The notes under the pieces: model-generated
Databases searched by the model: none
What the model was told of the DNA's origin: nothing
What the model saw: only the letters and a program-made list of their open reading frames with translations
Shown: in pieces, positions 1 to 64,000 of the stretch
Position numbering within the stretch: position 1 is the stretch's first letter
How the letters are laid out: each line of letters begins with the position of its first letter
Program-made: the position numbers and the translations under genes
Origin: a candidate division WOR-3 bacterium
GTDB taxonomy: Bacteria; Hydrothermota; Tepidihabitantia; Tepidihabitantales; Tepidihabitantaceae
Assembly (NCBI GenBank): GCA_965649205.1
Contig: CBFGJV010000011.1
Coordinates: forward strand, 1 to 64,000
Length of the DNA stretch: 64,000 nt
Direction: 5' to 3'

Positions 1-1
1 G

Positions 2-514
2 GCAGCAGCAAAACTGGAGTTAGATGCCGACCTGGTGGTTCTGGCTACAGCCATGGTTGCAGACCCGTATGGGGTGGAACTTGCCCGCAAGTTGAAAGTG
101 CAGGTAGGTGCTTCCGGGTTTCTGAGTGAGGCACATCCCAAGTTGAGACCGGTAGAAACGTTAGCCGGCGGCTTCTTTCTTGCCGGTACCTGTCAAGGCC
201 CCAAAGACGTATTCGAAACTGTGGTGCAGGCTTCTGCGGCTGCGGCCAAGGTGCTGGCTCTGTTCAGTCAGGACAAGCTTTATCACGAGCCGACCATTGC
301 TCAGGTGGATGAAGCGGTTTGCGTGGGATGCGGATATTGTGAGAAGACTTGTGCCTATTCTGCAGTGAAGGTGGACGAACGACGACGAATTGCGGTTGTG
401 AACCCGGCTTTGTGCGAAGGATGCGGTGCGTGTGCGGTGGCGTGTCCTTCTGGCGCCATGACGCACCGCAATTTTTCCAAGCGCAGTATTGTAGAGATGG
501 TAGAACAGGTGTAG
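2..514 (+). CDS. hdrA: HdrA-family heterodisulfide reductase subunit A, C-terminal part (5' truncated by window edge)
   Basis: Frame is open from base 2. Motifs GFLSEAHPKLRPVET, LAGTCQGPKD and two CxxCxxCxxxC ferredoxin motifs. Confidence 0.9.
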   Translation, partial: AAAKLELDADLVVLATAMVADPYGVELARKLKVQVGASGFLSEAHPKLRPVETLAGGFFLAGTCQGPKDVFETVVQASAAAAKVLALFSQDKLYHEPTIAQVDEAVCVGCGYCEKTCAYSAVKVDERRRIAVVNPALCEGCGACAVACPSGAMTHRNFSKRSIVEMVEQV

Positions 515-517
515 AGA

Positions 518-3500
518 ATGAGTTCTGATAATAAGCCACAAGTCGCGAAACCAGCCAGTTCAGATACGCCGACCGGTGCGGTGCTGGTGGTGGGTTCTGG
601 TATCGGTGGTATTCAGGCGTCACTGGAACTGGCTGACGCCGGTTTCAAGGTATATCTTCTGGATGAAGAAACGGCCATCGGTGGGGTGATGGCCGGCCTG
701 GATAAGACTTTTCCCACCAATGACTGCTCGATGTGCATCCTGGCGCCAAAGCTGGTGGGCACGGGAAGACATCAGAACATACAGCTTCTAAATTACTCAG
801 AGCTTGTTGCGCTGGAAGGTGAACCGGGCCGATTTCGTGCGCGTATCAGACACCGGCCCCGTTACGTGTTACTGGACAAATGTACCGGCTGTATGGATTG
901 CACCAAGGTGTGCCCGGTGCACGTGGTGGATGAGTACAATCAGAAGCTGTCTGAGCGCCGCGCCACCTACAAGCTTTATCCGCAGGCAATTCCGAATGCG
1001 GTGGCGATAGAAAAAAATGAGAAGCGGGCGCCATGTCGGCTTGCCTGTCCAGCGGGGGTGAACGCCCAGGGGTATGTGGCACTTATTGCCGAGCGCAAGT
1101 TCAAGGAAGCATACGACTTGGTGCGGGAGCGGCTGCCGTTTCCAGGTATTTGCGGACGGGTGTGTCATCATCCGTGTGAAACAGAGTGTAACCGCAAGGA
1201 GTTTGAAGGTGCGGTGGCTATAAGGACGCTCAAGCGATTTATTGCCGACCGGGCAATGGCTGAGAGTTCGCAAGAATCAGCCAAGCCAGACAAACCTGAA
1301 GAACGAGAGGAAAGAGTGGCAATTGTCGGTGCGGGGCCGGCTGGTTTGACCTGCGCTTTAGACCTGCGGAACAAGGGATACAAGGTCACAGTGTTTGAAG
1401 CGGCAGACAAGCCGGGTGGAATGATGCGGTACGGAATCCCGGCGTACCGGCTGCCGCGGGAAATTATTGATGCCGAGATTGCTGATATTCTGGATACAGG
1501 CGTGGAACTGAGAACTAATTCACCTATACGAACTCGGCAGGAACTGGACGGACTGCTGGCTGACGGATACAAAGCGGTATTTCTGAGTCTAGGTTGTCAG
1601 AAGAGTCGAAGTCTGAAGATACCGGGAATGGAGCTGGAAGGGGTTTATCTGGGCGTAGAGTATCTGCGGGCGGCAAGCGAGGGACGACCGTTGCCTACCG
1701 GGAAGAAAGTGGTGGTAATTGGTGGCGGTAATGTGGCAGTGGATGTAGCAATGACGGCGCGGCGGTGCGGAGCCGAAGATGTAACTATGGTGTGTCTGGA
1801 GTGCCGCGAAGAGATGCCGGCGTTTGAGTATGAGATTGAGGAAGCGCTGGCTGAGGGTATCCGGATAAACCCTTCCTGGGGACCACAGGCAATTCTGGGC
1901 AGAGATGGCAAGGTTACAGGTCTGGAAACAGTAGAGTGCATACGTGTGTTTGATGATGCAGGCAGGTTCAATCCGGAGTTCAATACCTGCAACACCGGGT
2001 TTGTGGCAGCGGATACAGTGATATTAGCCATCGGTCAGGCGGTGGATGCGGATGGGTTCGAAGGGTTTGAAAGGGGAGCAGGCGGTCTATTCAAGGCAGA
2101 TGAGCTGACGCTCGCTACCAATGTGCCGGGAGTGTTTGCCGGCGGAGATATAGTTTCCGGCCCGGCGTCGGTGATTGAAGCTGTGGCTGCCGGGCACGAA
2201 GCGGCAATATCCATTGACCGATATATCAGGGGAGAAGACCTGCACGCGGGGAGGGAGAAACCAAGGTATGAGCCGGCCTTGGCAGAGGAATCGGCCGCGG
2301 CCCGGGCAAGAATTGTCCGTCAGGAAAGAGCCAAGGAACGGGTAATTCCTGTTGACAAGCGTACGAGTTTCGTTCAGGAGATTGCGCTCGGCTTTGACGA
2401 GGAGACCGCGGTGGCTGAGGCAAAGCGTTGTCTTGCCTGCGGTATATGTTCTGAATGTATGCAGTGTGTGGCGGCTTGTGAGGCCAAGGCAATTGACCAT
2501 ACGATGAAGCCGACGGAAAGCGAAATTGAGGTCGGAGCTGTGGTGCTGGCCACTGGTTTCAAGGAGTACAAGCCGACAGGTGAATTCGGTTACGGCTACG
2601 GCCGTTATCCGAATGTGGTCACCAGTCTTGAGTTCGAGCGTATTCTGTCCGCTTCCGGGCCCTATGAGGGGCACGTGAGACGACCTTCGGATGGGAAACA
2701 GCCCAAGAAGATGGCTTGGATTCAGTGCGTAGGTTCGCGCAATCAGGAACACTACTATTGTTCTTCGGTCTGTTGTATGTTCGCCACCAAAGAGGCAGTG
2801 ATTGCCCGGGAACATTGTGGCGGCAACCTGGAATGCCATATTTACTTCATGGATATGCGTTGCTTCGGCAAGGATTTTGAGAAGTATTACGAACGAGCGC
2901 AGAAGGAGTACGGGGTGCAGTTCCGGCGGTGTAAGGTGAGCGCGGTGGAAAGAAAAGGCTCCCGGGGCGGAGAGGATGAGAATCTGCTTATCAGCTACGA
3001 AGACGAGAACGGTGTATTGCAACAGGAAGAATATGATATGGTGGTGGTATCCAGCGCGCTGGTGCCGAATCCGCGTGCCGTGGAACTCTGCCGGAAGTTG
3101 GGGGTTAGCGTAGACGAACAGGGTTTTGTCCGTACAGACCCGTTCCGGCCGATGATGACGGACCGGGAAGGTATCTTTGCCTGTGGAGCGATGACCGAGC
3201 CCAAGGATATTCCCGAAACTGTTACGGAGGCGACCGGCGTGGCGGCTGCGGTAGGTTCGATGCTGGCCCGTAGTCGCAATACGCTGGTTTCGGCCAAAGT
3301 TTATCCACCGCAGCGTGACGTATCGGCCGAAGAGCCGCGTATCGGTGTGTTCGTCTGTAACTGCGGTATTAATATCGGTGGCGTGGTCAATGTGGGAAAC
3401 GTGGTGGAGTATGCCCGGACTCTGCCGAATGTGGTGTATGCGGAAGAGAACCTGTTTACCTGTTCGCAGGACACCCAGCAGAAGATTCGCAAGGCAATTG

Positions 3501-5005
3501 AGGAGTATAGACTCAACCGGGTGGTGGTGGCGTCATGCACCCCCCGGACCCATGAACCATTGTTTCAAGAGACTCTTGCCGAGGCTGGTCTGAATCCGTA
3601 TCTGTTTACAATGGCAAATATCCGGGATCAATGCTCTTGGGTGCATATGCAACAGCCAGAAGAGGCGACGCGAAAGTCGCAGGAGCTGGTGAGAATGGCG
3701 GTGGCTAATGCACGGTTGCTACGACCACTGGAGTCATACCCGCAGCCGATAACCCAGCGGGGACTGGTTATCGGGGGCGGACTTGCGGGTATGACCGCGG
3801 CGCTGGCTATCGCTGAACAGGGATTTGAGGTATATCTGGTTGAACGCGAGGAGAGACTGGGCGGCAAGCTGCGGCGCATGCGCTACAATGAAACCGGCGA
3901 GGATATAACTGACTTTCTGGCCCGACTGGACAGGCAGGTACGGGAGAATCCACGCATCAAGCTTTTTACCTGGGCAGAGTTGGTTTCGGTATCAGGTTAT
4001 GTCGGGAATTACAAGACCAAAATCAAGTATCCGGGTGGCGAGACTGAGCTGGAGCATGGCATATTTGTGGTAGCTACCGGCGCAGAAGAGTACAGGCCGA
4101 CTGAGTATCTGTACGGCAGAGATGCACGAGTGAAGACACAGACCGAGCTGGAGGACATGGTGGCTGGTTCAAGCGATGAGTTGCGCAATGCCAAGTACAT
4201 AGTGATGATACAGTGTGTGGGCTCGCGTGAGCCCGACCGTCCCTGGTGTTCACGCGTTTGTTGCACGGAGGCGGTGAAGAATGCGTTGCGTATCAAGCAG
4301 CTCAACCCCAAGGCTAACGTGTACATCCTTTACCGCGATATGCGCACCTATGGTTTCAAGGAAGCGTTGTACCGGGATGCTCGGGCTGCGGGCGTGATGT
4401 TTATCAGGTTTGACCCGGAAAGCAAACCGGAAGTGGCACAACAGGATGGCAACTTGCACGTTTCAGTATACGACCCGGTACTCCAGCGCCGGTTGGGTAT
4501 CAATGCCGACCTGCTTGTGCTTTCGACCGGCGTAGTGCCGCCGAAAACAAATTCTGCTCTGGCGCAGTTACTCAAGGTGCCGCTGAATGAGGACGGATTC
4601 TTCCTCGAGGCGCATATGAAACTGAGGCCGGTGGATTTTACCACTCGGGGCGTTTTCATGGCCGGAATGTGTCATAGTCCACGTCGGATTCCTGAGACGG
4701 TGGCGCAGGCGTATGCGGCTGCGGCCCGGGCCTGTACAATTCTTTCCCATAGGGAGCTTTCCACGGAAGCGGTAGTGGCGCAGGTGAATCCGCGCTGGTG
4801 TGTGGGTTGTGGTGTGTGCGAGGAGACCTGCCAGTACGAGGCGGTGCGGGTGAGTCCCCAGACAGGTAAGGCAGAGGTAACAGCAGTGTTGTGTCAGGGT
4901 TGCGGTGCGTGTGCCGCGGCTTGTCCTTCCGAGGCAATCAAGCTTAAGGGATTTGAGGCAAAGAATGTGATTTCGATGGTGGACGCGGCGTTACAGGAGG
5001 TCTGA
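518..5005 (+). CDS. hdrA: Large HdrA/HdrL-type protein: HdrA module with an inserted GltD/NfnB-like pyridine nucleotide oxidoreductase domain, plus a second HdrA module
   Basis: GSGIGG and DKTFPTNDCSMC; GltD-like CRLACP..CGRVCHHPCETEC, GAGPAG, GGGNVA; two QCVGSR motifs; CTPRTHEPLF; terminal 2x[4Fe-4S]. Confidence 0.92.
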   Translation: MSSDNKPQVAKPASSDTPTGAVLVVGSGIGGIQASLELADAGFKVYLLDEETAIGGVMAGLDKTFPTNDCSMCILAPKLVGTGRHQNIQLLNYSELVALEGEPGRFRARIRHRPRYVLLDKCTGCMDCTKVCPVHVVDEYNQKLSERRATYKLYPQAIPNAVAIEKNEKRAPCRLACPAGVNAQGYVALIAERKFKEAYDLVRERLPFPGICGRVCHHPCETECNRKEFEGAVAIRTLKRFIADRAMAESSQESAKPDKPEEREERVAIVGAGPAGLTCALDLRNKGYKVTVFEAADKPGGMMRYGIPAYRLPREIIDAEIADILDTGVELRTNSPIRTRQELDGLLADGYKAVFLSLGCQKSRSLKIPGMELEGVYLGVEYLRAASEGRPLPTGKKVVVIGGGNVAVDVAMTARRCGAEDVTMVCLECREEMPAFEYEIEEALAEGIRINPSWGPQAILGRDGKVTGLETVECIRVFDDAGRFNPEFNTCNTGFVAADTVILAIGQAVDADGFEGFERGAGGLFKADELTLATNVPGVFAGGDIVSGPASVIEAVAAGHEAAISIDRYIRGEDLHAGREKPRYEPALAEESAAARARIVRQERAKERVIPVDKRTSFVQEIALGFDEETAVAEAKRCLACGICSECMQCVAACEAKAIDHTMKPTESEIEVGAVVLATGFKEYKPTGEFGYGYGRYPNVVTSLEFERILSASGPYEGHVRRPSDGKQPKKMAWIQCVGSRNQEHYYCSSVCCMFATKEAVIAREHCGGNLECHIYFMDMRCFGKDFEKYYERAQKEYGVQFRRCKVSAVERKGSRGGEDENLLISYEDENGVLQQEEYDMVVVSSALVPNPRAVELCRKLGVSVDEQGFVRTDPFRPMMTDREGIFACGAMTEPKDIPETVTEATGVAAAVGSMLARSRNTLVSAKVYPPQRDVSAEEPRIGVFVCNCGINIGGVVNVGNVVEYARTLPNVVYAEENLFTCSQDTQQKIRKAIEEYRLNRVVVASCTPRTHEPLFQETLAEAGLNPYLFTMANIRDQCSWVHMQQPEEATRKSQELVRMAVANARLLRPLESYPQPITQRGLVIGGGLAGMTAALAIAEQGFEVYLVEREERLGGKLRRMRYNETGEDITDFLARLDRQVRENPRIKLFTWAELVSVSGYVGNYKTKIKYPGGETELEHGIFVVATGAEEYRPTEYLYGRDARVKTQTELEDMVAGSSDELRNAKYIVMIQCVGSREPDRPWCSRVCCTEAVKNALRIKQLNPKANVYILYRDMRTYGFKEALYRDARAAGVMFIRFDPESKPEVAQQDGNLHVSVYDPVLQRRLGINADLLVLSTGVVPPKTNSALAQLLKVPLNEDGFFLEAHMKLRPVDFTTRGVFMAGMCHSPRRIPETVAQAYAAAARACTILSHRELSTEAVVAQVNPRWCVGCGVCEETCQYEAVRVSPQTGKAEVTAVLCQGCGACAAACPSEAIKLKGFEAKNVISMVDAALQEV

Positions 5006-5006
5006 C

Positions 5007-5447
5007 ATGTCTGACCTGACTGATCGGTCTGATTTTGAGCCTAAGATCGTGGGTTTCCTATGTAACTGGTGCACTTATGCCGGAGCAGACCTGGCTGGCA
5101 CTTCGCGAATGCAGTATCCGCCGAATATGCGGCCAATAAGGGTGATGTGTTCAGGCTCGGTTGATTCGGTGTATATCCTGCGTGCGCTCCTTGCCGGTGC
5201 AGATGGCGTTTTCCTCGGCGGCTGTCATCCGGGGGACTGTCACTATGTTTCGGGCAACTATAAGGCCCGAAGAAGAATGGTGCTGTTTCGGTCTATTATG
5301 CGGTCACTTGGCCTGGATGAAGACCGGGTTTGGCTACGTTGGATTTCTGCAGCGGAGGGCAGGAAGTTCGCCGATACGATGACCGAAATAACCGAGTATC
5401 TGAAGAAGAAGGGGCCGAGTCCGTTTCGTAGTCAGTGGGATGTGTAG
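5007..5447 (+). CDS. mvhD: MvhD-like [2Fe-2S] subunit
   Basis: FLCNWCTYAGADLAG, RVMCSG, GCHPGDCHY, WISAAEG. Confidence 0.95.
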   Translation: MSDLTDRSDFEPKIVGFLCNWCTYAGADLAGTSRMQYPPNMRPIRVMCSGSVDSVYILRALLAGADGVFLGGCHPGDCHYVSGNYKARRRMVLFRSIMRSLGLDEDRVWLRWISAAEGRKFADTMTEITEYLKKKGPSPFRSQWDV

Positions 5448-5448
5448 C

Positions 5449-6585
5449 ATGGCAATGACTGATTATCATAGTGGTTTTTTGAAAGTTCAGAACCAGAATC
5501 CGGAGGAAACGTTACGCCAGGTGTTCGCCAGATGGTTGCGAGAGCACAAGCTGACGGCGATTCTGGCGCCGGCGCTTTCTTCTGCTGGCAGCGCAACATT
5601 GGCGCTTGTGTCTGAACCAGAGAAACTTGCGAGCGTGATGCCGCTGCAGCCGGCTATGGCGGTCAATGCGGCGTCGGTGGTGCACCAAATTGCCGGAGGT
5701 TCAGGCGCTGGCGAGACGGTGGGAGTACTGTTGCGTTCGTGCGAGCTGCGGGCGGTGGTGGAACTGGTGAAGCTCAGGCAGATATTGACTGACAATTTGG
5801 TGCTCATTGGTATTGACTGTCCCGGCACGTACCGAGCAGCAGGTTTCAGGGAACTACGTCGGGACGATGCAGACTTTGACAACAAACACGTGCGTAACCA
5901 GCAGGAATATGTGTCCAATGTGAACTTCCGCACCGCTTGCCAGATGTGCGAGTTTGCCAAGCCTCTAACCTTTGATTTGTGTATTGGTTGGCTGGGTATG
6001 GATCCAGACAAGGAGTTGTTTTTCGAGGCTGCAACTGAGAAGGGCAAGGGGTTGCTTGAGCATCTGGAATTGAGCATGGCAGCAGAGCCCGAGGCAAGAA
6101 AGCAATATCTGGCCGAACACGCAAGGAAACGGAAGGAGCGGACAAAGGAACGCATAGAGCAGATGGACAGGCAGATGATGGGAGCGGAGAATCTCGTGCG
6201 CTATTTCGCTGCCTGCCTGAATTGCCACAACTGTATGAAGGTGTGTCCGGTCTGTTACTGTCATGAATGTTTCTTTGATTCCGATACTTTCAAGCGTGAC
6301 TTGGATGAACACGTGCGGGTTTCCAAGCGGAAAGGGTTGAGCCGAATGCCCTCGGAAACGCTACTATTCCATTTAACCAGAATGAATCATATGATGACTT
6401 CTTGCGTTGCCTGCGGAATATGTGAGGACTCTTGCCCGGTGACTATCGGGCTCGCAACTCTGTTTAAGAAGGTATCCCAAAATGCACAGCAGGAGTTTGA
6501 CTATTTGGCTGGTCGTAGTCTGGAAGAACCGTTGCCGCTGACTACGTTTCGGGAAGATGAGTTCAAAAGGGTAGGAGAAGAGTAA
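5449..6585 (+). CDS. FdhB/FrhB-like 4Fe-4S dicluster protein
   Basis: LRSCELRA, IGIDCPG, RTACQMC, CLNCHNCMKVCPVCYCHEC, CVACGICEDSCP. Start taken at ATG 5449, just after the mvhD stop. Confidence 0.8.
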   Translation: MAMTDYHSGFLKVQNQNPEETLRQVFARWLREHKLTAILAPALSSAGSATLALVSEPEKLASVMPLQPAMAVNAASVVHQIAGGSGAGETVGVLLRSCELRAVVELVKLRQILTDNLVLIGIDCPGTYRAAGFRELRRDDADFDNKHVRNQQEYVSNVNFRTACQMCEFAKPLTFDLCIGWLGMDPDKELFFEAATEKGKGLLEHLELSMAAEPEARKQYLAEHARKRKERTKERIEQMDRQMMGAENLVRYFAACLNCHNCMKVCPVCYCHECFFDSDTFKRDLDEHVRVSKRKGLSRMPSETLLFHLTRMNHMMTSCVACGICEDSCPVTIGLATLFKKVSQNAQQEFDYLAGRSLEEPLPLTTFREDEFKRVGEE

Positions 6586-6588
6586 GAG

Positions 6589-7365
6589 ATGAAAACGGAA
6601 GCCAGCGGTCAAGTGCCAGCAGCCAAAGTCCCTACCAAGACAAAAACAGTTGAGGAGCTCCTGGTCAATAACCTGGATATGGATTTCCGGGACAGGCTGG
6701 TGGCAAAAGCGGGGGATGCGGGATTCATGCATTGCCTGGCGTGCGGGTCCTGTTCTGCTTCTTGTCCAGTACGCCGACTGGAGGAGAAATACAATCCTCG
6801 GCGTATCATTCGGATGGCAATAATGGGGATGAAGGAAGAGGTGTATGCTTCTGAGTTCACCTGGATATGTTCTTATCACTCAACCTGCCTGCGCCGGTGT
6901 CCGCAGGGTGTGAACATCGGTGCAATTGCAGATGCGGTGGTGCGTATCGCCGAGGAAGGACGCAGGGACCTAGTTGCAGGCTCGGAACATACCGCGTCCA
7001 CCGGCCAAGTGGTCATGCCAGATGAATCTGGTCGCGCGTTCAAGAAGAAGGTGATGAAGAATGTTCCTGAACTGGGCTGTTGCTTTGTCTGCGGTTCCTG
7101 CACCGCGGTATGCCCGGAGACATTGATGGACCCTAAAAAAGACCCGCGGGCATTCATTCGCAAAGTGAATTTGGGCCTTGCTCGGGAGGCAATGGCCGAT
7201 GAGTTCAAAGATATTTGCGCCACTCATTTTCGCTGTCTTTCCCGCTGTCCGCAGGGTGTAAATATAGCGAAGATAATGAACGCCATACGAGAACTGGCAG
7301 TTGAGGACGGCTATACATACCCAGAAACGCTTGCGGCGCTCGAACGCGCAGACAACAATGAATAA
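6589..7365 (+). CDS. hdrC: Tandem-duplicated HdrC-like Fe-S protein
   Basis: Two repeats, each CxxCGSCxxxCP ... (N/D)PR ... CxxHxxCxxRCPQGVNI. Confidence 0.8.
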   Translation: MKTEASGQVPAAKVPTKTKTVEELLVNNLDMDFRDRLVAKAGDAGFMHCLACGSCSASCPVRRLEEKYNPRRIIRMAIMGMKEEVYASEFTWICSYHSTCLRRCPQGVNIGAIADAVVRIAEEGRRDLVAGSEHTASTGQVVMPDESGRAFKKKVMKNVPELGCCFVCGSCTAVCPETLMDPKKDPRAFIRKVNLGLAREAMADEFKDICATHFRCLSRCPQGVNIAKIMNAIRELAVEDGYTYPETLAALERADNNE

Positions 7366-10300
7366 AACCCTGATGGTTGACCCGTTAAAGCCGGGACAGA
7401 AAAAGATAGGTGCAGTCCTGGTCGTCGGAGGCGGTATCGGCGGCGTGCAGGCGGCGCTGGATTTGGGAGATTCTGGATTCCGGGTGTATTTGATTGAGCG
7501 TCAGCCGGCTATTGGGGGCGTAATGGCGATGCTGGACAAGACTTTCCCCACGAACGACTGTTCGATGTGTATTCTGTCGCCCAAGCTGGTGGCTGCGGCC
7601 CGACATCCCAACATTGACCTGCTTACCCTGACTGAGGTTCTCAGCATTGAGGGACAACCGGGTGATTTTGCGGTACGACTGCTGAAACGTGCTCGTTTTG
7701 TCAACCTGGACAAGTGCACCGGCTGTGGTGATTGTCTGGCTAAGTGTCCGGTTAAGCTGCCCAACGAGTTTGAAGGCAAATTGTCAGAACGACGTGCTAT
7801 TTATCGGCTGTATGCGCAGGCCGTACCAAATGCTCCTATGATAGACCGGGAGTACTGCCTGAAGCTGACTAAGGACCGCTGCGGCGCATGTGCAAAAAAC
7901 TGCAAGGCCGGAGCGATTGATTATACCCAGCACGACACAGAAGTAACTGTCCGGGTTGGTGCGGTCGTGGTTGCTGCCGGCTCGGAAATTGCGTCGACCG
8001 CGCTGCGGCCGGAATACGGCTATGGGCGATACAAAAATGTGGTCACCAGTCTGGAGTTTGAACGCATTCTTTCAGCCTCTGGTCCTTATGGGGGTCACAT
8101 TCGACGTCCGGCCGATGGTAAGGAGCCGAAGAAAATTGCTTGGCTGCAGTGCGTGGGCTCGCGCGACGACTCGGTGGAGAAAGGTTACTGCTCCGCTATG
8201 TGCTGCATGTACGCGGTCAAAGAAGCAGTCATCGCCAAGGAGCACATGGCATCAATAGATCCGACGATTTTCTATATGGACATGCGTTCGTACGGCAAGG
8301 ACTTCGACAAGTACGTGGAGCGGGCCGAACAGCAATATGGGGTGAGGTTGGTTCGGGCGCGAGTGCCAGAGGTTCGGGAAGACCCGAAGACTAAGGATCT
8401 GTTTGTACGCTTTGCTGGAGATAACGGCCAGCAGTCGGAACGGTTCGATATGGTGGTGCTTTCGTGTGGCTTGGTACCGCCTTCTCGACTCCGAGAGCTT
8501 TCCCGAAAACTGGACATAGAGCTTGACCGGTTTGGTTTTGCCTCGGGTTCTCTGTGGGAGCCGGTGGGGACGACGCGGCCCGGTATCAGCGTAGCCGGCA
8601 GTTTTTCTCAGCCCATGGCGATACCGGAGACGGTTACTGGAGCGTCTGGCGCGGCGGCGACTGCGGAAAGTCTGCTGGCTGATGTGCGGGGTGCGCTGGT
8701 GGAAGCGCAGCCTTCGCCGGTTGAACTGGATGTCAGGGGTGAGCCACCGCGCATTGGTGCTTTCATCTGTCATTGTGGTGTCAACATTGGCGGGATTGTT
8801 AATGTGCCGTCGGTAGTGGAATATGCCAAGACCCTACCGTTTGTCGTATACGCCGAGGAGAATCTGTATTCCTGTTCCGGCGATACTCAGGAGAAGATAA
8901 AGGAACGCATCAAGGAGCACCGGCTGAACCGCGTGGTTGTAGCATCGTGCTCTCCGCGCACGCACGAGCCGTTATTCCAGGCCACCTGTGTCGAGGCCGG
9001 ACTGAATCCGCACCTGTTCACGATGGCAAATATCCGGGATCAGTGTTCTTGGGTGCATATGAAGGAGCCGGAAAAGGCGACGGAGAAGGCGAAGGAGCTG
9101 GTCAGGATGGCTGTGGCCCGGGCGGTGCGGCTGAGTCCGTTACCGCGGGTCAAACTTCCTGTTACCAAGTCAGCGCTGGTCGTAGGTGGTGGCATCGCCG
9201 GTATGGCTGCAGCGCGGGCAATTGCAGATGAGGGATTCGAGGTATGTCTGGTTGAAAGAGAAGCAGAGCTCGGCGGTAGTGCGCGGCAGATCTACAAGTC
9301 GGTTGGCGGCGAAAATGTACAGGCCGAGCTTGAGGAAATGAAGAAGCAAGTGAACTGGCACCCACGCATCAGGGTGCTTACCGGAGCACGGATCAAGAGT
9401 ATCGAAGGTTTTGTGGGAAACTACAAGACAACAATAGAGCTCGCCGATAAGTCCGAATTCTGCTACAGTCACGGCGTTGTGGTTGTTGCTACCGGCGCAC
9501 AGTATCGTACTCCGAGTGAGTATTGCTACGGAGAGAGTCCAAACATCATCACTCAGCGAGAACTGGAAAGACAACTGGCATTTCAGCGTACAAGTTTTTC
9601 TTCCGGTCGTGTGAAGGCCCGGTCAGTGGGCAATTCTGTGGTGATGATTCAGTGCGTGGGTTCCCGCGAACCCAATCGTCCCTATTGTTCGCGCATATGC
9701 TGCGCGGAAGCGGTCAAGAATGCAATTGAACTGAAAGAGCTGAATCCGGATACAGATGTGTATGTCCTTTACCGTGACATCAGAACCTACGGAATGCGCG
9801 AGGAATACTATCGCCAGGCACGTGAGTTAGGTGTGGTGTTCATTCGCTATACGCCGGAGAATAAACCTGAGGTCAGACTTGTTGACGGCAAGCCGATTGT
9901 GCTGACGTATGACCCGATTTTGGGCCAAAAGCTTGAACTCAGACCTGACTGGCTGGTACTGAGTACGGGTGTAGTGGCGCAAACCGGTTCAGAGGAATTG
10001 GCCAAGATGCTCAAGGTGCCATTGAATGCCGACGGGTTTTTCCTTGAGGCACATATGAAGCTCAGACCGGTGGATTTTGCAACCGAAGGCGTTTTCATGG
10101 CCGGGATGTGCCACTTTCCGAAGTTTATTGATGAATCCATTGCCCAAGCTAAAGCTGCTGCCGGCAGGGCGGCTACAGTGTTGGCACGCGAGTTTATTGA
10201 GTCTGAGGCAACGGTGGCACACGTTGACCAGACCCGTTGTACTGCTTGCCGGATGTGTGAAGCACTTTGCGCCTACCGTGCCATCGAAGTCCAAACCGTG

Positions 10301-10456
10301 AATGAAACATTTGGCATCCAGGCCGCAGTGGTCAACGAGGCACTCTGCAAGGGGTGCGGTGCATGCGTGGCCAGTTGTCGGTGCTCAGCTATCGACTTGC
10401 GGGGATTCACCAGCGAAACCATCAGTCGCGAAATAGCAGCTCTTCTCAGCTGCTGA
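7358..10456 (+). CDS. hdrA: HdrA-family protein (double HdrA module, no GltD insert)
   Basis: GGGIGG, DKTFPTNDCSMC, two QCVGSR motifs, FFLEAHMKLRPVDF, terminal ferredoxin. Paralog of 518..5005. ATG 7358 overlaps the hdrC end. Confidence 0.92.
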   Translation: MNKTLMVDPLKPGQKKIGAVLVVGGGIGGVQAALDLGDSGFRVYLIERQPAIGGVMAMLDKTFPTNDCSMCILSPKLVAAARHPNIDLLTLTEVLSIEGQPGDFAVRLLKRARFVNLDKCTGCGDCLAKCPVKLPNEFEGKLSERRAIYRLYAQAVPNAPMIDREYCLKLTKDRCGACAKNCKAGAIDYTQHDTEVTVRVGAVVVAAGSEIASTALRPEYGYGRYKNVVTSLEFERILSASGPYGGHIRRPADGKEPKKIAWLQCVGSRDDSVEKGYCSAMCCMYAVKEAVIAKEHMASIDPTIFYMDMRSYGKDFDKYVERAEQQYGVRLVRARVPEVREDPKTKDLFVRFAGDNGQQSERFDMVVLSCGLVPPSRLRELSRKLDIELDRFGFASGSLWEPVGTTRPGISVAGSFSQPMAIPETVTGASGAAATAESLLADVRGALVEAQPSPVELDVRGEPPRIGAFICHCGVNIGGIVNVPSVVEYAKTLPFVVYAEENLYSCSGDTQEKIKERIKEHRLNRVVVASCSPRTHEPLFQATCVEAGLNPHLFTMANIRDQCSWVHMKEPEKATEKAKELVRMAVARAVRLSPLPRVKLPVTKSALVVGGGIAGMAAARAIADEGFEVCLVEREAELGGSARQIYKSVGGENVQAELEEMKKQVNWHPRIRVLTGARIKSIEGFVGNYKTTIELADKSEFCYSHGVVVVATGAQYRTPSEYCYGESPNIITQRELERQLAFQRTSFSSGRVKARSVGNSVVMIQCVGSREPNRPYCSRICCAEAVKNAIELKELNPDTDVYVLYRDIRTYGMREEYYRQARELGVVFIRYTPENKPEVRLVDGKPIVLTYDPILGQKLELRPDWLVLSTGVVAQTGSEELAKMLKVPLNADGFFLEAHMKLRPVDFATEGVFMAGMCHFPKFIDESIAQAKAAAGRAATVLAREFIESEATVAHVDQTRCTACRMCEALCAYRAIEVQTVNETFGIQAAVVNEALCKGCGACVASCRCSAIDLRGFTSETISREIAALLSC

Positions 10457-10488
10457 GTTTCTGACACAACCGGGACACCCCACGTTCA

Positions 10489-11784
10489 CTAATGGAATTC
10501 AGGCAACCAGGAACCGTGAGCTGCAATAAGGTCATCGCAGAGTTGAACGATATCGTCTATGGAAAGTTCGGCAGATGTATGAGGGTCAAGCAGGGCCGCA
10601 TGGTATATATGTTCTTTTCTGCGGGTAAGGGCGGCTTCTATAGTAAGTAGCTGGGTATTGATGTTGGTCATGTTCAGGGCGGCCAGCTGGGGCGGCAGGG
10701 TACCAACATAGCAGGGGGTGACTCCGTTCCTGTCTACTAAACAGGGTACTTCAACACAAGCCTGGCGGGGAAGATTATCAATAAGTCCGGAATTGAGCAC
10801 GTTGCCGTGAATTCGGTAAGGGGTGTCTGTTTCCATAGCCTCCATTATGTATGAGGCATATTCACTGGTGCGCTGATGGGTTAACCCCGGGTTGTTTACA
10901 AGGGAGTCACGCAACGAATTCCAGTTCTTAATTTGTTGAACACACCGGCGGGGGTACTCGTCTAAGGGTATATTGAACCGTTCTATAAGTTCCGGGTATG
11001 TTCGCTTAATGAAATAGGGCACATATTCGGCATTGTGTTCGCTGGATTCGGTAACATAGTAGCCAAATTGCCTCATTATTTCATAACGTACCATATCCGA
11101 ATGGGGTGCCGGGCGGGCGCGGGCTCGCCGTTTGATTTCGGGATAAAGGTCTTCCCCGTCGCGCGAAATTTCTAACAGCCAAGCCATGTGGTTGATGCCG
11201 GCGATTTTCCAGCGGACATTATCGAGGGGTATTCCCAAAGGCCGGAGCAGGTCCGGAACACAGCTTTGCACACTGTGGCAAAGTCCTACCACTTTGACGT
11301 TGGTAGCGCGCAATAAGGCACCGGTGACTATGGCCATGGGATTCACGTAGTTCAACAGCCAGGCGTCCGGACACACAGCTTCCATGTCGCGACAAAAATC
11401 CAGGAGTACAGGGATGGTTCGCAGGCCGCGGAAAATACCGCCAATGCCAACAGTATCGCCGATTGTCTGGCGTAGGCCGTATTTCTTGGGAATTTCAAAG
11501 TCTATGACGGTGCAGGGCTCATACCCTCCTATCTGTACTGCATTCACAACGTAGTCCGCATCTTTGAGTGCCTGGCGACGGTCGAGGAAACTGGTTATGC
11601 GAGCCCGGTTACCACAATTGCGATTGATGTTTTCCAGCATTGTTTGAGATTCCTGCAAGCGCTGCGGATCAATGTCATGTAAGGCGATTTCGGAATCAGC
11701 GAGAGCGGGTGTAAGCATGCAGTCACCCAGTACGTTCTTGGCGAAGACGGTGCTTCCTGCACCGAGGAAGGTAATCTTTGGCAT
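10489..11784 (-). CDS. melA: GH4 NAD+-dependent alpha-galactosidase/glucosidase
   Basis: KITFLGAGSTVF, QTIGDTVGIGG, NYVNPM, GLCHSV, GINHMAW, TESSEH. Confidence 0.9.
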   Translation of the reverse strand: MPKITFLGAGSTVFAKNVLGDCMLTPALADSEIALHDIDPQRLQESQTMLENINRNCGNRARITSFLDRRQALKDADYVVNAVQIGGYEPCTVIDFEIPKKYGLRQTIGDTVGIGGIFRGLRTIPVLLDFCRDMEAVCPDAWLLNYVNPMAIVTGALLRATNVKVVGLCHSVQSCVPDLLRPLGIPLDNVRWKIAGINHMAWLLEISRDGEDLYPEIKRRARARPAPHSDMVRYEIMRQFGYYVTESSEHNAEYVPYFIKRTYPELIERFNIPLDEYPRRCVQQIKNWNSLRDSLVNNPGLTHQRTSEYASYIMEAMETDTPYRIHGNVLNSGLIDNLPRQACVEVPCLVDRNGVTPCYVGTLPPQLAALNMTNINTQLLTIEAALTRRKEHIYHAALLDPHTSAELSIDDIVQLCDDLIAAHGSWLPEFH

Positions 11785-11798
11785 AGTTTTCCTCCTGG

Positions 11799-12992
11799 TT
11801 AGATAAATTTGATTCTGACACCAGCTGCGGCTTTGGTAATTATGAAACTGGGACGCAACCCAGTAATCCGAGAATAGGGGTCACATATCCGTGCGGCAAT
11901 TTTCTTGGCAGCAGAACTGTGCACAAGCGCAATGGCACAGCCACCAAATCCTGCGCCGGTGAGCCGCGCACCATAACATCCGGTCTGCTGCTGAAGCAGA
12001 TTAACCATCATATCAAGTTCTGGACAGCTTACTTCGTAAAGGTCACGTAGGCTGGCGTGGGAAGCGTTCATGATGCGGCCGGCTTGCTGCAGATTCGCCT
12101 TTTGAAGAGCGGTTGCAAATTTTATAACGCGAGCGTTTTCTTCCACCACGTGCCGGGTCCGGCGGACAAGAAGTTGAGGCAAGTTCGACTTCTTTAGCAT
12201 TGTCAGCGTGGCGTGGCGTAGGGATTTTACACCAAGAAGACGGGCGGCTTCTGCACATTCCTGGCGACGTTTGTTGTAAGCAGAGGAACTAAGTTGGCGG
12301 CGCTTGCCAGTGTCGGCGATTAGCAGGCTGCAGCCCGATGGCAGTTTGACAGGTTTGATTTTCAGACTAAGACAATCAATAAGCAGGGTGTGGTTCCTTT
12401 TTCCATACAACACTGCAAGTTGATCCATCAGACCACACTTGGTGCCGGCGTATGCATGCTCTGCTTTCTGGGCAAGAAAAGCTGATTCCTGTACGGTTAA
12501 CTGGATTGGGCCGGACAGCCTTAAGAGCAGTTTCAGAATAGCTAATTCCAAGGCGGCAGAGGAGGATAAGCCCGCACCAATGGGAAGGTTTCCGTGAATG
12601 AGGATATTTGCTCCCGTAAGTTCAATACCACGCTCAAGGAGCAGATCACATATTCCTTGAATATAGGTATGCCATGAAGACTCCCGGTTGGGAGAAAGCA
12701 TACGGCAAGATACTGTTTTCGTTTTTCGTCGGGTAGCCGGAGGGAGAGAAAAAATTGCGGATTCCTTGAGGTCATAAGCAATGACTTGAACAATACGGTC
12801 TCTGCGTTTTTTTCCGCCAGCGTAAATTGCTGGTTCTATAGCTGCCGGCATTACGAAGCCTTCATTGTAGTCAGTATGCTCACCAATCAGATTTACTCTT
12901 CCCGGTGCGCGTACGAGAAGTTGCGGTTTTTCTCCGAATTTGTCTTTGAACAATTTCGGTACTTTTCTGGAGATTATGTTGTCTGGTGGCAC
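11799..12992 (-). CDS. galK: Galactokinase
   Basis: [43 protein letters not shown]. Confidence 0.96.
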
Positions 12993-14128
12993 TTGAGAGT
13001 ATAGTGTTTTTCTGACATTGCCCGTAAACGCCGGGCTGCCAGTTCGGGTAGAATGTCCCGTTGAGGTTCAGCCAGGAGTTCAAAGCCTACCATGAACTTG
13101 CGGTTGGTGGCAGAGCGTAGTAGAGGAGGGTAGCAGTGAGCATGAAGTAACCAGCACTGGTGGGAGGTCCCGACCGGTTGCTGATGCCACCCCAGCGAAT
13201 AGGGGAAAGGAGACTGGAACAGGTTGTCATATCGGGTAGTGAGACGGCGGAGAATGTCGGCAAGGCTGTTTCTCTCGTCCTTCCGAAGGTCAAGCAGCCT
13301 GGCGACTGGCCGGCGAGGCAGAATCAGAGTTTCATATGGCCACACAGCCCAGAAGGGTACAAGTGTCACAAAGTGCTTGTTCTGGCATACCAGGCGTTCT
13401 TCACTCCTGAGTTCGAAGCGGAGATAGTCAAGAAGAAGAAATTTACCCCCTTTCTTTCTGAAATACTGATGCTGGTTTTTGGTCTCTATAACTACCTCGC
13501 TTGGTACATAATCCGTAGCCCAAATCTGACAATGCGGATGAGGGCTGCTAGCTCCCATCAGTTCTCCGCGATTTTCAAATACCTGTACGTACTTGATCGC
13601 GGGGATACTCATAAGCTGTCGGGTTTGTTCTGCCAGAACATCAACGACTCTGCGTATATCAGCGGGTTTCATTAAGGGTAGCGACAGATTATGTTGCGGG
13701 GAAAAACAAACAACACGACAAAAACCTCTTGCCCTTTGCAAGCGCAGGTCAAAATCTCTTGCAACTCGGCGTAACCTTTTCACTTCTGTCGGATCTGGGG
13801 AGAAGGTTGGAGGTGGGGCACAATTCGTAGACGTATTTTCTTCTGGTGTCAAGGCTGGAAAATCGTTGTCGAATACGAAGGGCCCTCTGTATTCTGGATT
13901 ACGGACACCACTAGCACGAATGTTTCCAGGACATAAGTAGCACTTGGGGTCGTAGTCCGGGAGAGTTTTCTGGACAGATTGCTCCACTTTTCCCTGCCAG
14001 GGTCGGTCAAGTCTGTCTGGTGATACAAGTACCCATCTGCCAGTTAGGGGATTATATCGGCGGTGGGACGTAAACAGAATAGGGTTACTGTGCTCAAGAT
14101 TGAGGCGCTCGGCCTGTGACTTGCTCAT
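12974..14128 (-). CDS. galT: Galactose-1-phosphate uridylyltransferase
   Basis: [24 protein letters not shown] catalytic motif (SSPHPHCQ), RKFMVGFE. Start at ATG 14128 downstream of AAGGAGG. Confidence 0.95.
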
Positions 14129-14211
14129 TACCGCATTATAGCCTCCTTTAGGCACAAGTTCCATTCCGTTGTCGTGCCTTTGCCTCTCTTGATAGGGAAG
14201 GAGAGCAAGGC

Positions 14212-14247
14212 TTGACATGGTAAACCGGTAGTTGCATAATTGTGCAA
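14212..14247 (+). promoter_or_regulatory. sigma70 promoter with overlapping inverted repeat (putative ArsR operator)
   Basis: TTGACA (14212-17), 17 nt, CATAAT (14235-40). Imperfect palindrome TTGCATAATTGTGCAA (14232-47) covers the -10 box. Confidence 0.65.
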
Positions 14248-14257
14248 ATATACAATA

Positions 14258-14593
14258 ATGGAGAAAATGGAAGTAGTGTTCGTAGCCTTGGCCAATCCAG
14301 TGCGACTTGCCATTCTGGATCTGCTCTCCAAAGGCGAGTGCTGTCTATGCCAGATTACGCCCTGTTTTTCTCAGGATCCGTCGGTTATTTGCCGCCATCT
14401 ACATATTCTCGAGCAGGCGGGGTTAATTGTTGCACGCCGCGAGGGTCGTTGGATGCGCTATCGCATAGCGGACGTAACCGTTCTGAAGCTGGTAACCACG
14501 GCGCGGCGACTGGTGAGGAAAATTGGGTCAGAGCGGCATACAACGCGTCGGCGCGAGGCGTTGGAGCCGATGACGAAAACGAATGCTCAGTAA
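14258..14593 (+). CDS. ArsR/SmtB family metalloregulator
   Basis: [42 protein letters not shown]. Confidence 0.9.
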
Positions 14594-14701
14594 TACCGCA
14601 TACCTCCGCAGATCCGGGAAAGATAGTTATGTGCGTGTGGCACAAACCGCTGATGCCTGCTGGGGTGTAAGCTCGTGTTGTTACAACAAGACTGAAAACT
14701 G

Positions 14702-15433
14702 GTGGTAACGAAACCGTATGGAAACGCACCTGTGCTAACCAACCTGCTTGGCAGCGCCGACAAGCTCATCACTAGTCAGCCTTTGCTCGCCGTGCCGGTT
14801 GTTTTCCTGGGTGGGCTTGCTACGGCGCTCAATCCGTGTGTGCTTGCTTCGATTCCCTTAGCCATCGGTTTTGTGGGCGGTTACACGACAGGTCGTAGCA
14901 AGGGTTATGCTCTTTTGCTTGCCTTCTTTCTATTCTTGGGTATTGCCGCAGCATTCACCGCGCTGGGGATGATTGCCGGGTTGGCAGGTACGCTTTTCGG
15001 CACCACCTCCAAGTTCTGGCCCGTACTTATCATCATAGTCTGTGTTATGATGGGTGGGCAGATTCTTTTCTTTCCGAAATTTGAAATTCCCTTGCCGCGC
15101 GGGTTCACGCCCAAGGTTGGTGGCATCATCGGCGCTTTCCTTTTGGGCGCTCTGACCGGCGTTATCGCTACGCCTTGCGCGATGCCGATTCTGGCAGTTA
15201 TTCTGTCCTATGTCGCTTCCAGGGGGAATGTGATCTACGGGGGGCTTTTGCTCTTTACCTATGCACTCGGCCATTCGGTGCTGGTACTCGTAGCCGGCAG
15301 CTCAATAGGCATTGCGGAGGCGATGGTAAACTCCAAGGAGTTGAGGAAAACTTCTGTCGTTATTAAGAAAGTCTCAGGCGTACTGCTCCTGCTGGTGGCG
15401 ACATATTTTGTTTATGGGTTATTCAAACGATAA
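14702..15433 (+). CDS. ccdA: CcdA/DsbD-family transmembrane thiol-disulfide transporter (start uncertain)
   Basis: Two PC motifs (LNPCVL, ATPCAMP) in about 6 hydrophobic helices. Confidence 0.88.
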   Translation: MVTKPYGNAPVLTNLLGSADKLITSQPLLAVPVVFLGGLATALNPCVLASIPLAIGFVGGYTTGRSKGYALLLAFFLFLGIAAAFTALGMIAGLAGTLFGTTSKFWPVLIIIVCVMMGGQILFFPKFEIPLPRGFTPKVGGIIGAFLLGALTGVIATPCAMPILAVILSYVASRGNVIYGGLLLFTYALGHSVLVLVAGSSIGIAEAMVNSKELRKTSVVIKKVSGVLLLLVATYFVYGLFKR

Positions 15434-15450
15434 AAACTGGAGGTTGAGCG

Positions 15451-15960
15451 ATGAAACACATTACTCTTGTCGTCTTCGGAGGTGTTTTGCTCCTCATGCT
15501 GCTTTCCGGATGTCCCAGGGTGCCAAAATCTCCCGGAAATACACCCAAGGGCGCCACAGTTCTTACTGGGCAGGAGAAGAGTTATGAAACATCTTCTGCG
15601 GGAGATTCTGCGGTAGTCCAGACTGCACCGGATACATTTTCGGCCAAACCCAAGCTAGAACAGCAGCCGCCGTCCAAGCCCAAAGCCTTACCTCGAATGT
15701 GGGATTATGGTTCGACCAATTGCCTGCCTTGCATAGAGATGGAGAAGATACTCAAACCGCTGATGTCTGAATACCAGGGTAAGGTTGATATTCGTATCAT
15801 CAATGTTTATCAGGAACAACAACTGGCAAAGCAGGCAAGAATTCAGGTGATTCCAACCCAGGTATTCTACGACACAGACGGCAAAGAATTGTTCCGTCAC
15901 GTCGGGGTGTATCCTCGCGATTCAATCCTCGCCAAGTTCAGAGAATTCGGCTGGGAGTAA
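15451..15960 (+). CDS. Thioredoxin-fold lipoprotein
   Basis: Lipobox LSGC, Pro-rich linker, CLPC active site, IPTQVFYD cis-Pro loop. Confidence 0.88.
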   Translation: MKHITLVVFGGVLLLMLLSGCPRVPKSPGNTPKGATVLTGQEKSYETSSAGDSAVVQTAPDTFSAKPKLEQQPPSKPKALPRMWDYGSTNCLPCIEMEKILKPLMSEYQGKVDIRIINVYQEQQLAKQARIQVIPTQVFYDTDGKELFRHVGVYPRDSILAKFREFGWE

Positions 15961-15963
15961 CTT

Positions 15964-17136
15964 ATGAAGGAACGCACTAAGTTTTTCATAATCCTCGCTG
16001 CGTTCCTGCTCTTCTATTTCCTGCCGGTGGAACATGCCCGGGTACAAGGAGCATTGCTCGAAGGTTTTCTGATGCTGCAAGATTACGCCCGGCTCCACGT
16101 GCTTCTCTGCCTGGTGCCAGCTTTTTTCATCGCTGGTGCAATCCAGAACTTCATCTCCAAGGAAGCGGTGCTCAAGTACTTCGGCCCGAAGTCAAACAAG
16201 GTGCTGGCGTATTCCGTCGCGTCGGTATCGGGCGCGATTCTCGCGGTCTGCTCCTGCACCGTGCTCCCGATGTTCATGGGCATCTACTACGCAGGCGCGG
16301 GTCTGGGCGTCGCCTCGACGTTCCTCTATTCCGGCCCGGCCATCAACGTCCTTGCCATTCTGATGACCGGCCGCGTGCTGGGCCTGGAGCTTGGGGCGGC
16401 ACGCGCCATCGGCGCAGTTGTCTTCTCGGTAGTCATCGGACTGGGTATGGCGCTTATCTTCTTCAGGTCGGAACGCCGGCGGGCCGAAGGCGCCGGTATC
16501 GCCGGACTCTCTTCGGAAGCGGCCCGGCGCAACCTCGGCCAGAACATCCTCTACTTCGCTGCGATGATTGCCTTCCTTGTCTTCGCCAACTGGGGCAAAC
16601 CCAAAGAACCCATCGGCTTCTTCAGCGCGGTCTATTCGGTCAAGTGGTTCATCGCCGGCGCATTCCTGCTCACCACGCTCTTGATGGTCTGGCGCTGGTT
16701 TTCGGGAGACGAAAGAAAGGCCTGGGTTCAGTCAACCTGGACCTTTGCCAAGCAGATTCTACCCCTGCTCCTCGGCGGCGTCTTTGTTGCCGGGTTCCTT
16801 CTGGGTCGGCCTGGGCTGAACGCGGGCATCATTCCGGACGGCATCATCGCCAACCTCGTCGGCGGCAACTCGCTCTGGGCCAACCTGTTTGCTTCGGTCT
16901 CGGGCGCGCTGATGTACTTCGCCACCCTGACTGAGATACCGATATTGCAGGGGCTGCTCGGCTCCGGAATGGGCAAAGGCCCGGCGCTCGCCTTGCTCCT
17001 CTCCGGCCCGGCGCTCTCCCTGCCCTCAATGATAGTCATCACCCGCACCATCGGTCCGAAGAAGGCACTTGCCTTCATCGGCCTTGTGGTAGTCCTCTCA
17101 ACCCTGGCTGGCTTGGCGTATGGAGCAGTTGTATAA
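15964..17136 (+). CDS. DUF318/ArsP-family permease
   Basis: CLVPAFFIAGAI, LAVCSCTVLPMF, FLYSGPAIN, MYFATLTE, GPALSLP. Confidence 0.9.
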   Translation: MKERTKFFIILAAFLLFYFLPVEHARVQGALLEGFLMLQDYARLHVLLCLVPAFFIAGAIQNFISKEAVLKYFGPKSNKVLAYSVASVSGAILAVCSCTVLPMFMGIYYAGAGLGVASTFLYSGPAINVLAILMTGRVLGLELGAARAIGAVVFSVVIGLGMALIFFRSERRRAEGAGIAGLSSEAARRNLGQNILYFAAMIAFLVFANWGKPKEPIGFFSAVYSVKWFIAGAFLLTTLLMVWRWFSGDERKAWVQSTWTFAKQILPLLLGGVFVAGFLLGRPGLNAGIIPDGIIANLVGGNSLWANLFASVSGALMYFATLTEIPILQGLLGSGMGKGPALALLLSGPALSLPSMIVITRTIGPKKALAFIGLVVVLSTLAGLAYGAVV

Positions 17137-17142
17137 TCAGCC

Positions 17143-18858
17143 ATGATACCCAAGGCGATTCGGCGCGAACATGTCCTAAAGGCCATCGAGGAGATAGACA
17201 AGAATGGAGCGCCCGAGCACAGGAAAGCCAAGAAGTTCCATCTCCGTTTTCGGGGACAAGACTACTCGCCCAAGCTGATTCTCTCGTTGGCCAGCCGCTT
17301 CGCATGTGGCCGTGAGCTTCGCCCGTCCGAGTTCGGCGGAGGCAGGGAGACTAACAACTTCCTGGAACGCCTTAGTTTCAAGATAACGGGCCAAGAAAAG
17401 CTTCTCCCGTCCAAAAAGAAAGCGCGACATAGCGATCGGTGTAGCGACTGCAAGAACGCCATCATCGAATTCCTGCGTCGGGCATATGGAACCGTCAAGG
17501 TTGACCACAGAATCCACGTGCCGGCGAGATTGGGTGGTTACCGTACCTATGGGTGCTACAACGCACTGAAGCGCATACACGCTGCTCTTCAGCAGTACAG
17601 GGGCCACGGTGACTTCGTAAGGCTTAGGAACTTGCACCGCTGCGATGCCTTCATACCCAGTGCCAACAGGGACGTTGAGTTCGACGAGTCTCAGCATTTC
17701 ACGATGGCTCGGCATATCGCGCTCTCCCACTACCCGGTGGATCTGCCGCTTGGCTTCGATAAGCAGGAGTGGATGGAGTACTGTGAGAAGACCCGGGCCA
17801 GTGACCGTGACCCGGCCTTTCGTGACGAACAACGGGCCTGGTATGACACGCTACGTGACTTCCTGCCACTGACCAAAGGGCTGAGTCCGACGCTGAGGAT
17901 TAGGATGGGAGATGTCGCATGGTGCTCAATGAATCCTGAAGACCGCGACGACGCAGAGAAGTTCCGCAGTCTGCTGGGGCTGCGCAGGCTGAGTCCAGTC
18001 GGAACGGCTCCACATGACAACAAGGCAGGTGCCAGAATAGTCACGGTGGCCATCGAGTCAGAAGGTAACTACAGCTTCAAGGGCAGGCAGAAGCTGATGA
18101 AGGAAGTCCTAACGAAGATCCAGAAGGTGATCTCGGGCGATTCGAACTTGGTGGTCTTTCCCGCCGGGTTCTTTCATACCCGCCTGGAGTTACCAAGGGG
18201 ACTTGAGGAGTTCACCGCATCGGCTCAGAGGATTCTTACGTCACTGGGTTCGCAGGATGTCGTCTGCTGCGGCATAGATGGACTCGGCGGAAGAGACCAG
18301 CTTGCCGTGGCGGTGAATCATGCGGATGTCCTGGCTGTCGGGCGGAAGTTCTATCCCACCAAGGACGACCGCGCGAACAACGTCCGCCTTGCCGAAGGTT
18401 ACCTTGCCCAGGAAGCCGGTCGAAGCAGAATCTTTGCAGTCGGGAACCGACGATTCTACTTGGCCGTGTGCTACGATGTCTTTGGAATCAGAAAGAAGGG
18501 GCTGCCAAACCCGGATGTTGAAGGTATCATCGCACTGGTACATGAATTCGGCCCCAAGGGTGAAGTTGGCTCCAGTGACCCGTATTTCGCGAAGCACGGC
18601 TTCGCCGGAGCTTCGAAGCAGTGGAGGTGCCCGGTATTCGGAGCGGCCGTCTTCAGCAACAGGGCAGTTCCCGAGAGATGGCCAACAGGGGTCATCTGGA
18701 GTGAAGGAAGCAAGAGCACAAAGCAGTGGCGCTATGAGGACAACCCGATGAAGCCCAGTGCTGAAGTCCACGTCAGAGTAGGTACTGAAGATGCACTGAT
18801 ACGCATCTTCGATCTTCCTACCGCTGGCAGCAACAGAGCCGTGACTGAAAGGAGATGA
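17143..18858 (+). CDS. Three-domain fusion: McrA-type N-terminal head domain, PD-(D/E)XK-like nuclease, carbon-nitrogen hydrolase (nitrilase)-fold domain
   Basis: N-term IPKAIRREHVLKAIEEID...YSPK...FGGGRETNNFL; middle CDAF...VEFDESQHF...RDEQRAWYDTLRD; C-term VVFPAG, RKFYP, LAVCYD. Confidence 0.65.
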   Translation: MIPKAIRREHVLKAIEEIDKNGAPEHRKAKKFHLRFRGQDYSPKLILSLASRFACGRELRPSEFGGGRETNNFLERLSFKITGQEKLLPSKKKARHSDRCSDCKNAIIEFLRRAYGTVKVDHRIHVPARLGGYRTYGCYNALKRIHAALQQYRGHGDFVRLRNLHRCDAFIPSANRDVEFDESQHFTMARHIALSHYPVDLPLGFDKQEWMEYCEKTRASDRDPAFRDEQRAWYDTLRDFLPLTKGLSPTLRIRMGDVAWCSMNPEDRDDAEKFRSLLGLRRLSPVGTAPHDNKAGARIVTVAIESEGNYSFKGRQKLMKEVLTKIQKVISGDSNLVVFPAGFFHTRLELPRGLEEFTASAQRILTSLGSQDVVCCGIDGLGGRDQLAVAVNHADVLAVGRKFYPTKDDRANNVRLAEGYLAQEAGRSRIFAVGNRRFYLAVCYDVFGIRKKGLPNPDVEGIIALVHEFGPKGEVGSSDPYFAKHGFAGASKQWRCPVFGAAVFSNRAVPERWPTGVIWSEGSKSTKQWRYEDNPMKPSAEVHVRVGTEDALIRIFDLPTAGSNRAVTERR

Positions 18859-18859
18859 C

Positions 18860-19099
18860 TTGAAAGTCCAGGTACTCGGAATCGGCTGTGCCCGATGTCA
18901 GGAACTCGAGAAGCGCGTGATGGACGTGCTTGCCGAGCTGAACATCGCGGCCGACATTGAACACGTCAAAGACCTCAAGCTCTTCGCCTCGATGGGTGTC
19001 TTCATGACGCCCGGGCTTGTCATTGACGGGAAGGTCGCCTCTCAAGGCAAAGTGCCGTCCAAAGACGAACTGAAGAAGATGCTCGGCGCGGGCAAGTAG
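18860..19099 (+). CDS. Small thioredoxin/glutaredoxin-like protein (MTH895 type)
   Basis: LGIGCARC, TPGLVIDG. TTG start after GAAAGGAG. Confidence 0.9.
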   Translation: MKVQVLGIGCARCQELEKRVMDVLAELNIAADIEHVKDLKLFASMGVFMTPGLVIDGKVASQGKVPSKDELKKMLGAGK

Positions 19100-19101
19100 C
19101 C

Positions 19102-19500
19102 ATGGCTGGGTGTTGCACCTCGAACGAACCAAGCTGCACCTGCGGCTCGAAGGACGTCCTGCTGCTGGCCTGCTCCGGCGGCTCGAACGTCGGACAGATT
19201 GCCAACGATGCGGCCAAGGCGCTCGACGGCTATGGCCAAGGTTCGATGTACTGCGCCATCGGCGTCGGTGCGCAACTAGAGAGTTTCGTCAAGAACGTCC
19301 GAGAGAACCCGTGCGTCGCGATTGACGGCTGTCCGGTAGCCTGCGTGCGCAAGTCATTGGAGAACGTCGGGGTGAGACCGGCGGTGCATGTGGTCGTCAC
19401 CGAACTGGGCATCAAGAAGCACGGCCAGTTCGACCACACCAACGACGACATGGCCAAGGTCGTCGGCGCAGTCGTGGACGCGCTGGCGCATAAGCCATGA
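19102..19500 (+). CDS. DGC-domain putative zinc-binding protein
   Basis: ACSGGSNVGQ, MYC, IDGCPVAC; Cys-rich N-terminus. Confidence 0.9.
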   Translation: MAGCCTSNEPSCTCGSKDVLLLACSGGSNVGQIANDAAKALDGYGQGSMYCAIGVGAQLESFVKNVRENPCVAIDGCPVACVRKSLENVGVRPAVHVVVTELGIKKHGQFDHTNDDMAKVVGAVVDALAHKP

Positions 19501-19754
19501 GCGCCCAACCCGACCCGCTCGTCTGCTATTGCGGCAAGGTCACGCGCGGTCGGATCATCTCTGCCATCCGCGCCGGGGCGATATCGCTCAAGCAGATTCA
19601 GGAGACGACCGGTGCCGGCGTCGGCGACCGCTGCAAGGAACTGAACCCTAAAGGCGTCTGCTGCATTCCGGACATCCTCGCCATTCTCAAAGAGGTAACC
19701 GGCACGAAAGAGACCGGCGGCTGCACCTGCCCGCGCTGCGGCCCGAAGCGGTAG
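19497..19754 (+). CDS. BFD-like [2Fe-2S]/metal-binding small protein
   Basis: VCYC...TTGAG...C..LNPKGVCC, C-terminal CTCPRC. ATGA overlap with the DGC gene. Confidence 0.85.
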   Translation: MSAQPDPLVCYCGKVTRGRIISAIRAGAISLKQIQETTGAGVGDRCKELNPKGVCCIPDILAILKEVTGTKETGGCTCPRCGPKR

Positions 19755-19833
19755 CTGTGCCCGTACTGGCCAATCCCGATGGTTTGCAGGTCTGCCGGCT
19801 TTGCAGAGCCGCGAAGTAGGCTAGAATGTAGCT

Positions 19834-19974
19834 ATGCAAATGAAACAACCACTCTTGCTGATAATGCTTGTCGTTACTCTGCTGGCCGCATGCGGCGAGA
19901 AGAAACCCGCGGCAAGCGGCAATCCGACCGACAGTACTCCGAAACCGGTGAACCCGTGCCCTACTGGTCGTTGA
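19834..19974 (+). CDS. Small lipoprotein, 46 aa (49 aa to TAG 19983 if the UGA is Sec); not in the ORF track
   Basis: MQMKQPLLLIMLVVTLLAAC GEKKPAASGNPTDSTPKPVNPCPTGR*. Lipobox LAAC; TAGAAT -10 box 6 nt before the ATG. Confidence 0.65.
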   Translation: MQMKQPLLLIMLVVTLLAACGEKKPAASGNPTDSTPKPVNPCPTGR

Positions 19975-20080
19975 GGATACTAGCCCCGGCGCGTGTCGCC
20001 GGGCATTGAGAGAATCTGCACGAACGGTGACGCTTCTGTGAAATAGATACTCGGCTGTAGCCACAGAGAAGCTCTGCCGG

Positions 20081-20212
20081 ACGATGCTCTACGGCCTTTC
20101 CTCGGGTGCGGCACTTGCCACGGTTGTTGGCGTCCTCATCGAAGTCCCGGTGATGCTCCTCTTGGTACGCATCTGCCTGCGCACGCGGCACTGGTTTCCG
20201 GTCCGGGCCTGA
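20081..20212 (+). pseudogene. acr3: 3' remnant of Acr3 arsenite efflux permease
   Basis: Translates to [43 protein letters not shown], the Acr3 C-terminal signature ([17 protein letters not shown]). No 5' part present. Confidence 0.85.
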
Positions 20213-20239
20213 TCAGCAACACGGCTCGTCGGTGCAGAG

Positions 20240-22996
20240 CTATATCCAGCCCTTGCGCAGCAGTAACCTCTTGACTCCCTGAGTAAGTGCCAGGTATCCG
20301 ACCAGAGTGAGCGCCAGCAAAGGCCAGTAGAGCAACGGCAATCGGACAAAGCCCAGCGCGCCGGCCAGGGGCGAGTAGGGCAACCAGACGCCTACGGCCA
20401 TTACCGCGAGCGTAGTCAGCGTGAGCGGCGCGCTGGCCCGGCTCTGAATGAGAGGTAATCGGTTGGTGCGGATGACGTGGATTATCAGCGTCTGCGTGAG
20501 CAGCGACTCGACGAACCAGCCGGTGTGGAACAGTGCCGCCTGGGCAGGGGTCTGGCACTTGAAGATGAAGTACATCATCAGGTAAGTCGTGTAATCGAAC
20601 ACCGAACTGCACGGCCCGATGAGGACGATGTAGCGGGAAATGGCACTCATAGTCCAGGGCCGGGGCCTGGCTATCTGCTCGGCGTCAACCGCATCGGTGG
20701 GAATCGGGACCTGCGAGAAGTCGTAGAGCAGGTTATTGGTCAGAATCTGTATCGGCGCCATCGGCAGGAAAGGCAGCCAGGCGCTCGCGCCCAGCACGCT
20801 GAACATATTCCCGAAGTTGGAGCTCGCACCCATCCTGACGTACTTCAGAATGTTGGCGAATACTTTCCTGCCTTCCAGCACCCCTTCTTCAAGAACAAGC
20901 AGGTCCTTTTCCAGCAGGATGAGGTCGGCGGACTCCTTGGCGATGTCCACCGCGGTATCAACCGAGATGCCCACATCCGCGGCCCGCAGCGCGGGAGCGT
21001 CGTTGATGCCGTCGCCCAGAAAGCCGACCACATGCTTGCGGCTCTGCAGTGCCATGATGATGCGTTGCTTGTGCGCGGGAGAGAGTCGCGCCATCAGGGT
21101 CGCCTGCTCGGCTGCGGCGGCAAGTTCCTCATCCGACATCGTCTCTATCTCGGGGCCGAGCAGTACGTGGTCGCCGGCGATACCCACTTCCTCGCAGATT
21201 TTCCTGCTGACCAACTGGTTGTCGCCGGTCAGCACCTTTACCGCGACGCCGTGGCGATTCAGAGTCTCGATGGCCGGGCGGGCGGTATGCTTGGGCGGGT
21301 CAAGGAACGCGACGTATCCCTTCAGCACCAGATCCTGCTCGTCGTCTTTGGTGTAGGTCTGCCTCGGCCGCAGTTCCCGGTAGGCCAGTGCCAGAACCCG
21401 GAACCCGTCGCTGCTCAGCCGCTCGTACTCCTCTTTCAGGTCATCAATCAGGAACGCCGCCATCGGATACAGGTTGCCGTTCAATTCGTATCGCGTGCAG
21501 CGCGCAAACACCGCCTCGGGCGCACCCTTGCAGATCAGCCGATGCCGTCCGCGGGTGCTCTTGACCACGACCGACATCAGCTTGCGCTCGAAGTCAAACG
21601 GCAGTTCGTCAACTTTCACGTGTTCCCGGGCCTGCAACCGTCCGTGCTCCTCGGTATGGCGCAGGATGGCCCGGTCGAGCACGTTGCGCAGGCCGGTCTG
21701 GAAGTAGCTGTTCAGATACGCCATCTCCAGCACCGTATCGTTTTCCTGCAACCCGACGTCGCAGTGCTGTTCTAAAATCACCTCGTCCACTGTGAGCGTG
21801 CCGGTCTTGTCGGTGCACAAGACGTCCATCGCGCCCAGGTTCTGAATGGAATTGAGCCGCTTGACGATGACCCGCTTGCGGGACATGGCGAGCGCGCCCT
21901 TGGAAAGACACACGGTCACAATCATCGGCAGCATCTCCGGCGTGAGCCCGACCGCTACCGCGACGGCGAAGAAGAAGGCTCCGCCCCAGTCGTGCTTGGT
22001 CAGCCCGTTTATGACGAAAACAAGCGGAACCAGTACCACCATGAAGCGGATCATCAGCCAGGTGAAACCGGAAACACCCTTGTCGAAACTCGTCTGCGCC
22101 CGCTGGCCGGACAGCGTGCTGCTCATCCCTCCCAGGTAGGTCCTGCGGCCTGTGGCGACGACCACGGCCGTCGCGGTGCCGCTCGCCACGCTGGTTCCCT
22201 GATAACACACGTTGCGATATTCCAGCGGAGTCGCGGCCGCGTCACCCGGCGCAAAGCGCCGGGAATCACGGGTTTCGCCCCTGAAACCCGATTCACTGCC
22301 CGCTTCAGCTCTTGCCGGGACTTCCGGGGTTTCCCCGGATTCCGGCCGAATCGGCCCTTCGCCGGTGAGGCCCGACTCGGGGCGTTGGACGCCCGGCGAT
22401 TCCGTCTTTTCAACCGGCAGGGACTCTCCTGTCAGGCTGCTCTGGCTCACGAACAGGTCCTTGGCCGTGAGCAATCTGACGTCGGCCGGAACCATATCGC
22501 CCGCCGCCAGGTTCACGACATCCCCGGGCACGAGCTCGCTCACGGGCAACTCCCGTGCCGCACCGTCACGCAGTACGTTGGCCGTGACGCGAATCATCGC
22601 CTTCAGGCGGGCCGCGGCCCGGTCGGCCCGGTACTCCTGAAGAAACCTGAGCGTTACCCCCAAGACAACCATCACCAGCATCACCATTGCGGCACGGACG
22701 TCTTTGGTCAAATACGAAATGACGGCGAGTATTGAGAGAAGTATCACCAGCGGATTGACAAGTGACAGCCCCAGCAGACGCAGCCAGCCGAACCGGCCTT
22801 CTTCGGCCAAGACGTTGTGACCGTGCAGCCCCTGTCGGCGCGATGCCTCCTCCTGGGTGAGACCATTTGCCGATGTCTGCAGCCTGGTGTATACCTCCGC
22901 GACCGACAGTGCGGCACACTCCACCAGAAGCGGAGATACCTGGATGCGCGCCGTCGCGCGGCGGAAAAAGCTGCTGCCCCTGCCCGGCACTGCCAT
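20240..22996 (-). CDS. mgtA: Mg2+-importing P-type ATPase
   Basis: TGESLPVEK, AVGLTPEMLPMI, DKTGTLT, GDGINDAP, ASSNFGN, FHTGWFVES. Confidence 0.95.
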   Translation of the reverse strand: MAVPGRGSSFFRRATARIQVSPLLVECAALSVAEVYTRLQTSANGLTQEEASRRQGLHGHNVLAEEGRFGWLRLLGLSLVNPLVILLSILAVISYLTKDVRAAMVMLVMVVLGVTLRFLQEYRADRAAARLKAMIRVTANVLRDGAARELPVSELVPGDVVNLAAGDMVPADVRLLTAKDLFVSQSSLTGESLPVEKTESPGVQRPESGLTGEGPIRPESGETPEVPARAEAGSESGFRGETRDSRRFAPGDAAATPLEYRNVCYQGTSVASGTATAVVVATGRRTYLGGMSSTLSGQRAQTSFDKGVSGFTWLMIRFMVVLVPLVFVINGLTKHDWGGAFFFAVAVAVGLTPEMLPMIVTVCLSKGALAMSRKRVIVKRLNSIQNLGAMDVLCTDKTGTLTVDEVILEQHCDVGLQENDTVLEMAYLNSYFQTGLRNVLDRAILRHTEEHGRLQAREHVKVDELPFDFERKLMSVVVKSTRGRHRLICKGAPEAVFARCTRYELNGNLYPMAAFLIDDLKEEYERLSSDGFRVLALAYRELRPRQTYTKDDEQDLVLKGYVAFLDPPKHTARPAIETLNRHGVAVKVLTGDNQLVSRKICEEVGIAGDHVLLGPEIETMSDEELAAAAEQATLMARLSPAHKQRIIMALQSRKHVVGFLGDGINDAPALRAADVGISVDTAVDIAKESADLILLEKDLLVLEEGVLEGRKVFANILKYVRMGASSNFGNMFSVLGASAWLPFLPMAPIQILTNNLLYDFSQVPIPTDAVDAEQIARPRPWTMSAISRYIVLIGPCSSVFDYTTYLMMYFIFKCQTPAQAALFHTGWFVESLLTQTLIIHVIRTNRLPLIQSRASAPLTLTTLAVMAVGVWLPYSPLAGALGFVRLPLLYWPLLALTLVGYLALTQGVKRLLLRKGWI

Positions 22997-22997
22997 A

Positions 22998-23051
22998 CTA
23001 GAAGCGGCGGACAGGTTCTCCGGCCGGTCGTTGGTTATTGCGGTTTTTCAC
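22998..23051 (-). CDS. Putative 17-aa leader peptide upstream of mgtA
   Basis: GTG start, MKNRNNQRPAGEPVRRF-TAG. Stop lies 1 nt before the mgtA ATG; start lies 6 nt below a TAGACT -10 box. Confidence 0.4.
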   Translation of the reverse strand: MKNRNNQRPAGEPVRRF

Positions 23052-23057
23052 GCCGCC

Positions 23058-23087
23058 AGTCTAGCCTGACCTGGTGCGAGAAGTCAA
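23058..23087 (-). promoter_or_regulatory. sigma70-like promoter for the mgtA leader
   Basis: TTGACT, 18 nt, TAGACT on the minus strand. Confidence 0.5.
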
Positions 23088-23130
23088 TAGGAAATCAGCG
23101 GCCCAGGCGCCGGGCTCGCCAATCAGAACA

Positions 23131-23685
23131 CTAGCGGTCCAACTGGTTCAGCCGCGCCTGCGCCCGGTTCAGCCGCTCGTCGAGAAACCGCTCTACATCG
23201 CTGACCGCTTCCGCATCGGAGATAACTGAGAACGCCGCAGCCATTCTTCTGGTCTCCTCCAGTTGCACCTCGGCCCAGTCCAGCACCGCGGCGGACGAAC
23301 CGGCCCGTCGCAGGCGTGCGACCTCGCGCAGCATCGCGCTTGCCTTGTGTTCGTACTGGTACTGCAGACGGCGGTTCGCGGCTGCTCCCGCGGACTGGTC
23401 GGTGGAATTCGGCCTTGTTGAGGCCGTAGACGAGCGGCCGGTCGCCGTCTGGCTGATGAGTTCGCCCCAGGACTTGTGCGCGAGCATCGGCACGCCCACG
23501 GCTGTCAGAGTCAAGAGCCAGGCAACGGCCAGTCCGAGCAGCACCGCCCATCTGACCCGAGATCCCGCGTGCGGCGCGTATTCGCCGGGCCGAGCACCGC
23601 AGGCGAAACAGAACACCTGCCCGGCCGTCATCTTCTCTCCGCAGAAAGGACAGCGGCCCTGGTCCTGACCCTCGCTCAACTTCAT
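23131..23685 (-). CDS. Zinc-ribbon, single-TM hypothetical protein with helical C-terminus
   Basis: CPFCG...CFACG followed by a hydrophobic helix. ATG 23685 overlaps the upstream stop (ATGA). Confidence 0.7.
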   Translation of the reverse strand: MKLSEGQDQGRCPFCGEKMTAGQVFCFACGARPGEYAPHAGSRVRWAVLLGLAVAWLLTLTAVGVPMLAHKSWGELISQTATGRSSTASTRPNSTDQSAGAAANRRLQYQYEHKASAMLREVARLRRAGSSAAVLDWAEVQLEETRRMAAAFSVISDAEAVSDVERFLDERLNRAQARLNQLDR

Positions 23686-24380
23686 TCCTTCCCTGGCCGA
23701 AGTCTGAACCGGCCGCGGCCGGCCTTGCCCGAGCCGTGCCGCGGCTGGATTCCAGGCAGGCCGCACAGCTTGGCTATCGCGCGGTCCCAGGCATCCCGTT
23801 CCCTGCCCGGTTCCTGGTTGGAGCGCCAGTCCTGGCGCTGTTTGAGTTCCCCCAGGTCCTGAACCAGTTCGGCCACCTTACCCTGCTCAGCTCTGAGCAG
23901 GTCGGCACGCAGCACCGCGTCGCTGGTTTGCTCCAGGACGAGCGCAAAGTGCGGCAGGCACAGTCCGGGCGACTCCTGGTAACGAACCTGCAGAGCCTCA
24001 TCCCGGAAATGCGCGACAAACTCCTCCACACCCTGCCGCTCTGCTTCCGCTTCTTCCGCGCACAGCGCGCAGTCCTTTCCGGAAACAGGCTGTCGGCCGG
24101 CCTCCAGCAGGATGCGCACCATTTTCATCAGGTCTTCGTAGATGATGGTCTGCCCCAGCACGTCGCCGGCAGAGCGCACGAGCCAGGCGTGCCGGTTACA
24201 GAAACCCAGAGACCTGCGCAGTTGCTCCCGGGTGCCGAGGTCATTGACGCGCTCGTACAACAGCGTGTCTATCCAGCGCGCGGTGCGCCGGGTGACCAGA
24301 TGGCAAATGGGACAGCCCCTTGCCAGCGCGTCCAGTATCTCCTGCAATACTACTCCGGCCGGTCCTCTGCGTGCGCTCAT
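23682..24380 (-). CDS. DUF6062-like Cys/His metal-binding protein
   Basis: Duplicated module: CPIC...GFCNRH and CALC...GLCLPH; LLYERVND motif. Confidence 0.75.
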   Translation of the reverse strand: MSARRGPAGVVLQEILDALARGCPICHLVTRRTARWIDTLLYERVNDLGTREQLRRSLGFCNRHAWLVRSAGDVLGQTIIYEDLMKMVRILLEAGRQPVSGKDCALCAEEAEAERQGVEEFVAHFRDEALQVRYQESPGLCLPHFALVLEQTSDAVLRADLLRAEQGKVAELVQDLGELKQRQDWRSNQEPGRERDAWDRAIAKLCGLPGIQPRHGSGKAGRGRFRLRPGKE

Positions 24381-24586
24381 CTTGCCAGACGACCAACCAG
24401 AAGCGCGACGCCCACGCTCAGGCCGAAGAGAGCAAGGAAGGTTACCACTTCTGCCCTCAGCGCCTCGCCTATGACCTGTCTTCGGCCGAGTTTGTGCCGT
24501 TGGTACTCCATATAGACGATGGCAAACGCCGCTCCGCCGCCCAGGAGACTGAACGTTCCGTTCACCGCGAGCAGCGTGCCCAGCAT
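24377..24586 (-). CDS. Small two-helix membrane protein (69 aa)
   Basis: Two hydrophobic segments around YMEYQRH. Translationally coupled to neighbours. Confidence 0.7.
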   Translation of the reverse strand: MLGTLLAVNGTFSLLGGGAAFAIVYMEYQRHKLGRRQVIGEALRAEVVTFLALFGLSVGVALLVGRLAR

Positions 24587-24595
24587 CGGACCGCC

Positions 24596-25846
24596 CTATT
24601 GCTGCTGTGAAGTCCCATTCTCCGGCTCCTCTTCCTCGGCGTCCGGGATGAGGCGCACGTCACCGCGCGCGCCCTCGGGCTGGCCCATCGCGTCCACATC
24701 CGGCAGAAGGTGCCGCGGCAGGAAGGCAAGCGTGGCGATGACTGTCGGCACCACCGCGCTGGCGATGACCGCGGCGACCAGGAACGAATACTGCGCCTCA
24801 TTGACGATGCCGTGCGAGAACCCGTACAGGGCCGATATAGTCCCAAAAGTCAGACCGGTTGACATCATCAGAGTATAATACCAGCGTTCAGTGCGTTCCT
24901 TCCGGTAGTGGGAGATTACCGGAAACAGCCCCAGTGTCTTGGTCAGCACCTTGCCCCCGAGCAAAGCGAGGAACACGAGCGGAGCGCCGATGAGCGCCGG
25001 CAGGGAGACAAGCGAGCCGGCCCGGATGAAGTAGAACGGCGTGAGAAACCCCACTGTCAGAGTGCGCAGGCGCCGGACAAAGTCGTGGTCCATCGCCGAA
25101 GACCCGGCCAGCACCATCCCGATGAGATAGGCGGGCAGTACCGCCTCGCTTCCTGACCAGAGCGCCAGCGCTCCCAGCCCGAACACGACAAGCGCCACCC
25201 ACTTGGTACGCACTGCGGCGGTGCGGCCGGCATAGCGGCGGGCAAGCCTCCTGGTGGCAAAGGGCAAAGCGACCAGCACTACGGCTGTCGCGACGGCAAA
25301 CACAGCGGTCTTGACCGTGAAAGGCGCGAAGATGAAGGCCAGGGCCAGCACCGTGCCCAGGTCGTTCACGAAACACGCGCCCAGTATCCCCTTGCCGAAC
25401 TCGGTCTTGTTGAAACCTGTCTCCAGCATCACCGCGTACACTACTGCCATCGAAGTAGTGGAAAGCGCCACACCGGCGAGCAGGCTTGCCTTCACGCCCC
25501 AATGAAGCAGAAAATGCGCCAGCGCCGCGCAACCCAGGAACGGAGCGAAGAACCCGACCAGGCCGATTACCGTCACCTCGCCCAGCTTGCGCCGCAGTAC
25601 TGATGGTTCAAGCTCGGCCCCGGCCAGAAAGGTGAGCATCACCGCGCCGGTCGCGGCCAGAAACCGCAGCCATTCGGCGTTCGCACCCAACGAGCCCGGC
25701 CCGAAAAAGCGCGTGGCAAAAGCACCCGCGGCCACGCCGACGCATATTTCTACGAGGGCGATTGAAACCCGCAGATGATTGGCGATGATGGTGGCGACGA
25801 CCGCCAGGGCAAGCCAGACTGCGGCCAGAACAAACGTCTCCTGCAA
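24596..25846 (-). CDS. Cation:proton antiporter (CPA2 family)
   Basis: LTFLAGAE, LSTTSMAVV, FVNDLG, FLTPFYFIRAG; many TM helices. TTG start at 25846 after GGAGG. Confidence 0.88.
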   Translation of the reverse strand: MQETFVLAAVWLALAVVATIIANHLRVSIALVEICVGVAAGAFATRFFGPGSLGANAEWLRFLAATGAVMLTFLAGAELEPSVLRRKLGEVTVIGLVGFFAPFLGCAALAHFLLHWGVKASLLAGVALSTTSMAVVYAVMLETGFNKTEFGKGILGACFVNDLGTVLALAFIFAPFTVKTAVFAVATAVVLVALPFATRRLARRYAGRTAAVRTKWVALVVFGLGALALWSGSEAVLPAYLIGMVLAGSSAMDHDFVRRLRTLTVGFLTPFYFIRAGSLVSLPALIGAPLVFLALLGGKVLTKTLGLFPVISHYRKERTERWYYTLMMSTGLTFGTISALYGFSHGIVNEAQYSFLVAAVIASAVVPTVIATLAFLPRHLLPDVDAMGQPEGARGDVRLIPDAEEEEPENGTSQQQ

Positions 25847-25874
25847 AGAATCCTCCGGTTCACTGCTTATCGGA

Positions 25875-25900
25875 CAAACCCGGGCAACGGAAGTACCCGG
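25875..25900 (-). terminator. Possible riboswitch expression-platform hairpin
   Basis: Minus strand CCGGGTAC-TTCC-GTTGCCCGG then GTTTG, directly 3' of the aptamer. Weak U-tract. Confidence 0.4.
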
Positions 25901-25904
25901 CCTT

Positions 25905-25951
25905 GCAGGAGTCATCAGCCCGCAGGCGATTCTACGGGGGACTCCATCCCC
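25905..25951 (-). ncRNA. Fluoride riboswitch (crcB motif)
   Basis: Minus strand GGGGAUGGAGUCCCCCGUAGAAUCGCCUGCGGGCUGAUGACUCCUGC. P1 GGGGA/UCCCC, pseudoknot GGAGU/ACUCC, P3 GCC/GGC, conserved GAUG and UGAUGAC. Confidence 0.92.
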
Positions 25952-25960
25952 GCGGATGAG

Positions 25961-25988
25961 ATTATAGCGCGAACGAACCAGCCTGCAA
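25961..25988 (-). promoter_or_regulatory. sigma70 promoter for the riboswitch operon
   Basis: TTGCAG, 16 nt, TATAAT; 9 nt upstream of the aptamer. Confidence 0.6.
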
Positions 25989-26577
25989 GCCTGGCTCCAG
26001 AACCCGACAGTGGGATGATTTGGGGATTCCTGTTCGTGGTTGGGTACGCGCCTGTCAGCAGAACTGACCGTGCTGGTGGCGGCAACACTGCGTAGCTTCA
26101 TCGCTTCTCATCTGCTGTCATAGTTGGCGAACCCCCTGGCGACACAGGTGCGGCTGGAGCTTGCGACCATACTGCAACGTTGCCTGGCCACGCTTGTCGC
26201 GGCCTGACCGCCTGCGCATCTGTCCGGGCAACCGTTACCGGAAGTTGCGGCGCGCGCGGCTACCCAACTGAGTGGGGGAGTCACTTCCCCCTCTACAGGC
26301 CAAACAAGGCCGTCAACCAACCTTCAGAAGGTAACTCGCTGTGAGAGTAGTTTTTAGCGCGGTTTCAGACAGAAATGCCGGGTTCGGCCGGTATCCACTT
26401 CCAAGCCAAGCAGTTGAGCAGTCACAACGGCAACAATACAGGAATCCAGCAGGTTAGGCGTTCGGGCAGGTTGGGAATAGGCCTGGCAAAACCACAGCCG
26501 GACGACTGTGAGCGTTGGCGCAAGACGCGACTCCAGCCGCTCTGGAAACGACTGCTGGCCGGGCAGGACATCCGCCG

Positions 26578-26622
26578 CTGACATCTGACACTTGACTTCC
26601 AGCTTCTAGCTTCTGGCATCTG
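26578..26622. repeat. Degenerate 7-nt tandem array
   Basis: ctgacat ctgacac ttgactt ccagctt ctagctt ctggcat ctg. Confidence 0.6.
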
Positions 26623-26677
26623 CCCTCGTCCGCTCCTCCTGTTGACTCCCGCCCGTTTCTACCCTAGCATCCCGGCG

Positions 26678-27172
26678 ATGGGCAAGACCTGCTGTCTGCT
26701 TCTGGCCGCCTGCCTCGCGCTACTCTTCGCCGGCTGCGACGAACTGTTCTACGCCGGGCTGAACGAAGCCGAATCCACCCCGGACAGGCCGGTGTTCCTG
26801 CTCGGCAAGGACGGCAGTCTCTTTCATGGTATGGCCAAGGTGTACGGGTTCCGTCTCAGCGGCCGGCCCAGGAAACCGCCGCCCCGGCCGGACGCCGTGA
26901 ATCTCTGGCTTGAGTTCTGGTCGGCTCAAGCCGACTCCGGCCTGCGCTACATCGAGGTACACAAGATTGCCTATGGCGAACTGCCCGAACGCACGTTCCT
27001 CGTCTTCGGCCCTGATACTCTGCGTGCCGGGTTCATCTACAGCTTCAATCCCTGGTATCACGGCCTCGGCACCGCCGCCTACTTCGAAATCACGCAGGAC
27101 AGCTCGGGAGCCAGGGCGATCCACGCCCTGACCGAAGAGGAGTTCCTGGCAATAATCCACGATACGCTCTGA
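26678..27172 (+). CDS. Hypothetical lipoprotein
   Basis: Signal peptide with lipobox FAGC. ATG lies 7 nt after TTGACT-17-TAGCAT. Confidence 0.75.
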   Translation: MGKTCCLLLAACLALLFAGCDELFYAGLNEAESTPDRPVFLLGKDGSLFHGMAKVYGFRLSGRPRKPPPRPDAVNLWLEFWSAQADSGLRYIEVHKIAYGELPERTFLVFGPDTLRAGFIYSFNPWYHGLGTAAYFEITQDSSGARAIHALTEEEFLAIIHDTL

Positions 27173-27360
27173 TGCATCGCTGGAACGTCCTGGTGGCGCT
27201 GACCCTGCTTCTCTCCTGCCGTGGCAGAGGGCCGGGCACGGTTGACTGGCAGAGCGTGAACGACTAAGCCTACCAACTGCAGAACGTTGACCTGGAAGCA
27301 ATGGGCAACACGAAGTTCGATTCTTGCGTGATTGACTACTCGCTGGTACTGGCAGGCGCG
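27172..27360 (+). pseudogene. Remnant of MJ1477/TM1410 (GH114-like) lipoprotein
   Basis: MHRWNVLVALTLLLSC...DWQSVND*AYQLQNVDLEAMGNTKFDSCVIDYS with in-frame TAA at 27265, then RWYWQ in a shifted frame. Confidence 0.7.
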
Positions 27361-27678
27361 CCACCCGCAAGCTCGCCCTGGCCCGGTAGCCCGGAGCCGA
27401 TTCTGCGCACCTTTGCCCTGTTCTCTACCGCTACGACCTCAAGGTTATCTGGTAACGACAGTTTCTGACCTTTCGCTTTTGCCTTCTGGCTTGATGTTTG
27501 GGTCAGACTCTAGACTGCTGGGCCGCCAAGTCACTTTCTTGCGCTTCTTGACACCCAGCCGAATACAGGTATTCCCGATAGCAGACGGAGACTTCGCCCA
27601 CAGCTAGCGGACACAGGGGTTTCTTATTGTGTTCCCTGACGAAATACGCAGACAGAACAAAGAAGGAGGCATAGTATC

Positions 27679-27936
27679 ATGAAACGGATATACGTCACCG
27701 TGCTTGCGCAGCTGGCACTGTTGTCGCGTGGTCAACACACGACAACCTACACCGGCTTGTTCTGTGTCAATGTCAACGGAAAGTATGGATACATTGACAA
27801 GACTGGTAAGTATGTCATCAACCCGCAGTTTGACTACGCAGGGAGTTTCTCCGAGGGGCTGGCAGTTGTCGAGATCGGTGGCAAGTGGGGCTACATTGAC
27901 AAGACAGGAAAGTTCATCTGGGAGTTGTCGGGATAG
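27679..27936 (+). pseudogene. Truncated WG-repeat (KWG) protein
   Basis: GKYGYIDKTG...FSEGLAVV...GKWGYIDKTG; only about 1.5 repeats. Good RBS; lipobox position reads LLSR. Confidence 0.65.
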
Positions 27937-28229
27937 CACTTCACTAGGCCTACGGGGTCAGGTGCTGCCTTTTTCACGGAAACGCTGAGCGATGAGTTCT
28001 GAGTACTGAACGAAGGGAGAAGAAGACGCTGACCGCCTGATTGCGGCGTAAGCTCTGTCCGACCGCCTGCCCCTCGTCACCTCAGACACGGTCTTCCGCC
28101 GCTGAGGCGTCAGAGTCGTCGAGCGGCAACGCTCCCTCGTCCTGCCAGGTCTGTGTGTGAGACAAGAGCCATAGGAAACTGCTTCCCAAAATCGAGAAGG
28201 ACGATAACAGGTACCTCGCCGGTTGTCCG

Positions 28230-29273
28230 GAATTGCAGAGACGCTACACGCAGGGCCCTTCCTAGTCTTGCGGCGTGTCAATATCGTAGCGCTTACCGAC
28301 CCGCGGCCCACCTTCTCCTTTGCCGCCAGCTTCATCGTGGGCATGAACAGGTTGGGCTTGAGCGCTATCAGCCGGTCCACCTGCATCAGTGCCAGAAGCT
28401 CCTCCTTCGTGTCATACCGGCGATAACCAGCATAGCTGCGCACCAGACTCCAGTTCTTGCTCTCCACGTAGGGCGAGCCATCCTTCCGGTACGTCCTGGT
28501 GAAGCGCAACTTGTGTGTATCGGCAAACTTCGCCAGCGCCTGGTTGATGACATTGCTCGAATGGAGAGCAGTAACCGGAAACGGCGACGCACGTAGCGCG
28601 CTCTTCATCGCCAGTATCCCCCAGATGTGCGCCTTGTTGCACAACACCTGCCAAGGGCTCTGCCCGCCGTGACTTACCAGGTCTATCTCCAGATACCCAA
28701 GCTGCTTCTTAGGTTTGTCGTGGTAGGTTTCCACCGGGATGCATTTCTTGAGCCAGGAGGCGAAGGGTTGGACCTGTAGCGGCGTTTAGCCAGAAGCTCT
28801 TTCCGGACTGGTCGGAGTAAGCGGTCCACGGTAGATGGGCTGATAGTCTGAAACTTAGCCTTGACCTCGGCAGATGCTTTCTTGAGCTTGGGATGGCAGA
28901 ACAACCACTGGTGGTTGAGGTGGATGAAGTGAGCGAGGTGGAGGGAAGACGGGTAGCGGGCAAGCTGCCAGAGGGCGAGCAGATAGGGCAGCATATCTGG
29001 GCCGTAGCGTTTCTTGTGGCCGCGGCGCGAGAGGAGGGAGCAGGACGGGTCGGCGATGACGGTAGTGCTGTGGCGGTGACCTTCTGGCCAACGTGGCGGA
29101 GGACGAAACTGAGATGCTTCCGGCCGAGGTGTGTGATATCTGTCAGCTCGTCCAGCAGTGCGGACCTGGTCTTCTTTCTTGCGGCCCGGTACTTTGAAGC
29201 ATTGGCGGAGATGATGGACTTCTTAGCGGTCACGGTGTAGACCCCTTCTGGTATTGTGGCTACCACTGGACAT
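28230..29273 (-). mobile_element. Degraded IS transposase (integrase-core/DDE type), multiple frameshifts
   Basis: Pieces in different frames: KYRAARKK..LLDEL; ISPSTVDRLL; GYLEIDLVSH; FTR..YVESKN..VR..GYRRYDT; KRYDIDTP. ATG 29273 after AAGGAGA. Confidence 0.8.
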
Positions 29274-29342
29274 TCTCCTTTCGTTTGGGATAAAAGAATG
29301 CTCTTGGTAGCCTGGTTTTCAAACCTAAACAGGCCCGGATCC

Positions 29343-29389
29343 TTTCTGACGAAACGGCTTCCTTTGGGGTTAGATTGTTTCTGACGAAA
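29343..29389. repeat. Direct repeat TTTCTGACGAAA x2 (core CTGACGAAA also at 27636-27644); possible IS end motifs
   Basis: Copies at 29343-54 and 29378-89, upstream of the transposase. Confidence 0.45.
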
Positions 29390-29484
29390 ACCGAAAGCTT
29401 GACTACCAGAGGGTATGTTCTACTATGTGACATAGGCATAAAAACGGAGGGCCGGATAAGCGGTTCTCCTAAACGTAAGGAGGA

Positions 29485-30096
29485 ATGATGGTAGAAAGAA
29501 TAGCTAGGGTTGTGCTGTTTGCAGTTCTGTTTGTCATCCCTGCGCAGGCATTAGCCGGGGCTGCGGATGCAAATAGCTATTTTCTTTCCGGTCAGATGGG
29601 CGCAGGGCTGAATCTGGGCAGCGGAGGCGGGTTCGACCTGCAGATTGCACCACGTGGACTTTACTTTCCAATGCAGAGTCTGGGTTTGGGTGCGGAGCTC
29701 GACCTTGGCTACGGCAGCCAGTCTAATTTCAGTTATACCAGTCTGGCCATTGGACCCAGAGTAGCCTACTTCGTGAAGTTGGAGGGACGTAGGTACCCCC
29801 GGGGATGCTGCCTTACACCCTATCTAGGTACAAACAACATGTGGATGCCCTACGGGGGATTGTCCGTTATGTTTCTTTTGCACTCCAGCAAGTTCGGTTC
29901 TACTACAAGTACCGCTACTGGCTACAAGGCCAGACTGGGGGTTGGCGCGGCTCCTCGTATAGGCGACAGGGGCACAGCCTTCATGGAAATCGGTTTTGAG
30001 ACGTCCAAGCTGTCGGGTAGCACATCAGTTGCCAGCAGTTCCTCTGGAAACAGATTGTATCTGGAAGGCGGGTTCGGAGCTTTTCTTTTTCGCTGA
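29485..30096 (+). CDS. Outer-membrane beta-barrel protein
   Basis: Signal peptide (AQA/ALA), alternating Gly/aromatic beta strands, aromatic C-terminus FLFR; AAGGAGG RBS. Confidence 0.75.
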   Translation: MMVERIARVVLFAVLFVIPAQALAGAADANSYFLSGQMGAGLNLGSGGGFDLQIAPRGLYFPMQSLGLGAELDLGYGSQSNFSYTSLAIGPRVAYFVKLEGRRYPRGCCLTPYLGTNNMWMPYGGLSVMFLLHSSKFGSTTSTATGYKARLGVGAAPRIGDRGTAFMEIGFETSKLSGSTSVASSSSGNRLYLEGGFGAFLFR

Positions 30097-30114
30097 ACTC
30101 TAGTGCAGGAATTG

Positions 30115-30150
30115 GCCGGCCTCCGAAAACCGGAGGCCGGCTGTTATTAT
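30115..30150. terminator. Hairpin between convergent genes
   Basis: GCCGGCCTCCG-AAAAC-CGGAGGCCGGC then TGTTATTAT. Confidence 0.75.
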
Positions 30151-31778
30151 TAGTGATAAGAGCGAGAGAACTTTGCTTTGGCGACGCAACGTCCACAAGG
30201 CTCCAGCAGACGGCAGAAGTATACACCGGAGGGAAGCGGTTGACCTGTGTCGTCTCTGCCGTCCCAGATAGTTTGGAAGGCAGCAGGAATCGTGCGTACC
30301 GTTCTACCGGAAGCGTTGCTTATCTGCAGCAGGCTGCCGCGTTTGGTTAAACCAGCAACACGGAAACAGGTGGCCTGGCTGAAAACAGTTGGAAACACAG
30401 TTAGACGTATGGGGCCGGACAGCCGAGGTTGGGGAGCATTCAGAGCAGTCAGAGGTACGACTCGAATTGTACCGTCGTAGGGAATCAGATTCTGTCCGGT
30501 TACAACCAGCCTTATTTCGCCCGTGTCGCGTGGCTCCACGTAGAGCAGGACCTGACCGGCGAAGTCGCTGGTGTCGTGGACACAGAAGGAAGATTTCATC
30601 GAGGCACATACTGTGGCCCCTCCCACTGGCTCAGAATCACTGTAAACATTTATCAGTATCCACTGAGGGGCAGCGGATATTTCCATGGGCTGGTCAATAT
30701 GCAGGCGACGAGGAGTTGCGGTCCAGATGGACAGTTCCGGGTCGCCGAGCAGATTGAAGCCGCGGTAATCGCTTGTTTTGGTGGGGTACTCAGCATACAG
30801 CTGATTTCGCGCCCGTATAGCAGCTTTGCCTAGTTTGTATATGTTTTCTACGAAAAGGCCGGTGAAGAACCCGCGTGATACGGCGCTCCTTACCTGGGCT
30901 ACGCCCGAGGCAGAATGGGTATTACCAAAGAAGGCTACAGCTCCCTTGAGATTGCCGATAGTGCCGGCTTTGAGCCATGCTTCTCCCACCATAGAGTCAT
31001 TGGGATATAGAGTCATTGTCTCGCAAGTAATGGAGAGAATGATTGGCAGCATTTTGCGGTTGGAGGTCTGGGCAGGGTCTAAAGCAAAGGGTGTACGCCA
31101 ATTGCCGCCGGCGGTGCCACGATAGAGTACGAGGCCGGTGCCGGAGTCTATGCATTTGATTACGTCACTAGCGTCGTTTCCCCGCAGGGAGGAGAGGGTG
31201 TCACACTCGGTGAAACCAGCCTGACCTGCCAGTTCCGCAGCCATTCGGGCGTCGGCCCAGTAGGTGGGCCAGTCACTGTCGTTGTAGTCCCGGACGATAG
31301 CGGTCAGACCCAACATCCAGTCTGGTTTGGTCAAGTCCGGTTTTACGGCGTAAGCCATGGTCTTGGCTATCATTACTTCAAGCTGAGAGCTGGATTTGGC
31401 TGGAAATCTTCCCACTGCCAGTTCAGAGCGCAGGTCGCCCTCCATATCTGAGTAGATATGGTCTGTGGCATAGTTAACTTGGCCGGTGTAGACCCGGGCC
31501 GGCAAGGCTGTGGGTGAACCTACGAGCAGCACATATTCCGGCCTAAGAGGCCAGGTGTTATACGCCTGTTTGATGTAGTTTCTTATGCTGGTAGTATCAG
31601 CACCAATTTCTGACAGTTTCACTACCTTGGTTTCAAGCCCGGTCGCCTGCTTCCATTCCGCGAAAGGCTGGATAGTCGGAGCCAAGTCGTCGGTAGTTAT
31701 GATCAGATACCGTGCACCATCCAATGCGACTGCGAAGTTGATAATTAAGGCAGCCAGAAGCAATATGGTGGTTTTCAT
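30150..31778 (-). CDS. Peptidase C25 (gingipain-like) with C-terminal sorting/FlgD-like domain
   Basis: YLIIT, PEYVLLVG, ELAVGRFP, FNLLGDP, IWDGRDDTG..LPSGVYF; signal peptide. Confidence 0.88.
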   Translation of the reverse strand: MKTTILLLAALIINFAVALDGARYLIITTDDLAPTIQPFAEWKQATGLETKVVKLSEIGADTTSIRNYIKQAYNTWPLRPEYVLLVGSPTALPARVYTGQVNYATDHIYSDMEGDLRSELAVGRFPAKSSSQLEVMIAKTMAYAVKPDLTKPDWMLGLTAIVRDYNDSDWPTYWADARMAAELAGQAGFTECDTLSSLRGNDASDVIKCIDSGTGLVLYRGTAGGNWRTPFALDPAQTSNRKMLPIILSITCETMTLYPNDSMVGEAWLKAGTIGNLKGAVAFFGNTHSASGVAQVRSAVSRGFFTGLFVENIYKLGKAAIRARNQLYAEYPTKTSDYRGFNLLGDPELSIWTATPRRLHIDQPMEISAAPQWILINVYSDSEPVGGATVCASMKSSFCVHDTSDFAGQVLLYVEPRDTGEIRLVVTGQNLIPYDGTIRVVPLTALNAPQPRLSGPIRLTVFPTVFSQATCFRVAGLTKRGSLLQISNASGRTVRTIPAAFQTIWDGRDDTGQPLPSGVYFCRLLEPCGRCVAKAKFSRSYH

Positions 31779-32407
31779 TAGGGAATCTGGGACATTGCCG
31801 GACGGTTTTTTGACCATGCAAATGAAGCTTCAATTGTAAATTCTAATCGTCTGCCCTGATTGGTCAAGCAGCAGGGTAGGAAATACCGTTGCCGGGTGGA
31901 AGCAAATGGGTTGAAGCTCGGGAATACTTGTGTTTCCCTAAAGATGGTTTTCTGGTGGAAAAGAGGGGAGAAAGGCGAATTATGGGTTTGACACGGAAAT
32001 TGATGGAGGATTGACCCCCGGTCGCTTAGGATACAAGTTTCCGGAAAGGACGGAGACACTAATCGGAAAGTAACTGATCGGGTAAGTGATTTAAAGCATG
32101 AAAGATAGGATTGATGGTGCAGAATCAATTTCGGATAAGGGTGGAATATGAGGTGGAGTTTCAAGAACAGGCCGTCCTTCGGCTTCTGGTTGGTACGCGG
32201 GCGGATGTATGGAGTTAGATGTAAGCTTACCTGTCGGCAGATTTAGAGCGTGATGCAAACTATAAAGGCGTAGACTTATATCTCCATGCGGGTTACAGTT
32301 GTTCGTGTACTGTAGAGGGTGTGACTCACCTACGTGTCTTATATGCTGACATTGTGCTGGCTTTCAGAGCCAATACTGGTTGGTTTGGTTGGCAGGAGCG
32401 TCAGAAG

Positions 32408-33499
32408 TCAGGTGGTGAGATTGATTTCTGTTTGGGGGTCAAAAAAGTGAAGTTTCGCAAGGTCAAAGGAGATTGCTATCTTGGTGCCGGGTTTGGGTGC
32501 ACAGTTGGGGGGGACACGGGCAATGAGGGAGGCGTCCTGAAGTTTAAGGTAAAGGATGTTTTCGTTGCCCATCAGTTCTGCCACTTCTACCAAAGCTAAA
32601 GCATGAGGTTCAGAGTCAGTTTGCGTGGCGGCGATGATATTCTCCGGCCGAATACCCATAGTTACCGTCTGACCGGAAAGACGCTGGAGTCTGGGGGAAA
32701 GGGTAGGGGGTAATGTAAGAGTGAAAGCGGGATGAATGAATCGCACGGGGTTTTGCTCTATTCTGCCTTCCAGAAAGTTCATCGGTGGCGAGCCGATGAA
32801 TCCGGCTACGAAGCGGTTGGCTGGTCTGTTGTAGAGAGTCAAGGGGTCGTCCACCTGAAGAAGTCTGCCGTCTTTCATTACTCCAATACGTTGGCCCAAA
32901 GTCATAGCTTCTACCTGGTCATGGGTGACATAGAACACTGTGGTCTCCAGACGGAGGTGCAGGCGGGCCAATTCGGCTCTCATTCCTACTCGGAGTTTGG
33001 CGTCCAGATTGGAGAGGGGTTCATCGAACAGAAATACCTGCGGATGACGAACAATGGCGCGACCCACGGCTACACGTTGGCGCTGTCCGCCAGACAAAGC
33101 AGCCGGTTTGCGGTTAAGCAGTTCGGAAATACCCAGTATTCTTGCTGCTTCTTCTACGCGTTGTTTGATTTCCGGCTTCGGTACCTTGCGTAGTTTCAGG
33201 GCAAAGGCCATATTTTCGTACACGGTCATATGAGGGTAAAGGGCATAGTTCTGGAATACCATAGCCACGTCGCGGTCTTTGGGTTCCAAGTTATTTACCA
33301 GCCGGTCACCAATGTAGATCTCGCCGGAGGTGGCTTCGTCCAGACCGGCAATCATACGCAGAGTGGTGGATTTGCCGCACCCCGAGGGACCGACCAGGAC
33401 GAAAAACTCCTTGTCCCTCACCTCCAAGTTCAAATGGTCAACGGCAACTACGCCTTTGTCGAACACTTTGGTTAGGTCTTTGAGAAGAATTCGACTCAT
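32408..33499 (-). CDS. Sugar ABC transporter ATPase (MalK/UgpC/MsmX family)
   Basis: GPSGCGKST, FQNYALYPHM, LSGGQRQR, DEPLSNLDA, TOBE tail. Confidence 0.95.
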   Translation of the reverse strand: MSRILLKDLTKVFDKGVVAVDHLNLEVRDKEFFVLVGPSGCGKSTTLRMIAGLDEATSGEIYIGDRLVNNLEPKDRDVAMVFQNYALYPHMTVYENMAFALKLRKVPKPEIKQRVEEAARILGISELLNRKPAALSGGQRQRVAVGRAIVRHPQVFLFDEPLSNLDAKLRVGMRAELARLHLRLETTVFYVTHDQVEAMTLGQRIGVMKDGRLLQVDDPLTLYNRPANRFVAGFIGSPPMNFLEGRIEQNPVRFIHPAFTLTLPPTLSPRLQRLSGQTVTMGIRPENIIAATQTDSEPHALALVEVAELMGNENILYLKLQDASLIARVPPNCAPKPGTKIAISFDLAKLHFFDPQTEINLTT

Positions 33500-33505
33500 A
33501 TCTGG

Positions 33506-34336
33506 TTACCTAGTAGACTCCTGGGGTTGCCACAGCAGGCTCAGTACCTTGGCAAGTGTTTCCTTAAGGTCACGGCGCTGGACCACCATATCCAAGGTGC
33601 CGTGTTTCAGACAGAACTCGGCAGTCTGAAAACCGGGAGGTAGTTTTTCCCCGATGGTGCCTTCAATAGTGCGACGACCGGCGAAGCCGATGAGTGCGCC
33701 GGGTTCGGAGATATTCAGGTCGCCCAGCATGGCAAAGGAAGCAGATACACCGCCGGTGCAGGGGTCTACGGGTATAGATATATAAGGCACGCCTTCCCGG
33801 CGCAACAGCCCGATTTCTGCTGCAGTTTTGGCCATTTGCATCAGGGAGAACATACTTTCCTGCATGCGGGCACCGCCGGAGGTAGCGATAATAATTAGAG
33901 GTAATCTTTCGGTACGGGCCAGTCTGGCAGCCCGGGCAATTTTCTCTCCTACAACTGAGCCCATACTTCCGCCCATAAAGCCGAAGTCCATAACGCCGAA
34001 TACAACCCGAATCCCGTAAATAGCAGCCCGGCCATATATGAAGGCATCCTTGCGACCTGTTTTTTTCTGGGCCTGTCGTATTTTTTCTTCATATTCGGGA
34101 AAGCCTAAGGGATCAGCCGGGGCCAGATCGGCATCCAGCTCTTCCAGTTTGCCGTCGTCAAGCAAGATAGAGATATACTGCTCTGGGGTGATGCGAAAGT
34201 GGTGGCCACAGCGTGTACAGACAAAGTAGTTAGATTCCAGAGTTTTCCGATAGAGGATTTCCGAGCAGCCTTCACACCGAAGCCAGAGGCCATCCGGGGT
34301 CTGAGACTTGCCCGTAGGGACAGATTGCACAGGCAT
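33506..34336 (-). CDS. accD: Acetyl-CoA carboxylase carboxyltransferase beta subunit
   Basis: CEGC...CTRC Zn finger, FMGGSMG, SGGARMQE, TGGVSAS, IGFAG. Confidence 0.95.
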   Translation of the reverse strand: MPVQSVPTGKSQTPDGLWLRCEGCSEILYRKTLESNYFVCTRCGHHFRITPEQYISILLDDGKLEELDADLAPADPLGFPEYEEKIRQAQKKTGRKDAFIYGRAAIYGIRVVFGVMDFGFMGGSMGSVVGEKIARAARLARTERLPLIIIATSGGARMQESMFSLMQMAKTAAEIGLLRREGVPYISIPVDPCTGGVSASFAMLGDLNISEPGALIGFAGRRTIEGTIGEKLPPGFQTAEFCLKHGTLDMVVQRRDLKETLAKVLSLLWQPQESTR

Positions 34337-34342
34337 TGCGGA

Positions 34343-34370
34343 AGTATAGAAGTGCCACTGAAAGTGTCAA
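34343..34370 (-). promoter_or_regulatory. accD promoter (leaderless geometry)
   Basis: TTGACA, 16 nt, TATACT, 6 nt, ATG. Confidence 0.65.
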
Positions 34371-34403
34371 CAGTCGAGCTGTTTTCATGCCGGTGACTCA
34401 GGG

Positions 34404-34432
34404 TTGACCCTGGGTTGAACACAGTCTATGCT
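34404..34432 (+). promoter_or_regulatory. Promoter for the DUF4203-like gene (leaderless geometry)
   Basis: TTGACC, 17 nt, TATGCT, 6 nt, ATG 34439. Confidence 0.6.
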
Positions 34433-34438
34433 TTCAAT

Positions 34439-35032
34439 ATGAATACAACCGGTGTAGCGGCTGGCGTACTTAGCGTGGTGCTGGGAGTGTTGGTGTGTTT
34501 TTTCGGCTACAGGCTGCTGCGGGGTACTCTGGCGGTGGCTGGATTTACCGTGGGTGCTTTGCTGGGAGCTGCCCTAGCTTCGTCAGTGCTGCACAGTTCA
34601 GGAGTGTTTGTAGTGGTGGTGGCGGTAGTGGCCGGCATTCTGGGCGGGGTACTGGCTGCGGTGCTTTACAAGGCTGGGGTGTTTCTTCTCGGTGCGGTCG
34701 GTACCGCATTGCTCGTGGGAGTGGTTATCGTCAGCACTGGTGGGATGCCAAAGACATTGATATTAATTTTGTTTGGTATCGCCGGCGGACTGCTAACCTT
34801 GCTATTTCAGAGGCTACTAGTCTGCATACTGACAGCTTTTACCGGAGCAGGAGGAGTGGCGTTGGGTATATTCCAGTTGTGCGGCTGGTACGCAGGTGAC
34901 ATTAGTTACCAAGCCCTTACCCAGTTGCGTTCTGCGATAAAACATTTGGACTGGATGGTGGTGTTGTGGGGCGTGCTGGCCATTGCCGGCACTGTTGTGC
35001 AGTTACGGCAGCATTACAAGAGAAAGAGGTAG
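34439..35032 (+). CDS. DUF4203/TMEM198-like membrane protein
   Basis: CFFGYRL, Gly-rich TM helices, TAFTGA. Confidence 0.75.
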   Translation: MNTTGVAAGVLSVVLGVLVCFFGYRLLRGTLAVAGFTVGALLGAALASSVLHSSGVFVVVVAVVAGILGGVLAAVLYKAGVFLLGAVGTALLVGVVIVSTGGMPKTLILILFGIAGGLLTLLFQRLLVCILTAFTGAGGVALGIFQLCGWYAGDISYQALTQLRSAIKHLDWMVVLWGVLAIAGTVVQLRQHYKRKR

Positions 35033-35035
35033 AAA

Positions 35036-35314
35036 GTGAAGAGAGACGGTAAAAGTGATATACCTGGACCGCAACGAGAGCATTTGCAACATGGCCGGGT
35101 AGGACAAGAGATGCTTTTTCTGGTAGAGCAGTCCCCAGATGGCGGTTATAGTGCCCGGTGCGAGGGTGAATGTGTGTTTACCGAGGCAGACAGCTTAGAA
35201 GAGTTGCATCAGCAGGTGCGGGACGCAGTATGCTGTCATTGTGGAGAAGAATGCCCCGAAAGAATAAGGCTCAGGTTTTCAGGGTCAGGTCGGGAAGAGG
35301 TCATTAGTCCGTGA
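35036..35314 (+). CDS. hicB: Short HicB-like antitoxin (start uncertain)
   Basis: FLVEQSPDGGYSA...FTEADSLEEL...DAV; overlaps hicA. Confidence 0.75.
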   Translation: MKRDGKSDIPGPQREHLQHGRVGQEMLFLVEQSPDGGYSARCEGECVFTEADSLEELHQQVRDAVCCHCGEECPERIRLRFSGSGREEVISP

Positions 35315-35562
35315 AGTTGCCGCGGGACATGTCAGGAGCGCAGATGGTGCGAGTACTGCGGCGCCTGGGATATGAGGTGATACGACAGTCAGGGAGCCAT
35401 GTGCAACTGGCTGTAAGCCGTAACGGTTTTGTCCACAAATTGACCATACCGATGCACAAACAGTTGAGAATAGGCACTCTGGATGGTGTGTTGGAAGCGG
35501 TAGCGGCGCACCTAGGGATGGAAAGAAGTCGCGTAGAGGAGAAGGTTTTGATCGGCCGATAG
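35311..35562 (+). CDS. hicA: HicA-family mRNA interferase toxin
   Basis: LGYEVIRQSGSH, TIPMH, IGTL. Confidence 0.9.
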   Translation: MKLPRDMSGAQMVRVLRRLGYEVIRQSGSHVQLAVSRNGFVHKLTIPMHKQLRIGTLDGVLEAVAAHLGMERSRVEEKVLIGR

Positions 35563-35620
35563 CCGATTTACCCAGTGGCTTATAGGAATAACATACACTT
35601 TTACTAGAAAGGATTGTGGT

Positions 35621-38200
35621 ATGAGAAGAGCAGTGATTTTGTGGGTGGTACTGGTGATGGCCGCCAGGGCAGGTGAATTTCTGGGCGTAGTATCAGGAAC
35701 CAGACCAGAAGCGCTGACTGAGCATGTGGCAGTTGTAGGAATGATGGGGGATGAGGTGATAGTCGTGGGTAAAGATACTTCCAGTATTGTGCTGGCTGGA
35801 GGTCGTGTGCTGGACGAGATTATGCCTCATAAGCGTTACCTGCGTGTTCATCTGCTGGCAGGTGCTGAAGACGTAGAATTGTATGCTCTAGGCCGAGTAC
35901 TTCTTGTTGCCGGAGAAGAATATCTGGTGGTTACCGATGAGTCAGGTGAGCAGAGTATACCCGGACTGCGGGCGTTGGTAGCACCTCTGAACTTGGAGTC
36001 CTGGGTTATGTCCGGGAAGGATACGGGCGATAAAGATCGGGAACCGATTCTGCCCCAGGTAAAGGCTGATCCGCTAATACAGCGAATGGTAGAAATGGTC
36101 TCGTCGGATACGGTTTTGTCCTATGTCCGACGACTGCAGCAGTATCGCAGCCGCTATTCCACCGGTGATTCCTGTAAGGCAGCGGCTCAGTGGCTGGCTG
36201 CCCGGTTTCGCGCCTATGGATGCGATACCGTAATTTTGCAGCATCATACCACAAACCATGCGCCGAATGTTATTGGCGTGAAGTACGGTGTTCTCGGGCA
36301 GCGTAACCTTTATGCGATTATTTCCGGCCACTTTGATTCTTATGCGGCTTCAAATGCACCGGGTGCAGACGACAATGCCTCGGGTACCGCCGCTACACTG
36401 GAAGCGTGCCGGGTTATGAAGGATTACCGGTTTGAGAGGGATTTGCGGTACATTGCCTGGTCGGGCGAGGAATTTGGCCTCTATGGCAGCAAGTACTATG
36501 CGAGTCAGGCGCGAGCAAAAGGAGACAGCATACTTGCGGTGTTGAACTTTGACATGATTGGTTATGCGGACACTCGGCCGGAGAATTTAGACTTGATGGC
36601 CAAGAATGCTAATCCGGCATGTGGTCCGCTGGCACAGTGGTTCCGGGCAGTGGCCGATACTTACACTGCTTTGCGTTGTACAGTGCAGATGATGAACGAT
36701 AACCAGAATTCCGATCATGGCCCCTTCTGGAACAACGGCTATCTTGCCCTGACGGGTATAGAGGATTTCTGGCCTTCCAATCCTTACTACCATACCTCTC
36801 GCGATTCCATCGGGTTCGGATATAACGATAACGAGTTCTGTACGCAGGTGACGCGAGCCGCGGTGGCCGCTTTGGCTACCCTGGGACGGCCACTGGCTCC
36901 AGACAAACCCTGGTTGAGTTTTCAGCGAAGCTGGATAAACGACTCGGTAGGTAACCGCAATGGTCGCTGGGACCCAAATGAGAGCGTGGCGGTGTATGTC
37001 AAGTTGCGCAATATGGGAACCGAGTCGGCCCACGGCGTAACGGCGCTTCTCATAACGGAGGACCCGCTTGTCACCGTGCACCGGTCAGAGGCTTTCTACG
37101 GGGATGTGCGTGGTCAGGACAGTGCTCAGTGTCTGGAACCATATTGGGTGAGCGCGGCGGTTCATACCCCGCAGGAACATCAGGTTATGTTCCAGCTGAC
37201 TATTATCTCCGCAGAAAGTACTTGGACTGATCGGTTCAGTTTGACTGTGGGCGAGATACTGTCCACAGACCCGATACCGGATGGACCACGACTGCCGCCT
37301 CTATACTGGGCTTTTGATGATATTGACCGCAGGTACGAACAATGTCCTGAGTTCTCCTGGGTAGAAATAAGAGGAAGGGGGATGAAGCTCAGTTTCAGCC
37401 ATAATGATTCGGTGAAAGTGGTGAATTTGCCATCAGAGTTCGGTCCCTGGCGATTCTACGGTCAACGTTATACGCAGGTGTCTATCAGCGCAGACGGTTG
37501 GATTTGCCCGGGCAACAATCGGCAGCCCTACTATACCAACGTACCTTTGCCACATGCTTCGACGCCTCCGGGGGCAGTTTTTCTCAACTGGGACGATCTG
37601 TATCCGGATACTTCCCGTACTGTGTGGTATTGGCACGATATGGCAAATCGCCGGTTCATCGTGGAATACGACAGTGTGGCCTACTATGCTGCACGTACCT
37701 TGCGAGATAAGTTTCAGGTGTTGATATACGATACCACCTCGGCGCCCGGCTCCGGTAATAATCTAATAGTTGTGCAATATCTGACGGCCAACGGTTATAC
37801 CAGCTCCACCGTGGGAATTCAGGACCCTTCGCGTCAGATTGCAATTCAGTACTTGTACAACGGTTTGCTGGCAAAAGGAGCGGCAGGTATTGTTCCTGGC
37901 CGGGCCATAGCCTACTGGGCGGATATGCCAACCGGGATCGTAGAGGAGCGGTTGCCGCATACAGCCCGACGTGCTAACTACTGCGGTCCAACCATAGTCA
38001 GGGGAATTTTGAGATGGGGAGAATATGAGAGAGGTGCAGGCTGCCGGGCGGAGTTGCTGAATACGGCGGGAAGAAAGGTAATGGAGTTAACAGAGGGAGT
38101 GAATGACCTTCGCGGCCTGGCGCCAGGTGTTTATTTTCTCTTAGAACCAGGGTTTGGGACCCAGTCGCAGATGGTGCGGAAGGTGATAGTGGCGAAGTAG
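35621..38200 (+). CDS. M28 family metallopeptidase with C-terminal sorting-type domain
   Basis: GHFDS, GADDNASG, SGEEFGL, NFDMIG, SDH, YHT; LAPGVYF tail. Confidence 0.9.
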   Translation: MRRAVILWVVLVMAARAGEFLGVVSGTRPEALTEHVAVVGMMGDEVIVVGKDTSSIVLAGGRVLDEIMPHKRYLRVHLLAGAEDVELYALGRVLLVAGEEYLVVTDESGEQSIPGLRALVAPLNLESWVMSGKDTGDKDREPILPQVKADPLIQRMVEMVSSDTVLSYVRRLQQYRSRYSTGDSCKAAAQWLAARFRAYGCDTVILQHHTTNHAPNVIGVKYGVLGQRNLYAIISGHFDSYAASNAPGADDNASGTAATLEACRVMKDYRFERDLRYIAWSGEEFGLYGSKYYASQARAKGDSILAVLNFDMIGYADTRPENLDLMAKNANPACGPLAQWFRAVADTYTALRCTVQMMNDNQNSDHGPFWNNGYLALTGIEDFWPSNPYYHTSRDSIGFGYNDNEFCTQVTRAAVAALATLGRPLAPDKPWLSFQRSWINDSVGNRNGRWDPNESVAVYVKLRNMGTESAHGVTALLITEDPLVTVHRSEAFYGDVRGQDSAQCLEPYWVSAAVHTPQEHQVMFQLTIISAESTWTDRFSLTVGEILSTDPIPDGPRLPPLYWAFDDIDRRYEQCPEFSWVEIRGRGMKLSFSHNDSVKVVNLPSEFGPWRFYGQRYTQVSISADGWICPGNNRQPYYTNVPLPHASTPPGAVFLNWDDLYPDTSRTVWYWHDMANRRFIVEYDSVAYYAARTLRDKFQVLIYDTTSAPGSGNNLIVVQYLTANGYTSSTVGIQDPSRQIAIQYLYNGLLAKGAAGIVPGRAIAYWADMPTGIVEERLPHTARRANYCGPTIVRGILRWGEYERGAGCRAELLNTAGRKVMELTEGVNDLRGLAPGVYFLLEPGFGTQSQMVRKVIVAK

Positions 38201-38227
38201 TGTACGCAAGCCAGCAGATGCGGCCTG

Positions 38228-38452
38228 ATGATTACCCTTCTGCTTACCGTCTGGATAGGGATAATGGTGGCGCTAGCCTTGCTTGTGGCCTGGTTGCTTG
38301 TTTCCCGATTTCCGGAGGTGTTTTTTCAGAGCAGAAACTGGCGCGACAGCGCTGAGGGGAGAAGAGTACGGATGGTGCTTCTGGTTGGAGCTGGTGTGGG
38401 CGTGATTACAGCCGGAGTCAGTCTCGTTCTGTTTTTCGTGCGTCGGGCGTAG
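38228..38452 (+). CDS. Small two-TM hypothetical protein
   Basis: Two hydrophobic helices. Confidence 0.55.
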   Translation: MITLLLTVWIGIMVALALLVAWLLVSRFPEVFFQSRNWRDSAEGRRVRMVLLVGAGVGVITAGVSLVLFFVRRA

Positions 38453-38885
38453 CCGGCTTTGCAGGATTGGGCAGGAGAAATCCTACAAGCGGAGACCAGT
38501 CGGTGTACCACTTCCAGTTGGGACTGTAGCCCCTTACCCGCCACCAGTAGGCTCCGTGCCGGTAGAACCCTACACTAGTTTCGCCTCCGTAGATTTTGTT
38601 CTGGAATGCATACTGTTTTTCCGGCACCGACAAAGAATCGGTGTAAACCTCCACCTGATAGTAGTACGCTCCTGACACAATCTGCCATTTCAGAGCTACG
38701 TCCTGAGGATATGCATAGTGCGGAATCAAAGTATCGTTTTTCGGCTCGATCTGCACCGGCGGAGCCGGAGGGTCTTGTTTCTGCGGATCATGAGGAGCGA
38801 AGCCAAAGGGATTCTGGCAGATGGAGAAAAACAGGATAGATGTAAGCAGCAATAGACTAAGACGCACCGAAGCGAGCAGTTTCAC
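38418..38885 (-). CDS. Secreted/lipoprotein with Fn3-like beta domain
   Basis: Signal peptide with Cys; LKWQ..GAYYYQVEV, YWWRVR, WS pattern. Confidence 0.65.
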   Translation of the reverse strand: MKLLASVRLSLLLLTSILFFSICQNPFGFAPHDPQKQDPPAPPVQIEPKNDTLIPHYAYPQDVALKWQIVSGAYYYQVEVYTDSLSVPEKQYAFQNKIYGGETSVGFYRHGAYWWRVRGYSPNWKWYTDWSPLVGFLLPNPAKPATPDARKTERD

Positions 38886-39442
38886 TTCAGTTCCACGAAC
38901 TTGGGTCGGGCGAAAACTATCCTTCCCAGGTTGGTGTCCAGATTGCCCTGTACTACTACTTCGATGTCCTGTCCCACCAGGTCCGCTGCATTCTCGATCA
39001 CCAGTTTGATACCGCCATCCAGGTAGCCGATACCTTCGTTTTTCTCCTTTCCTTTTTTGGCTACCCTTACCCGCACCTCTGCGCCGGGAAGAAACTGAGG
39101 TCTGAAAAGATTGTAGATCTCAGTGAGCACTACAACCTGGTCGGTTCCCAAGGAGACAAGGTCAGGGATGGTAGTAAGCAGCAGAGCTTTATGTTTCTTT
39201 AAGGCTGCAGCTAAGCTAGCACGGTCGCGCAGGCGGGCATCAGATTTGACTGTGATGCCTTTAATCTTGCGCAGAGCAGCAATTGTTTCCCGTGCACGCT
39301 GGTTGCGCAGGTCAGTGTCTGAGCCGGGCTCGGGTACCAGCAACGTACCACTTACTAGGCCCAGCTGCAGAAAACGGACAATCCTCGGATCGGAAAGAGT
39401 GTCGAGGTCCAGAATGAAGGTTCTGGGTTTGCGAAAAAGCAT
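38882..39442 (-). CDS. PIN-like plus TRAM domain protein (YacL-like, no TM part)
   Basis: GKEKNEGIGYLDGG...VENA-like...GRIVFA; downstream of radA. Confidence 0.8.
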   Translation of the reverse strand: MLFRKPRTFILDLDTLSDPRIVRFLQLGLVSGTLLVPEPGSDTDLRNQRARETIAALRKIKGITVKSDARLRDRASLAAALKKHKALLLTTIPDLVSLGTDQVVVLTEIYNLFRPQFLPGAEVRVRVAKKGKEKNEGIGYLDGGIKLVIENAADLVGQDIEVVVQGNLDTNLGRIVFARPKFVELK

Positions 39443-39478
39443 GGTAATAACCTCCGTAAATGGTCAAAACAGGACGCA

Positions 39479-40846
39479 TCACGAAATCCCCAAAATTTCC
39501 AGAGCGGCGTTGACTGTTTCGACCGGGAATAGTTGCAGCCCCGTGTTCTTGCGCATTCTGGATGGCAGATTGCGGCGGGGCAGAATTACCTTCTTGAATC
39601 CGAGTCGGGAAGCTTCGCTGATGCGGGCTTCGACGCGGGCGACAGAACGTAGCTCACCGCCCAGTCCGACTTCGCCGATGAGAACTGAGTTGTCGGCGAG
39701 AACGACATTGCGGAGAGAAGAGGCTAAAGCGGCGAGTACAGCTAGGTCAGCGGCCGGTTCCTGAATTTTGAGTCCGCCGGCGATGTTCAGAAATACATCG
39801 TGTCCGGCGGCAGGAATTCCGGCTCGACGTTCCAGAACACAGATGAGCATATTGAGACGACGCAAGTCAAAGCCGGTGGCGACACGCTGGGGAAGAGCGT
39901 AGGGGGTTCGTGCCGCCAAGGCCTGTATTTCTACCAAAAGAGGTCTGGTTCCTTCCATAGTGGCACAGACAGCCGAACCGGAAATGTCCGGGCGTCGGCC
40001 GGAAAGGAAGAACTGAGAAGGATTGCAGACTTCAGATAGACCAGAATCGGACATTTCGAACACCCCGATTTCATCAGTCGGACCAAAACGGTTTTTCGCG
40101 GCACGCACTATCCGGTACTGCTGCATCTGCTCGCCTTCAAAATACAACACCGTATCTACCATGTGTTCCAGAGTCTTGGGGCCGGCTATAGCGCCGTATT
40201 TGGTAACGTGGCCAATGAGAATGGTGGTAAGAGTACGGGCCTTGGCCAGACGGAGAAGTTCGGCAGTACATTCCCGGACCTGAGAAATACTCCCGGGCGC
40301 ACTGGTAAGATCGGAGCTGTACAGGGTTTGAATAGAATCTACAACAAGTAGACCAGGATGGATTTCACTGACGGCCTCTATGAGCTCTCCCAGTTCGACG
40401 GAACAGAGCAGGGTGATATTGTCGGGATGCACTCCCAAACGTTCGGCCCGCAGTTTTACCTGTTCAGCTGATTCTTCGCCGGTGACATACAGTACGCGTA
40501 TGTGGTCCTTACCGAGCCGGTCGCATAACTGCAGGGTAAGGGTGGATTTGCCGATGCCCGGCTCGCCGCCAATCAGCACCAGAGAGCCTGTGACAAGTCC
40601 ACCGCCGAGTACCCTGTCGAGTTCAGCCAGTCCGGTAGTCTGGCGACGTTTCTGTTGCGAAGTGACTTCTGCCAACGAGATTGGCCGGGCCGGAGCCGCG
40701 GTACGCACCCGGCGGTTGCGACTGGATTTCTTCTCTTTGCGGTCCTCTTCTACAAAAGTGTTCCATTGATCGCAGCCAGGACAGCGGCCCAGCCAGCGGA
40801 GGCTGGTATAGCCGCAATTTTGGCATACGAAGGCGGAGGCTTTCAT
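39479..40846 (-). CDS. radA: DNA repair protein RadA/Sms
   Basis: CQNCG..CPGC, GEPGIGKST, KNRFG, Lon-like C-terminus. Confidence 0.97.
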   Translation of the reverse strand: MKASAFVCQNCGYTSLRWLGRCPGCDQWNTFVEEDRKEKKSSRNRRVRTAAPARPISLAEVTSQQKRRQTTGLAELDRVLGGGLVTGSLVLIGGEPGIGKSTLTLQLCDRLGKDHIRVLYVTGEESAEQVKLRAERLGVHPDNITLLCSVELGELIEAVSEIHPGLLVVDSIQTLYSSDLTSAPGSISQVRECTAELLRLAKARTLTTILIGHVTKYGAIAGPKTLEHMVDTVLYFEGEQMQQYRIVRAAKNRFGPTDEIGVFEMSDSGLSEVCNPSQFFLSGRRPDISGSAVCATMEGTRPLLVEIQALAARTPYALPQRVATGFDLRRLNMLICVLERRAGIPAAGHDVFLNIAGGLKIQEPAADLAVLAALASSLRNVVLADNSVLIGEVGLGGELRSVARVEARISEASRLGFKKVILPRRNLPSRMRKNTGLQLFPVETVNAALEILGIS

Positions 40847-40848
40847 TC

Positions 40849-42237
40849 TTAGTCCAGCGGTATTTCTTCGTCCATTACTGGTTCTTCGTAGCCTGGGGGT
40901 GCCAGGTCTTCGAAACGCATGCAATGCTTGAGGAAAACAAGGGGGACGGTGGCGAGGGGGCCATTGCGTTGCTTGGCAATGATGACTTCGGCTTTACCCT
41001 CGGCGTCTGGGTCGGTAGGAAAGTAAAATTCCCGGCGGTAGAGTAGTAGCACGAGGTCCGCATCTTGTTCTATAGCTCCGGATTCGCGCAGATCGGCAAG
41101 CTCGGGACGCTTGTCTTTGCGTTGCTCGGGAAGACGTGAAAGTTGGGATAACGCAACTACAGGTACATTTAGCTCTTTGGCCATGGCCTTGAGTGAACGG
41201 GTGATTTCGGTTATTTCCTGTTGACGGTTTTTTTCCCGTGTACGCGGGCCGCTTGCTTCCATCAGCTGCAAATAGTCGATGAGAATCAAGTCCAGCGGCT
41301 TTTTGGCACTCTGGCGCCGGGCACGAGCGCGGATTTCCAGAGCGGTGAGCGCGGGTGAGTCGTCGATGAGAATGTCCGCGTCGTTCAGGCTCGTTGCGGC
41401 CCGCAGCGATGCCCGTTCTGCTCCGGAAAGCCTGCCGCTGCGCAGGTTATGCATGGATATGCTGGCTTGAGAACAGATTAGCCGCTGTACCAGAGACTCG
41501 GTGGACATCTCCAGACTGAAAATTGCTACCGAATGTCTTTCGCGGCCCGCGTTGACGGCGATATTAAGAGCAAAGGCTGTTTTGCCCATGGAAGGCCGGC
41601 CGGCAATAATGATAAGTTCTCCGCGTTGCAGCCCGCAGGTGAGCGCGTCCAGTTCTCTAAATCCTGTGGGTATGCCGGTAGTGGCGGGTTTTTGTATGGC
41701 GACGTTTTCAAATCTGTTTATTTCTTCCTGCAGCAGCTCCTTGATATGGATAAATCCTTTGCGAGTACCTGACTGGCGGATTTCAAATATCTTCTGCTCC
41801 GCCTGATCGAGCAGTTCTTCCGGGCGCCGGCTTTCATCCCAGGCATTCTGGACAATTTCGGTAGCGGTTTGAATAAGCTGACGCTGGATGGATTTTTCCA
41901 GAATCAGCCGGGCGTGTTCCTCGCAGTGGGCCGTGGTGAGGATTGACTCCACTAACGAGGCAAGAAAGGGCGGTCCGCCAATGTTGTCCAGTTGTTTCAT
42001 GCGCCGCAGTTCGTCTGTTACTGTTACTGTGTCAACAGGGGAGTTGCGATCGAAAAGGTTTACCGCTGCCTTATATACCTGGCGGTGGCTGGGCAGATAA
42101 AAGTGTTCAGGATTTCGCCCCAGAATTTCAATGACCAGAGCAAGAGCCTGCGGGTCTTGCAGCATGGCAGCAAGCACTGCCGCTTCGGCGTCCAGCGCTT
42201 GAGGAAGACGGCGAGTGAGTTCTTGGTTCTCAGGCAT
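40849..42237 (-). CDS. dnaB: Replicative DNA helicase
   Basis: GRPSMGKT, DYLQLM, LSQLSR, DLRESGAIEQDAD, KQRNGP; no intein. Confidence 0.97.
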   Translation of the reverse strand: MPENQELTRRLPQALDAEAAVLAAMLQDPQALALVIEILGRNPEHFYLPSHRQVYKAAVNLFDRNSPVDTVTVTDELRRMKQLDNIGGPPFLASLVESILTTAHCEEHARLILEKSIQRQLIQTATEIVQNAWDESRRPEELLDQAEQKIFEIRQSGTRKGFIHIKELLQEEINRFENVAIQKPATTGIPTGFRELDALTCGLQRGELIIIAGRPSMGKTAFALNIAVNAGRERHSVAIFSLEMSTESLVQRLICSQASISMHNLRSGRLSGAERASLRAATSLNDADILIDDSPALTALEIRARARRQSAKKPLDLILIDYLQLMEASGPRTREKNRQQEITEITRSLKAMAKELNVPVVALSQLSRLPEQRKDKRPELADLRESGAIEQDADLVLLLYRREFYFPTDPDAEGKAEVIIAKQRNGPLATVPLVFLKHCMRFEDLAPPGYEEPVMDEEIPLD

Positions 42238-43459
42238 CTTGGCGTTTTCTCTCCTGCCAGAGTTTGGCAATTTCTTTGAGAAGCAAGGCGGCGAACTCGT
42301 TTTTATTCAGGAGCGGGAAACGGCGTAGCCTTTTCTGTTTTGAAAGTAGTGTGGCCTGTATGGAGTCGGAGTCGGCAGTAGCATAGTCGTTGACTACAAT
42401 GAGATCCATTTTCTTGGCATTCAATTTCTGGCGGGCGCGGTTCAGATCCGGGTCCAACGAGAAACCTACAACCAGAGCCCGATGTTCGGTCTGGCTTACA
42501 GTCTGGAGAATATCCGGAGTACGTACCAGTTCAAGCTGCAAATTCGGTGTGTGCAATTTTTTCTTGCCGACCTTTTCGGGCCGATAGTCGGCCGGAGCTG
42601 CGCACATCACTAGCACATCAGTTTCAGGCAGGTGGCGAAGAACAGCCTCCAACATTTCTGCGGTGGTGCGTACCCGTTCTGTTTCCACTTCTGGTAGCGG
42701 GGTAGAGACGACGCCGGCGATGAGTCGTACCTTAGCCCGGGAGAGAATGAGTTGGCGACAGATAGCAGCTCCGAGCTTGCCGCTGGAGCGATTGGTAATA
42801 ATGCGTACCGGGTCCAGGGGTTCTTCGGTGCGTCCTACGGTAAGGAGTACACGGACGCCAGCGAGGTCGGGCGTTTTTTGAGAGAGCGCGGCAGCACACA
42901 GCGCGAAAAGATGAGAGGGTTCGGGAAGCCGACCAGGCCCAGAGGTACCACAGGCCAGTTCACCCTTGGTAGGCTGTATAAGCACATATCCGCGTTTGGC
43001 GAGCAGGGCAAGATTATCCTGTACCGCGGGGTGAAGCCACATATTTGAATTCATAGAAGGAGCAAGGAGGACGCGACCGGCCTGGAGGGTAGAAGAAGGA
43101 ATGGCTAAGAGGAGCGTGGAGAGAAGGTCATCGGCAATGCCATGGGCAAGTTTCCCTAAGATGTTGGCAGTAGCTGGAGCTACCAGTACCAAGTCTGCCC
43201 AGCTGGCCAGGTCAATGTGTTGTACAGAACCTGCAGGCAGGGTAGAGCCGACGGGTTTATTATTAGGAAAGAGTTTGGTAGCCACCGGACGGCCGGTGAG
43301 CGCAGTGAAGGAGTGGGGGGCAAGCAGTTTGCAGGCGTGGCGGGTCATCACCACCTGGACCTCATGGCCGGCTTTACGTAACAGCCGTACCAACTCCAGA
43401 GTCTTGTAGGCAGCAATGCCGCCGGTGATTCCCAATAGGATGCGAGAAGGTTTGGTCAT
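42230..43459 (-). CDS. coaBC: Phosphopantothenoylcysteine decarboxylase/ligase
   Basis: TGGIAAYK, APATAN, PSMN, LACG..GPGRL, DPVR..TNRSSGK. Confidence 0.95.
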   Translation of the reverse strand: MTKPSRILLGITGGIAAYKTLELVRLLRKAGHEVQVVMTRHACKLLAPHSFTALTGRPVATKLFPNNKPVGSTLPAGSVQHIDLASWADLVLVAPATANILGKLAHGIADDLLSTLLLAIPSSTLQAGRVLLAPSMNSNMWLHPAVQDNLALLAKRGYVLIQPTKGELACGTSGPGRLPEPSHLFALCAAALSQKTPDLAGVRVLLTVGRTEEPLDPVRIITNRSSGKLGAAICRQLILSRAKVRLIAGVVSTPLPEVETERVRTTAEMLEAVLRHLPETDVLVMCAAPADYRPEKVGKKKLHTPNLQLELVRTPDILQTVSQTEHRALVVGFSLDPDLNRARQKLNAKKMDLIVVNDYATADSDSIQATLLSKQKRLRRFPLLNKNEFAALLLKEIAKLWQERKRQDA

Positions 43460-43484
43460 GGGAGCCGAGACACTTCCCGACTGT

Positions 43485-43748
43485 TCAGCCGGTAACTCTG
43501 TAATTCAGGTTAGGCTCACCATAGCCTTCGCGAGTGAGGGCTTCCATTTCTGCTTCGGTCAGTTTTTCGTATTTGAGCTCACCGGCAATAAGGCGTCCCA
43601 AGGCGTAGTCGTAAACATTCTCGTTGAGCTGGACCTCGCCCTTCTGCATGGCGTCGATAAGTCGCCTTGCTTCTAAGGCGGCCACATTAAGAGCCTGATA
43701 CTTGTTAGGGTATTTTTCCCAGATACGCTCTAAAGATATGTTTTTCAT
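43485..43748 (-). CDS. rpoZ: RNA polymerase omega subunit
   Basis: NKY...AA.EAR motif; gmk-rpoZ-coaBC synteny. Confidence 0.85.
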   Translation of the reverse strand: MKNISLERIWEKYPNKYQALNVAALEARRLIDAMQKGEVQLNENVYDYALGRLIAGELKYEKLTEAEMEALTREGYGEPNLNYRVTG

Positions 43749-44416
43749 CTGTCACTTCCTCCTTTGGGGGAAACTTTGCTGCCGCTGTCTTTGAGCGGTA
43801 GCAGATTTATCTGCCGACTGGTCCGAAGTCGCTCGGCCCGGATTATGGCCAGCACGTCTGCCACGGCCTTGTCCAGTCGGTCGTTTACTACCAGATAATC
43901 AAACTCGGGAATCGCGGCCAGTTCGTTCTGTATTTCTGCCTGGCGGCGCTGAACCACTTCCAAGGAATCGGTACCGCGCTTGCGCAGCCGACGGTTGAGC
44001 TCGGCGAGGTTGGGTGGGATTATGAAGATGCCCACCGTACCGGGAAGGGCTTGCTTGCAGGAACGCATGCCCTGAATGTCCAGGTCGGCTATGACATCGC
44101 GGCCCTGCTTGAAACAGGCAAGAACGTGAGCCCGGGGAGTGCCGTACAAGTAGCCGTAGACCCGGGCGTGTTCCAGCAGTTCACCTTTACGCAGCAATTG
44201 TTGAAATTCTTCTTCGGAATAGAAGTAATAGCTGCGCCCGTGTTTTTCGCCTGGTCGGCGAGGGCGGGTGGTGGCGGATACAGAGTAGGCCAGATGACGG
44301 TCGGCGGCTACTGCTCTGCGGCAGATGGAAGTCTTGCCTCCACCCGAAGGTGAAGACAGCACGATGAGAAAGGGATGATGCCGAATCCTGGTAGGAATGG
44401 AAACTTTCCTATTCAA
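43745..44416 (-). CDS. gmk: Guanylate kinase
   Basis: SPSGGGKT, SATTRPRRPGE, YGT. Confidence 0.96.
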   Translation of the reverse strand: MNRKVSIPTRIRHHPFLIVLSSPSGGGKTSICRRAVAADRHLAYSVSATTRPRRPGEKHGRSYYFYSEEEFQQLLRKGELLEHARVYGYLYGTPRAHVLACFKQGRDVIADLDIQGMRSCKQALPGTVGIFIIPPNLAELNRRLRKRGTDSLEVVQRRQAEIQNELAAIPEFDYLVVNDRLDKAVADVLAIIRAERLRTSRQINLLPLKDSGSKVSPKGGSDR

Positions 44417-45284
44417 TGTTACGCACCTGTTCTTTCAGTTTTTCAATTTCGCCTTTAATTTCTATGGCGCGCCGGGATACTACTACGTCGCGCGCCTTGG
44501 CAGCCATCGTGTCTGTTTCGCGCAACATCTCCTGGGCGATAAAGTCCAATTTCTTGCCCGAGGTGGAAGAAAGCTTTAGGGTGCGCAGAAACATGGTGCA
44601 GTGGCTTTTAAGGCGTACGCATTCTTCGTGGATGTCCACCTTGTCAGCAATGAAGGCAATTTCCTCCACAAGACGCTTAGGGTCAACTTCGGCCTTGAGT
44701 GCTTCCAGCTGGCTGAGGAAATTCTGTCTGCGCTCGGCCAGACGCCTGGGTACGCGAGCTTCAACTTGGCGCACGGCGGCCAGTATTTTCTTCACTCGCT
44801 GACGCATGTCTCTCACCAGTATGGCTCCTTCGGCCTTTTTCATCTGGTTGAGCTGTACCAGAGCTTGATTAATCAGACGGCGACAGACCCGCCACAGCTT
44901 TTGGCGGTTGCGCGGCGACTTCCCGGTTACCACTAATCCCGGGAAAGAGAGGACTGTGTTTATGTCCAGCGTGCCCGGCAGCTGGTAGCGGGCCTTCAGT
45001 TCGCGGGCGAGCTTGATGTAGTCACGGGCGAGAGCGTGGTTGATGGCCAGGGTTGGAGTGTCAAGCGATTCGTCCAGATCAACCTGCAGCTGTACATATC
45101 CCCGTCGGATGTGTCGTTTTACCAGCTCCCGTATTTCACCCTCATAGCCGGCCAGAACCGGGGGCAGACGCGGTATTAACTCAAAGAACTTATGGTTGAC
45201 CGAACGAATGTCCACAATGATGGTACCATTTGTGGGTTCAAGTTGGGTCTGTAGTCGGGCAACGCCAGTCATGCTCCGTATCAT
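44409..45284 (-). CDS. yicC: YicC/YloC family endoribonuclease
   Basis: IRSMTG, RSVNH, DIHEE..RL, GKKLDF..QEM.RE, EQVRNIE. Confidence 0.95.
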   Translation of the reverse strand: MIRSMTGVARLQTQLEPTNGTIIVDIRSVNHKFFELIPRLPPVLAGYEGEIRELVKRHIRRGYVQLQVDLDESLDTPTLAINHALARDYIKLARELKARYQLPGTLDINTVLSFPGLVVTGKSPRNRQKLWRVCRRLINQALVQLNQMKKAEGAILVRDMRQRVKKILAAVRQVEARVPRRLAERRQNFLSQLEALKAEVDPKRLVEEIAFIADKVDIHEECVRLKSHCTMFLRTLKLSSTSGKKLDFIAQEMLRETDTMAAKARDVVVSRRAIEIKGEIEKLKEQVRNIE

Positions 45285-45742
45285 CGTTCCGCTCCGGTTT
45301 TTTCTCCTTCTTCCAGTATTATCGTCACCGGCCCGTCATTGGTCAGAGATACCTGCATATGCGCTCCGAATTGACCAGTACGAGTCGGAACCCCCAGATA
45401 GGCCAGCTCGGCCACGAACCTTTCGTACAACTCTTTTGCGCGTTGTGGCGGGCAGGCAGCAGTAAACGACGGGCGCAAACCCCTGCTTGTATCTGCATAG
45501 AGGGTGAATTGTGGTACCACTAAACAGGAGCCGTGGGTATCCAAAAGCGATAGGTTCATTTTGCCAGCTGTATCTTCGAATATCCGCAGCCGAGCTACGC
45601 GCGACGCCATTTGGCGACAGGTTTCTTCAGTATCGGCGTGGCCTATGCCCTGCAGTACGAGTAATCCTGGTCCAATGCGGGCAATTTCTTCGGTTCCCAC
45701 TGTGACCCAAGCAGTGCTTACCCGTTGTAACACTACACGCAT
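45281..45742 (-). CDS. dtd: D-aminoacyl-tRNA deacylase
   Basis: MRVVLQRV, QFTL, RPSF, FGAHM, NDGPVT. Confidence 0.96.
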   Translation of the reverse strand: MRVVLQRVSTAWVTVGTEEIARIGPGLLVLQGIGHADTEETCRQMASRVARLRIFEDTAGKMNLSLLDTHGSCLVVPQFTLYADTSRGLRPSFTAACPPQRAKELYERFVAELAYLGVPTRTGQFGAHMQVSLTNDGPVTIILEEGEKTGAER

Positions 45743-46369
45743 CTAGTAAGCTTTTCTCTGTTTGAGCAGATGTACCAGTCTGCGGGCAAAAGCGCGGGCC
45801 TGCAGGTGGGTGGAAGCGGTAACGATATTGCCATCGGTCACAACGGGATTAGGCAGGTAGCGAGCTTCACCAGCACGCAGCATGCTGACGGCCTGCCGTT
45901 CGGGAACGGTGGTAGCGCGCATCCCTTTTAGAATTCCTGCATTGGCAAGGCATATGCTAGCGATGCCAACTGCACCGACCGTGCGCCCGGTAGCGGCGAA
46001 CTCACGCAATTTTTCGTGTAGAAGAGAGTCACGCCAGAAGATGGCAATGCCGGAACCGCCCACAAGGACAAAAGCCGAGAAGTCGGAGGCGCGTACGTCG
46101 TGCAGTCTTACTTCCGGGTTGAGAATAGTTTGATCCATTCCTACGGCCGGTGCGGTGTCTTGGGAAACCACTACGTATGCCATTCGCGCCAGTTCCAGCT
46201 GACGAGCGACAGTGAGAAACACTTCGTCATCAAACAGGCGTTGGCTCACGAAAATCAGAACCGGTAGCGGGCCGCGCGCATTTGCCTGTGTGTGCGGCGA
46301 GACAGGACTAGACTCGGCTTGTAGCAAGCCGGAAAGCAAGAACGGCAGCGCCCAAAGCAGTTTGGTCAC
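45743..46369 (-). CDS. DJ-1/PfpI family protein with signal peptide
   Basis: LVGGSG, LANAGIL.G..AT, VVTDGNIVTA. Confidence 0.8.
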   Translation of the reverse strand: MTKLLWALPFLLSGLLQAESSPVSPHTQANARGPLPVLIFVSQRLFDDEVFLTVARQLELARMAYVVVSQDTAPAVGMDQTILNPEVRLHDVRASDFSAFVLVGGSGIAIFWRDSLLHEKLREFAATGRTVGAVGIASICLANAGILKGMRATTVPERQAVSMLRAGEARYLPNPVVTDGNIVTASTHLQARAFARRLVHLLKQRKAY

Positions 46370-46406
46370 GGTAAATCAATGAAGGATATTCAGGATGGAG
46401 GGAAAG

Positions 46407-46904
46407 TCAACGACCCGGCAGTGATTCCAGACCTCGGACCGTGTCCTGAGGTTTGATACCGTGGCGGTGAAACCATCCGGCGTTCATTTCTAGAGCAAAG
46501 CGTACGGGTACCGAGGATTGATAGCGGGTCAGCGTGTCTTCCGGGCTCATTTCAAAGATGTCGGCGATGATACCGGAGGAGGTGATAAAGGCAATACTGA
46601 GGGGAAGATAGGTATTTTTCATCCAGAAAGAATGGGGGGCGTTTTCACCGAAAACAAAGAGCATTCCGGAGTCAGGTGCCAGCCAGTGACGGTACATCAG
46701 TCCCTGTTCCCGTTCTTCTTCGTTGGTGGCTACTTCTACATAGGCTACTTGCTCGCGAATCCTAAGTTGCAGGCGGGGAAGGTTTAAGCGAATTGTCTCT
46801 TCTTTTGTCTGGTGTGTCTTCGAATTCCGGGGACAGGAACAGCTCGGATGAATGAAAGAGACCAGCAGGATGAACGCTACCGGCCTACTTAGTTTCACCT
46901 TCAA
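46407..46904 (-). CDS. DUF192 family protein
   Basis: EVA...GLM.R, GMLFVF, FWMKNT..PLSIAF, ALEMNAG. Confidence 0.92.
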   Translation of the reverse strand: MKVKLSRPVAFILLVSFIHPSCSCPRNSKTHQTKEETIRLNLPRLQLRIREQVAYVEVATNEEEREQGLMYRHWLAPDSGMLFVFGENAPHSFWMKNTYLPLSIAFITSSGIIADIFEMSPEDTLTRYQSSVPVRFALEMNAGWFHRHGIKPQDTVRGLESLPGR

Positions 46905-49014
46905 GAACTATCCGGGACAGGTCGGCAACCTGAAGAAAGAGAGAGCGCAGATAAAGCGCCAGACGCAGACGGTTGGTGCGTAACCTTTCGTCTTCTGCCA
47001 TAACCAGAACCTCGTCGAACAGACGGTCAATAGGCTGTCTCAGCTCCAAGAGCAGCTCCAATGCTGGGAAGTAGTCATAGGAGGCCATAGCCTTTCTTAC
47101 TTCTGGCTCTACTTTCTGAGCGGTTTGCCACAGTTCGATCTCGGCCGGTTCGTAGAACAGGGCAGGATTGGGTAGACCCGTAACTTGCTGGTTCTTCAAG
47201 ATGTTAGCCACGCGTTTCTGACCGATTATCAGCTTTTCGAACTCCGGTCGGCTGCGGAAGGCAGATAGAGCACGGGCTGCGGCCAAAGCGCGCACCGGAT
47301 AGTGCCAGGTTGTTTCCATGACTGCCGCGGATATGTCATAGGGGATTCCTTTATCGGCAAGTACGGACTCGAGTCTTTCTTGGAGAAACGGAATCAGTTT
47401 GGCGGAGTATTCAGCCGAGGGAGACTTGAAATTGCGGAGGGCCACAGTCAGCAGCTTCTTGAGGTCAATATCCAAGTGGTGCGCGAGTATGATGTTCAGA
47501 AGTCCGGAAGCAGCGCGACGCAAACCAAAAGGGTCTTCTGAACCGGTGGGGATGGAACCGGTAAGAAAGGTAGCTACTATGTTGTCAATTCGATCCACCA
47601 GGGAAAGGCACGCGCCGTACCTGGTACGGGGCAGTTCTGAGTCGGCACCGGTTGGCAGGTAGTGTTCGGCGATGGCGTCGGCCACTTCGGCTCTTTCACC
47701 CAGCAGCCGGGCATAGATGCCCCCCATTTTCCCCTGCAGACTGGTAAACTCCTTTTCCTTCACCATATTTGTCAGAAGGTCAGCCTTGGACAACCATGCA
47801 GCTCGGTCCAGGATGTTTATTTCTTCTTCTGTCATACTCAGCTCAGCGGCCAGATGGCCACACAGTTCGCGCAGGTGAGCTGTCTTGTCGTAATAGGTGC
47901 CGATGCCTTCTATCCAGACAACGCGTTTTTCTTCTTCCACCAGTGCTTCCAAACCTCGCCGCAGGTCCTCGTCAAAGTAGAAGCGGGCATCGCGCAGCCG
48001 AGATTCGACGGCATGTTCGTACCAGCGTGCCACAAGCTCTTGGTCACAGCCAGGAGTGTCGGCTACGGCTACAAACAGCGGCAGCAGGTCGGTTGTGTCC
48101 GCTTTCGGATTCTGAGTTTGCGCCTGTACGGCGAAACAACGTTGATGTTTCTTCAGAGCGGTTATGAGTACATCGGGCGGCAAAGTCAGGTACGTAGGGT
48201 CGAACCGACAGAGAATCACAACCGGTGACTCGGTGATGTTCACCGTTTCTTCCAGAAGTTCTTCGTCTCCAATCATAAATCCGCCGGCCTGGGTACAGAG
48301 CTTGTCTGCCTGGGTGCGTACAGCTTCTCTTCTTTCCTCAGGTCGGCACAGTACTCCATGCTCGCGCAGGGTGTTTTCATATTCCAATGCGTCAGCCAGA
48401 CTTAGAGGATGGGATTCACTTCGTTTGGCCCAAGTAAGGCGATCGGCAGTAAGACTGGCAAATTCTACCGGTACCACTTCGGAGCCGAGCAGGCAGACAA
48501 GCCAGCGGATCGGTCGGGGAAACCGAGTAGCATCTGTCTGCCAGCGCATTGTGCGGGGAAAGGAAAGCTGACGCAGACAAAGCGGAATCTCCTTTAGGAG
48601 AATTTCCCGAGTATGTAGCGGGGGCACTTCTTTTCTGACAAAGGCGTATTCTCCGCGGGCAGTAGTTTTGAGATACAAATCCTGGGGTTGCTTGCCATGA
48701 GCGGCCGCAAAACCGATGCCAGTGCGGGTAGGAGTGCCGCCGGTGTCGAAAGCCACCTTTGCCGGCGGACCCTGCACTTCTACTTCGCCTCCCGGCTTTT
48801 CTGCCTGTACAGAAGAAAAACGTACACTCAAACGGCGAGGTGTGTAGAACAGCTCTGGCTCAGAAAACTGAAGTTCATGCTGGTTCAGTATTTCCCGGAT
48901 ACGATGGGCCAGTTCTTCACTTCCGCGCCGTAGAAACGCAGGGGGCAGCTCCTCGGTACCTATTTCTAGGAGTAGAGGCAGGTATAGTCCTTCGATTCTT
49001 TCTTTAGTTTGCAC
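46885..49014 (-). CDS. glyS: Glycine-tRNA ligase beta subunit
   Basis: LLEIGTEELP, TPRRL, RPIRW, RLRDARF, EF..LQG.MG, GSEDPFGLRR. Confidence 0.96.
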   Translation of the reverse strand: MQTKERIEGLYLPLLLEIGTEELPPAFLRRGSEELAHRIREILNQHELQFSEPELFYTPRRLSVRFSSVQAEKPGGEVEVQGPPAKVAFDTGGTPTRTGIGFAAAHGKQPQDLYLKTTARGEYAFVRKEVPPLHTREILLKEIPLCLRQLSFPRTMRWQTDATRFPRPIRWLVCLLGSEVVPVEFASLTADRLTWAKRSESHPLSLADALEYENTLREHGVLCRPEERREAVRTQADKLCTQAGGFMIGDEELLEETVNITESPVVILCRFDPTYLTLPPDVLITALKKHQRCFAVQAQTQNPKADTTDLLPLFVAVADTPGCDQELVARWYEHAVESRLRDARFYFDEDLRRGLEALVEEEKRVVWIEGIGTYYDKTAHLRELCGHLAAELSMTEEEINILDRAAWLSKADLLTNMVKEKEFTSLQGKMGGIYARLLGERAEVADAIAEHYLPTGADSELPRTRYGACLSLVDRIDNIVATFLTGSIPTGSEDPFGLRRAASGLLNIILAHHLDIDLKKLLTVALRNFKSPSAEYSAKLIPFLQERLESVLADKGIPYDISAAVMETTWHYPVRALAAARALSAFRSRPEFEKLIIGQKRVANILKNQQVTGLPNPALFYEPAEIELWQTAQKVEPEVRKAMASYDYFPALELLLELRQPIDRLFDEVLVMAEDERLRTNRLRLALYLRSLFLQVADLSRIVLEGETK

Positions 49015-49020
49015 GCGGGG

Positions 49021-49049
49021 ATAATAGTAGATATCCGCCAGAAAGTCAA
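49021..49049 (-). promoter_or_regulatory. glyS promoter (leaderless geometry)
   Basis: TTGACT, 17 nt, TATTAT, 6 nt, GTG. Confidence 0.6.
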
Positions 49050-49200
49050 ACTTGCTGGCAGCCCGCCTTTCGGGGATGGTAGCCCAGCGTTAACAGTTTG
49101 TTACACCAGCACATAGCATATGGAGCGCCAGATGCAATTCTGTTTGACAGGGCTGGTCGGCGAAGTAATAATCCTCCACTCGCAAGAAAGGAGAAACCAA

Positions 49201-49629
49201 ATGCGTTCCGTATGGAAGCTGTCTGTCTTGACCGTCTGTCTGCTTGCGCTTGTGACTGGCTGTCTGAGTCTCAGCGGCGTTAAAGCTGCTTCTGAACCTG
49301 CTCCTCAACAGAAGGTAGTAGAGAGACTTCTTCAGTGGATGATAGACAGGGGAGATGAGGACATCAAGAGTATAATATCTCCACAATGGGTGAAGGAAAA
49401 TCGCGTCAAACTGGAAAAATACAAAATCAACGCTTACGGACCGCAAGATTACAAGATTACGCGGGTACAGAAGACAAAAGTTGTGGCAGAAATTTTTTTC
49501 GTAGGAGGAACGGCACACGAGCTGACTTTTACAGTAAGGAAAGAAGGTGGCAGATCCTACATAGTGCCGGGGGAACGTTCCGAAGGATGGATAGACCCTT
49601 GGACTGAAGTCAGACTGAATGTCCGTTAG
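49201..49629 (+). CDS. Hypothetical exported protein/lipoprotein
   Basis: AAAGGAG RBS, signal peptide with VTGC, upstream TTGACA-17-AATAAT. Confidence 0.7.
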   Translation: MRSVWKLSVLTVCLLALVTGCLSLSGVKAASEPAPQQKVVERLLQWMIDRGDEDIKSIISPQWVKENRVKLEKYKINAYGPQDYKITRVQKTKVVAEIFFVGGTAHELTFTVRKEGGRSYIVPGERSEGWIDPWTEVRLNVR

Positions 49630-50092
49630 CAGAACCAGAATCTCTTGTTCGCGGTAGGACAATATATAGTCAGGAAGTCGTGGTCGTAATTTGCGGGGAG
49701 TCCCCAGTCCACAGGCCGCCTAGGGGGTAGGCAGGAACCAAGAGGGTAGAAACCAGATAACTGCTTGTTATGTTCGATGGTTAGGTGTGCGGTAGCTCCG
49801 GGACGCAGACAGAGATAATGGTACGGCCGAAAAGCTAAGGATAAAGGGGAAACTAGATGGATAGCCTGGTTGAGAAGTTGTAGTTCGCTTCAGGAGAATG
49901 ACATTGAGTGAGGCAATTAAAGCCATGTCTGTTTGCGTGAGGAGAGCATGCAGTTGAGTTCAGAGGAGGATTCAGAACTGTGTTTTCCGGTTCGGGTTCA
50001 TGCGGGGACGCACGAAATTTACAATGAGCAAATAATGCCGAAAGAAGGGGAGTTTGACCAATCGCCAAGTGTCAGTTAGCTTTATTCAGCGT

Positions 50093-50512
50093 ATGGAAGA
50101 AACAGGCACAGTGGTAGGTTTCAGAGGCACGCAGGCGGAAGTTGAAATACCAGCCCGAGGTGAGTGCAGTCATTGTCCGGCACACAGTTTATGCAACTGG
50201 ACCGGTCAGAAAACCAGAATGATTCTGGCTGCGAATGCAGTGCAAGCTCGGCTTGGCGACAGAGTCCTTCTCAGTCTTTCTCCGAAAAGAAAGGTTAGTT
50301 CTAATCTGTTGGTCTTTGGGATTCCGACTCTGGGCATGCTGGTTGGTGTACTTCTAGGCAGTCTGGTTTTTCGGACCGAACTGTGGGCGGGAGTTCTGAC
50401 TGGAGTCGGATTGACGGCCGGTTTCTTATTGGTGAAGCTGATTGATGGACTAGCGGGCAGGTCAGGGAAAATACTGCCGGTAGTTGTTAAAATTCTCAGA
50501 GAGGAAGACTGA
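50093..50512 (+). CDS. rseC: RseC/MucC family protein
   Basis: MEETGTV, CSHC...C, GDRV, two C-terminal TM helices. Confidence 0.85.
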   Translation: MEETGTVVGFRGTQAEVEIPARGECSHCPAHSLCNWTGQKTRMILAANAVQARLGDRVLLSLSPKRKVSSNLLVFGIPTLGMLVGVLLGSLVFRTELWAGVLTGVGLTAGFLLVKLIDGLAGRSGKILPVVVKILREED

Positions 50513-50610
50513 AAAGCGTGTGTTACTCCCTTTGTTTTTCCCGACTATTTTGCCGGATGCGAGAGAGAAGCGGGATGTTGACAGTCTGGGCGAATCAGAT
50601 AGATTAGCCC

Positions 50611-51447
50611 GTGGTGCGCAAAATCGCAGTCTGTAATCAAAAGGGTGGCGTAGGAAAGACTACTACGGCAGTGAATCTGGCTGCTGGCTTGGCGCGGAAA
50701 ACAGGGCAGGTTCTTTTGGTTGACTTAGACCCGCAGGCGCACGCTACAGTGGGACTGGGTTTGAGTCGGGAGGGTTTGTCTCTTTCTGTGTATGACGTGC
50801 TGATAGAGCCGGAGCAGGTGAATGCGGCCATTGTGCGGAATCGGGCGCAGGGACTGGATCTTCTGCCGTCTGCCATTGGTTTGGCTGGAGCAGAGCTGGA
50901 GCTGGCGCAGGCAGACAGCCGTGAGTTCAGGCTGCGCCGGGCGCTTGACCTGGTGGACACAGCCTACGATTTTGTACTTATAGACTGTCCGCCTTCGCTG
51001 GGGCTTCTTACGCTCAACGGTCTGGTTGCTGCTCATGCGTTACTGGTGCCAGTACAGACAGAATATTACGCACTGGAAGGCATTGCCCGGCTGTTGGACA
51101 CGGTCAATTTAGTCCGTGACAGCCTGAATCCAACGTTGGAATTGGAAGGGGTTCTGCTGACAATGTTTTCTTCGCGTTTAACTCTGGCTCAGCAGGTAGC
51201 CGCGGAGATAAGGGGTTTTTTCAAAGGGCAGGTATTTAGCACCGTCATACCTCGCAGTGTAAGATTGGCCGAAGCACCCAGTTTTGGCAAGACTGTGTTC
51301 GACTACGACGGTTCTTCGGCTGGGGCCGCGGCTTACGCAGCGCTGGCGGAAGAAATATTGGCTAAACATGGATACAGGACGGAAGCGCACAAAGAGCAGC
51401 TGGAGGATGTAAACCAGGGAGGAGATAGTGACAGACAGCCAGCGTAG
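50611..51447 (+). CDS. parA: ParA/Soj ATPase
   Basis: NQKGGVGKTTT, DLDPQ, IDCPPSLG, EYYALEG, EAPSFG. Confidence 0.97.
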   Translation: MVRKIAVCNQKGGVGKTTTAVNLAAGLARKTGQVLLVDLDPQAHATVGLGLSREGLSLSVYDVLIEPEQVNAAIVRNRAQGLDLLPSAIGLAGAELELAQADSREFRLRRALDLVDTAYDFVLIDCPPSLGLLTLNGLVAAHALLVPVQTEYYALEGIARLLDTVNLVRDSLNPTLELEGVLLTMFSSRLTLAQQVAAEIRGFFKGQVFSTVIPRSVRLAEAPSFGKTVFDYDGSSAGAAAYAALAEEILAKHGYRTEAHKEQLEDVNQGGDSDRQPA

Positions 51448-52279
51448 GGCTCTGGGCAAGGGCATCCGGGCCATAATACCTGAACCAACGCAAACCTTTT
51501 TGAGTGGGCATACCAGATTCCTGCGTTTGGAGGAAATCAGACCCAATCCCTATCAGCCCCGCCACAAGGTAGAGGACAATCTGAGTGAACTGGTTGCTTC
51601 CATCAAAACCAACGGGCTGCTCCAGCCGGTAGTAGTGAGACGTAGAGGAGACGGGTATGAGTTGGTGATGGGTGAAAGAAGACTGCGAGCTGCCAGACAG
51701 GCCGGGTTGGAACAGATTCCCGCAGTGGTGCGCGAGGCGACCGACAGGGAGATGTTGGAACTGGCTTTGGTGGAAAACTTGCAGCGGTCCAACCTCAACC
51801 CTATTGAGGAAGCGCTTGCCTACCGCCGGTTGGCGGACGAGTTCAAGCTCGATCATGAGGAGATAGCAGTTCGTGTGGGCAAAGACCGTTCCACTGTGAC
51901 TAATGCGCTTCGTCTTCTTACTCTGCCGACAGAGGTAAAAGAGCTGCTGGCTTCGGGTCAGCTCAGTGCGGGACACGGTCGGGCACTTCTCGCCTTGAGT
52001 GACCGCCGGGCGCAGGTGGAGCTGGCGTTGAGGATAGTGAAGGAAGGTTTGTCGGTGCGCCAGGTGGAAAAACTCTGTAGGCGCAAGATTTTGCCTCCGC
52101 GGCACCACTCCGCAGAGCGTGATGTTCACATAGAAGAGCTGGAACATAAACTACAGGAGAGGTTTGGCACCAAGGTTACGATCAGCAGCATCAAGGGCGG
52201 TACAGGTACCATAACTATTTATTACCATTCGCTCCAAGATCTGGAGAGGGTAGTGCGAGAGCTGTTGGGTAAAGGTTAG
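51428..52279 (+). CDS. parB: ParB/Spo0J
   Basis: ALGKG, NPYQPR, GERRLRA, ENLQR, HTH GKDRSTVTN. Confidence 0.97.
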   Translation: MTDSQRRALGKGIRAIIPEPTQTFLSGHTRFLRLEEIRPNPYQPRHKVEDNLSELVASIKTNGLLQPVVVRRRGDGYELVMGERRLRAARQAGLEQIPAVVREATDREMLELALVENLQRSNLNPIEEALAYRRLADEFKLDHEEIAVRVGKDRSTVTNALRLLTLPTEVKELLASGQLSAGHGRALLALSDRRAQVELALRIVKEGLSVRQVEKLCRRKILPPRHHSAERDVHIEELEHKLQERFGTKVTISSIKGGTGTITIYYHSLQDLERVVRELLGKG

Positions 52280-52296
52280 AAAGTAGGGAGTAGCGA

Positions 52297-53040
52297 GTGG
52301 CGAGTAAAAAGGAAATATCGTTTCTGATTACTACCAATTACGATGCGAAGATTATCAAACGTTCTGTTTCTCTTACTACCTTCCGGATTATCCTGGCGGT
52401 TGTTGGCCTAGTAATAGCACTGGTGGCGGCAGGTCTGGTACTGGCCGGAGCCAGCGCGCAGAGAATGACCAGATTGGCTTATTTGGAATACCGCAATAGC
52501 CGGTTGGAAGCGGAGTTTGCGAAGCTGGTTATGCTCCGTCGGCGCCTCGCCGAGTTGGAGGAACAGAGTAAGAGAATGGCAGAGATGCTAGGGGTGGAGC
52601 GAACACCTCCAGAGGTGAACTGGGATGCACCGGCTCTCTCAGCCGAGTCCGGACGCAGCGAGATGAGAGTTCTGGGCGACTTACCTACCATTGTGCCACT
52701 TGACGAGTATGTGCTTTCGCGCGGCTTTAGCAGCCGACATCAGGCAGTGGACTTAGCAGCTCGTTCGGGAACTGCGGTGCATGCGGCAGCAAGGGGAGTG
52801 GTGGCAGACTTGGGTACAGATACGGTTTTTGGTAAGTATGTCTTGTTGCGGCATGCAGAGGGATACGAAACGTATTACGCCCACCTTTCTCTCTGGCGGG
52901 TGAAGACAGGTGATTCGGTACGAGCCGGCCAGGTCGTTGGTGCTGTTGGCTCAACTGGTCAGTCCAGTGCTCCGCATCTGCATTTTGAGATACGTAGATA
53001 TGGTCAGAGGATTGACCCCACTGGGATGATGAAATTCTGA
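52297..53040 (+). CDS. M23 family peptidase
   Basis: N-terminal TM and coiled coil; HQAVD, YAHL, TG.S..PHLHFE. Confidence 0.9.
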   Translation: MASKKEISFLITTNYDAKIIKRSVSLTTFRIILAVVGLVIALVAAGLVLAGASAQRMTRLAYLEYRNSRLEAEFAKLVMLRRRLAELEEQSKRMAEMLGVERTPPEVNWDAPALSAESGRSEMRVLGDLPTIVPLDEYVLSRGFSSRHQAVDLAARSGTAVHAAARGVVADLGTDTVFGKYVLLRHAEGYETYYAHLSLWRVKTGDSVRAGQVVGAVGSTGQSSAPHLHFEIRRYGQRIDPTGMMKF

Positions 53041-53065
53041 ACCAGAGGAATTAGGGAGGACACTA

Positions 53066-54319
53066 ATGAAAAGAGAATTACTCCTAGGGTTTTTACTACT
53101 GCTGGGAGCGGTCTGTAAGCCCACTGGCCAGAAGGTGAAAGTGACTTTCTGGCACGCCATGGGCGGAGAATCGCAGAAGACATTGAAGACGATGGTGGAA
53201 GAGTTTGAAAAAGAGAATCCAGATATTCAGATAGAGCTGATTGGCATGGGTAATTATGATGCCTTAGCGCAGAAGCTGATGGGTGCAGTTGCAGCCAAGG
53301 AGCCGCCGACTATAGCCCAGATGTATGAAAACTGGACTACGCAACTGCACGCCAGTGGAGAACTGGTATTCCTAGACAGCTTTGTGCGAGGTCCGGATGG
53401 TCTGAGTGCAGAAGAGCTGGTAGATATCTATCCGGCACTCTTGGAGAACAATACTTGGGATGGCAAGCTGCTCACCCTGCCTTTTAACAAATCGGTGCCA
53501 GTTTATTACTACAACGTGCCGATGTTTGAACAGGCAGGTTACAAAGAGTTTCCTCGCACCTGGCCGGTATTCCGTCAGGCGGTAAACAGGCTGACGAAGC
53601 GAGACGCGGCAGGTAACACCGAGGTATGGGGCACGGCTGGAGGCACAGACATTTGGATATTCGGCTCCATGCTCTTTCAGAAGAACAGTCGCTTTTTGGA
53701 CAAGGAAGACGGCGAACCGGAGTTTAACGGCCCGGCCGGCGTAGAGGTACTTTCATTTCAAGTAGAAATGGTACTAAAGGATAAGGTGCAAACTGTGGCG
53801 CCGGGACGCGCGCCCATGGACGACTTTCTCGTAGGCAGAATTGCTTGTCTGACGGGCAGTTCCACTTGGCGGGCGCCGATAGTGGATAAAGAACCATTCA
53901 AAGTGGGCATGGCGCCTATTCCTATATGGGATAAGCCGGCGGCTATCATCTATGGCACCAACATTGGTATGTTCCGTCGGGCGAAGCCTCAAGAAAAGGC
54001 AGCAGCTTGGAGATTTATCAAATGGTTCATTTCACCAGAACAGCAGGTGAAATGGTCTCTGGGCACCTGGTATGTGCCGATTCAGCGCAGTTGTTTGAAC
54101 GACCCGAGACTGAAGGAACGCATGGCCACTACTCCAGGTCTGGCTGCAGCCTATGGGCAGATGGATTATGCGGTATTCGAGCCCAGGGGATTGAAGTGGT
54201 TGGCAGGTCGCAAGGCGTTGGTGGAGGAGTTGGAGCAGGCAATGTTGGGAGCGAAAACTCCCCAGCAGGCTTTGGATGATGCGGCCAGGCGGTACAAAGG
54301 GGAGGGAGGGGAGAAATAA
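53066..54319 (+). CDS. Sugar/glycerol-phosphate ABC substrate-binding lipoprotein
   Basis: VTFWHAM, LPFNKS..YYN, AAW.FIKW. Confidence 0.88.
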   Translation: MKRELLLGFLLLLGAVCKPTGQKVKVTFWHAMGGESQKTLKTMVEEFEKENPDIQIELIGMGNYDALAQKLMGAVAAKEPPTIAQMYENWTTQLHASGELVFLDSFVRGPDGLSAEELVDIYPALLENNTWDGKLLTLPFNKSVPVYYYNVPMFEQAGYKEFPRTWPVFRQAVNRLTKRDAAGNTEVWGTAGGTDIWIFGSMLFQKNSRFLDKEDGEPEFNGPAGVEVLSFQVEMVLKDKVQTVAPGRAPMDDFLVGRIACLTGSSTWRAPIVDKEPFKVGMAPIPIWDKPAAIIYGTNIGMFRRAKPQEKAAAWRFIKWFISPEQQVKWSLGTWYVPIQRSCLNDPRLKERMATTPGLAAAYGQMDYAVFEPRGLKWLAGRKALVEELEQAMLGAKTPQQALDDAARRYKGEGGEK

Positions 54320-54345
54320 AGGGTTAAAGGGTAAAGAGTGGCTGT

Positions 54346-55131
54346 TCAGTATTCCACGCTTTCCAGTACCAAACCGTGGGAGGGGGCGGTTGGAAAAGGT
54401 CGGTGTTTGTGCCCAGCAAGGGCAGCGCGAATGTCAGTCAGGGTAATGCTACTAGCACCGTAGGCAACTGCAGCACCAACAATTCTTCTGACCATCTTGT
54501 ATAGAAATCTGTCGCCTCGGATAGTTATGATTAGTTCGTCTTCGGGTGTGAGCAGGTCAAGACAATAGAGTGTGCAGTATGCCGGCCGAGAAGGCAGATG
54601 AAGATGACAGAAGTTCCCGAAATCGTGTCGGCCGGAAAAAAGTTGCAGAGCGCGGCATAACCGTTCTGTCTGTACGGGCAGACGGAATTCCCAATAGCGG
54701 GATGCGCGGAGAGGAGAGCGGCCGAGTACGACAAAATAGCGGTAAGTTTTGCTTTTGGCACTGTAGCGGGCATGGAATTCCACCGGTGCCAATTCTGCGT
54801 GTTTAATCAGAATCTCCCGGGGTAGGTGGAAATTGAGCGCCCGGCAGATTTGCTGAGTGGTTAGACGAGAGCTCGTTTGGAAGTTGGCCACGTAGTTACG
54901 GGCAGAGACGCCCGCGTCGGTACGAGAACAACCGTAAACGGTAACATGTTCACCAAGCAATTTGGTTAAAGCAGCTTGCAACTCTCCCTGTACAGTGCGG
55001 TGATGGGGTTGATACTGCCAACCGGCAAATCCGGAGCCATCAAATTCCAGAACCAGACGAATGTTCTGGAGCGAACGCAAAGAAAGGGTTTTGGCAGGCG
55101 GAACTGAAGGTGCTATTCCTTTGTCAGGCAC
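54346..55131 (-). CDS. truA: tRNA pseudouridine(38-40) synthase
   Basis: FDGSGFAGWQ, SRTDAGV, FHAR, FLYKMVR. GTG start at 55131 assumed. Confidence 0.93.
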   Translation of the reverse strand: MPDKGIAPSVPPAKTLSLRSLQNIRLVLEFDGSGFAGWQYQPHHRTVQGELQAALTKLLGEHVTVYGCSRTDAGVSARNYVANFQTSSRLTTQQICRALNFHLPREILIKHAELAPVEFHARYSAKSKTYRYFVVLGRSPLRASRYWEFRLPVQTERLCRALQLFSGRHDFGNFCHLHLPSRPAYCTLYCLDLLTPEDELIITIRGDRFLYKMVRRIVGAAVAYGASSITLTDIRAALAGHKHRPFPTAPSHGLVLESVEY

Positions 55132-55490
55132 TTCATACAGAATCGGGCATAGGGGACCACATTCAGGCGAGCCCGGGAAATGGGTTCCCCGCATTTTTCA
55201 CAGGTGCCGTAAGTTCCTGCAGAGAGACGACATAGTGCGTCGTCTATCTCGCGCAGGGTCTCACTTTCCAGCGAACGCAGGCGGGAAGCAAGCTCACGCT
55301 GGTAGTTCTCCGTACCCTGGTCTGCAGTGTGGGTACGGTGCCGGGAGAGATCGCCTGTAGCTTCGGGACCGCAGGATTCCATAATTTTCTCGGCTATGCT
55401 TCCCTGTTTGAGTATACGGCGTTTTTCAGCCAGTAATTGCCTTTCGTACTTGACCAGTTCTGTTTTGGTGAGTTTTTTGCGTCTATTCAT
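55113..55490 (-). CDS. TraR/DksA C4 zinc-finger protein
   Basis: HTADQG, GTYGTCEKCG, RL..VP..RFCMKC. Confidence 0.9.
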   Translation of the reverse strand: MNRRKKLTKTELVKYERQLLAEKRRILKQGSIAEKIMESCGPEATGDLSRHRTHTADQGTENYQRELASRLRSLESETLREIDDALCRLSAGTYGTCEKCGEPISRARLNVVPYARFCMKCLTKE

Positions 55491-58432
55491 TGTCCTATCC
55501 GTTTGAGAGCCAATTGCGCCGGCTCTGCGTTTATCTTTACTTCGGACACAATTTCCGCATCAGGCAGCGACTCCGGGGTAACACGGAGCGCAAGTGTCTC
55601 ACGACTAATGTAATCTTTGAATTCCTCTATCGCTTCTGTCAGCCGTGGACTGGCGGTACAGTGCAGGAAGATACGGTCGGTGACATCAAAACCTGCCTGC
55701 TTACGCAGGTTTTGGACACGGTGTACCAGTTCGCGTGCCAGACCTTCGTTTTCCAGCTGCCGGGTAAGCTTGGTGTTAACCCCTACTATTCTTTCTCCCT
55801 GTTCGGCCACGACAAAATCTGCCGGGAAAAGATTGGCATCAGTGAACAGCAATTCCCGTACATTCAATTCTTCCTTGATGTCATCGGCATGACGGAGGAA
55901 AATCTCCTGCTCTTCGGGATGGCTGAGTCGGATGATGCACGAGGAGAGAGGTTGACGAACCTTGAGGCGAGCCTTTTCCCGTGCCGCCCGGCCCAGGGAA
56001 ACAACAGTCTGGATTAGTTTCACTTCTTCCTCCAGGGCTGGGTTGATCAGTTTCTCGTCTGGTTCCGGATAGGGGCAAAGGTGGACGGATTCCACCGCGG
56101 CCGAATTCCAGGACCGTACCAGATTCTGATACATTTCTTCCGTAAGAAAGGGCATGATAGGCGCTATCAGTCTGATTAGGGTCTCCAGACAGGAATAGAG
56201 TGTATGATAGGCAGCCAGTTTGTCCGTGTCGTGCGCAGACTTCCAGAAGCGACGGCGACTACGACGCACATACCACAGAGAAAGGTCATCTACAAACGAT
56301 TCTACGGCGCGCGGAACCGCAGCCGGGTCATAATCGTCCAGCCGCTCGCGAGTGAACTTCACCAGAGAGTGCAGTCGGGATAGAATCCAGCGGTCAAGAA
56401 GAGCAAGAGATTCGGGATGAGGGAAAGGGGGGCGGGGGACAAAGTCGTCAATGTTGGCATAGGTGACAAAAAAGCTGTACACGTTCCAGAGTGTAAGAAG
56501 CTTTCGCTCTGCTTCCCGACCGGCCCCATAGCCAAAACACAGGTTCTGCGCAGGGTTCTGACTGGTAAAAACCCAGCGCATAACATCCGCGCCCATTTTC
56601 TCTACCGCTTCCTCTACTTCAATGGCATTGCCCCAGGACTTGTGCATCTCCCGGCCATCTTCTGCCTTCATGGTAGCGTAGCCCAGAACAGTGCGAAATG
56701 GCGCCCGGTTTTCCAGGACGGTAGACATCGCTAGAATGGCATAGAACCAGTTGCGGAACTGGCCGGGAAAGGATTCGGTAATGAAATCAAAGGGAAACCA
56801 TTCCTGCCAGTAGGCCCGATTGGTGAGATAGTGGGTGGTGGAGAAAGGCACGATGCCGGCATCCAGCCAGGGATTGCCTACGTCCTTTATGCGCGGTACG
56901 GGTCGGCCGCATCGTTCGCACTTCACTCTTACCGCGTCTATCCAGGGACGGTGCGGCGTGTGTCCGGCAAACTGTTCCCAGCCTTCTACACAGCGCGCCT
57001 GCAGTTCTTCACGGGAACCGATGACGTCAAACCAGCCGCATTCGCACTTGAAGATAGGCAGAGCCAGACCCCAGTAGCGCTTCTTGGAAATGCACCAATC
57101 TGCCATATTACGCAGCCAGTCCAGCTCTCGCTCCAGTCCGAACTCAGGAATCCAGCGTACCTGCCGGGCAGATTCCATAATCGGCTCGCGCAGTGGGTCC
57201 ATGCGGATGAACCACTCATCCACCAAGCGGAATACGAGTTCCTGTCCACATCGCCAACACACCGGGTAACGATGCGTATAGTCCTCTACCCGGAAAAGCA
57301 GACCTTTCTTTTTCAGGTCTGCAAAAATTTCTTCCGCTACTGCAGCCGAGTTTTTACCTGCCAGCCAGCCGAATTCAGGACGGAAGGTACCGTCTTCCTG
57401 CAGCGGGGCAATTACTGCTAGACCTAGCTCTTTGCCTAGAAGGAAGTCCTCTTTCCCGCAGCCGGGCGCAATGTGGACTATACCTGTCCCCTCACCTGCG
57501 CTGACTTCGTCCCAGGGGATTACACGATGCTCTACACCGTTCTGCGGCGCAAGCTCGTCATAAGGACCGCAATAAGTCAGACCAAGTAGTCCTTCGCCTT
57601 TTATTTTTTCTACAATACTGGCGTCCTTACCTAGTACAGTGGAAAGCAGGGGCTCGGCCAAAATGTAGATGGCGTTCTCGTAGCGGGCACGGACATATGT
57701 GAGTTCCGGGTGCACCGCGGCGGCAACATTAGAAGTAAGGGTCCATGGTGTAGTTGTCCAGACCAGAAGGTATTCATTCTTCCGTTCACACAAGGGAAAA
57801 CGTAGATATACAGCTTTATGAGTCAGTTCGCGATAGCCTTCTGTGACTATCTCCTGGTCGGAAATGGCAGTGCCACAGCGTGCACACCAGGGCATTACAT
57901 CCGTGCCTTCGTAGATGAGACCGCGTTCATGGCATTTCTTCAGGAAGTACCAGATGGAATAGTTGTTTTCTTCAGACATCGTGTAATAGGAATTCTCCCA
58001 GTCCATCCATTGGCCGATGCGGATGGACTGCTGGGTTTGTATGCGAGAGTACTTCTGTACCCGTTCTTTGCACTTTTCTATGAACCGGTCTATGCCCATT
58101 CTCTCTATGTCGCGTTTAGAGCGGAATCCCAGTTCCTTTTCAACTTCTACTTCTACCCATAGTCCTTGGCAGTCGAAGCCGTTTTGGAAACGCTGGTCGT
58201 ACCCGTTCATGGCTTTATAGCGTTGAAACAGGTCCTTATAGGTGCGACCCCACGCATGGTGTACGCCCATGGGACCGTTGGCAGTTATGGGACCGTCCAG
58301 GAAGCGGAACTTCTTAGTGCTGCCACGGTTGCGCTCCATCAGCTTGGCAAAACAACGGTTCTTGTCCCAGAATTCCAAGATACGCTTTTCTATCTCGGGA
58401 TGATGGGGGTGCCGGGGAACTGGAGTAAACAT
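55487..58432 (-). CDS. ileS: Isoleucine-tRNA ligase, type 2, with non-canonical GVHH/EMHKS motifs
   Basis: DGPITANG, WTTTPWT, GTGIVH, WCISK.RYWG, EG.ARE...Q..RK C-terminus. Confidence 0.96.
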   Translation of the reverse strand: MFTPVPRHPHHPEIEKRILEFWDKNRCFAKLMERNRGSTKKFRFLDGPITANGPMGVHHAWGRTYKDLFQRYKAMNGYDQRFQNGFDCQGLWVEVEVEKELGFRSKRDIERMGIDRFIEKCKERVQKYSRIQTQQSIRIGQWMDWENSYYTMSEENNYSIWYFLKKCHERGLIYEGTDVMPWCARCGTAISDQEIVTEGYRELTHKAVYLRFPLCERKNEYLLVWTTTPWTLTSNVAAAVHPELTYVRARYENAIYILAEPLLSTVLGKDASIVEKIKGEGLLGLTYCGPYDELAPQNGVEHRVIPWDEVSAGEGTGIVHIAPGCGKEDFLLGKELGLAVIAPLQEDGTFRPEFGWLAGKNSAAVAEEIFADLKKKGLLFRVEDYTHRYPVCWRCGQELVFRLVDEWFIRMDPLREPIMESARQVRWIPEFGLERELDWLRNMADWCISKKRYWGLALPIFKCECGWFDVIGSREELQARCVEGWEQFAGHTPHRPWIDAVRVKCERCGRPVPRIKDVGNPWLDAGIVPFSTTHYLTNRAYWQEWFPFDFITESFPGQFRNWFYAILAMSTVLENRAPFRTVLGYATMKAEDGREMHKSWGNAIEVEEAVEKMGADVMRWVFTSQNPAQNLCFGYGAGREAERKLLTLWNVYSFFVTYANIDDFVPRPPFPHPESLALLDRWILSRLHSLVKFTRERLDDYDPAAVPRAVESFVDDLSLWYVRRSRRRFWKSAHDTDKLAAYHTLYSCLETLIRLIAPIMPFLTEEMYQNLVRSWNSAAVESVHLCPYPEPDEKLINPALEEEVKLIQTVVSLGRAAREKARLKVRQPLSSCIIRLSHPEEQEIFLRHADDIKEELNVRELLFTDANLFPADFVVAEQGERIVGVNTKLTRQLENEGLARELVHRVQNLRKQAGFDVTDRIFLHCTASPRLTEAIEEFKDYISRETLALRVTPESLPDAEIVSEVKINAEPAQLALKRIGQ

Positions 58433-58502
58433 CAGTATTCAGCCTCCGCAATGGTTAGTACTCGAAGCGCGTAATTCTCAGTTGAAAACATAGTGTTCAT
58501 TT

Positions 58503-60044
58503 CTATCGGGCTCTCCCCGTGTTACGCGCATCTGCCTGGAACATGGGCCAAGGCGAAGCAGCAGGACCACCACCGGAGCCACGTATACACCAGGCCGCAA
58601 GGCCATTGCCCACATAGATGTTCCCTTCGTCGTCCAGCTTGGGCGAGGAAATAAACTCGGCTGAATAGCCTTCTCCGAGAGCACAAGCCCAGCGTCGAGT
58701 ACCATCGCTGTTTACGGCATACAGAGAGTCTGAACTGGCAGCAAGAAATCTGTTCTTTTTGCCCAGCGTGGCGAGAAAGTAGATAACCCCTGTGCTGGCT
58801 ACAGCAGGAGTGGAGATTACCGCTCCCAGCATAGGAGACCGATAAATCCACAGGAGGCTACCGTCGCTTGGTCTCAGGGCGAGTAGTCTTCCGCTCGTTC
58901 CCACATAGACAGTATGATCGAGGCCGACGACTGGGGAAGACGGCTGGTCTCCTACCAGTACCTGCCAGTTTTCTGTGCCGTCAATCAGGTTTACGGAAGC
59001 AAGTCGTCCGTCCTCGTCTGCGACATATATCACGCCCAGGGAGTCGTCAATGGCGGGGGAAGCATCAATCTGGCTGGTGGAAAGACCATAGACCCATTTT
59101 CTGACGCCGCTGTAGGGGTCCAGGGCATACAAGCTACCAAGCTGGCTGGCCACATATACGGTGCCGTCTTTGCCAATTACTGGTGAGCTGTATCCCCCTC
59201 CGGTGCGATGCGACCACAATCGTTGCCCATTTGTCGATGTGACAGCTAGAAGTGAATCTCCGTTAGTGTGGATGTACACCGTCCCACCGGTACTGATGGC
59301 GGCGGTGGCCATTACTTCCTCGCCGATGTAGATGGTCCATTTCCTGGTACCGTCCGCATTAATAGCATAGAAAGAATCATTGGCGCAGCTTATGTAGATG
59401 GTACCATCATCGTCAATAGCAGGAGCTGGGTAAAACTCGTTTTCGTCCAAGTCAATGAATTCCCAGCGGCGTGTACCATCCAGTCGCCGACAATTCAGGG
59501 CACCGTATTCGCAGCCGATATAGGCTGCATCCCGGGTTTGGTCCAAACCGAAAGTATTCAGGCTGAATTCGGCGGAGTCCTGGGGGTCTTCCGGGTCAGT
59601 ATACGTAAAACTCCAGCGGATGTTTCCTTCTGTGGGGTCTGCGGTAACAGACAAGGGGTCAGACCAGCCTGAGCTTCTTCTGGCGTTGCGGGCGCGGACT
59701 CTGATGCTGTAGCGGCCCGGCACGGTATAGGTGTGAGTATCGGCAAAGGCCTGGCCGCCGGCAACAAAAGTTGACCAGGGGGAGCGGGTACCGTCACCCC
59801 AGTCGAACATATATGACACTTCTGCTCCTGTCGGGTCTGAGGTCTGGGTGGTGCAGGCATATACTGCCCCGACTGTGGCGTGTGCGGGCCCGCGGGGAAT
59901 TTCGGGTACCAGGGGTGCGCGGCCGCAGGCAGTTAGGAAAAAGAAAGCTGCAGCCAAGAGCAATGTGGTAACCTGCTGATATTTTGAGGTTGCCGTCGGT
60001 AACGGGTCTGGTCGTGCCCAGTTTTTGCTTCCAGTAAGCCTCAT
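58503..60044 (-). CDS. Lipoprotein: PKD-like domain plus PQQ/BamB-like beta-propeller
   Basis: Lipobox LTAC, FDWGDG, repeated SSP..DG.VY...L.A...G..W, WPMFQ tail. Confidence 0.85.
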   Translation of the reverse strand: MRLTGSKNWARPDPLPTATSKYQQVTTLLLAAAFFFLTACGRAPLVPEIPRGPAHATVGAVYACTTQTSDPTGAEVSYMFDWGDGTRSPWSTFVAGGQAFADTHTYTVPGRYSIRVRARNARRSSGWSDPLSVTADPTEGNIRWSFTYTDPEDPQDSAEFSLNTFGLDQTRDAAYIGCEYGALNCRRLDGTRRWEFIDLDENEFYPAPAIDDDGTIYISCANDSFYAINADGTRKWTIYIGEEVMATAAISTGGTVYIHTNGDSLLAVTSTNGQRLWSHRTGGGYSSPVIGKDGTVYVASQLGSLYALDPYSGVRKWVYGLSTSQIDASPAIDDSLGVIYVADEDGRLASVNLIDGTENWQVLVGDQPSSPVVGLDHTVYVGTSGRLLALRPSDGSLLWIYRSPMLGAVISTPAVASTGVIYFLATLGKKNRFLAASSDSLYAVNSDGTRRWACALGEGYSAEFISSPKLDDEGNIYVGNGLAAWCIRGSGGGPAASPWPMFQADARNTGRAR

Positions 60045-60100
60045 ACCTTAGCCTCCAAGTATAGCGACAAAACTGAATCTGACAAGAAATCTTTCGTAAG

Positions 60101-60130
60101 AAAAAAGGCCCGCGCTGGGCGGGCCTTTTC
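60101..60130 (-). terminator. Intrinsic terminator (potentially bidirectional)
   Basis: AAAAAAGGCCCGC-GCTGG-GCGGGCCTTTT. Confidence 0.85.
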
Positions 60131-60148
60131 GATGCTCTTGCTTGCTTT

Positions 60149-62005
60149 CTATTTGGCTCCTGCTTTGCCCCGGTTGTAGGCATCCCGCTGCCATTTTGGC
60201 CAGGGAGCATCGGGCATAAGTAGTTTGTCCTTGTAGCCGGCTACGCAGTACAACGCATCTTCGCCAATGACGATGATGTTGCCGTTGGAAAGGATTGCCG
60301 GCTGACCTTCAAACGTGTCAGGTTTGCCGCGGCGGGCAGATTTCTTGCCCGAGAAGTAGTCCGGACAGTTGCAGGCCCAGACCAGCTCACCATCTGATTG
60401 ACGAATGCAGTATAACACATCCGCGTAGTCCTGATAATACAGATAGTCGCCGGCCAGAATCGGGCTGGTGACAATGTCGTCTGTTCCGTGTTGTTTGGAC
60501 CAGATGATGGCGCCAGTAGCCGGGTTCAAGCAGTACATTTTTCCGCTGCCGGTTCCGGCAAATACCGCGGTGGGACTGACTACCACTCTCGTTACCTCCG
60601 CATCCAATATCGCGGTCCAGCGGATGGCACCGTCGGTGGCTCTTACCGAGAAGACCCGACCGGAGCTGGAACCGCAGTAGAGGTTGCCGTCAGCGCCGAT
60701 GGCTGGCGGATGGATTTCGTTGTTCTGGCGCAGCATCTTCTTCCAGGAAGGACTGGCCAGATTTGGAGGCAGTTTGTAGAGGTAACCAGAATCGGTACCG
60801 ATGTAAACGTTGCCGCCGGCATCAATAACCGGAGCTCCCACCATACCGGGAATGCGATAGCGGGCGTTGAGAGTTACAGTTGTGCCGTTGTCAGTGAAGT
60901 AGTAGAGCGTATCGTTGTCACGAGGAGCGTAGATTTTGTCGCCGTTTACCGCCACGGTTCCCCAGGGGATATAGGTGAGGGAATCTTCACGTTTCTTGCC
61001 GGGCCAGTTCCAGACTTTGCTCAAGCTGAGATTGAAGGCGTACAGCTCGCCGTCTTCGTTTCCGACTATGATGTGCTGGCGGTCCGGACAGTATACCGGA
61101 TGGCCGGTAAATTCATTTTCTTCTTCTGGTACATATGGCGTGCCGGTGCGGCGGGTGCGTCCTTGTGTGGTTATCGCCCGGATTGTACCGCCTTCGACTG
61201 TGGTGTAGATGAGTTCTGTGGTGCCGTCCATGACGATGACAGGAGATCCCGTTGCCAGATATTCGTTCTCTTTGTCGGACCACCACCACCAAGTGACAGC
61301 CCCGGCTTCCCCGACGACAAGGGTTTCCGGCCGGGACCATTCTGAGAGGGTGCCTTTTTTGTCTCGAGCCTGGCAGGATACAGCTACTTTGCCCAGTCTG
61401 GTGTAGGTGTGGGAGTCGCGTACTATGCCGCCGCTTGGTACCCAGCCGATGGAATCGCCTGGGAAGATGCTGTCGCTCCAGATGCCAGTGTTACCGTCAC
61501 CCCAGCGGAAGCGGAACCCTACCGAGTCGCCATCCGGGTCAGTGGTTGTGGCAGAAAACCAGGCAGGAACATTAATGACGGCCACCAAAGGTATGCGCAT
61601 TGTAGGCACAAGTGGTGCAGAATTTGGGAGGATTCTGATACTGGTAGGTTCAGACCAGTCTGAGGTCTTGTTTGGGTCCTCGGCGAGTACAGCCAGTACC
61701 TTGACGGAATAGTGGCCCGGAGTACGCCAGGCGTGATATACATACGCTCTCTCGCCGGAGGGATAGCTGGTTTCAGTAGTTTCTATAGAGGCGTCTCCCC
61801 AGTTGATAACATAGCGTACTTCCTTGTTCTGGGCCTGGGTAGTCATTACCTCAAAGCGCGTGGGTGCGCCCTGATAGGCGGAGTCAGGGCCGATTGGTCG
61901 GCCCGGGGTTTCAGGCGGCCTGGCTTTGGGGCAGCCAGTGACAGTGAGGAGTAATACTAACGCCAGTACGCCTGCAACGGTCAATCTGGTCCAGTTCATC
62001 ATCAT
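60149..62005 (-). CDS. Lipoprotein: two PKD-like domains plus PQQ/BamB-like beta-propeller
   Basis: Lipobox VTGC, two WGD motifs, propeller repeats, WPKWQ tail; AAGGAGG RBS. Confidence 0.85.
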   Translation of the reverse strand: MMMNWTRLTVAGVLALVLLLTVTGCPKARPPETPGRPIGPDSAYQGAPTRFEVMTTQAQNKEVRYVINWGDASIETTETSYPSGERAYVYHAWRTPGHYSVKVLAVLAEDPNKTSDWSEPTSIRILPNSAPLVPTMRIPLVAVINVPAWFSATTTDPDGDSVGFRFRWGDGNTGIWSDSIFPGDSIGWVPSGGIVRDSHTYTRLGKVAVSCQARDKKGTLSEWSRPETLVVGEAGAVTWWWWSDKENEYLATGSPVIVMDGTTELIYTTVEGGTIRAITTQGRTRRTGTPYVPEEENEFTGHPVYCPDRQHIIVGNEDGELYAFNLSLSKVWNWPGKKREDSLTYIPWGTVAVNGDKIYAPRDNDTLYYFTDNGTTVTLNARYRIPGMVGAPVIDAGGNVYIGTDSGYLYKLPPNLASPSWKKMLRQNNEIHPPAIGADGNLYCGSSSGRVFSVRATDGAIRWTAILDAEVTRVVVSPTAVFAGTGSGKMYCLNPATGAIIWSKQHGTDDIVTSPILAGDYLYYQDYADVLYCIRQSDGELVWACNCPDYFSGKKSARRGKPDTFEGQPAILSNGNIIVIGEDALYCVAGYKDKLLMPDAPWPKWQRDAYNRGKAGAK

Positions 62006-62039
62006 TTTCCTCCTTAGGATAAACGGGATGCCAATGTTC

Positions 62040-63074
62040 CTACTTCATTACTACCGGGCCATGGAAGCTACCGCGTTCTGGGAAACGGCACACTCCTCCA
62101 CGGCCGTCCTCAAAATAGAAATAGTACTGATGATCGGCGGCTAGGAAGTGTTTGGTGCGATACACGTATAGTCCGTTGTAGGGCTTTCCGGCGGCCAGGC
62201 TCATTTGGTGAGGTATGCCGTCTATGTAGATGAGAGCGAGTGCTGCCGGATCGTTGTCCGCATCGCGGTATTCTACTGTGTAGGTATAGCGGGAAAGATG
62301 ATTGCCGATAGGCGGAGTAATCCGGTTGCTAGAAAGTCGAGGGGGAGAGTTGGGGGTTTCATACACTTCTGGACCGCGGATAAAGCCGTAGCGAGGATGG
62401 GAGACACAGTCTCCTCTGTCATCTTCGGCACTGAAATAGTAATGGTGGGAGCCCGGGGCAAGACAGGTCTCGTACAGATAGATGCCGTCATTAGGTTCGC
62501 CGCTGTGCAGTTTCATCTGGTGGGGAATGCCGTCAATGAATACTCGTACCTGTCGGGGTGGTGCCTTGCCGTCTTTGTCCTGATAACGAACGGTGTAGGT
62601 ATAAATGTCCTTACTGGTGGAGCTGGCGTAGTGTACTCCGCCCTCAGAGAGAATTGGAAGTCGGTTGTAGGGAGCGCGGGATCCAACAAAGGGGCCACGC
62701 CAAGCTCCGTAACGAGGAAGTCGTTCGGTCTGACCACGGGCGTCTTCGACCTGGAAGTAATAGGTATGTTCACCTTTGGGCAGGGTGAGGCGGGCTCGAT
62801 ACACGCCTTTGGCAACTTTGCCACTGGCGAACCGGAGGGGGTATGCCTCGCCGTCAACATAGATACTTATCCTGGCCGGAGGGTCTCCGTCCGGGTCTGA
62901 ATATCTGACACTGGCGACATAGGTTGTGCGGGTGAGCCCACCTTCCAGCGGCCGGAATTCCGGCTGGGACAGACAGGGTTTATTGTTTGCCTCTTGGGCA
63001 AACGCAGGAATCACCAACGTCGCCGCAGCCAGAACAAAAAGGGTGGTGGAAAGAAGGCCGCGCTTTTTCAACAT
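62040..63074 (-). CDS. Secreted protein made of three tandem ~100-aa Ig-like repeats
   Basis: Signal peptide AFA; three copies of Y.D.D...P.....IDG...G.Y...H.YYF..ED..G....P..G...GP.V. Confidence 0.8.
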   Translation of the reverse strand: MLKKRGLLSTTLFVLAAATLVIPAFAQEANNKPCLSQPEFRPLEGGLTRTTYVASVRYSDPDGDPPARISIYVDGEAYPLRFASGKVAKGVYRARLTLPKGEHTYYFQVEDARGQTERLPRYGAWRGPFVGSRAPYNRLPILSEGGVHYASSTSKDIYTYTVRYQDKDGKAPPRQVRVFIDGIPHQMKLHSGEPNDGIYLYETCLAPGSHHYYFSAEDDRGDCVSHPRYGFIRGPEVYETPNSPPRLSSNRITPPIGNHLSRYTYTVEYRDADNDPAALALIYIDGIPHQMSLAAGKPYNGLYVYRTKHFLAADHQYYFYFEDGRGGVCRFPERGSFHGPVVMK

Positions 63075-63100
63075 AACTTCCTCCTTATTCAAGTCCGAGG

Positions 63101-63129
63101 ATTATAGAAAGTGCATGTTGGAGTGTCAA
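63101..63129 (-). promoter_or_regulatory. Consensus sigma70 promoter
   Basis: Perfect TTGACA, 17 nt, TATAAT, followed by AAGGAGG RBS of the 63074 gene. Confidence 0.8.
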
Positions 63130-63261
63130 TCCGCTCCGAAACGAACGAAAACAGGCAACCATCTGTCACAAGGAATGATAGTTGTGTCTGTATTCCTGTC
63201 AACCTAATTTCGTGGAGAAGAACAACTTGACTTAACTAAGTTCTGGTCCGATGATAGGGAG

Positions 63262-63735
63262 GTGAGAATAGCACTCATTGCTGCTTGTTGTGTTTTATCT
63301 GCAGGTACAGGGGGTGGATGCAGACCACAGGTCAAACCCATAGAAGTGGATTTCCGCCGGTTGAAGTTGGAGCAGGTGAGTCAGGGGGTATTGGAGCTGG
63401 AGCTTTACAATCCTAACAGATTCAGGCTGGCTGCGGAGAGCCTGCGTTATTTTCTTGTGTGCGGCGAAGATACGTTGGCTCAGGGTGTAAAACCGCAGGG
63501 AGTAAGTATGGCGGCACTGGATAGTATTGTAGCCGAGTTTCCTTTTGAGCTACGTTATGACATCTGGGCTCTGGTGTTGCGTCTGCCGGCCATACTTGCG
63601 GATACGGTATGGTTGCAGCTGGAGGGTAGGTATGTTGTCTCCTGGCCCGGAGGAAGCGGACGGTTTAGCTATGCTCGTTACATCTTTTTGGCAGAAGAAC
63701 TGAACAGGCTGAGGAATCTGTTTGGCGGAGACTAA
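63262..63735 (+). CDS. LEA_2/WHy-like lipoprotein
   Basis: Signal with GGC; LELYNPN..L....L.Y motif. Confidence 0.7.
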   Translation: MRIALIAACCVLSAGTGGGCRPQVKPIEVDFRRLKLEQVSQGVLELELYNPNRFRLAAESLRYFLVCGEDTLAQGVKPQGVSMAALDSIVAEFPFELRYDIWALVLRLPAILADTVWLQLEGRYVVSWPGGSGRFSYARYIFLAEELNRLRNLFGGD

Positions 63736-64000
63736 CCGCAGAGCACAGCCCCGCCGTTGACGTTGAGAATTTCGCCGGTGATGAAGGTGGAAAGGTTAGA
63801 GGCAAGGAAGATTACGGCAGAGGCGAATTCCTCAGGACGACCCACCCTACTCAAGGGAATAGTGGCGAGCACCTGTTTGCGCAGAGCCGGGTCAGATAGG
63901 GTGGGGCGAGACATATCCGTGTCAAACCAGCCCGGGGCGATACAGTTCACTAGGATGCCGTAGGGAGCGAGTTCGACGGCGAGCGATTTGGTCAGACTGA
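63732..64000 (-). CDS. SDR oxidoreductase (FabG-like), 3' part
   Basis: SLTKSLAVELAPYGILVNCIAPGWFDTDM, GRPEE, ITGEILNVNGG. Confidence 0.9.
   Translation of the reverse strand, partial: SLTKSLAVELAPYGILVNCIAPGWFDTDMSRPTLSDPALRKQVLATIPLSRVGRPEEFASAVIFLASNLSTFITGEILNVNGGAVLCG

Follow-up and report, generated by a model that had tools for sequence, protein, structure and literature searches.

A three-domain gene in an ars operon joins a ScoMcrA-type head, a predicted Vsr/AbaSI-like nuclease and a remodelled nitrilase fold

Why does an ars operon of a candidate division WOR-3 bacterium carry, between its permease and thioredoxin-like genes, a gene whose product appears to combine a restriction-enzyme head, a nuclease and a nitrilase fold? 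We analysed this gene within the window, the whole 64,000-nucleotide stretch of contig CBFGJV010000011.1, where it has the following setting:

17143..18858, + strand: three-domain gene (head, predicted Vsr/AbaSI-like nuclease, remodelled nitrilase fold), 571 aa
15964..17136, + strand: left flank, ArsP_1 permease gene (Pfam E 1e-72); in relatives the thioredoxin gene comes directly after it
18860..19099, + strand: right flank, MTH895/ArsE-family thioredoxin-like gene (TIGR00412 above cut-off), start codon TTG
18847..18854, + strand: thioredoxin ribosome-binding site GAAAGGAG, within the final codons of the 571-aa ORF and 5 nt before the TTG at 18860

The ORF at 17143–18858 is intact, with zero internal stops, and begins 6 nt after the stop codon of the ArsP_1 permease; ORF reading and the Pfam match thus confirm the length and start given in the first-pass annotation. 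The motifs that it quoted (C100-x-x-C103, D168, E179FDESQH185, RDEQRAWYD, F339PAG, R401KF and V442CYD) are all present. It also held that the last codons of the ORF supply the ribosome-binding site of the thioredoxin gene, which is correct as to position but not as to origin. GAAAGGA occurs at the equivalent position in 6 of 8 relatives with an empty site, the C-termini of 90 of 120 homologues fall within 2 residues of position 559 of the 571-aa protein, and the last ~12 residues are an unconserved overhang (pLDDT <50 at 564–571, AlphaFold2). Because most empty-site relatives share this motif and the ORF end is unconserved, GAAAGGAG is native to the operon, and the ORF overruns it rather than providing it. 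At the other end, TATAAT lies 5 nt upstream of the ATG (a leaderless promoter) and is common to the copy in the relative G017; such a promoter was found at 1 of 90 homologue starts and was rejected as a family trait.

The arsP–thioredoxin junction lacks the gene in 8 of 13 relatives' loci, in agreement with the earlier proposal that the gene was inserted into the operon. Compared to the empty allele from the same genus, identity was 95–98% in the middle of arsP, 64–94% in its 3′ half, 85–89% in the thioredoxin gene and 98–100% in DGC. In G017, a head–nuclease portion 74% identical over aa 1–282 follows the same upstream junction and continues into an unrelated tail, and this copy, which lies on the minus strand at L096:918–2606, is the sister of our gene on a quick tree of the nuclease (support 99). 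The similarity to G017 stops at or just before the following segment:

17986..18024, + strand: flexible linker, aa 282–294, the tail-swap point

Among 66 genomes of the host's order, the 4 positive ones carry 4 different tails. Matches to ArsR, DsbD, ArsP, thioredoxin, DGC or BFD were found at 0 of 161 homologue loci. The ars operon would be a mere landing site that provides transcription.

AlphaFold2 modelled the 571-aa protein with a mean pLDDT of 90.4 and a pTM of 0.57, with low-confidence linkers at 85–93 and 282–294. Scanned against Pfam, PADLOC and NCBIfam, the protein itself gave just weak matches to DUF7255 (E 0.043) and Lnt (E 0.004). The model and profile comparisons divide the first half of the protein as follows:

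17143..17394, + strand: ScoMcrA-type N-terminal head, aa 1–84 (PF26345, profile match, fold match to 5zmm)
17422..17988, + strand: predicted Vsr/AbaSI-like nuclease domain, DUF7255-related, aa 94–282 (fold match, profile match, motif)
17440..17454, + strand: C100-x-x-C103-K104, invariant in 120 of 120 homologues
17644..17697, + strand: putative nuclease active site D168...E179-F-D181-E182-S-Q184-H185, with the same spacing as AbaSI D61...E72-V-D74-E75-G-H77-H78

A ScoMcrA-like head had been suggested at residues ~1–85, and three comparisons bear this out: PF26345 (ScoMcrA_N) is annotated on 116 of the 120 best homologue matches, the profile match to PDB 5zmm has an E of 8e-4, and the modelled fold matches 5zmm with Z 8.1 (rmsd 5.0, 71 aa, 27% identity). 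ScoMcrA is described as a type IV phosphorothioate/5mC-dependent restriction endonuclease (PDB 5zmm; PMC6224610). Our protein resembles it in the N-terminal head and in its beads-on-a-string modular layout. However, 5zmm aligns solely over model residues 4–93, with the remainder of the protein fitting other folds, and by profile and fold comparison the sulfur-binding (SBD), SRA and HNH domains of ScoMcrA are all absent.

For the nuclease domain, the top fold match was Vsr (1cw0; Z 6.3, rmsd 3.5, 109 aa), a Z score within the range of common arrangements, and most of 50 fold matches were PD-(D/E)XK folds. The homing endonuclease I-Bth0305I was among the top matches (Z 5.5). With this domain alone as query, Foldseek returned no match at E≤1e-3, and profile searches gave weak matches to DUF7255. 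AbaSI matched the fold with Z 2.9 and the profile with E 0.073 across the catalytic motif, and because these values are just 2.9 and 0.073 we place the kinship to AbaSI at the level of the motif. D168, E179, D181, E182 and H185 are invariant in 120 of 120 homologues, and also in 80 of 80, and the putative catalytic residues lie on the expected strands in the model, with the Asp on beta-2 and E-x-D-E-x-x-H after beta-3. In AbaSI, the mutants D61A, E75A and H78A are reported to be inactive (PMC4081097). Thus, the Vsr/PD-(D/E)XK-like middle that had been proposed has a moderate fold score but a catalytic motif exactly as in AbaSI. From the alignment, C100 and C103, together with the invariant C214 and C261, are a possible structural metal site, and K104 may correspond to AbaSI K23.

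The remainder of the protein comprises the tail:

18025..18816, + strand: nitrilase (carbon–nitrogen hydrolase) fold without the FPE glutamate, aa 295–558 (Foldseek, fold comparison, profile alignment)
18157..18543, + strand: remodelled active-site residues F339PAG, D379, Q386, R401-K402, D409, C443-Y-D445 and H467 (alignment of 120 homologues)

The catalytic triad of the nitrilase superfamily is Glu-Lys-Cys. Foldseek matched the modelled tail to yeast Nit2 (E 8e-10), fold comparison matched it to formamidase 5g3o (Z 20.0, rmsd 3.4, 228 aa), and the 24 top fold matches were all from the nitrilase superfamily (Z 15.5–20.0). Profile comparison aligned canonical FPE tails with this tail type at 93% probability, placing FPaG opposite FPEg and C443 and K402 with the canonical CHD and KH. 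Pfam CN_hydrolase gave no match to the 571-aa protein, and the position of the FPE Glu is Gly in 83 of 120 homologues, Ala in 37 and Glu in none, with A341 in this protein. On the model, then, the tail has a nitrilase fold but is not a member with the canonical triad, since it lacks both that Glu and a Pfam match. Cys443, Asp379, Gln386, Asp445 and His467 are invariant (120 of 120), K402 is kept in 119 of 120, and the position of D409 is Glu in 117 of 120. As the Cys, Asp379 and His467 are invariant and the Lys nearly so despite the loss of Glu, the active site looks rebuilt rather than dead. The CN-hydrolase pattern first noted here, with Lys and Cys kept and FPA in place of FPE, is thereby upheld; calling the amidase ‘degenerate’ was right about the Glu but paints too weak a picture of a site with five invariant residues.

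The fusion extends well past one assembly, with full-length homologues in a large bacterial and archaeal family. Homologues at E≤1e-3 number 701; of the 119 best matches other than the protein itself, 114 cover ≥92% of the query at 39–50% identity, which puts the quoted motifs well outside what chance would give. The three-domain gene is found at scattered sites over bacteria and archaea, at 244 loci among 185,579 species genomes, and distant taxa are intermixed on the nuclease tree. One broken copy lies next to a transposase-like ORF. Nitrilase-type tails account for at least 121 of the 145 long ones behind the nuclease (89 in a Glu-less cluster and 32 in a canonical FPE/CN_hydrolase cluster, some rows being duplicates), and the quick nuclease tree, with 71 rows, implies 12 changes of tail type where 5 would be the fewest possible. 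G017-type (E) and type D tails look nitrilase-like by motif alone, profile comparison giving no confirmation (probability ≤8%); type F tails were ruled out as nitrilase-like by profile comparison. The tail is fused to the head alone in 32 of 147 representatives, adjoins a separate nuclease gene at four loci (L158, L159, L162 and L199) and, among 81 metagenome tail loci, stands alone at 33 and with the head only at 17. Because most of these metagenome loci have the tail without the nuclease, the tail need not be a mere reader. The full alignment gave 25 pattern matches and 0 confirmed relatives in IMG/VR, where the tail alignment found 1 head-plus-tail copy; 50,697 phage records gave zero matches and 72,556 plasmids 1 partial head match. 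A phage-borne role is unsupported by these searches.

At E≤1, 0 families of PADLOC-DB 2.0 (2023 library) matched the 571-aa protein. Strictly defined defence neighbours lay within 4 kb at 23 of 71 family loci versus 2 of 20 arbitrary loci (p=0.039), under a rule set after the hits were known and with control loci that were not taxon-matched. The canonical-FPE subtype, which is largely one clade, accounts for most of this pooled signal (12 of 19). For the subtype of our own tail, defence neighbours occurred at 4 of 32 loci versus 2 of 20 (p=0.58), 10 of 128 proteins versus 5 of 126 were defence proteins (p=0.15), and many neighbours were housekeeping genes. The suggestion of an anti-phage nuclease thus finds backing in the modest enrichment of the wider family but not in PADLOC or in its own subtype.

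A predicted base-handling gene was adjacent at 8 of 60 non-redundant tail loci (DUF6884 at 4, the PADLOC candidate PDC-M57B at 2 more, a weak N-glycosylase match at 1 and Nmad3 at 1), and 4 of the 8 loci are kin, with tails 57–76% identical. DUF6884, which has been suggested to be a lesion binder (PMC11701544), gave no match in 61 genomes from the host's order, and a match above cut-off in 1 of 14 control genomes. One neighbour, at locus L157, is a UDG. N-glycosylase/DNA lyase matches were weak (E 0.002–0.009, NCBIfam, 3 of 5 glycosylase-like neighbours), and the glycosylase-like neighbours had no Pfam HhH and no PDB sequence match. The own subtype has no conserved partner gene, methyltransferase included, as would suit a type IV restriction enzyme, which lacks a cognate methyltransferase; a type II MTase lay within 4 kb at 3 of 71 family loci (L024, L052 and L065). 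No RT was found in the 571-aa protein or among annotated neighbours, and no cyclase among annotated neighbours.

Our preferred reading, to which we give slightly less than an even chance, is a type IV-like restriction nuclease that works on its own, depends on DNA modification and uses a nitrilase fold as its base reader. When viral or plasmid DNA enters the cell, the tail would pick out a chemically altered base, next to which the predicted Vsr/AbaSI-like domain would cut. In such an enzyme the head would provide general DNA binding, and the tail would take the place of the SRA base reader behind the type of nuclease found in AbaSI. Its Cys/Lys pocket would hold the C–N side group of a flipped base, for example the nitrile, amide or formamide of a 7-deazaguanine, and Asp379 and His467 may stand in for the missing Glu, in which case the site would retain some chemistry, slow or covalent. 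Binding would license cleavage that depends on metal and on D168/E179/D181/E182/H185, the enzyme probably acting as a dimer, and a tail swap would alter which modification is seen. Phages and archaeal viruses are described as evading restriction by means of decorated bases, among them 7-deazaguanines with a nitrile, amide or formamide group (PMC6884629; 10.1101/2023.04.13.536721).

Several results argue for this type IV-like enzyme. The fully conserved nuclease motif equals residues reported as essential in AbaSI mutants (PMC4081097), and the head has its known counterpart in ScoMcrA, a type IV enzyme. Nitrilase-type tails dominate behind the nuclease and have switched repeatedly, as in the G017 sister with its unrelated tail and the 4 positive genomes with 4 tails, and the tail also occurs with the head alone or abutting a separate nuclease gene. 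The base-handling neighbours (8 of 60) and defence neighbours (23 of 71 versus 2 of 20) point the same way, and END nucleases offer a precedent for a repurposed enzyme fold as a modified-base sensor (PMC12191111). Against it stand the lack of a PADLOC match, the own subtype's defence neighbours, which are not clearly enriched, the middling nuclease fold scores (Z 6.3; AbaSI Z 2.9), the tail without a nuclease at most metagenome loci, and the DUF6884, UDG and glycosylase neighbours, which suit DNA repair equally. We know of no DNA-binding nitrilase-fold domain. A bolder proposal, which we regard as a long shot, takes the tail for a rebuilt Cys-Lys-Asp/His hydrolase acting within DNA on hypermodified viral bases (dPreQ0, dADG, fdPreQ1 or similar), whose nitrile, amide or formamide group it would attack. 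Being Glu-less, it would persist as a covalent adduct and so hold the nuclease at the modified site. Such a tail would read phage DNA modifications by chemistry and would be a plug-in common to Vsr-like, GIY-YIG-like and glycosylase-like defence modules, re-aimed by tail swapping.

Two other readings seem unlikely to us. The protein could be an anti-phage protein whose nitrilase domain has a small molecule (a nucleotide, an NAD-type cofactor or a signal) as its substrate or ligand, with a nuclease that is ligand-activated or works in parallel, leading to abortive infection. Small-molecule action has been proposed for the nitrilase effector of DRT1, whose nitrilase domains are reported to be required (PMC13275509), and the loosely linked domains of the model (pTM 0.57), the frequent occurrence of the tail solo or with the head only, and the family-wide defence neighbours would all fit. 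The recurring partners of the tail, however, bind DNA, cut DNA or handle bases, modification-dependent restriction enzymes are the source of both the head and the type of nuclease, and neither an RT nor a cyclase was found among annotated neighbours. The same low standing goes to DNA repair or clean-up, in which acyl or amide adducts on host bases would be recognised or removed by the tail, and a nick made by the Vsr-like domain would start patch repair. The repair nickase Vsr is the best fold match, DUF6884, a UDG (L157) and weak N-glycosylase/DNA lyase matches lie nearby, and many own-subtype copies sit among housekeeping genes, but the very patchy spread (4 of 66 genomes of the order; 244 loci in 185,579 species genomes), the mixing of taxa on the tree, the tail swaps and the broken copy by a transposase-like ORF suit conflict genes better, and glycosylase folds are themselves described as reused in defence (10.1101/2025.10.29.685425).

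We consider it very improbable that the gene is selfish and encodes a homing-type endonuclease, which would cut the arsP–thioredoxin allele that lacks the gene and so insert a further copy there, with the nitrilase domain as cargo. The fold match to I-Bth0305I and the fall in identity to the empty allele on both sides of the gene, as co-conversion would give, speak in its favour, as do flanks with no direct or inverted repeats of note and no terminal repeats. Yet homologues lie at unrelated sites, with ars-operon genes at 0 of 161 loci, homing does not need an invariant hydrolase site, and the mosaic can be explained by ordinary recombination through the flanking genes. The absence of ars-operon genes from homologue loci, together with the 8 relatives that have the operon without the gene, also makes scarcely credible a role in the arsenic/metal operon itself, with the CxxC or reactive Cys binding or processing a metal(loid), despite the gene's place within the operon and weak CopA/CopZ-like matches via the CxxC (E 0.006–0.8). 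That CxxC-based similarity is why 3 homologue matches are labelled ‘copper chaperone CopZ’.

Vsr is a small single-domain nickase that partners a cytosine methyltransferase. It is the best fold match of the middle domain of our protein (PDB 1cw0), which has three domains and no conserved methyltransferase neighbour. PvuRts1I and AbaSI are described as 5hmC-dependent type IV restriction enzymes (PDB 4par; PMC4081097); like them, the protein has a Vsr-like nuclease (here predicted), an identically spaced D-x10-E-x-D-E-x-x-H and a C-terminal domain in the reader position, whereas it has a nitrilase fold in place of SRA and an added head and CxxC/insert region. As described in PMC12191111, END nucleases similarly combine, in one gene, a nuclease, a repurposed base-processing fold and a swappable C-terminal specificity domain, but with an inactive endonuclease III fold and PLD or NucS nucleases rather than a Cys/Lys-keeping nitrilase fold and a predicted Vsr-like nuclease; the word ‘nitrilase’ is absent from the main text of that paper. 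The RT–nitrilase systems DRT1/UG5 (PMC13275509; PMC13436386) share the nitrilase fold and a defence setting, here proposed, but their nitrilase is reported as fused to a reverse transcriptase with the catalytic tetrad kept, whereas our protein has no RT, has a predicted nuclease and has lost the first Glu. A literature search for nitrilase with ScoMcrA, modification-dependent restriction or PvuRts1I returned no matching paper, and related searches yielded work on RT–nitrilase, ScoMcrA, END, glycosylase and Dpd systems or on other subjects, although a listing in supplementary tables (subscription papers, bioRxiv supplements) is possible.

The readers of modified bases in the literature covered here are SRA, sulfur-binding, EVE-type, winged-helix or glycosylase folds. 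If the type IV-like reading is true, a nitrilase fold would be a new class of reader, which might react with its target, and a kind of antiviral sensor not yet described in microbes. It would also give a first handle on the role of nitrilase domains in defence, which the DRT1 work left open, and would describe a branch of nitrilases that lacks the textbook catalytic Glu yet keeps an invariant site. Because one gene makes up the whole system, and nature supplies tail-swap pairs (this gene and that of G017), the family is cheap to test, and it may yield tools to map rare DNA modifications.

The 571-aa gene is not an artefact and is not unique to this genome. It opens 6 nt past the permease stop, as the first-pass annotation had described, and all of the sequence motifs quoted there are present in the translated protein.

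17143–18858, + strand: 571-aa ORF, no internal stops
Gene run around it: ArsR, DsbD, thioredoxin, ArsP permease, [ORF], thioredoxin, DGC, BFD

We recovered 701 homologues at E ≤ 1e-3 (7,995 candidates scored), and 114 of the 119 best non-self matches covered at least 92% of the query at 39–50% identity, so the fusion is not confined to this assembly. A profile search returned 3,783 representatives with E ≤ 1e-3, of which 511 reached 1e-30. Across 185,579 species genomes it located 244 loci, in taxa as different as Bacillota, Bacteroidota, Acidobacteriota, methanogens and Bathyarchaeia. Local Pfam, NCBIfam and PADLOC libraries gave no above-cut-off match for the protein, and the PADLOC check of the proposed single-gene defence system was thus negative; the newer Pfam family PF26345 (ScoMcrA_N) was found on 116 of the 120 best matches.

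An AlphaFold2 model (pLDDT 90.4, pTM 0.57) contained three confident domains joined by loose linkers:

Residues 1–84: ScoMcrA-type head; profile E 8e-4; fold Z 8.1, rmsd 5.0, 71 aa
Residues 94–282: predicted Vsr/AbaSI-like nuclease domain; pLDDT 94.9 when folded alone; top match Vsr, Z 6.3
Residues 295–558: nitrilase-fold tail; Foldseek E 8e-10; Z 20.0, rmsd 3.4, 228 aa

The McrA-type head, by both profile and fold, and the C-terminal CN-hydrolase fold were therefore as first annotated. PMC6224610 describes the ScoMcrA head as small, flexibly attached and of unknown role. The assignment of the middle to the PD-(D/E)XK/Vsr type agreed well with its catalytic residues and moderately with its fold. 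Vsr was the best fold match (Z 6.3, rmsd 3.5, 109 aa), with RAP domains, I-Bth0305I and numerous PD-(D/E)XK nucleases ranking next; the fold evidence is moderate because Foldseek gave no significant match for residues 94–282 and AbaSI scored a Z of only 2.9. A profile of 80 nuclease domains aligned weakly with AbaSI (E 0.073), exactly over its catalytic stretch, pairing D168, E179, D181, E182 and H185 with AbaSI D61, E72, D74, E75 and H78. Each of these residues is invariant in 120 of 120 homologues, and the D61A, E75A and H78A substitutions abolish AbaSI activity (PMC4081097). For a nuclease call on residues 94–282, the motifs argue more strongly than the fold.

The tail had been described as a degenerate amidase, and its FPE glutamate is indeed gone (of 120 homologues, 83 have Gly there and 37 have Ala), setting it apart from canonical nitrilases; degeneration, however, fits poorly with C443, D445, D379, Q386 and H467, which are invariant in the 120, and K402 is present in 119. 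Tails fused to the head alone (32) and tails encoded on their own (19) showed the same pattern. Profile alignment of the Glu-less tail with the family's canonical FPE tails had a probability of 93% and paired FPAG with FPEG, RKF with KH, and CYD with CHD; for TCGG, a second Glu-less subtype, the probability was 75.5%. The G-x-D aspartate and the histidine past the Cys strand are shared with TCGG and absent from the FPE subtype. These patterns suggest that the tail was rebuilt, not simply decayed, and that Asp and His may make up for the lost Glu.

The homologue in relative G017 shares the upstream junction and is 74% identical over residues 1–282, beyond which its tail has no detectable similarity to this one. 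The two are sisters (support 99) in a quick tree built from 71 nuclease domains (71 of 80 rows, the 9 without an assignable tail being omitted), in which tail type switches 12 times where 5 would be the minimum. Order-wide, only 4 of 66 genomes gave any match, and all four tails differ. One of the four, a TCGG-type copy (L205/L206, G019:C60), is split where the head meets the nuclease by a frameshift and is cut short next to a 415-aa transposase-like ORF. Among 145 tails of at least 150 aa, including some duplicates, 89 fell in Glu-less clusters, 32 in the canonical CN_hydrolase cluster and about 11 in a non-nitrilase family. Architectures among 147 representatives included head–nuclease–other tail (49), head–tail (32), tail alone (19) and nuclease–tail–extra domain (9); 81 metagenome and viral loci from a tail search included head–nuclease–tail (21), head–tail (18) and tail alone (40, 7 truncated), and a separate nuclease gene abutted the tail in 4 of the 81.

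Non-nitrilase tails with a conserved Y(A/S)(P/C)CxxxxGP motif (L051, L055, L204, P0147, P0184, P0202, P0207, P0208, P0210, P0263) are fused to the same nuclease or encoded right behind it; those that were scanned had no Pfam match, and the family is possibly another reader domain. Head-less versions (P0127, P0128, P0130, P0132, P0134, P0136, P0138, P0141, P0264, P0266, P0267) instead bear one of two unannotated ~100-aa C-terminal domains, common to both Glu-less tail types and without a Pfam match. At L128:1240–2856 and L130:5093–5911, a protein that looks tubulin/FtsZ-like by eye, also without a Pfam match, either precedes the tail or is fused with it.

At 13 corresponding junctions in relatives, the permease was followed by thioredoxin within about 120 nt in eight, by other genes in four and by a homologue in one (G017:C75, L096); given those other genes, the arsP–thioredoxin junction is a variable slot. 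The four other-gene junctions are L094 in G003, L095 in G016, L098 in G012 and L099 in G009; the three that were read hold genes that are ars-type by eye, and an ArsC-like protein, a second permease and an Acr3-like/universal-stress block were recognised by eye in this slot. Identity to the same-genus empty allele drops around the gene, which has no terminal repeats, a combination that fits recombination through the flanking genes, and we infer that the gene arrived by this route. The operon itself looks like a recombination mosaic, as the arsP middle and DGC are 95–100% identical to same-genus G001, whereas identity falls to 75–80% for DsbD and for the first thioredoxin. Over ~16000–27000 of the window, GC climbs from about 0.50 to 0.56–0.66 beginning at the arsP start (genome 0.54), and near the right end of this stretch lies a 258-aa ORF (27958–28734, − strand) that by eye resembles an integrase/transposase fragment, with no Pfam match.

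The ORF's last codons had been credited with supplying the RBS of the next thioredoxin. GAAAGGAG does lie within them, 5 nt upstream of that gene's TTG, but GAAAGGA occurs at 6 of 8 empty arsP–thioredoxin sites, and the RBS is thus native to the operon; the ORF's final residues are an overhang without conservation among homologues. A perfect TATAAT (17132–17137) overlaps the arsP stop 5 nt ahead of the ORF's ATG, as in G017, and no close Shine–Dalgarno sequence was seen at this start. The TATAAT could be a leaderless promoter; such starts occur in only 1 of 90 homologues.

For this subtype, no conserved partner gene was found among 142 neighbours of GTDB loci, which span ribosomal proteins, an integrative element, a Druantia-like helicase and a helicase/restriction island.

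PADLOC matches in ORFs ≤4 kb from a homologue. Strict, by a rule set after the fact: E<1e-30, minus UvrD, AAA, sigma-54 and GlgB look-alikes. Entries: proteins with any match; proteins with a strict match; loci with a strict match.
This subtype: 23/128; 10/128; 4/32
TCGG subtype: 17/113; 11/113; 7/20
FPE subtype (121 of 128 candidates passed): 28/121; 14/121; 12/19
Control, arbitrary stretches of 20 related genomes: 12/126; 5/126; 2/20

The expected enrichment near defence genes was seen for the pooled family (p=0.039) but not for this subtype alone (p=0.58; 4/32 versus 2/20 loci). Related loci, short contigs and a control that was not matched all weaken these statistics. Base-handling neighbours are a more specific signal. 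A predicted base-handling gene was adjacent in 8 of 60 non-redundant tail loci, four of them kin (the scan covered 133 of the 238 candidate ORFs, starting with the nearest):

DUF6884 beside the tail: L132, L148, L166, L181
PDC-M57B beside the tail: L157, L177, also L132
Weak N-glycosylase match beside the tail: L131, with further matches upstream at L148 and L166
Nmad3 beside the tail: L141

None of 61 genomes from the host's order gave a DUF6884 match, and 1 of 14 control genomes had one above the cut-off; Pfam curators suggest DNA binding and base flipping (PMC11701544). Several other tail loci are flanked by integrases or transposases. The weak NCBIfam N-glycosylase matches (L131:4679–5929, L148:524–1450, L166:4605–5510) are to proteins with a C-terminal Cys cluster that we take, from their motif, to be HhH/endonuclease III-like; they share operons with DUF6884 and a stand-alone tail, possibly as an undescribed base-modification defence module.

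The most economical reading, to which we give slightly less than an even chance, is that the protein is a modification-dependent nuclease. The AbaSI-type domain would be the cutter, with the ScoMcrA-type head at the N-terminus, and the swappable nitrilase-fold tail, whose natural chemistry concerns nitriles and amides, would take the reader position. Candidate ligands would be dPreQ0, dADG and fdPreQ1 on viral DNA. Viral DNA carries nitrile/amide-type groups as dPreQ0 and dADG (PMC6884629) and also fdPreQ1 (10.1101/2023.04.13.536721), DpdC can act on preQ0 within DNA (PMC10164549), and END nucleases are a precedent for an enzyme fold repurposed as a sensor (PMC12191111). The architecture resembles that of type IV restriction enzymes, and the protein belongs to none of the AbaSI, ScoMcrA or DRT1 families, whose defining domains are absent here.

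Metabolite-directed defence of a DRT1-like kind is unlikely; the DRT1 nitrilase has no known substrate according to PMC13275509. A role in DNA repair is equally unlikely, and homing more doubtful still. ArsR, DsbD, ArsP, the downstream thioredoxin, DGC and BFD had no match in 161 homologue loci, and the upstream thioredoxin had one weak match; the ars operon is thus incidental, and we give a metal role hardly any weight.

We found no paper on a nitrilase with ScoMcrA, modification-dependent restriction or PvuRts1I, nor, in a wider search, on a head–nuclease–nitrilase fusion (subscription papers and preprint supplements being outside reach), in agreement with the first-pass view that no characterised system has this architecture. 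The locus adds an empty site and an in-place tail swap, an Asp/His pattern that accompanies loss of the Glu, and an association of the tail with modules of the DUF6884/PDC-M57 type.

Follow-up and report, generated by a model that had tools for sequence, protein, structure and literature searches.

A fluoride riboswitch in the window (the whole stretch of 64,000 nt analysed, from a candidate division WOR-3 bacterium) is followed by a gene for a CPA2/NapA-like antiporter, which by its residues and distribution is a candidate fluoride exporter replacing Fluc or CLC-F, with a probability of roughly 0.5. A fluoride-response unit lacking Fluc and CLC-F, with an antiporter at its centre, had been proposed in a preliminary description of this DNA and was supported. 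It is an even bet that the CPA2 clade to which the antiporter belongs represents a third prokaryotic family of fluoride exporters, in which the NhaA/NapA fold was re-tooled for an anion, and that DUF6062 and a 69-aa protein encoded behind the antiporter are undescribed members of fluoride regulons. The family so read, at the same even odds, would span Nitrospirota, Planctomycetota, Omnitrophota, Desulfobacterota, WOR-3, some archaea and others, and would have been mis-annotated as Na+/H+ antiporters since the riboswitch was described.

Riboswitch and leader

All operon elements, as well as mgtA, lie on the minus strand. The fluoride riboswitch aptamer (crcB motif, RF01734; 25899..25960), earlier described as well formed, was recovered by the covariance-model search proposed at that time with 45.8 bits (gathering score 34, E 1.7e-9, full model positions 1-64), and is the only over-cut-off RF01734 match in the genome. 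A predicted sigma-70-type promoter (TTGCAG-16-TATAAT, 25961..25988) can be read directly upstream, and all 9 leaders of the family that were compared show a similar -35/-10 pair 5′ of the riboswitch; this promoter was nevertheless missed by the consensus scan, because its -35 box matches the consensus at 3 of 6 positions only.

The TTG start codon of the CPA gene lies 53 nt from the riboswitch, with a Shine-Dalgarno sequence GGAGG at 25856-25852, and the hairpin noticed earlier after the aptamer was located at 25902-25877 in the minimum-free-energy (MFE) folds of the leader. A translational expression platform (25838..25912) is predicted from these folds: in the ligand-free MFE fold a helix forms between the aptamer tail (25912-25901) and the bases around the start codon (25848-25838). 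The folding z-score of the leader is only -1.31, and no U-tract terminator was found in the riboswitch leader of the CPA gene. Family-wide, pairing of the tail with the start codon was at chance level (32/63 leaders) and was rejected as a general feature, so that the prediction of a translational switch applies to this locus; a U-run is present in 39/63 family leaders, in which terminator switches may operate.

Genes of the operon

The four tightly coupled genes were verified. The antiporter (416 aa, TTG start, 24596..25846) is separated by a 9-nt gap from the 69-aa two-helix membrane protein (24377..24586; two hydrophobic segments, no family over cut-off), which is joined by an ATGA overlap to the gene for a 232-aa DUF6062 protein (23682..24380), and this in turn by a further ATGA overlap to the gene for a 184-aa protein with a putative Zn-ribbon, a single transmembrane segment and a helical C-terminal part (23131..23685). 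For this last protein, earlier called a Zn-ribbon membrane protein, one transmembrane segment was predicted, but the Zn_Ribbon_1 match of 23 bits is under the cut-off of 25.

The assignment of the first gene to the CPA2 antiporters was upheld. The protein matched PF00999 with 109.8 bits (cut-off 26.2), is the genome's sole member of that family, and returned only PF00999 clusters from the Atlas; against TIGR00932 (CPA2) it scored 101.5 bits, under the cut-off of 238.3, and thus falls outside this KefB/KefC-centred model. By the CPA-motif rules (PMC6181914), members of the CPA2 subtree lack Glu at motif position 5 and have Asp at position 7 and Lys or Arg at position 8; A157, D162 and K303, placed by alignment to NapA, agree with this. 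In a quick tree the antiporter grouped with CPA2-like controls, and the riboswitch-linked clade was distinct (SH-aLRT 98, long stem).

D162 and K303 are each present in 43/43 clade members, with TTS in the unwound helix, and motif position 6, which belongs to the DD motif of the electrogenic NhaA and NapA, is not acidic (N161 in 37/37 close and T in 6/6 distant members). The clade was further compared with a small control set of 21 CPAs, CPA1s included: R/K275 was found in 43/43 locus-derived members versus 0/21 controls, K/R299 in 41/43 versus 0/21, and an acidic residue at the position of NapA E333 in 0/43 versus 10/21, while the net charge of residues 254-270 was about +2.7 in the clade versus -0.4 in the controls.

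Riboswitch association across the antiporter family

Among the 80 closest antiporter loci, RF01734 over cut-off was located at most 400 nt upstream in 63 and further upstream in 6, leaving 11 with none; the riboswitch was also present at 6/6 distant (42-48%) Nitrospiraceae loci. In 151 WOR-3 genomes, 10 over-cut-off riboswitches were detected, of which 9 precede the antiporter gene and the tenth precedes Fluc. No riboswitch was found near 21 other PF00999 genes by a sequence pattern, a type of search that recovers 44/63 Rfam-positive leaders. Enolase and USP are the neighbours of the antiporter at other loci.

The pairing of riboswitch and antiporter is already in print, read as pH homeostasis: in a review, Na+/H+ antiporters rank next in frequency among riboswitch-controlled genes and are linked to this function (PMC11139923), and genes for 'K+ or Cl- transport' have also been associated with the riboswitch (PMC2864571). 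The published 'Na+/H+ antiporters' (Baker et al. 2012, as summarised in PMC11139923) are very likely the same gene class, and the gene-association tables of Baker et al. may already include the present family. In the main texts of the literature searched, nothing relevant was found on a CPA-type fluoride exporter, nor was any paper found on mutual exclusion of the antiporter and Fluc.

Distribution of the antiporter, Fluc and CLC-F

The absence of Fluc and CLC-F, claimed earlier for the operon, is true of the whole genome (97.95% complete), in which neither PF02537 (Fluc) nor PF00654 (CLC) gave any match at E<=1, the same searches being positive in 11 and 13 of 14 control genomes, respectively. 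Since exporter absence is common in these metagenome-assembled genomes (MAGs), this result alone proves little: neither antiporter nor Fluc was detected in 197/226 WOR-3 and 68/201 Nitrospiraceae genomes, and genes for Fluc, CLC and PF00999 proteins are all missing from 4 near-complete kin.

The hosts of the 80 closest antiporters belong to many phyla, and Fluc was found in 1/79 of their genomes. CLC was found in 27/79; with CLC-F defined as the PF00654 fold with GNNLI/GMGLI, GREG[T/V] and GEVTP, the motifs GEVTP or GREG[T/V] occurred at 0/34 host CLC loci in a motif test run without a positive control, and G[R/K]EGP occurred at 29/34, the other 5 being assigned to neither motif type. Among 201 Nitrospiraceae genomes, 77 carry the antiporter, 59 Fluc and 3 both, versus 22.6 expected (Fisher p 2.9e-11, which overstates the significance because kin are not independent and the count was made without a genome tree); Fluc was present in 2/56 hosts of the close clade, 1/21 hosts of the distant clade and 56/124 genomes without the antiporter. 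The corresponding numbers for 201 Omnitrophota genomes were 3 with the antiporter, 111 with Fluc and 0 with both. In WOR-3, where the overlap test was powerless (p 0.61), one genus contains a genome with Fluc (G052) and genomes with the antiporter (G054-G056), and sister genera are divided likewise (Fluc in G101 and G102; antiporter in G097, G098 and G100).

Both genes occur together in the 3 Nitrospiraceae genomes and in one further genome (G029). In 2 of 3 plasmid islands opened, a 54-58% relative of the antiporter lies beside crcB, and one such island also carries an H+-efflux-like P-type ATPase. The mutually exclusive distribution expected among fluoride exporters is seen for the antiporter, with the plasmid islands as exceptions and among kin that are not independent. 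An in-place exchange of Fluc and antiporter at a shared locus was looked for and not found, either between 8 Fluc and 25 antiporter loci of Nitrospiraceae (blastn) or between 6 and 6 loci of WOR-3 (blastn and blastp).

Small downstream genes and mgtA

The 69-aa, DUF6062 and Zn-ribbon genes were present in 0/80, 1/80 and 0/80 antiporter loci, respectively, by which obligate antiporter subunits are ruled out. The earlier proposal of small accessory subunits was not supported, but both the 69-aa family and DUF6062 turn up again in fluoride operons at other loci. The three-gene block is kept in 5/9 family genomes and missing from 4/9. The 69-aa protein, found in 5/9 family genomes, is matched by its family HMM in two other fluoride operons (L189, 6e-16; L198, 6e-11); its family is small, is repeatedly met in operons led by a fluoride riboswitch, and is not tied obligatorily to the antiporter. 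The Zn-ribbon gene was found only in this WOR-3 lineage and in one kin metagenome fragment.

The DUF6062 protein matched PF19538 in two stretches with 58.8 bits (cut-off 27). The duplicated CxxC/CxxH sites described earlier were confirmed as an internal repeat (C23/C26/C61/H64 and C104/C107/C141/H144), whose eight ligands are invariant in 18/18 aligned sequences and which is predicted to form two Zn sites. The predicted model is all-helical (pLDDT 87); against solved structures, the best Foldseek E was 0.74 and the best VIA-align hit had Z 4.6 and rmsd 3.5 over 85 aligned residues, and the Atlas returned DUF6062 clusters only, with recognition under its threshold. The functional lead that this locus was thought to offer for DUF6062 held up: a same-strand riboswitch lies upstream in 7 of the 20 loci of relatives scanned with Rfam (the 20 longest of 28), and that DUF6062 belongs to fluoride regulons is supported as a lead. 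DUF6062 shares a locus with the antiporter in L082, L178, L191 and L192. In the literature searched, neither a paper with the term DUF6062 nor a fluoride-riboswitch link of its subgroup was found.

The mgtA gene follows the operon on the same strand, as stated earlier (20240..22996; Mg2+-translocating P-type IIIB ATPase, TIGR01524, 1141 bits, cut-off 611). Between them (23058..23112) lie a terminator-like hairpin (23112-23096) and a promoter-like TTGACT-18-TAGACT (23087-23058), consensus matches from a scan with a background of 7.7 expected terminators against 8 found and 2.1 +/- 1.9 expected promoters against 5 found; they likely mark the boundary of the operon. MgtA over cut-off was absent in 5/5 kin with the riboswitch-antiporter unit, mgtA was beside the antiporter in none of 80 loci, and a same-genus genome has no mgtA at the corresponding position. 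The earlier inclusion of Mg2+ import in the module was not supported in view of these kin and the intervening sites, which also leave read-through into mgtA without comparative support, and mgtA is probably an unrelated neighbour outside the fluoride module.

Interpretation

In the proposed mechanism, the fluoride riboswitch would turn on a CPA2-fold transporter whose predicted fluoride export stands in for Fluc or CLC-F. Judged from the fold, the aptamer tail would pair over the TTG start when fluoride is absent, and binding of fluoride and Mg would hold the tail within the pseudoknot and so allow translation. From the distribution and residues, the NhaA/NapA-type core may use one carboxylate, D162, as a proton or Na+ site, and the clade-specific basic residues R275, K299 and R259/R261 may draw the anion, so that F- would leave either in exchange for H+ or coupled to a cation. 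Like enolase and USP, the 69-aa protein and DUF6062 are probably modular components of fluoride regulons; one WOR-3 lineage would have placed their genes behind the exporter, which presumably works without them. The Zn-ribbon gene is probably a passenger carried along in this lineage, and mgtA would have been inserted independently.

The antiporter had earlier been regarded as either an exporter or a pH/cation compensator, and near-exclusion with Fluc favours the exporter. Counting against export, the intact D162/K303/TTS would, by the CPA-motif rules (PMC6181914), indicate an electroneutral cation/H+ antiporter. It is conceivable, though unlikely, that fluoride induces a standard electroneutral antiporter, exchanging Na+ or K+ for H+, which repairs the pH or cation balance alongside an exporter; the exclusion of Fluc would then reflect common descent, ecology or MAG incompleteness. 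The intact core, the published pH-homeostasis reading (PMC11139923), the plasmid islands that combine the antiporter with crcB and in one case with the P-type ATPase, and Clostridioides difficile, in which a CLC and an NhaP-type antiporter lie behind one riboswitch (PMC11477304), all agree with such a compensator. It predicts, however, co-occurrence with an exporter, yet only one of the 79 hosts has Fluc and none a recognisable CLC-F; the exclusion is seen in each of two clades and again in swaps between sister lineages, and incompleteness does not account for it, since Fluc was recovered in 56/124 and 111/201 comparable MAGs.

Both the cation site and the exclusion of Fluc would be explained if a cation/H+ antiporter were an indirect substitute for an exporter, its proton entry flattening the pH gradient and thereby lessening the fluoride trapped after HF enters. 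Weak-acid entry of HF is the main route stated in PMC11139923, and the thermodynamic step is our inference. This account appears rather improbable: internal fluoride would at best equal the external level, the clade-specific basic residues are left without explanation, and any resident CPA could serve, yet the riboswitch pattern was near none of the 21 others. Least probable by far is the multi-subunit module envisaged earlier, with the products of all three small genes (69-aa, DUF6062 and Zn-ribbon) as antiporter subunits and mgtA co-induced for Mg2+ import. Tight gene coupling, retention of the block in five family genomes, the four loci shared by DUF6062 and the antiporter, and a divalent-cation ATPase in the Enterobacter cloacae FRM fluoride operon (PMC5533749) are in its favour; it is opposed by the near absence of the three genes from the 80 loci, the four family genomes without the block, the kin without MgtA and the sites ahead of mgtA, and the plasmid-island ATPase next to crcB is of a type other than MgtA.

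If the clade exports fluoride, it would account for part of the genomes without a known exporter, correct a long-standing annotation, extend a cation/proton antiporter family to anion transport, and supply a new tolerance element for engineering with organofluorines and PFAS. The locus also offers an initial functional lead for DUF6062.

Comparison with known systems

CLC-F and Fluc are the only bacterial fluoride exporters named in PMC11139923, where they are described as usually mutually exclusive, about 3% having both; the antiporter and Fluc show a similar either-or distribution. RF01734 regulons with Fluc/CrcB or CLC-F use the same aptamer as that found here and share with the antiporter relatives the companions enolase, USP, DUF190, MutS-like proteins and pyrophosphatases, whereas here a CPA2-fold transporter is controlled, in a genome that lacks both Fluc and CLCs. 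In contrast to the published riboswitch 'Na+/H+ antiporters' read as pH homeostasis, a single clade that avoids Fluc genomes and has basic residues of its own is delimited here. Among solved structures, the best profile matches of the antiporter are TtNapA (4BWZ, 5BZ2, 5BZ3; E 7e-28) and E. coli KefC (8BXG, 8BY2; E 1e-18), with which it shares the TM5 Asp, the TM10 Lys and the lack of Glu at CPA-motif position 5; it differs from them in having Asn or Thr for the first Asp, TGLT in place of PRGE of NapA, a stretch at 254-270 that is basic where theirs is acidic, R/K275 and no KTN domain. The E. cloacae FRM fluoride operon (ppaC-uspA-eno-gpmA-crcB-orf5249) is likewise led by a riboswitch and contains multiple genes, accessory ones included, but it uses CrcB and has no antiporter among its six genes and no DUF6062 (PMC5533749).

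Fluoride riboswitch and operon

All the elements given for 23131..25988 in the preliminary description were present on the minus strand. The aptamer passed the covariance-model check of Rfam as a fluoride riboswitch (RF01734, 25960-25899, minus strand, 45.8 bits; cut-off 34), and no other Rfam family was found in the window. The riboswitch is followed on its 3′ side by a 416-aa antiporter gene (25846-24596, minus strand, profile match to PF00999), a 69-aa two-helix ORF, a DUF6062 gene, an ORF for a Zn-ribbon protein with one transmembrane segment, and mgtA, the four operon genes being tightly packed, with 9 nt at one junction and an ATGA overlap at each of the other two. A promoter-like pair, TTGCAG-16-TATAAT, was read in the leader (minus strand), which contains no U-tract. 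In the minimum-free-energy fold, whose stability is unremarkable (z -1.31), the aptamer tail (25912-25901) pairs over the TTG start (25848-25838); such pairing occurred in 32 of 63 family leaders, which is chance level. Fluoride binding would keep the tail in the pseudoknot, so the TTG start would become free, and on this folding model the leader is predicted to be a translational ON switch. In many leaders (loci L014, L024, L036, L047, L050 and others) the stretch from the SD to the start codon contains GGACUC. This sequence is complementary to the 5′ GGAGU loop of the aptamer and may provide a second OFF pairing.

The operon lies inside a GC-rich block (16000-28000; 58-65% GC vs 54% for the genome and 50-53% for the flanks), which was possibly acquired. 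Nearby are a 571-aa protein (17143-18858, plus strand), for which the DUF7255 and N-acyltransferase/nitrilase-like matches are weak, and a peptidase C25 with a FlgD-Ig tail (30150-31817, minus strand).

The host genome (97.95% complete) had no match at E≤1 to PF02537 (Fluc) or PF00654 (CLC), a single riboswitch over the cut-off and a single PF00999 gene. Its placement in WOR-3 agrees with a close homologue of the 69-aa protein that is assigned to this candidate division. The 69-aa gene and the first 93 DUF6062 codons are present once more in decayed form (G000:C20:39949-40446, or 5950-6447 of locus L131; 75% nucleotide identity) at a contig end, adjoining a WG-repeat ORF and IS-like sequence that resembles 27679-29266 of the window.

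Distribution of the riboswitch-antiporter pair

The best 80 of 326 antiporter relatives confirmed in the genome collection (60-88% identity) were compared; by record title they span Nitrospirota, Planctomycetota, Omnitrophota, Desulfobacterota, Bacteroidota, Bacillota and a Methanomassiliicoccales archaeon, among others. In an Rfam scan of all 80 loci, RF01734 was located within 400 nt upstream on the same strand in 63, farther upstream in 6 and absent in 11. It also preceded the antiporter in 6/6 more distant Nitrospiraceae loci, and was not found by Rfam upstream of three WOR-3 loci (59% identity) or three Fluc loci. Ten riboswitches over the cut-off were obtained from 151 WOR-3 genomes, nine preceding a gene of this antiporter family and one preceding Fluc. 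The conserved core of the locus is the pair of riboswitch and antiporter.

Enolase genes occur near the relatives in L020, L052, L076, L082 and L153, and USP genes in L009, L063, L148-L151 and L153. Nitrospiraceae islands L149, L150, L152 and L153 have 2-3 fluoride riboswitches each, controlling an ABC-transporter-like gene, one or two antiporter paralogues, USP, enolase and a dynamin-like GTPase. The fluoride operons of L082 and L150 include a TauE/SafE gene.

That fluoride riboswitches occur together with antiporter genes is already described in PMC11139923, PMC2864571 and PMC11477304. Among listed titles and abstract openings, neither a proposal or test of a CPA-type fluoride exporter nor the term DUF6062 was found, and a preprint from 2026 that mentions riboswitches often contained no passage on antiporters.

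Antiporter family

The best solved-structure matches of the antiporter were TtNapA and KefC. In the alignment, D162 and K303 were kept in 43/43 locus-derived members, position 161 was Asn or Thr, and motif position 5 lacked Glu. The family (74 rows) was compared with 21 other PF00999 proteins (10 genomes searched, 8 of them yielding controls), and in a quick tree it formed one long-stemmed clade apart from these controls (SH-aLRT 98). All 43 locus-derived members have R/K275 and 41 have K/R299, vs 0/21 controls in each case; the net charge of residues 254-270 was about +2.7 in the family vs -0.4 in the controls (range -4 to +2). The NapA motif PRGE is TGLT in the family, and an acid at the position of NapA E333 is present in 0/43 members vs 10/21 controls. 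By the topology of NhaA, the clade-specific basic residues may face the ion path. The motif rules of PMC6181914 class the set of D162, K303, Asn or Thr at 161 and no Glu at motif position 5 as electroneutral CPA2.

Co-occurrence with Fluc and CLC

Fluc over the cut-off was present in 1/79 genomes behind the best 80 loci, and any CLC in 27/79. Of the CLC-F signatures given in PMC11139923 (GEVTP and GREG[T/V]), neither was found in 34 CLC loci of antiporter hosts, 5 of them left unclassified, in a motif test run without a positive control; 29/34 had G[R/K]EGP. In L116, L117, L217 and L218 the CLC belongs to a subtype that has GKEGP together with GGSGGIVTP, which differs from GEVTP by one letter.

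In 201 Nitrospiraceae genomes (the family of a Nitrospira record; antiporter called at E≤1e-40), the antiporter was found in 77, Fluc in 59 and both in 3 vs 22.6 expected (Fisher p 2.9e-11, overstated, as are the other co-occurrence p values, because kin are not independent, the sets partly overlap the 79 genomes and no genome tree was used). The Fluc rate was 2/56 with the close antiporter clade, 1/21 with the distant clade and 56/124 without the family. The counts for antiporter, Fluc and both were 3, 111 and 0 in 201 Omnitrophota, and 15, 14 and 0 in 226 WOR-3 genomes, where the test had no power (p 0.61). Fluc and antiporter swap within one WOR-3 genus and between sister genera; in the Nitrospiraceae and WOR-3 loci compared, no case was found of one gene replacing the other at the same genomic site. 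Neither gene was present in 197/226 WOR-3 and 68/201 Nitrospiraceae genomes, and four WOR-3 kin (G218, G219, G225 and G226, 96-98% complete) had no Fluc, CLC or PF00999 gene; these have either a further fluoride defence of another kind or need of none. Antiporter relatives occurred in 38 plasmid records. Of three plasmid islands examined, two had crcB in the same island, and the third had none within 6 kb of the relative.

Downstream genes

The downstream block follows the antiporter in 5/9 family genomes (DUF6062 in 4/9), and among the best 80 loci the 69-aa, DUF6062 and Zn-ribbon genes occurred in 0, 1 and 0; the small genes are therefore not required subunits. The functional lead for DUF6062 was supported. 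It was found in 4/226 WOR-3 genomes, every time inside the riboswitch-antiporter operon. Outside WOR-3, where DUF6062 has a fluoride link of its own, 28 metagenome loci were collected and the 20 longest were scanned with Rfam: RF01734 was present in 10, upstream on the same strand in 7, and within 100 nt of the match in 6 of these, several of these loci being close kin. Neighbours include enolase (6 loci), USP-CBS, DUF190-CBS, H+-pyrophosphatase, pyrophosphatase, chromate transporter, MFS, dynamin-like and MoxR genes, and the antiporter family shares a locus with DUF6062 in L082, L178, L191 and L192. The eight CxxC/CxxH ligands are invariant in the alignment, suggesting two Zn sites; the predicted structure is all-helical (pLDDT 87) and gave no clear match to a solved fold. 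Members of the 69-aa family turn up again in L189 and L198, the latter locus containing riboswitch, DUF6062, the small protein and DUF190-CBS; the Zn-ribbon protein was seen solely in the host's lineage.

Two-domain ORFs or three tandem paralogues of DUF6062 occur in L186, L187, L194, L195, L197, L199, L200 and L202, some preceding a MoxR ATPase or pyrophosphatase-domain gene. Further uncharacterised fluoride-operon genes lie in L180 (7005-10579), L189 (1903-5004) and L178 (2015-4295), comprising an MFS transporter that directly follows a second riboswitch, ATPase-like and PH-domain-like proteins, and an EamA protein; the L183 fluoride operon has a chromate transporter gene.

Function of the antiporter and the mgtA neighbour

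A pH-repairing helper would be expected to accompany an exporter; a replacement gene should avoid it, in the way that Fluc and CLC-F avoid each other (PMC11139923), and avoidance was seen. This, the dedicated clade and the added positive charge were weighed for direct export of fluoride by the antiporter, to which we assign a probability of about 0.5. Counting against direct export are the many genomes with neither gene, the two plasmid islands that combine a relative with crcB, and the lack of swaps at a common genomic site. The electroneutral CPA2 motif set agrees with two other readings. Ordinary compensation, with the distribution relative to Fluc confounded, has perhaps a quarter of the weight, yet a helper would be expected alongside the exporter; indirect substitution, in which the antiporter flattens the pH gradient, seems slightly less probable again.

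A full module of the four genes plus mgtA is very improbable. The window gene is a true MgtA by profile search, but the Mg2+ import proposed in the preliminary description was not borne out as part of the module: 0/5 kin with the riboswitch-antiporter unit had an mgtA orthologue, and in a same-genus genome the Zn-ribbon gene runs into a convergent cluster instead. Within the 134-nt gap before mgtA lie a hairpin resembling a terminator and a site resembling a promoter, near chance level when taken by themselves. Thioredoxin-like, DGC and BFD-like small genes (18860-19754, plus strand) converge on mgtA; in the same-genus genome, a related cluster that includes permease and arsenite-transporter-like genes lies immediately next to the Zn-ribbon gene, which suggests that mgtA was inserted between two islands. 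The fluoride operon of E. cloacae FRM (PMC5533749) includes a divalent-cation ATPase, whereas the ATPase beside crcB on a plasmid island best matched the H+-efflux type.
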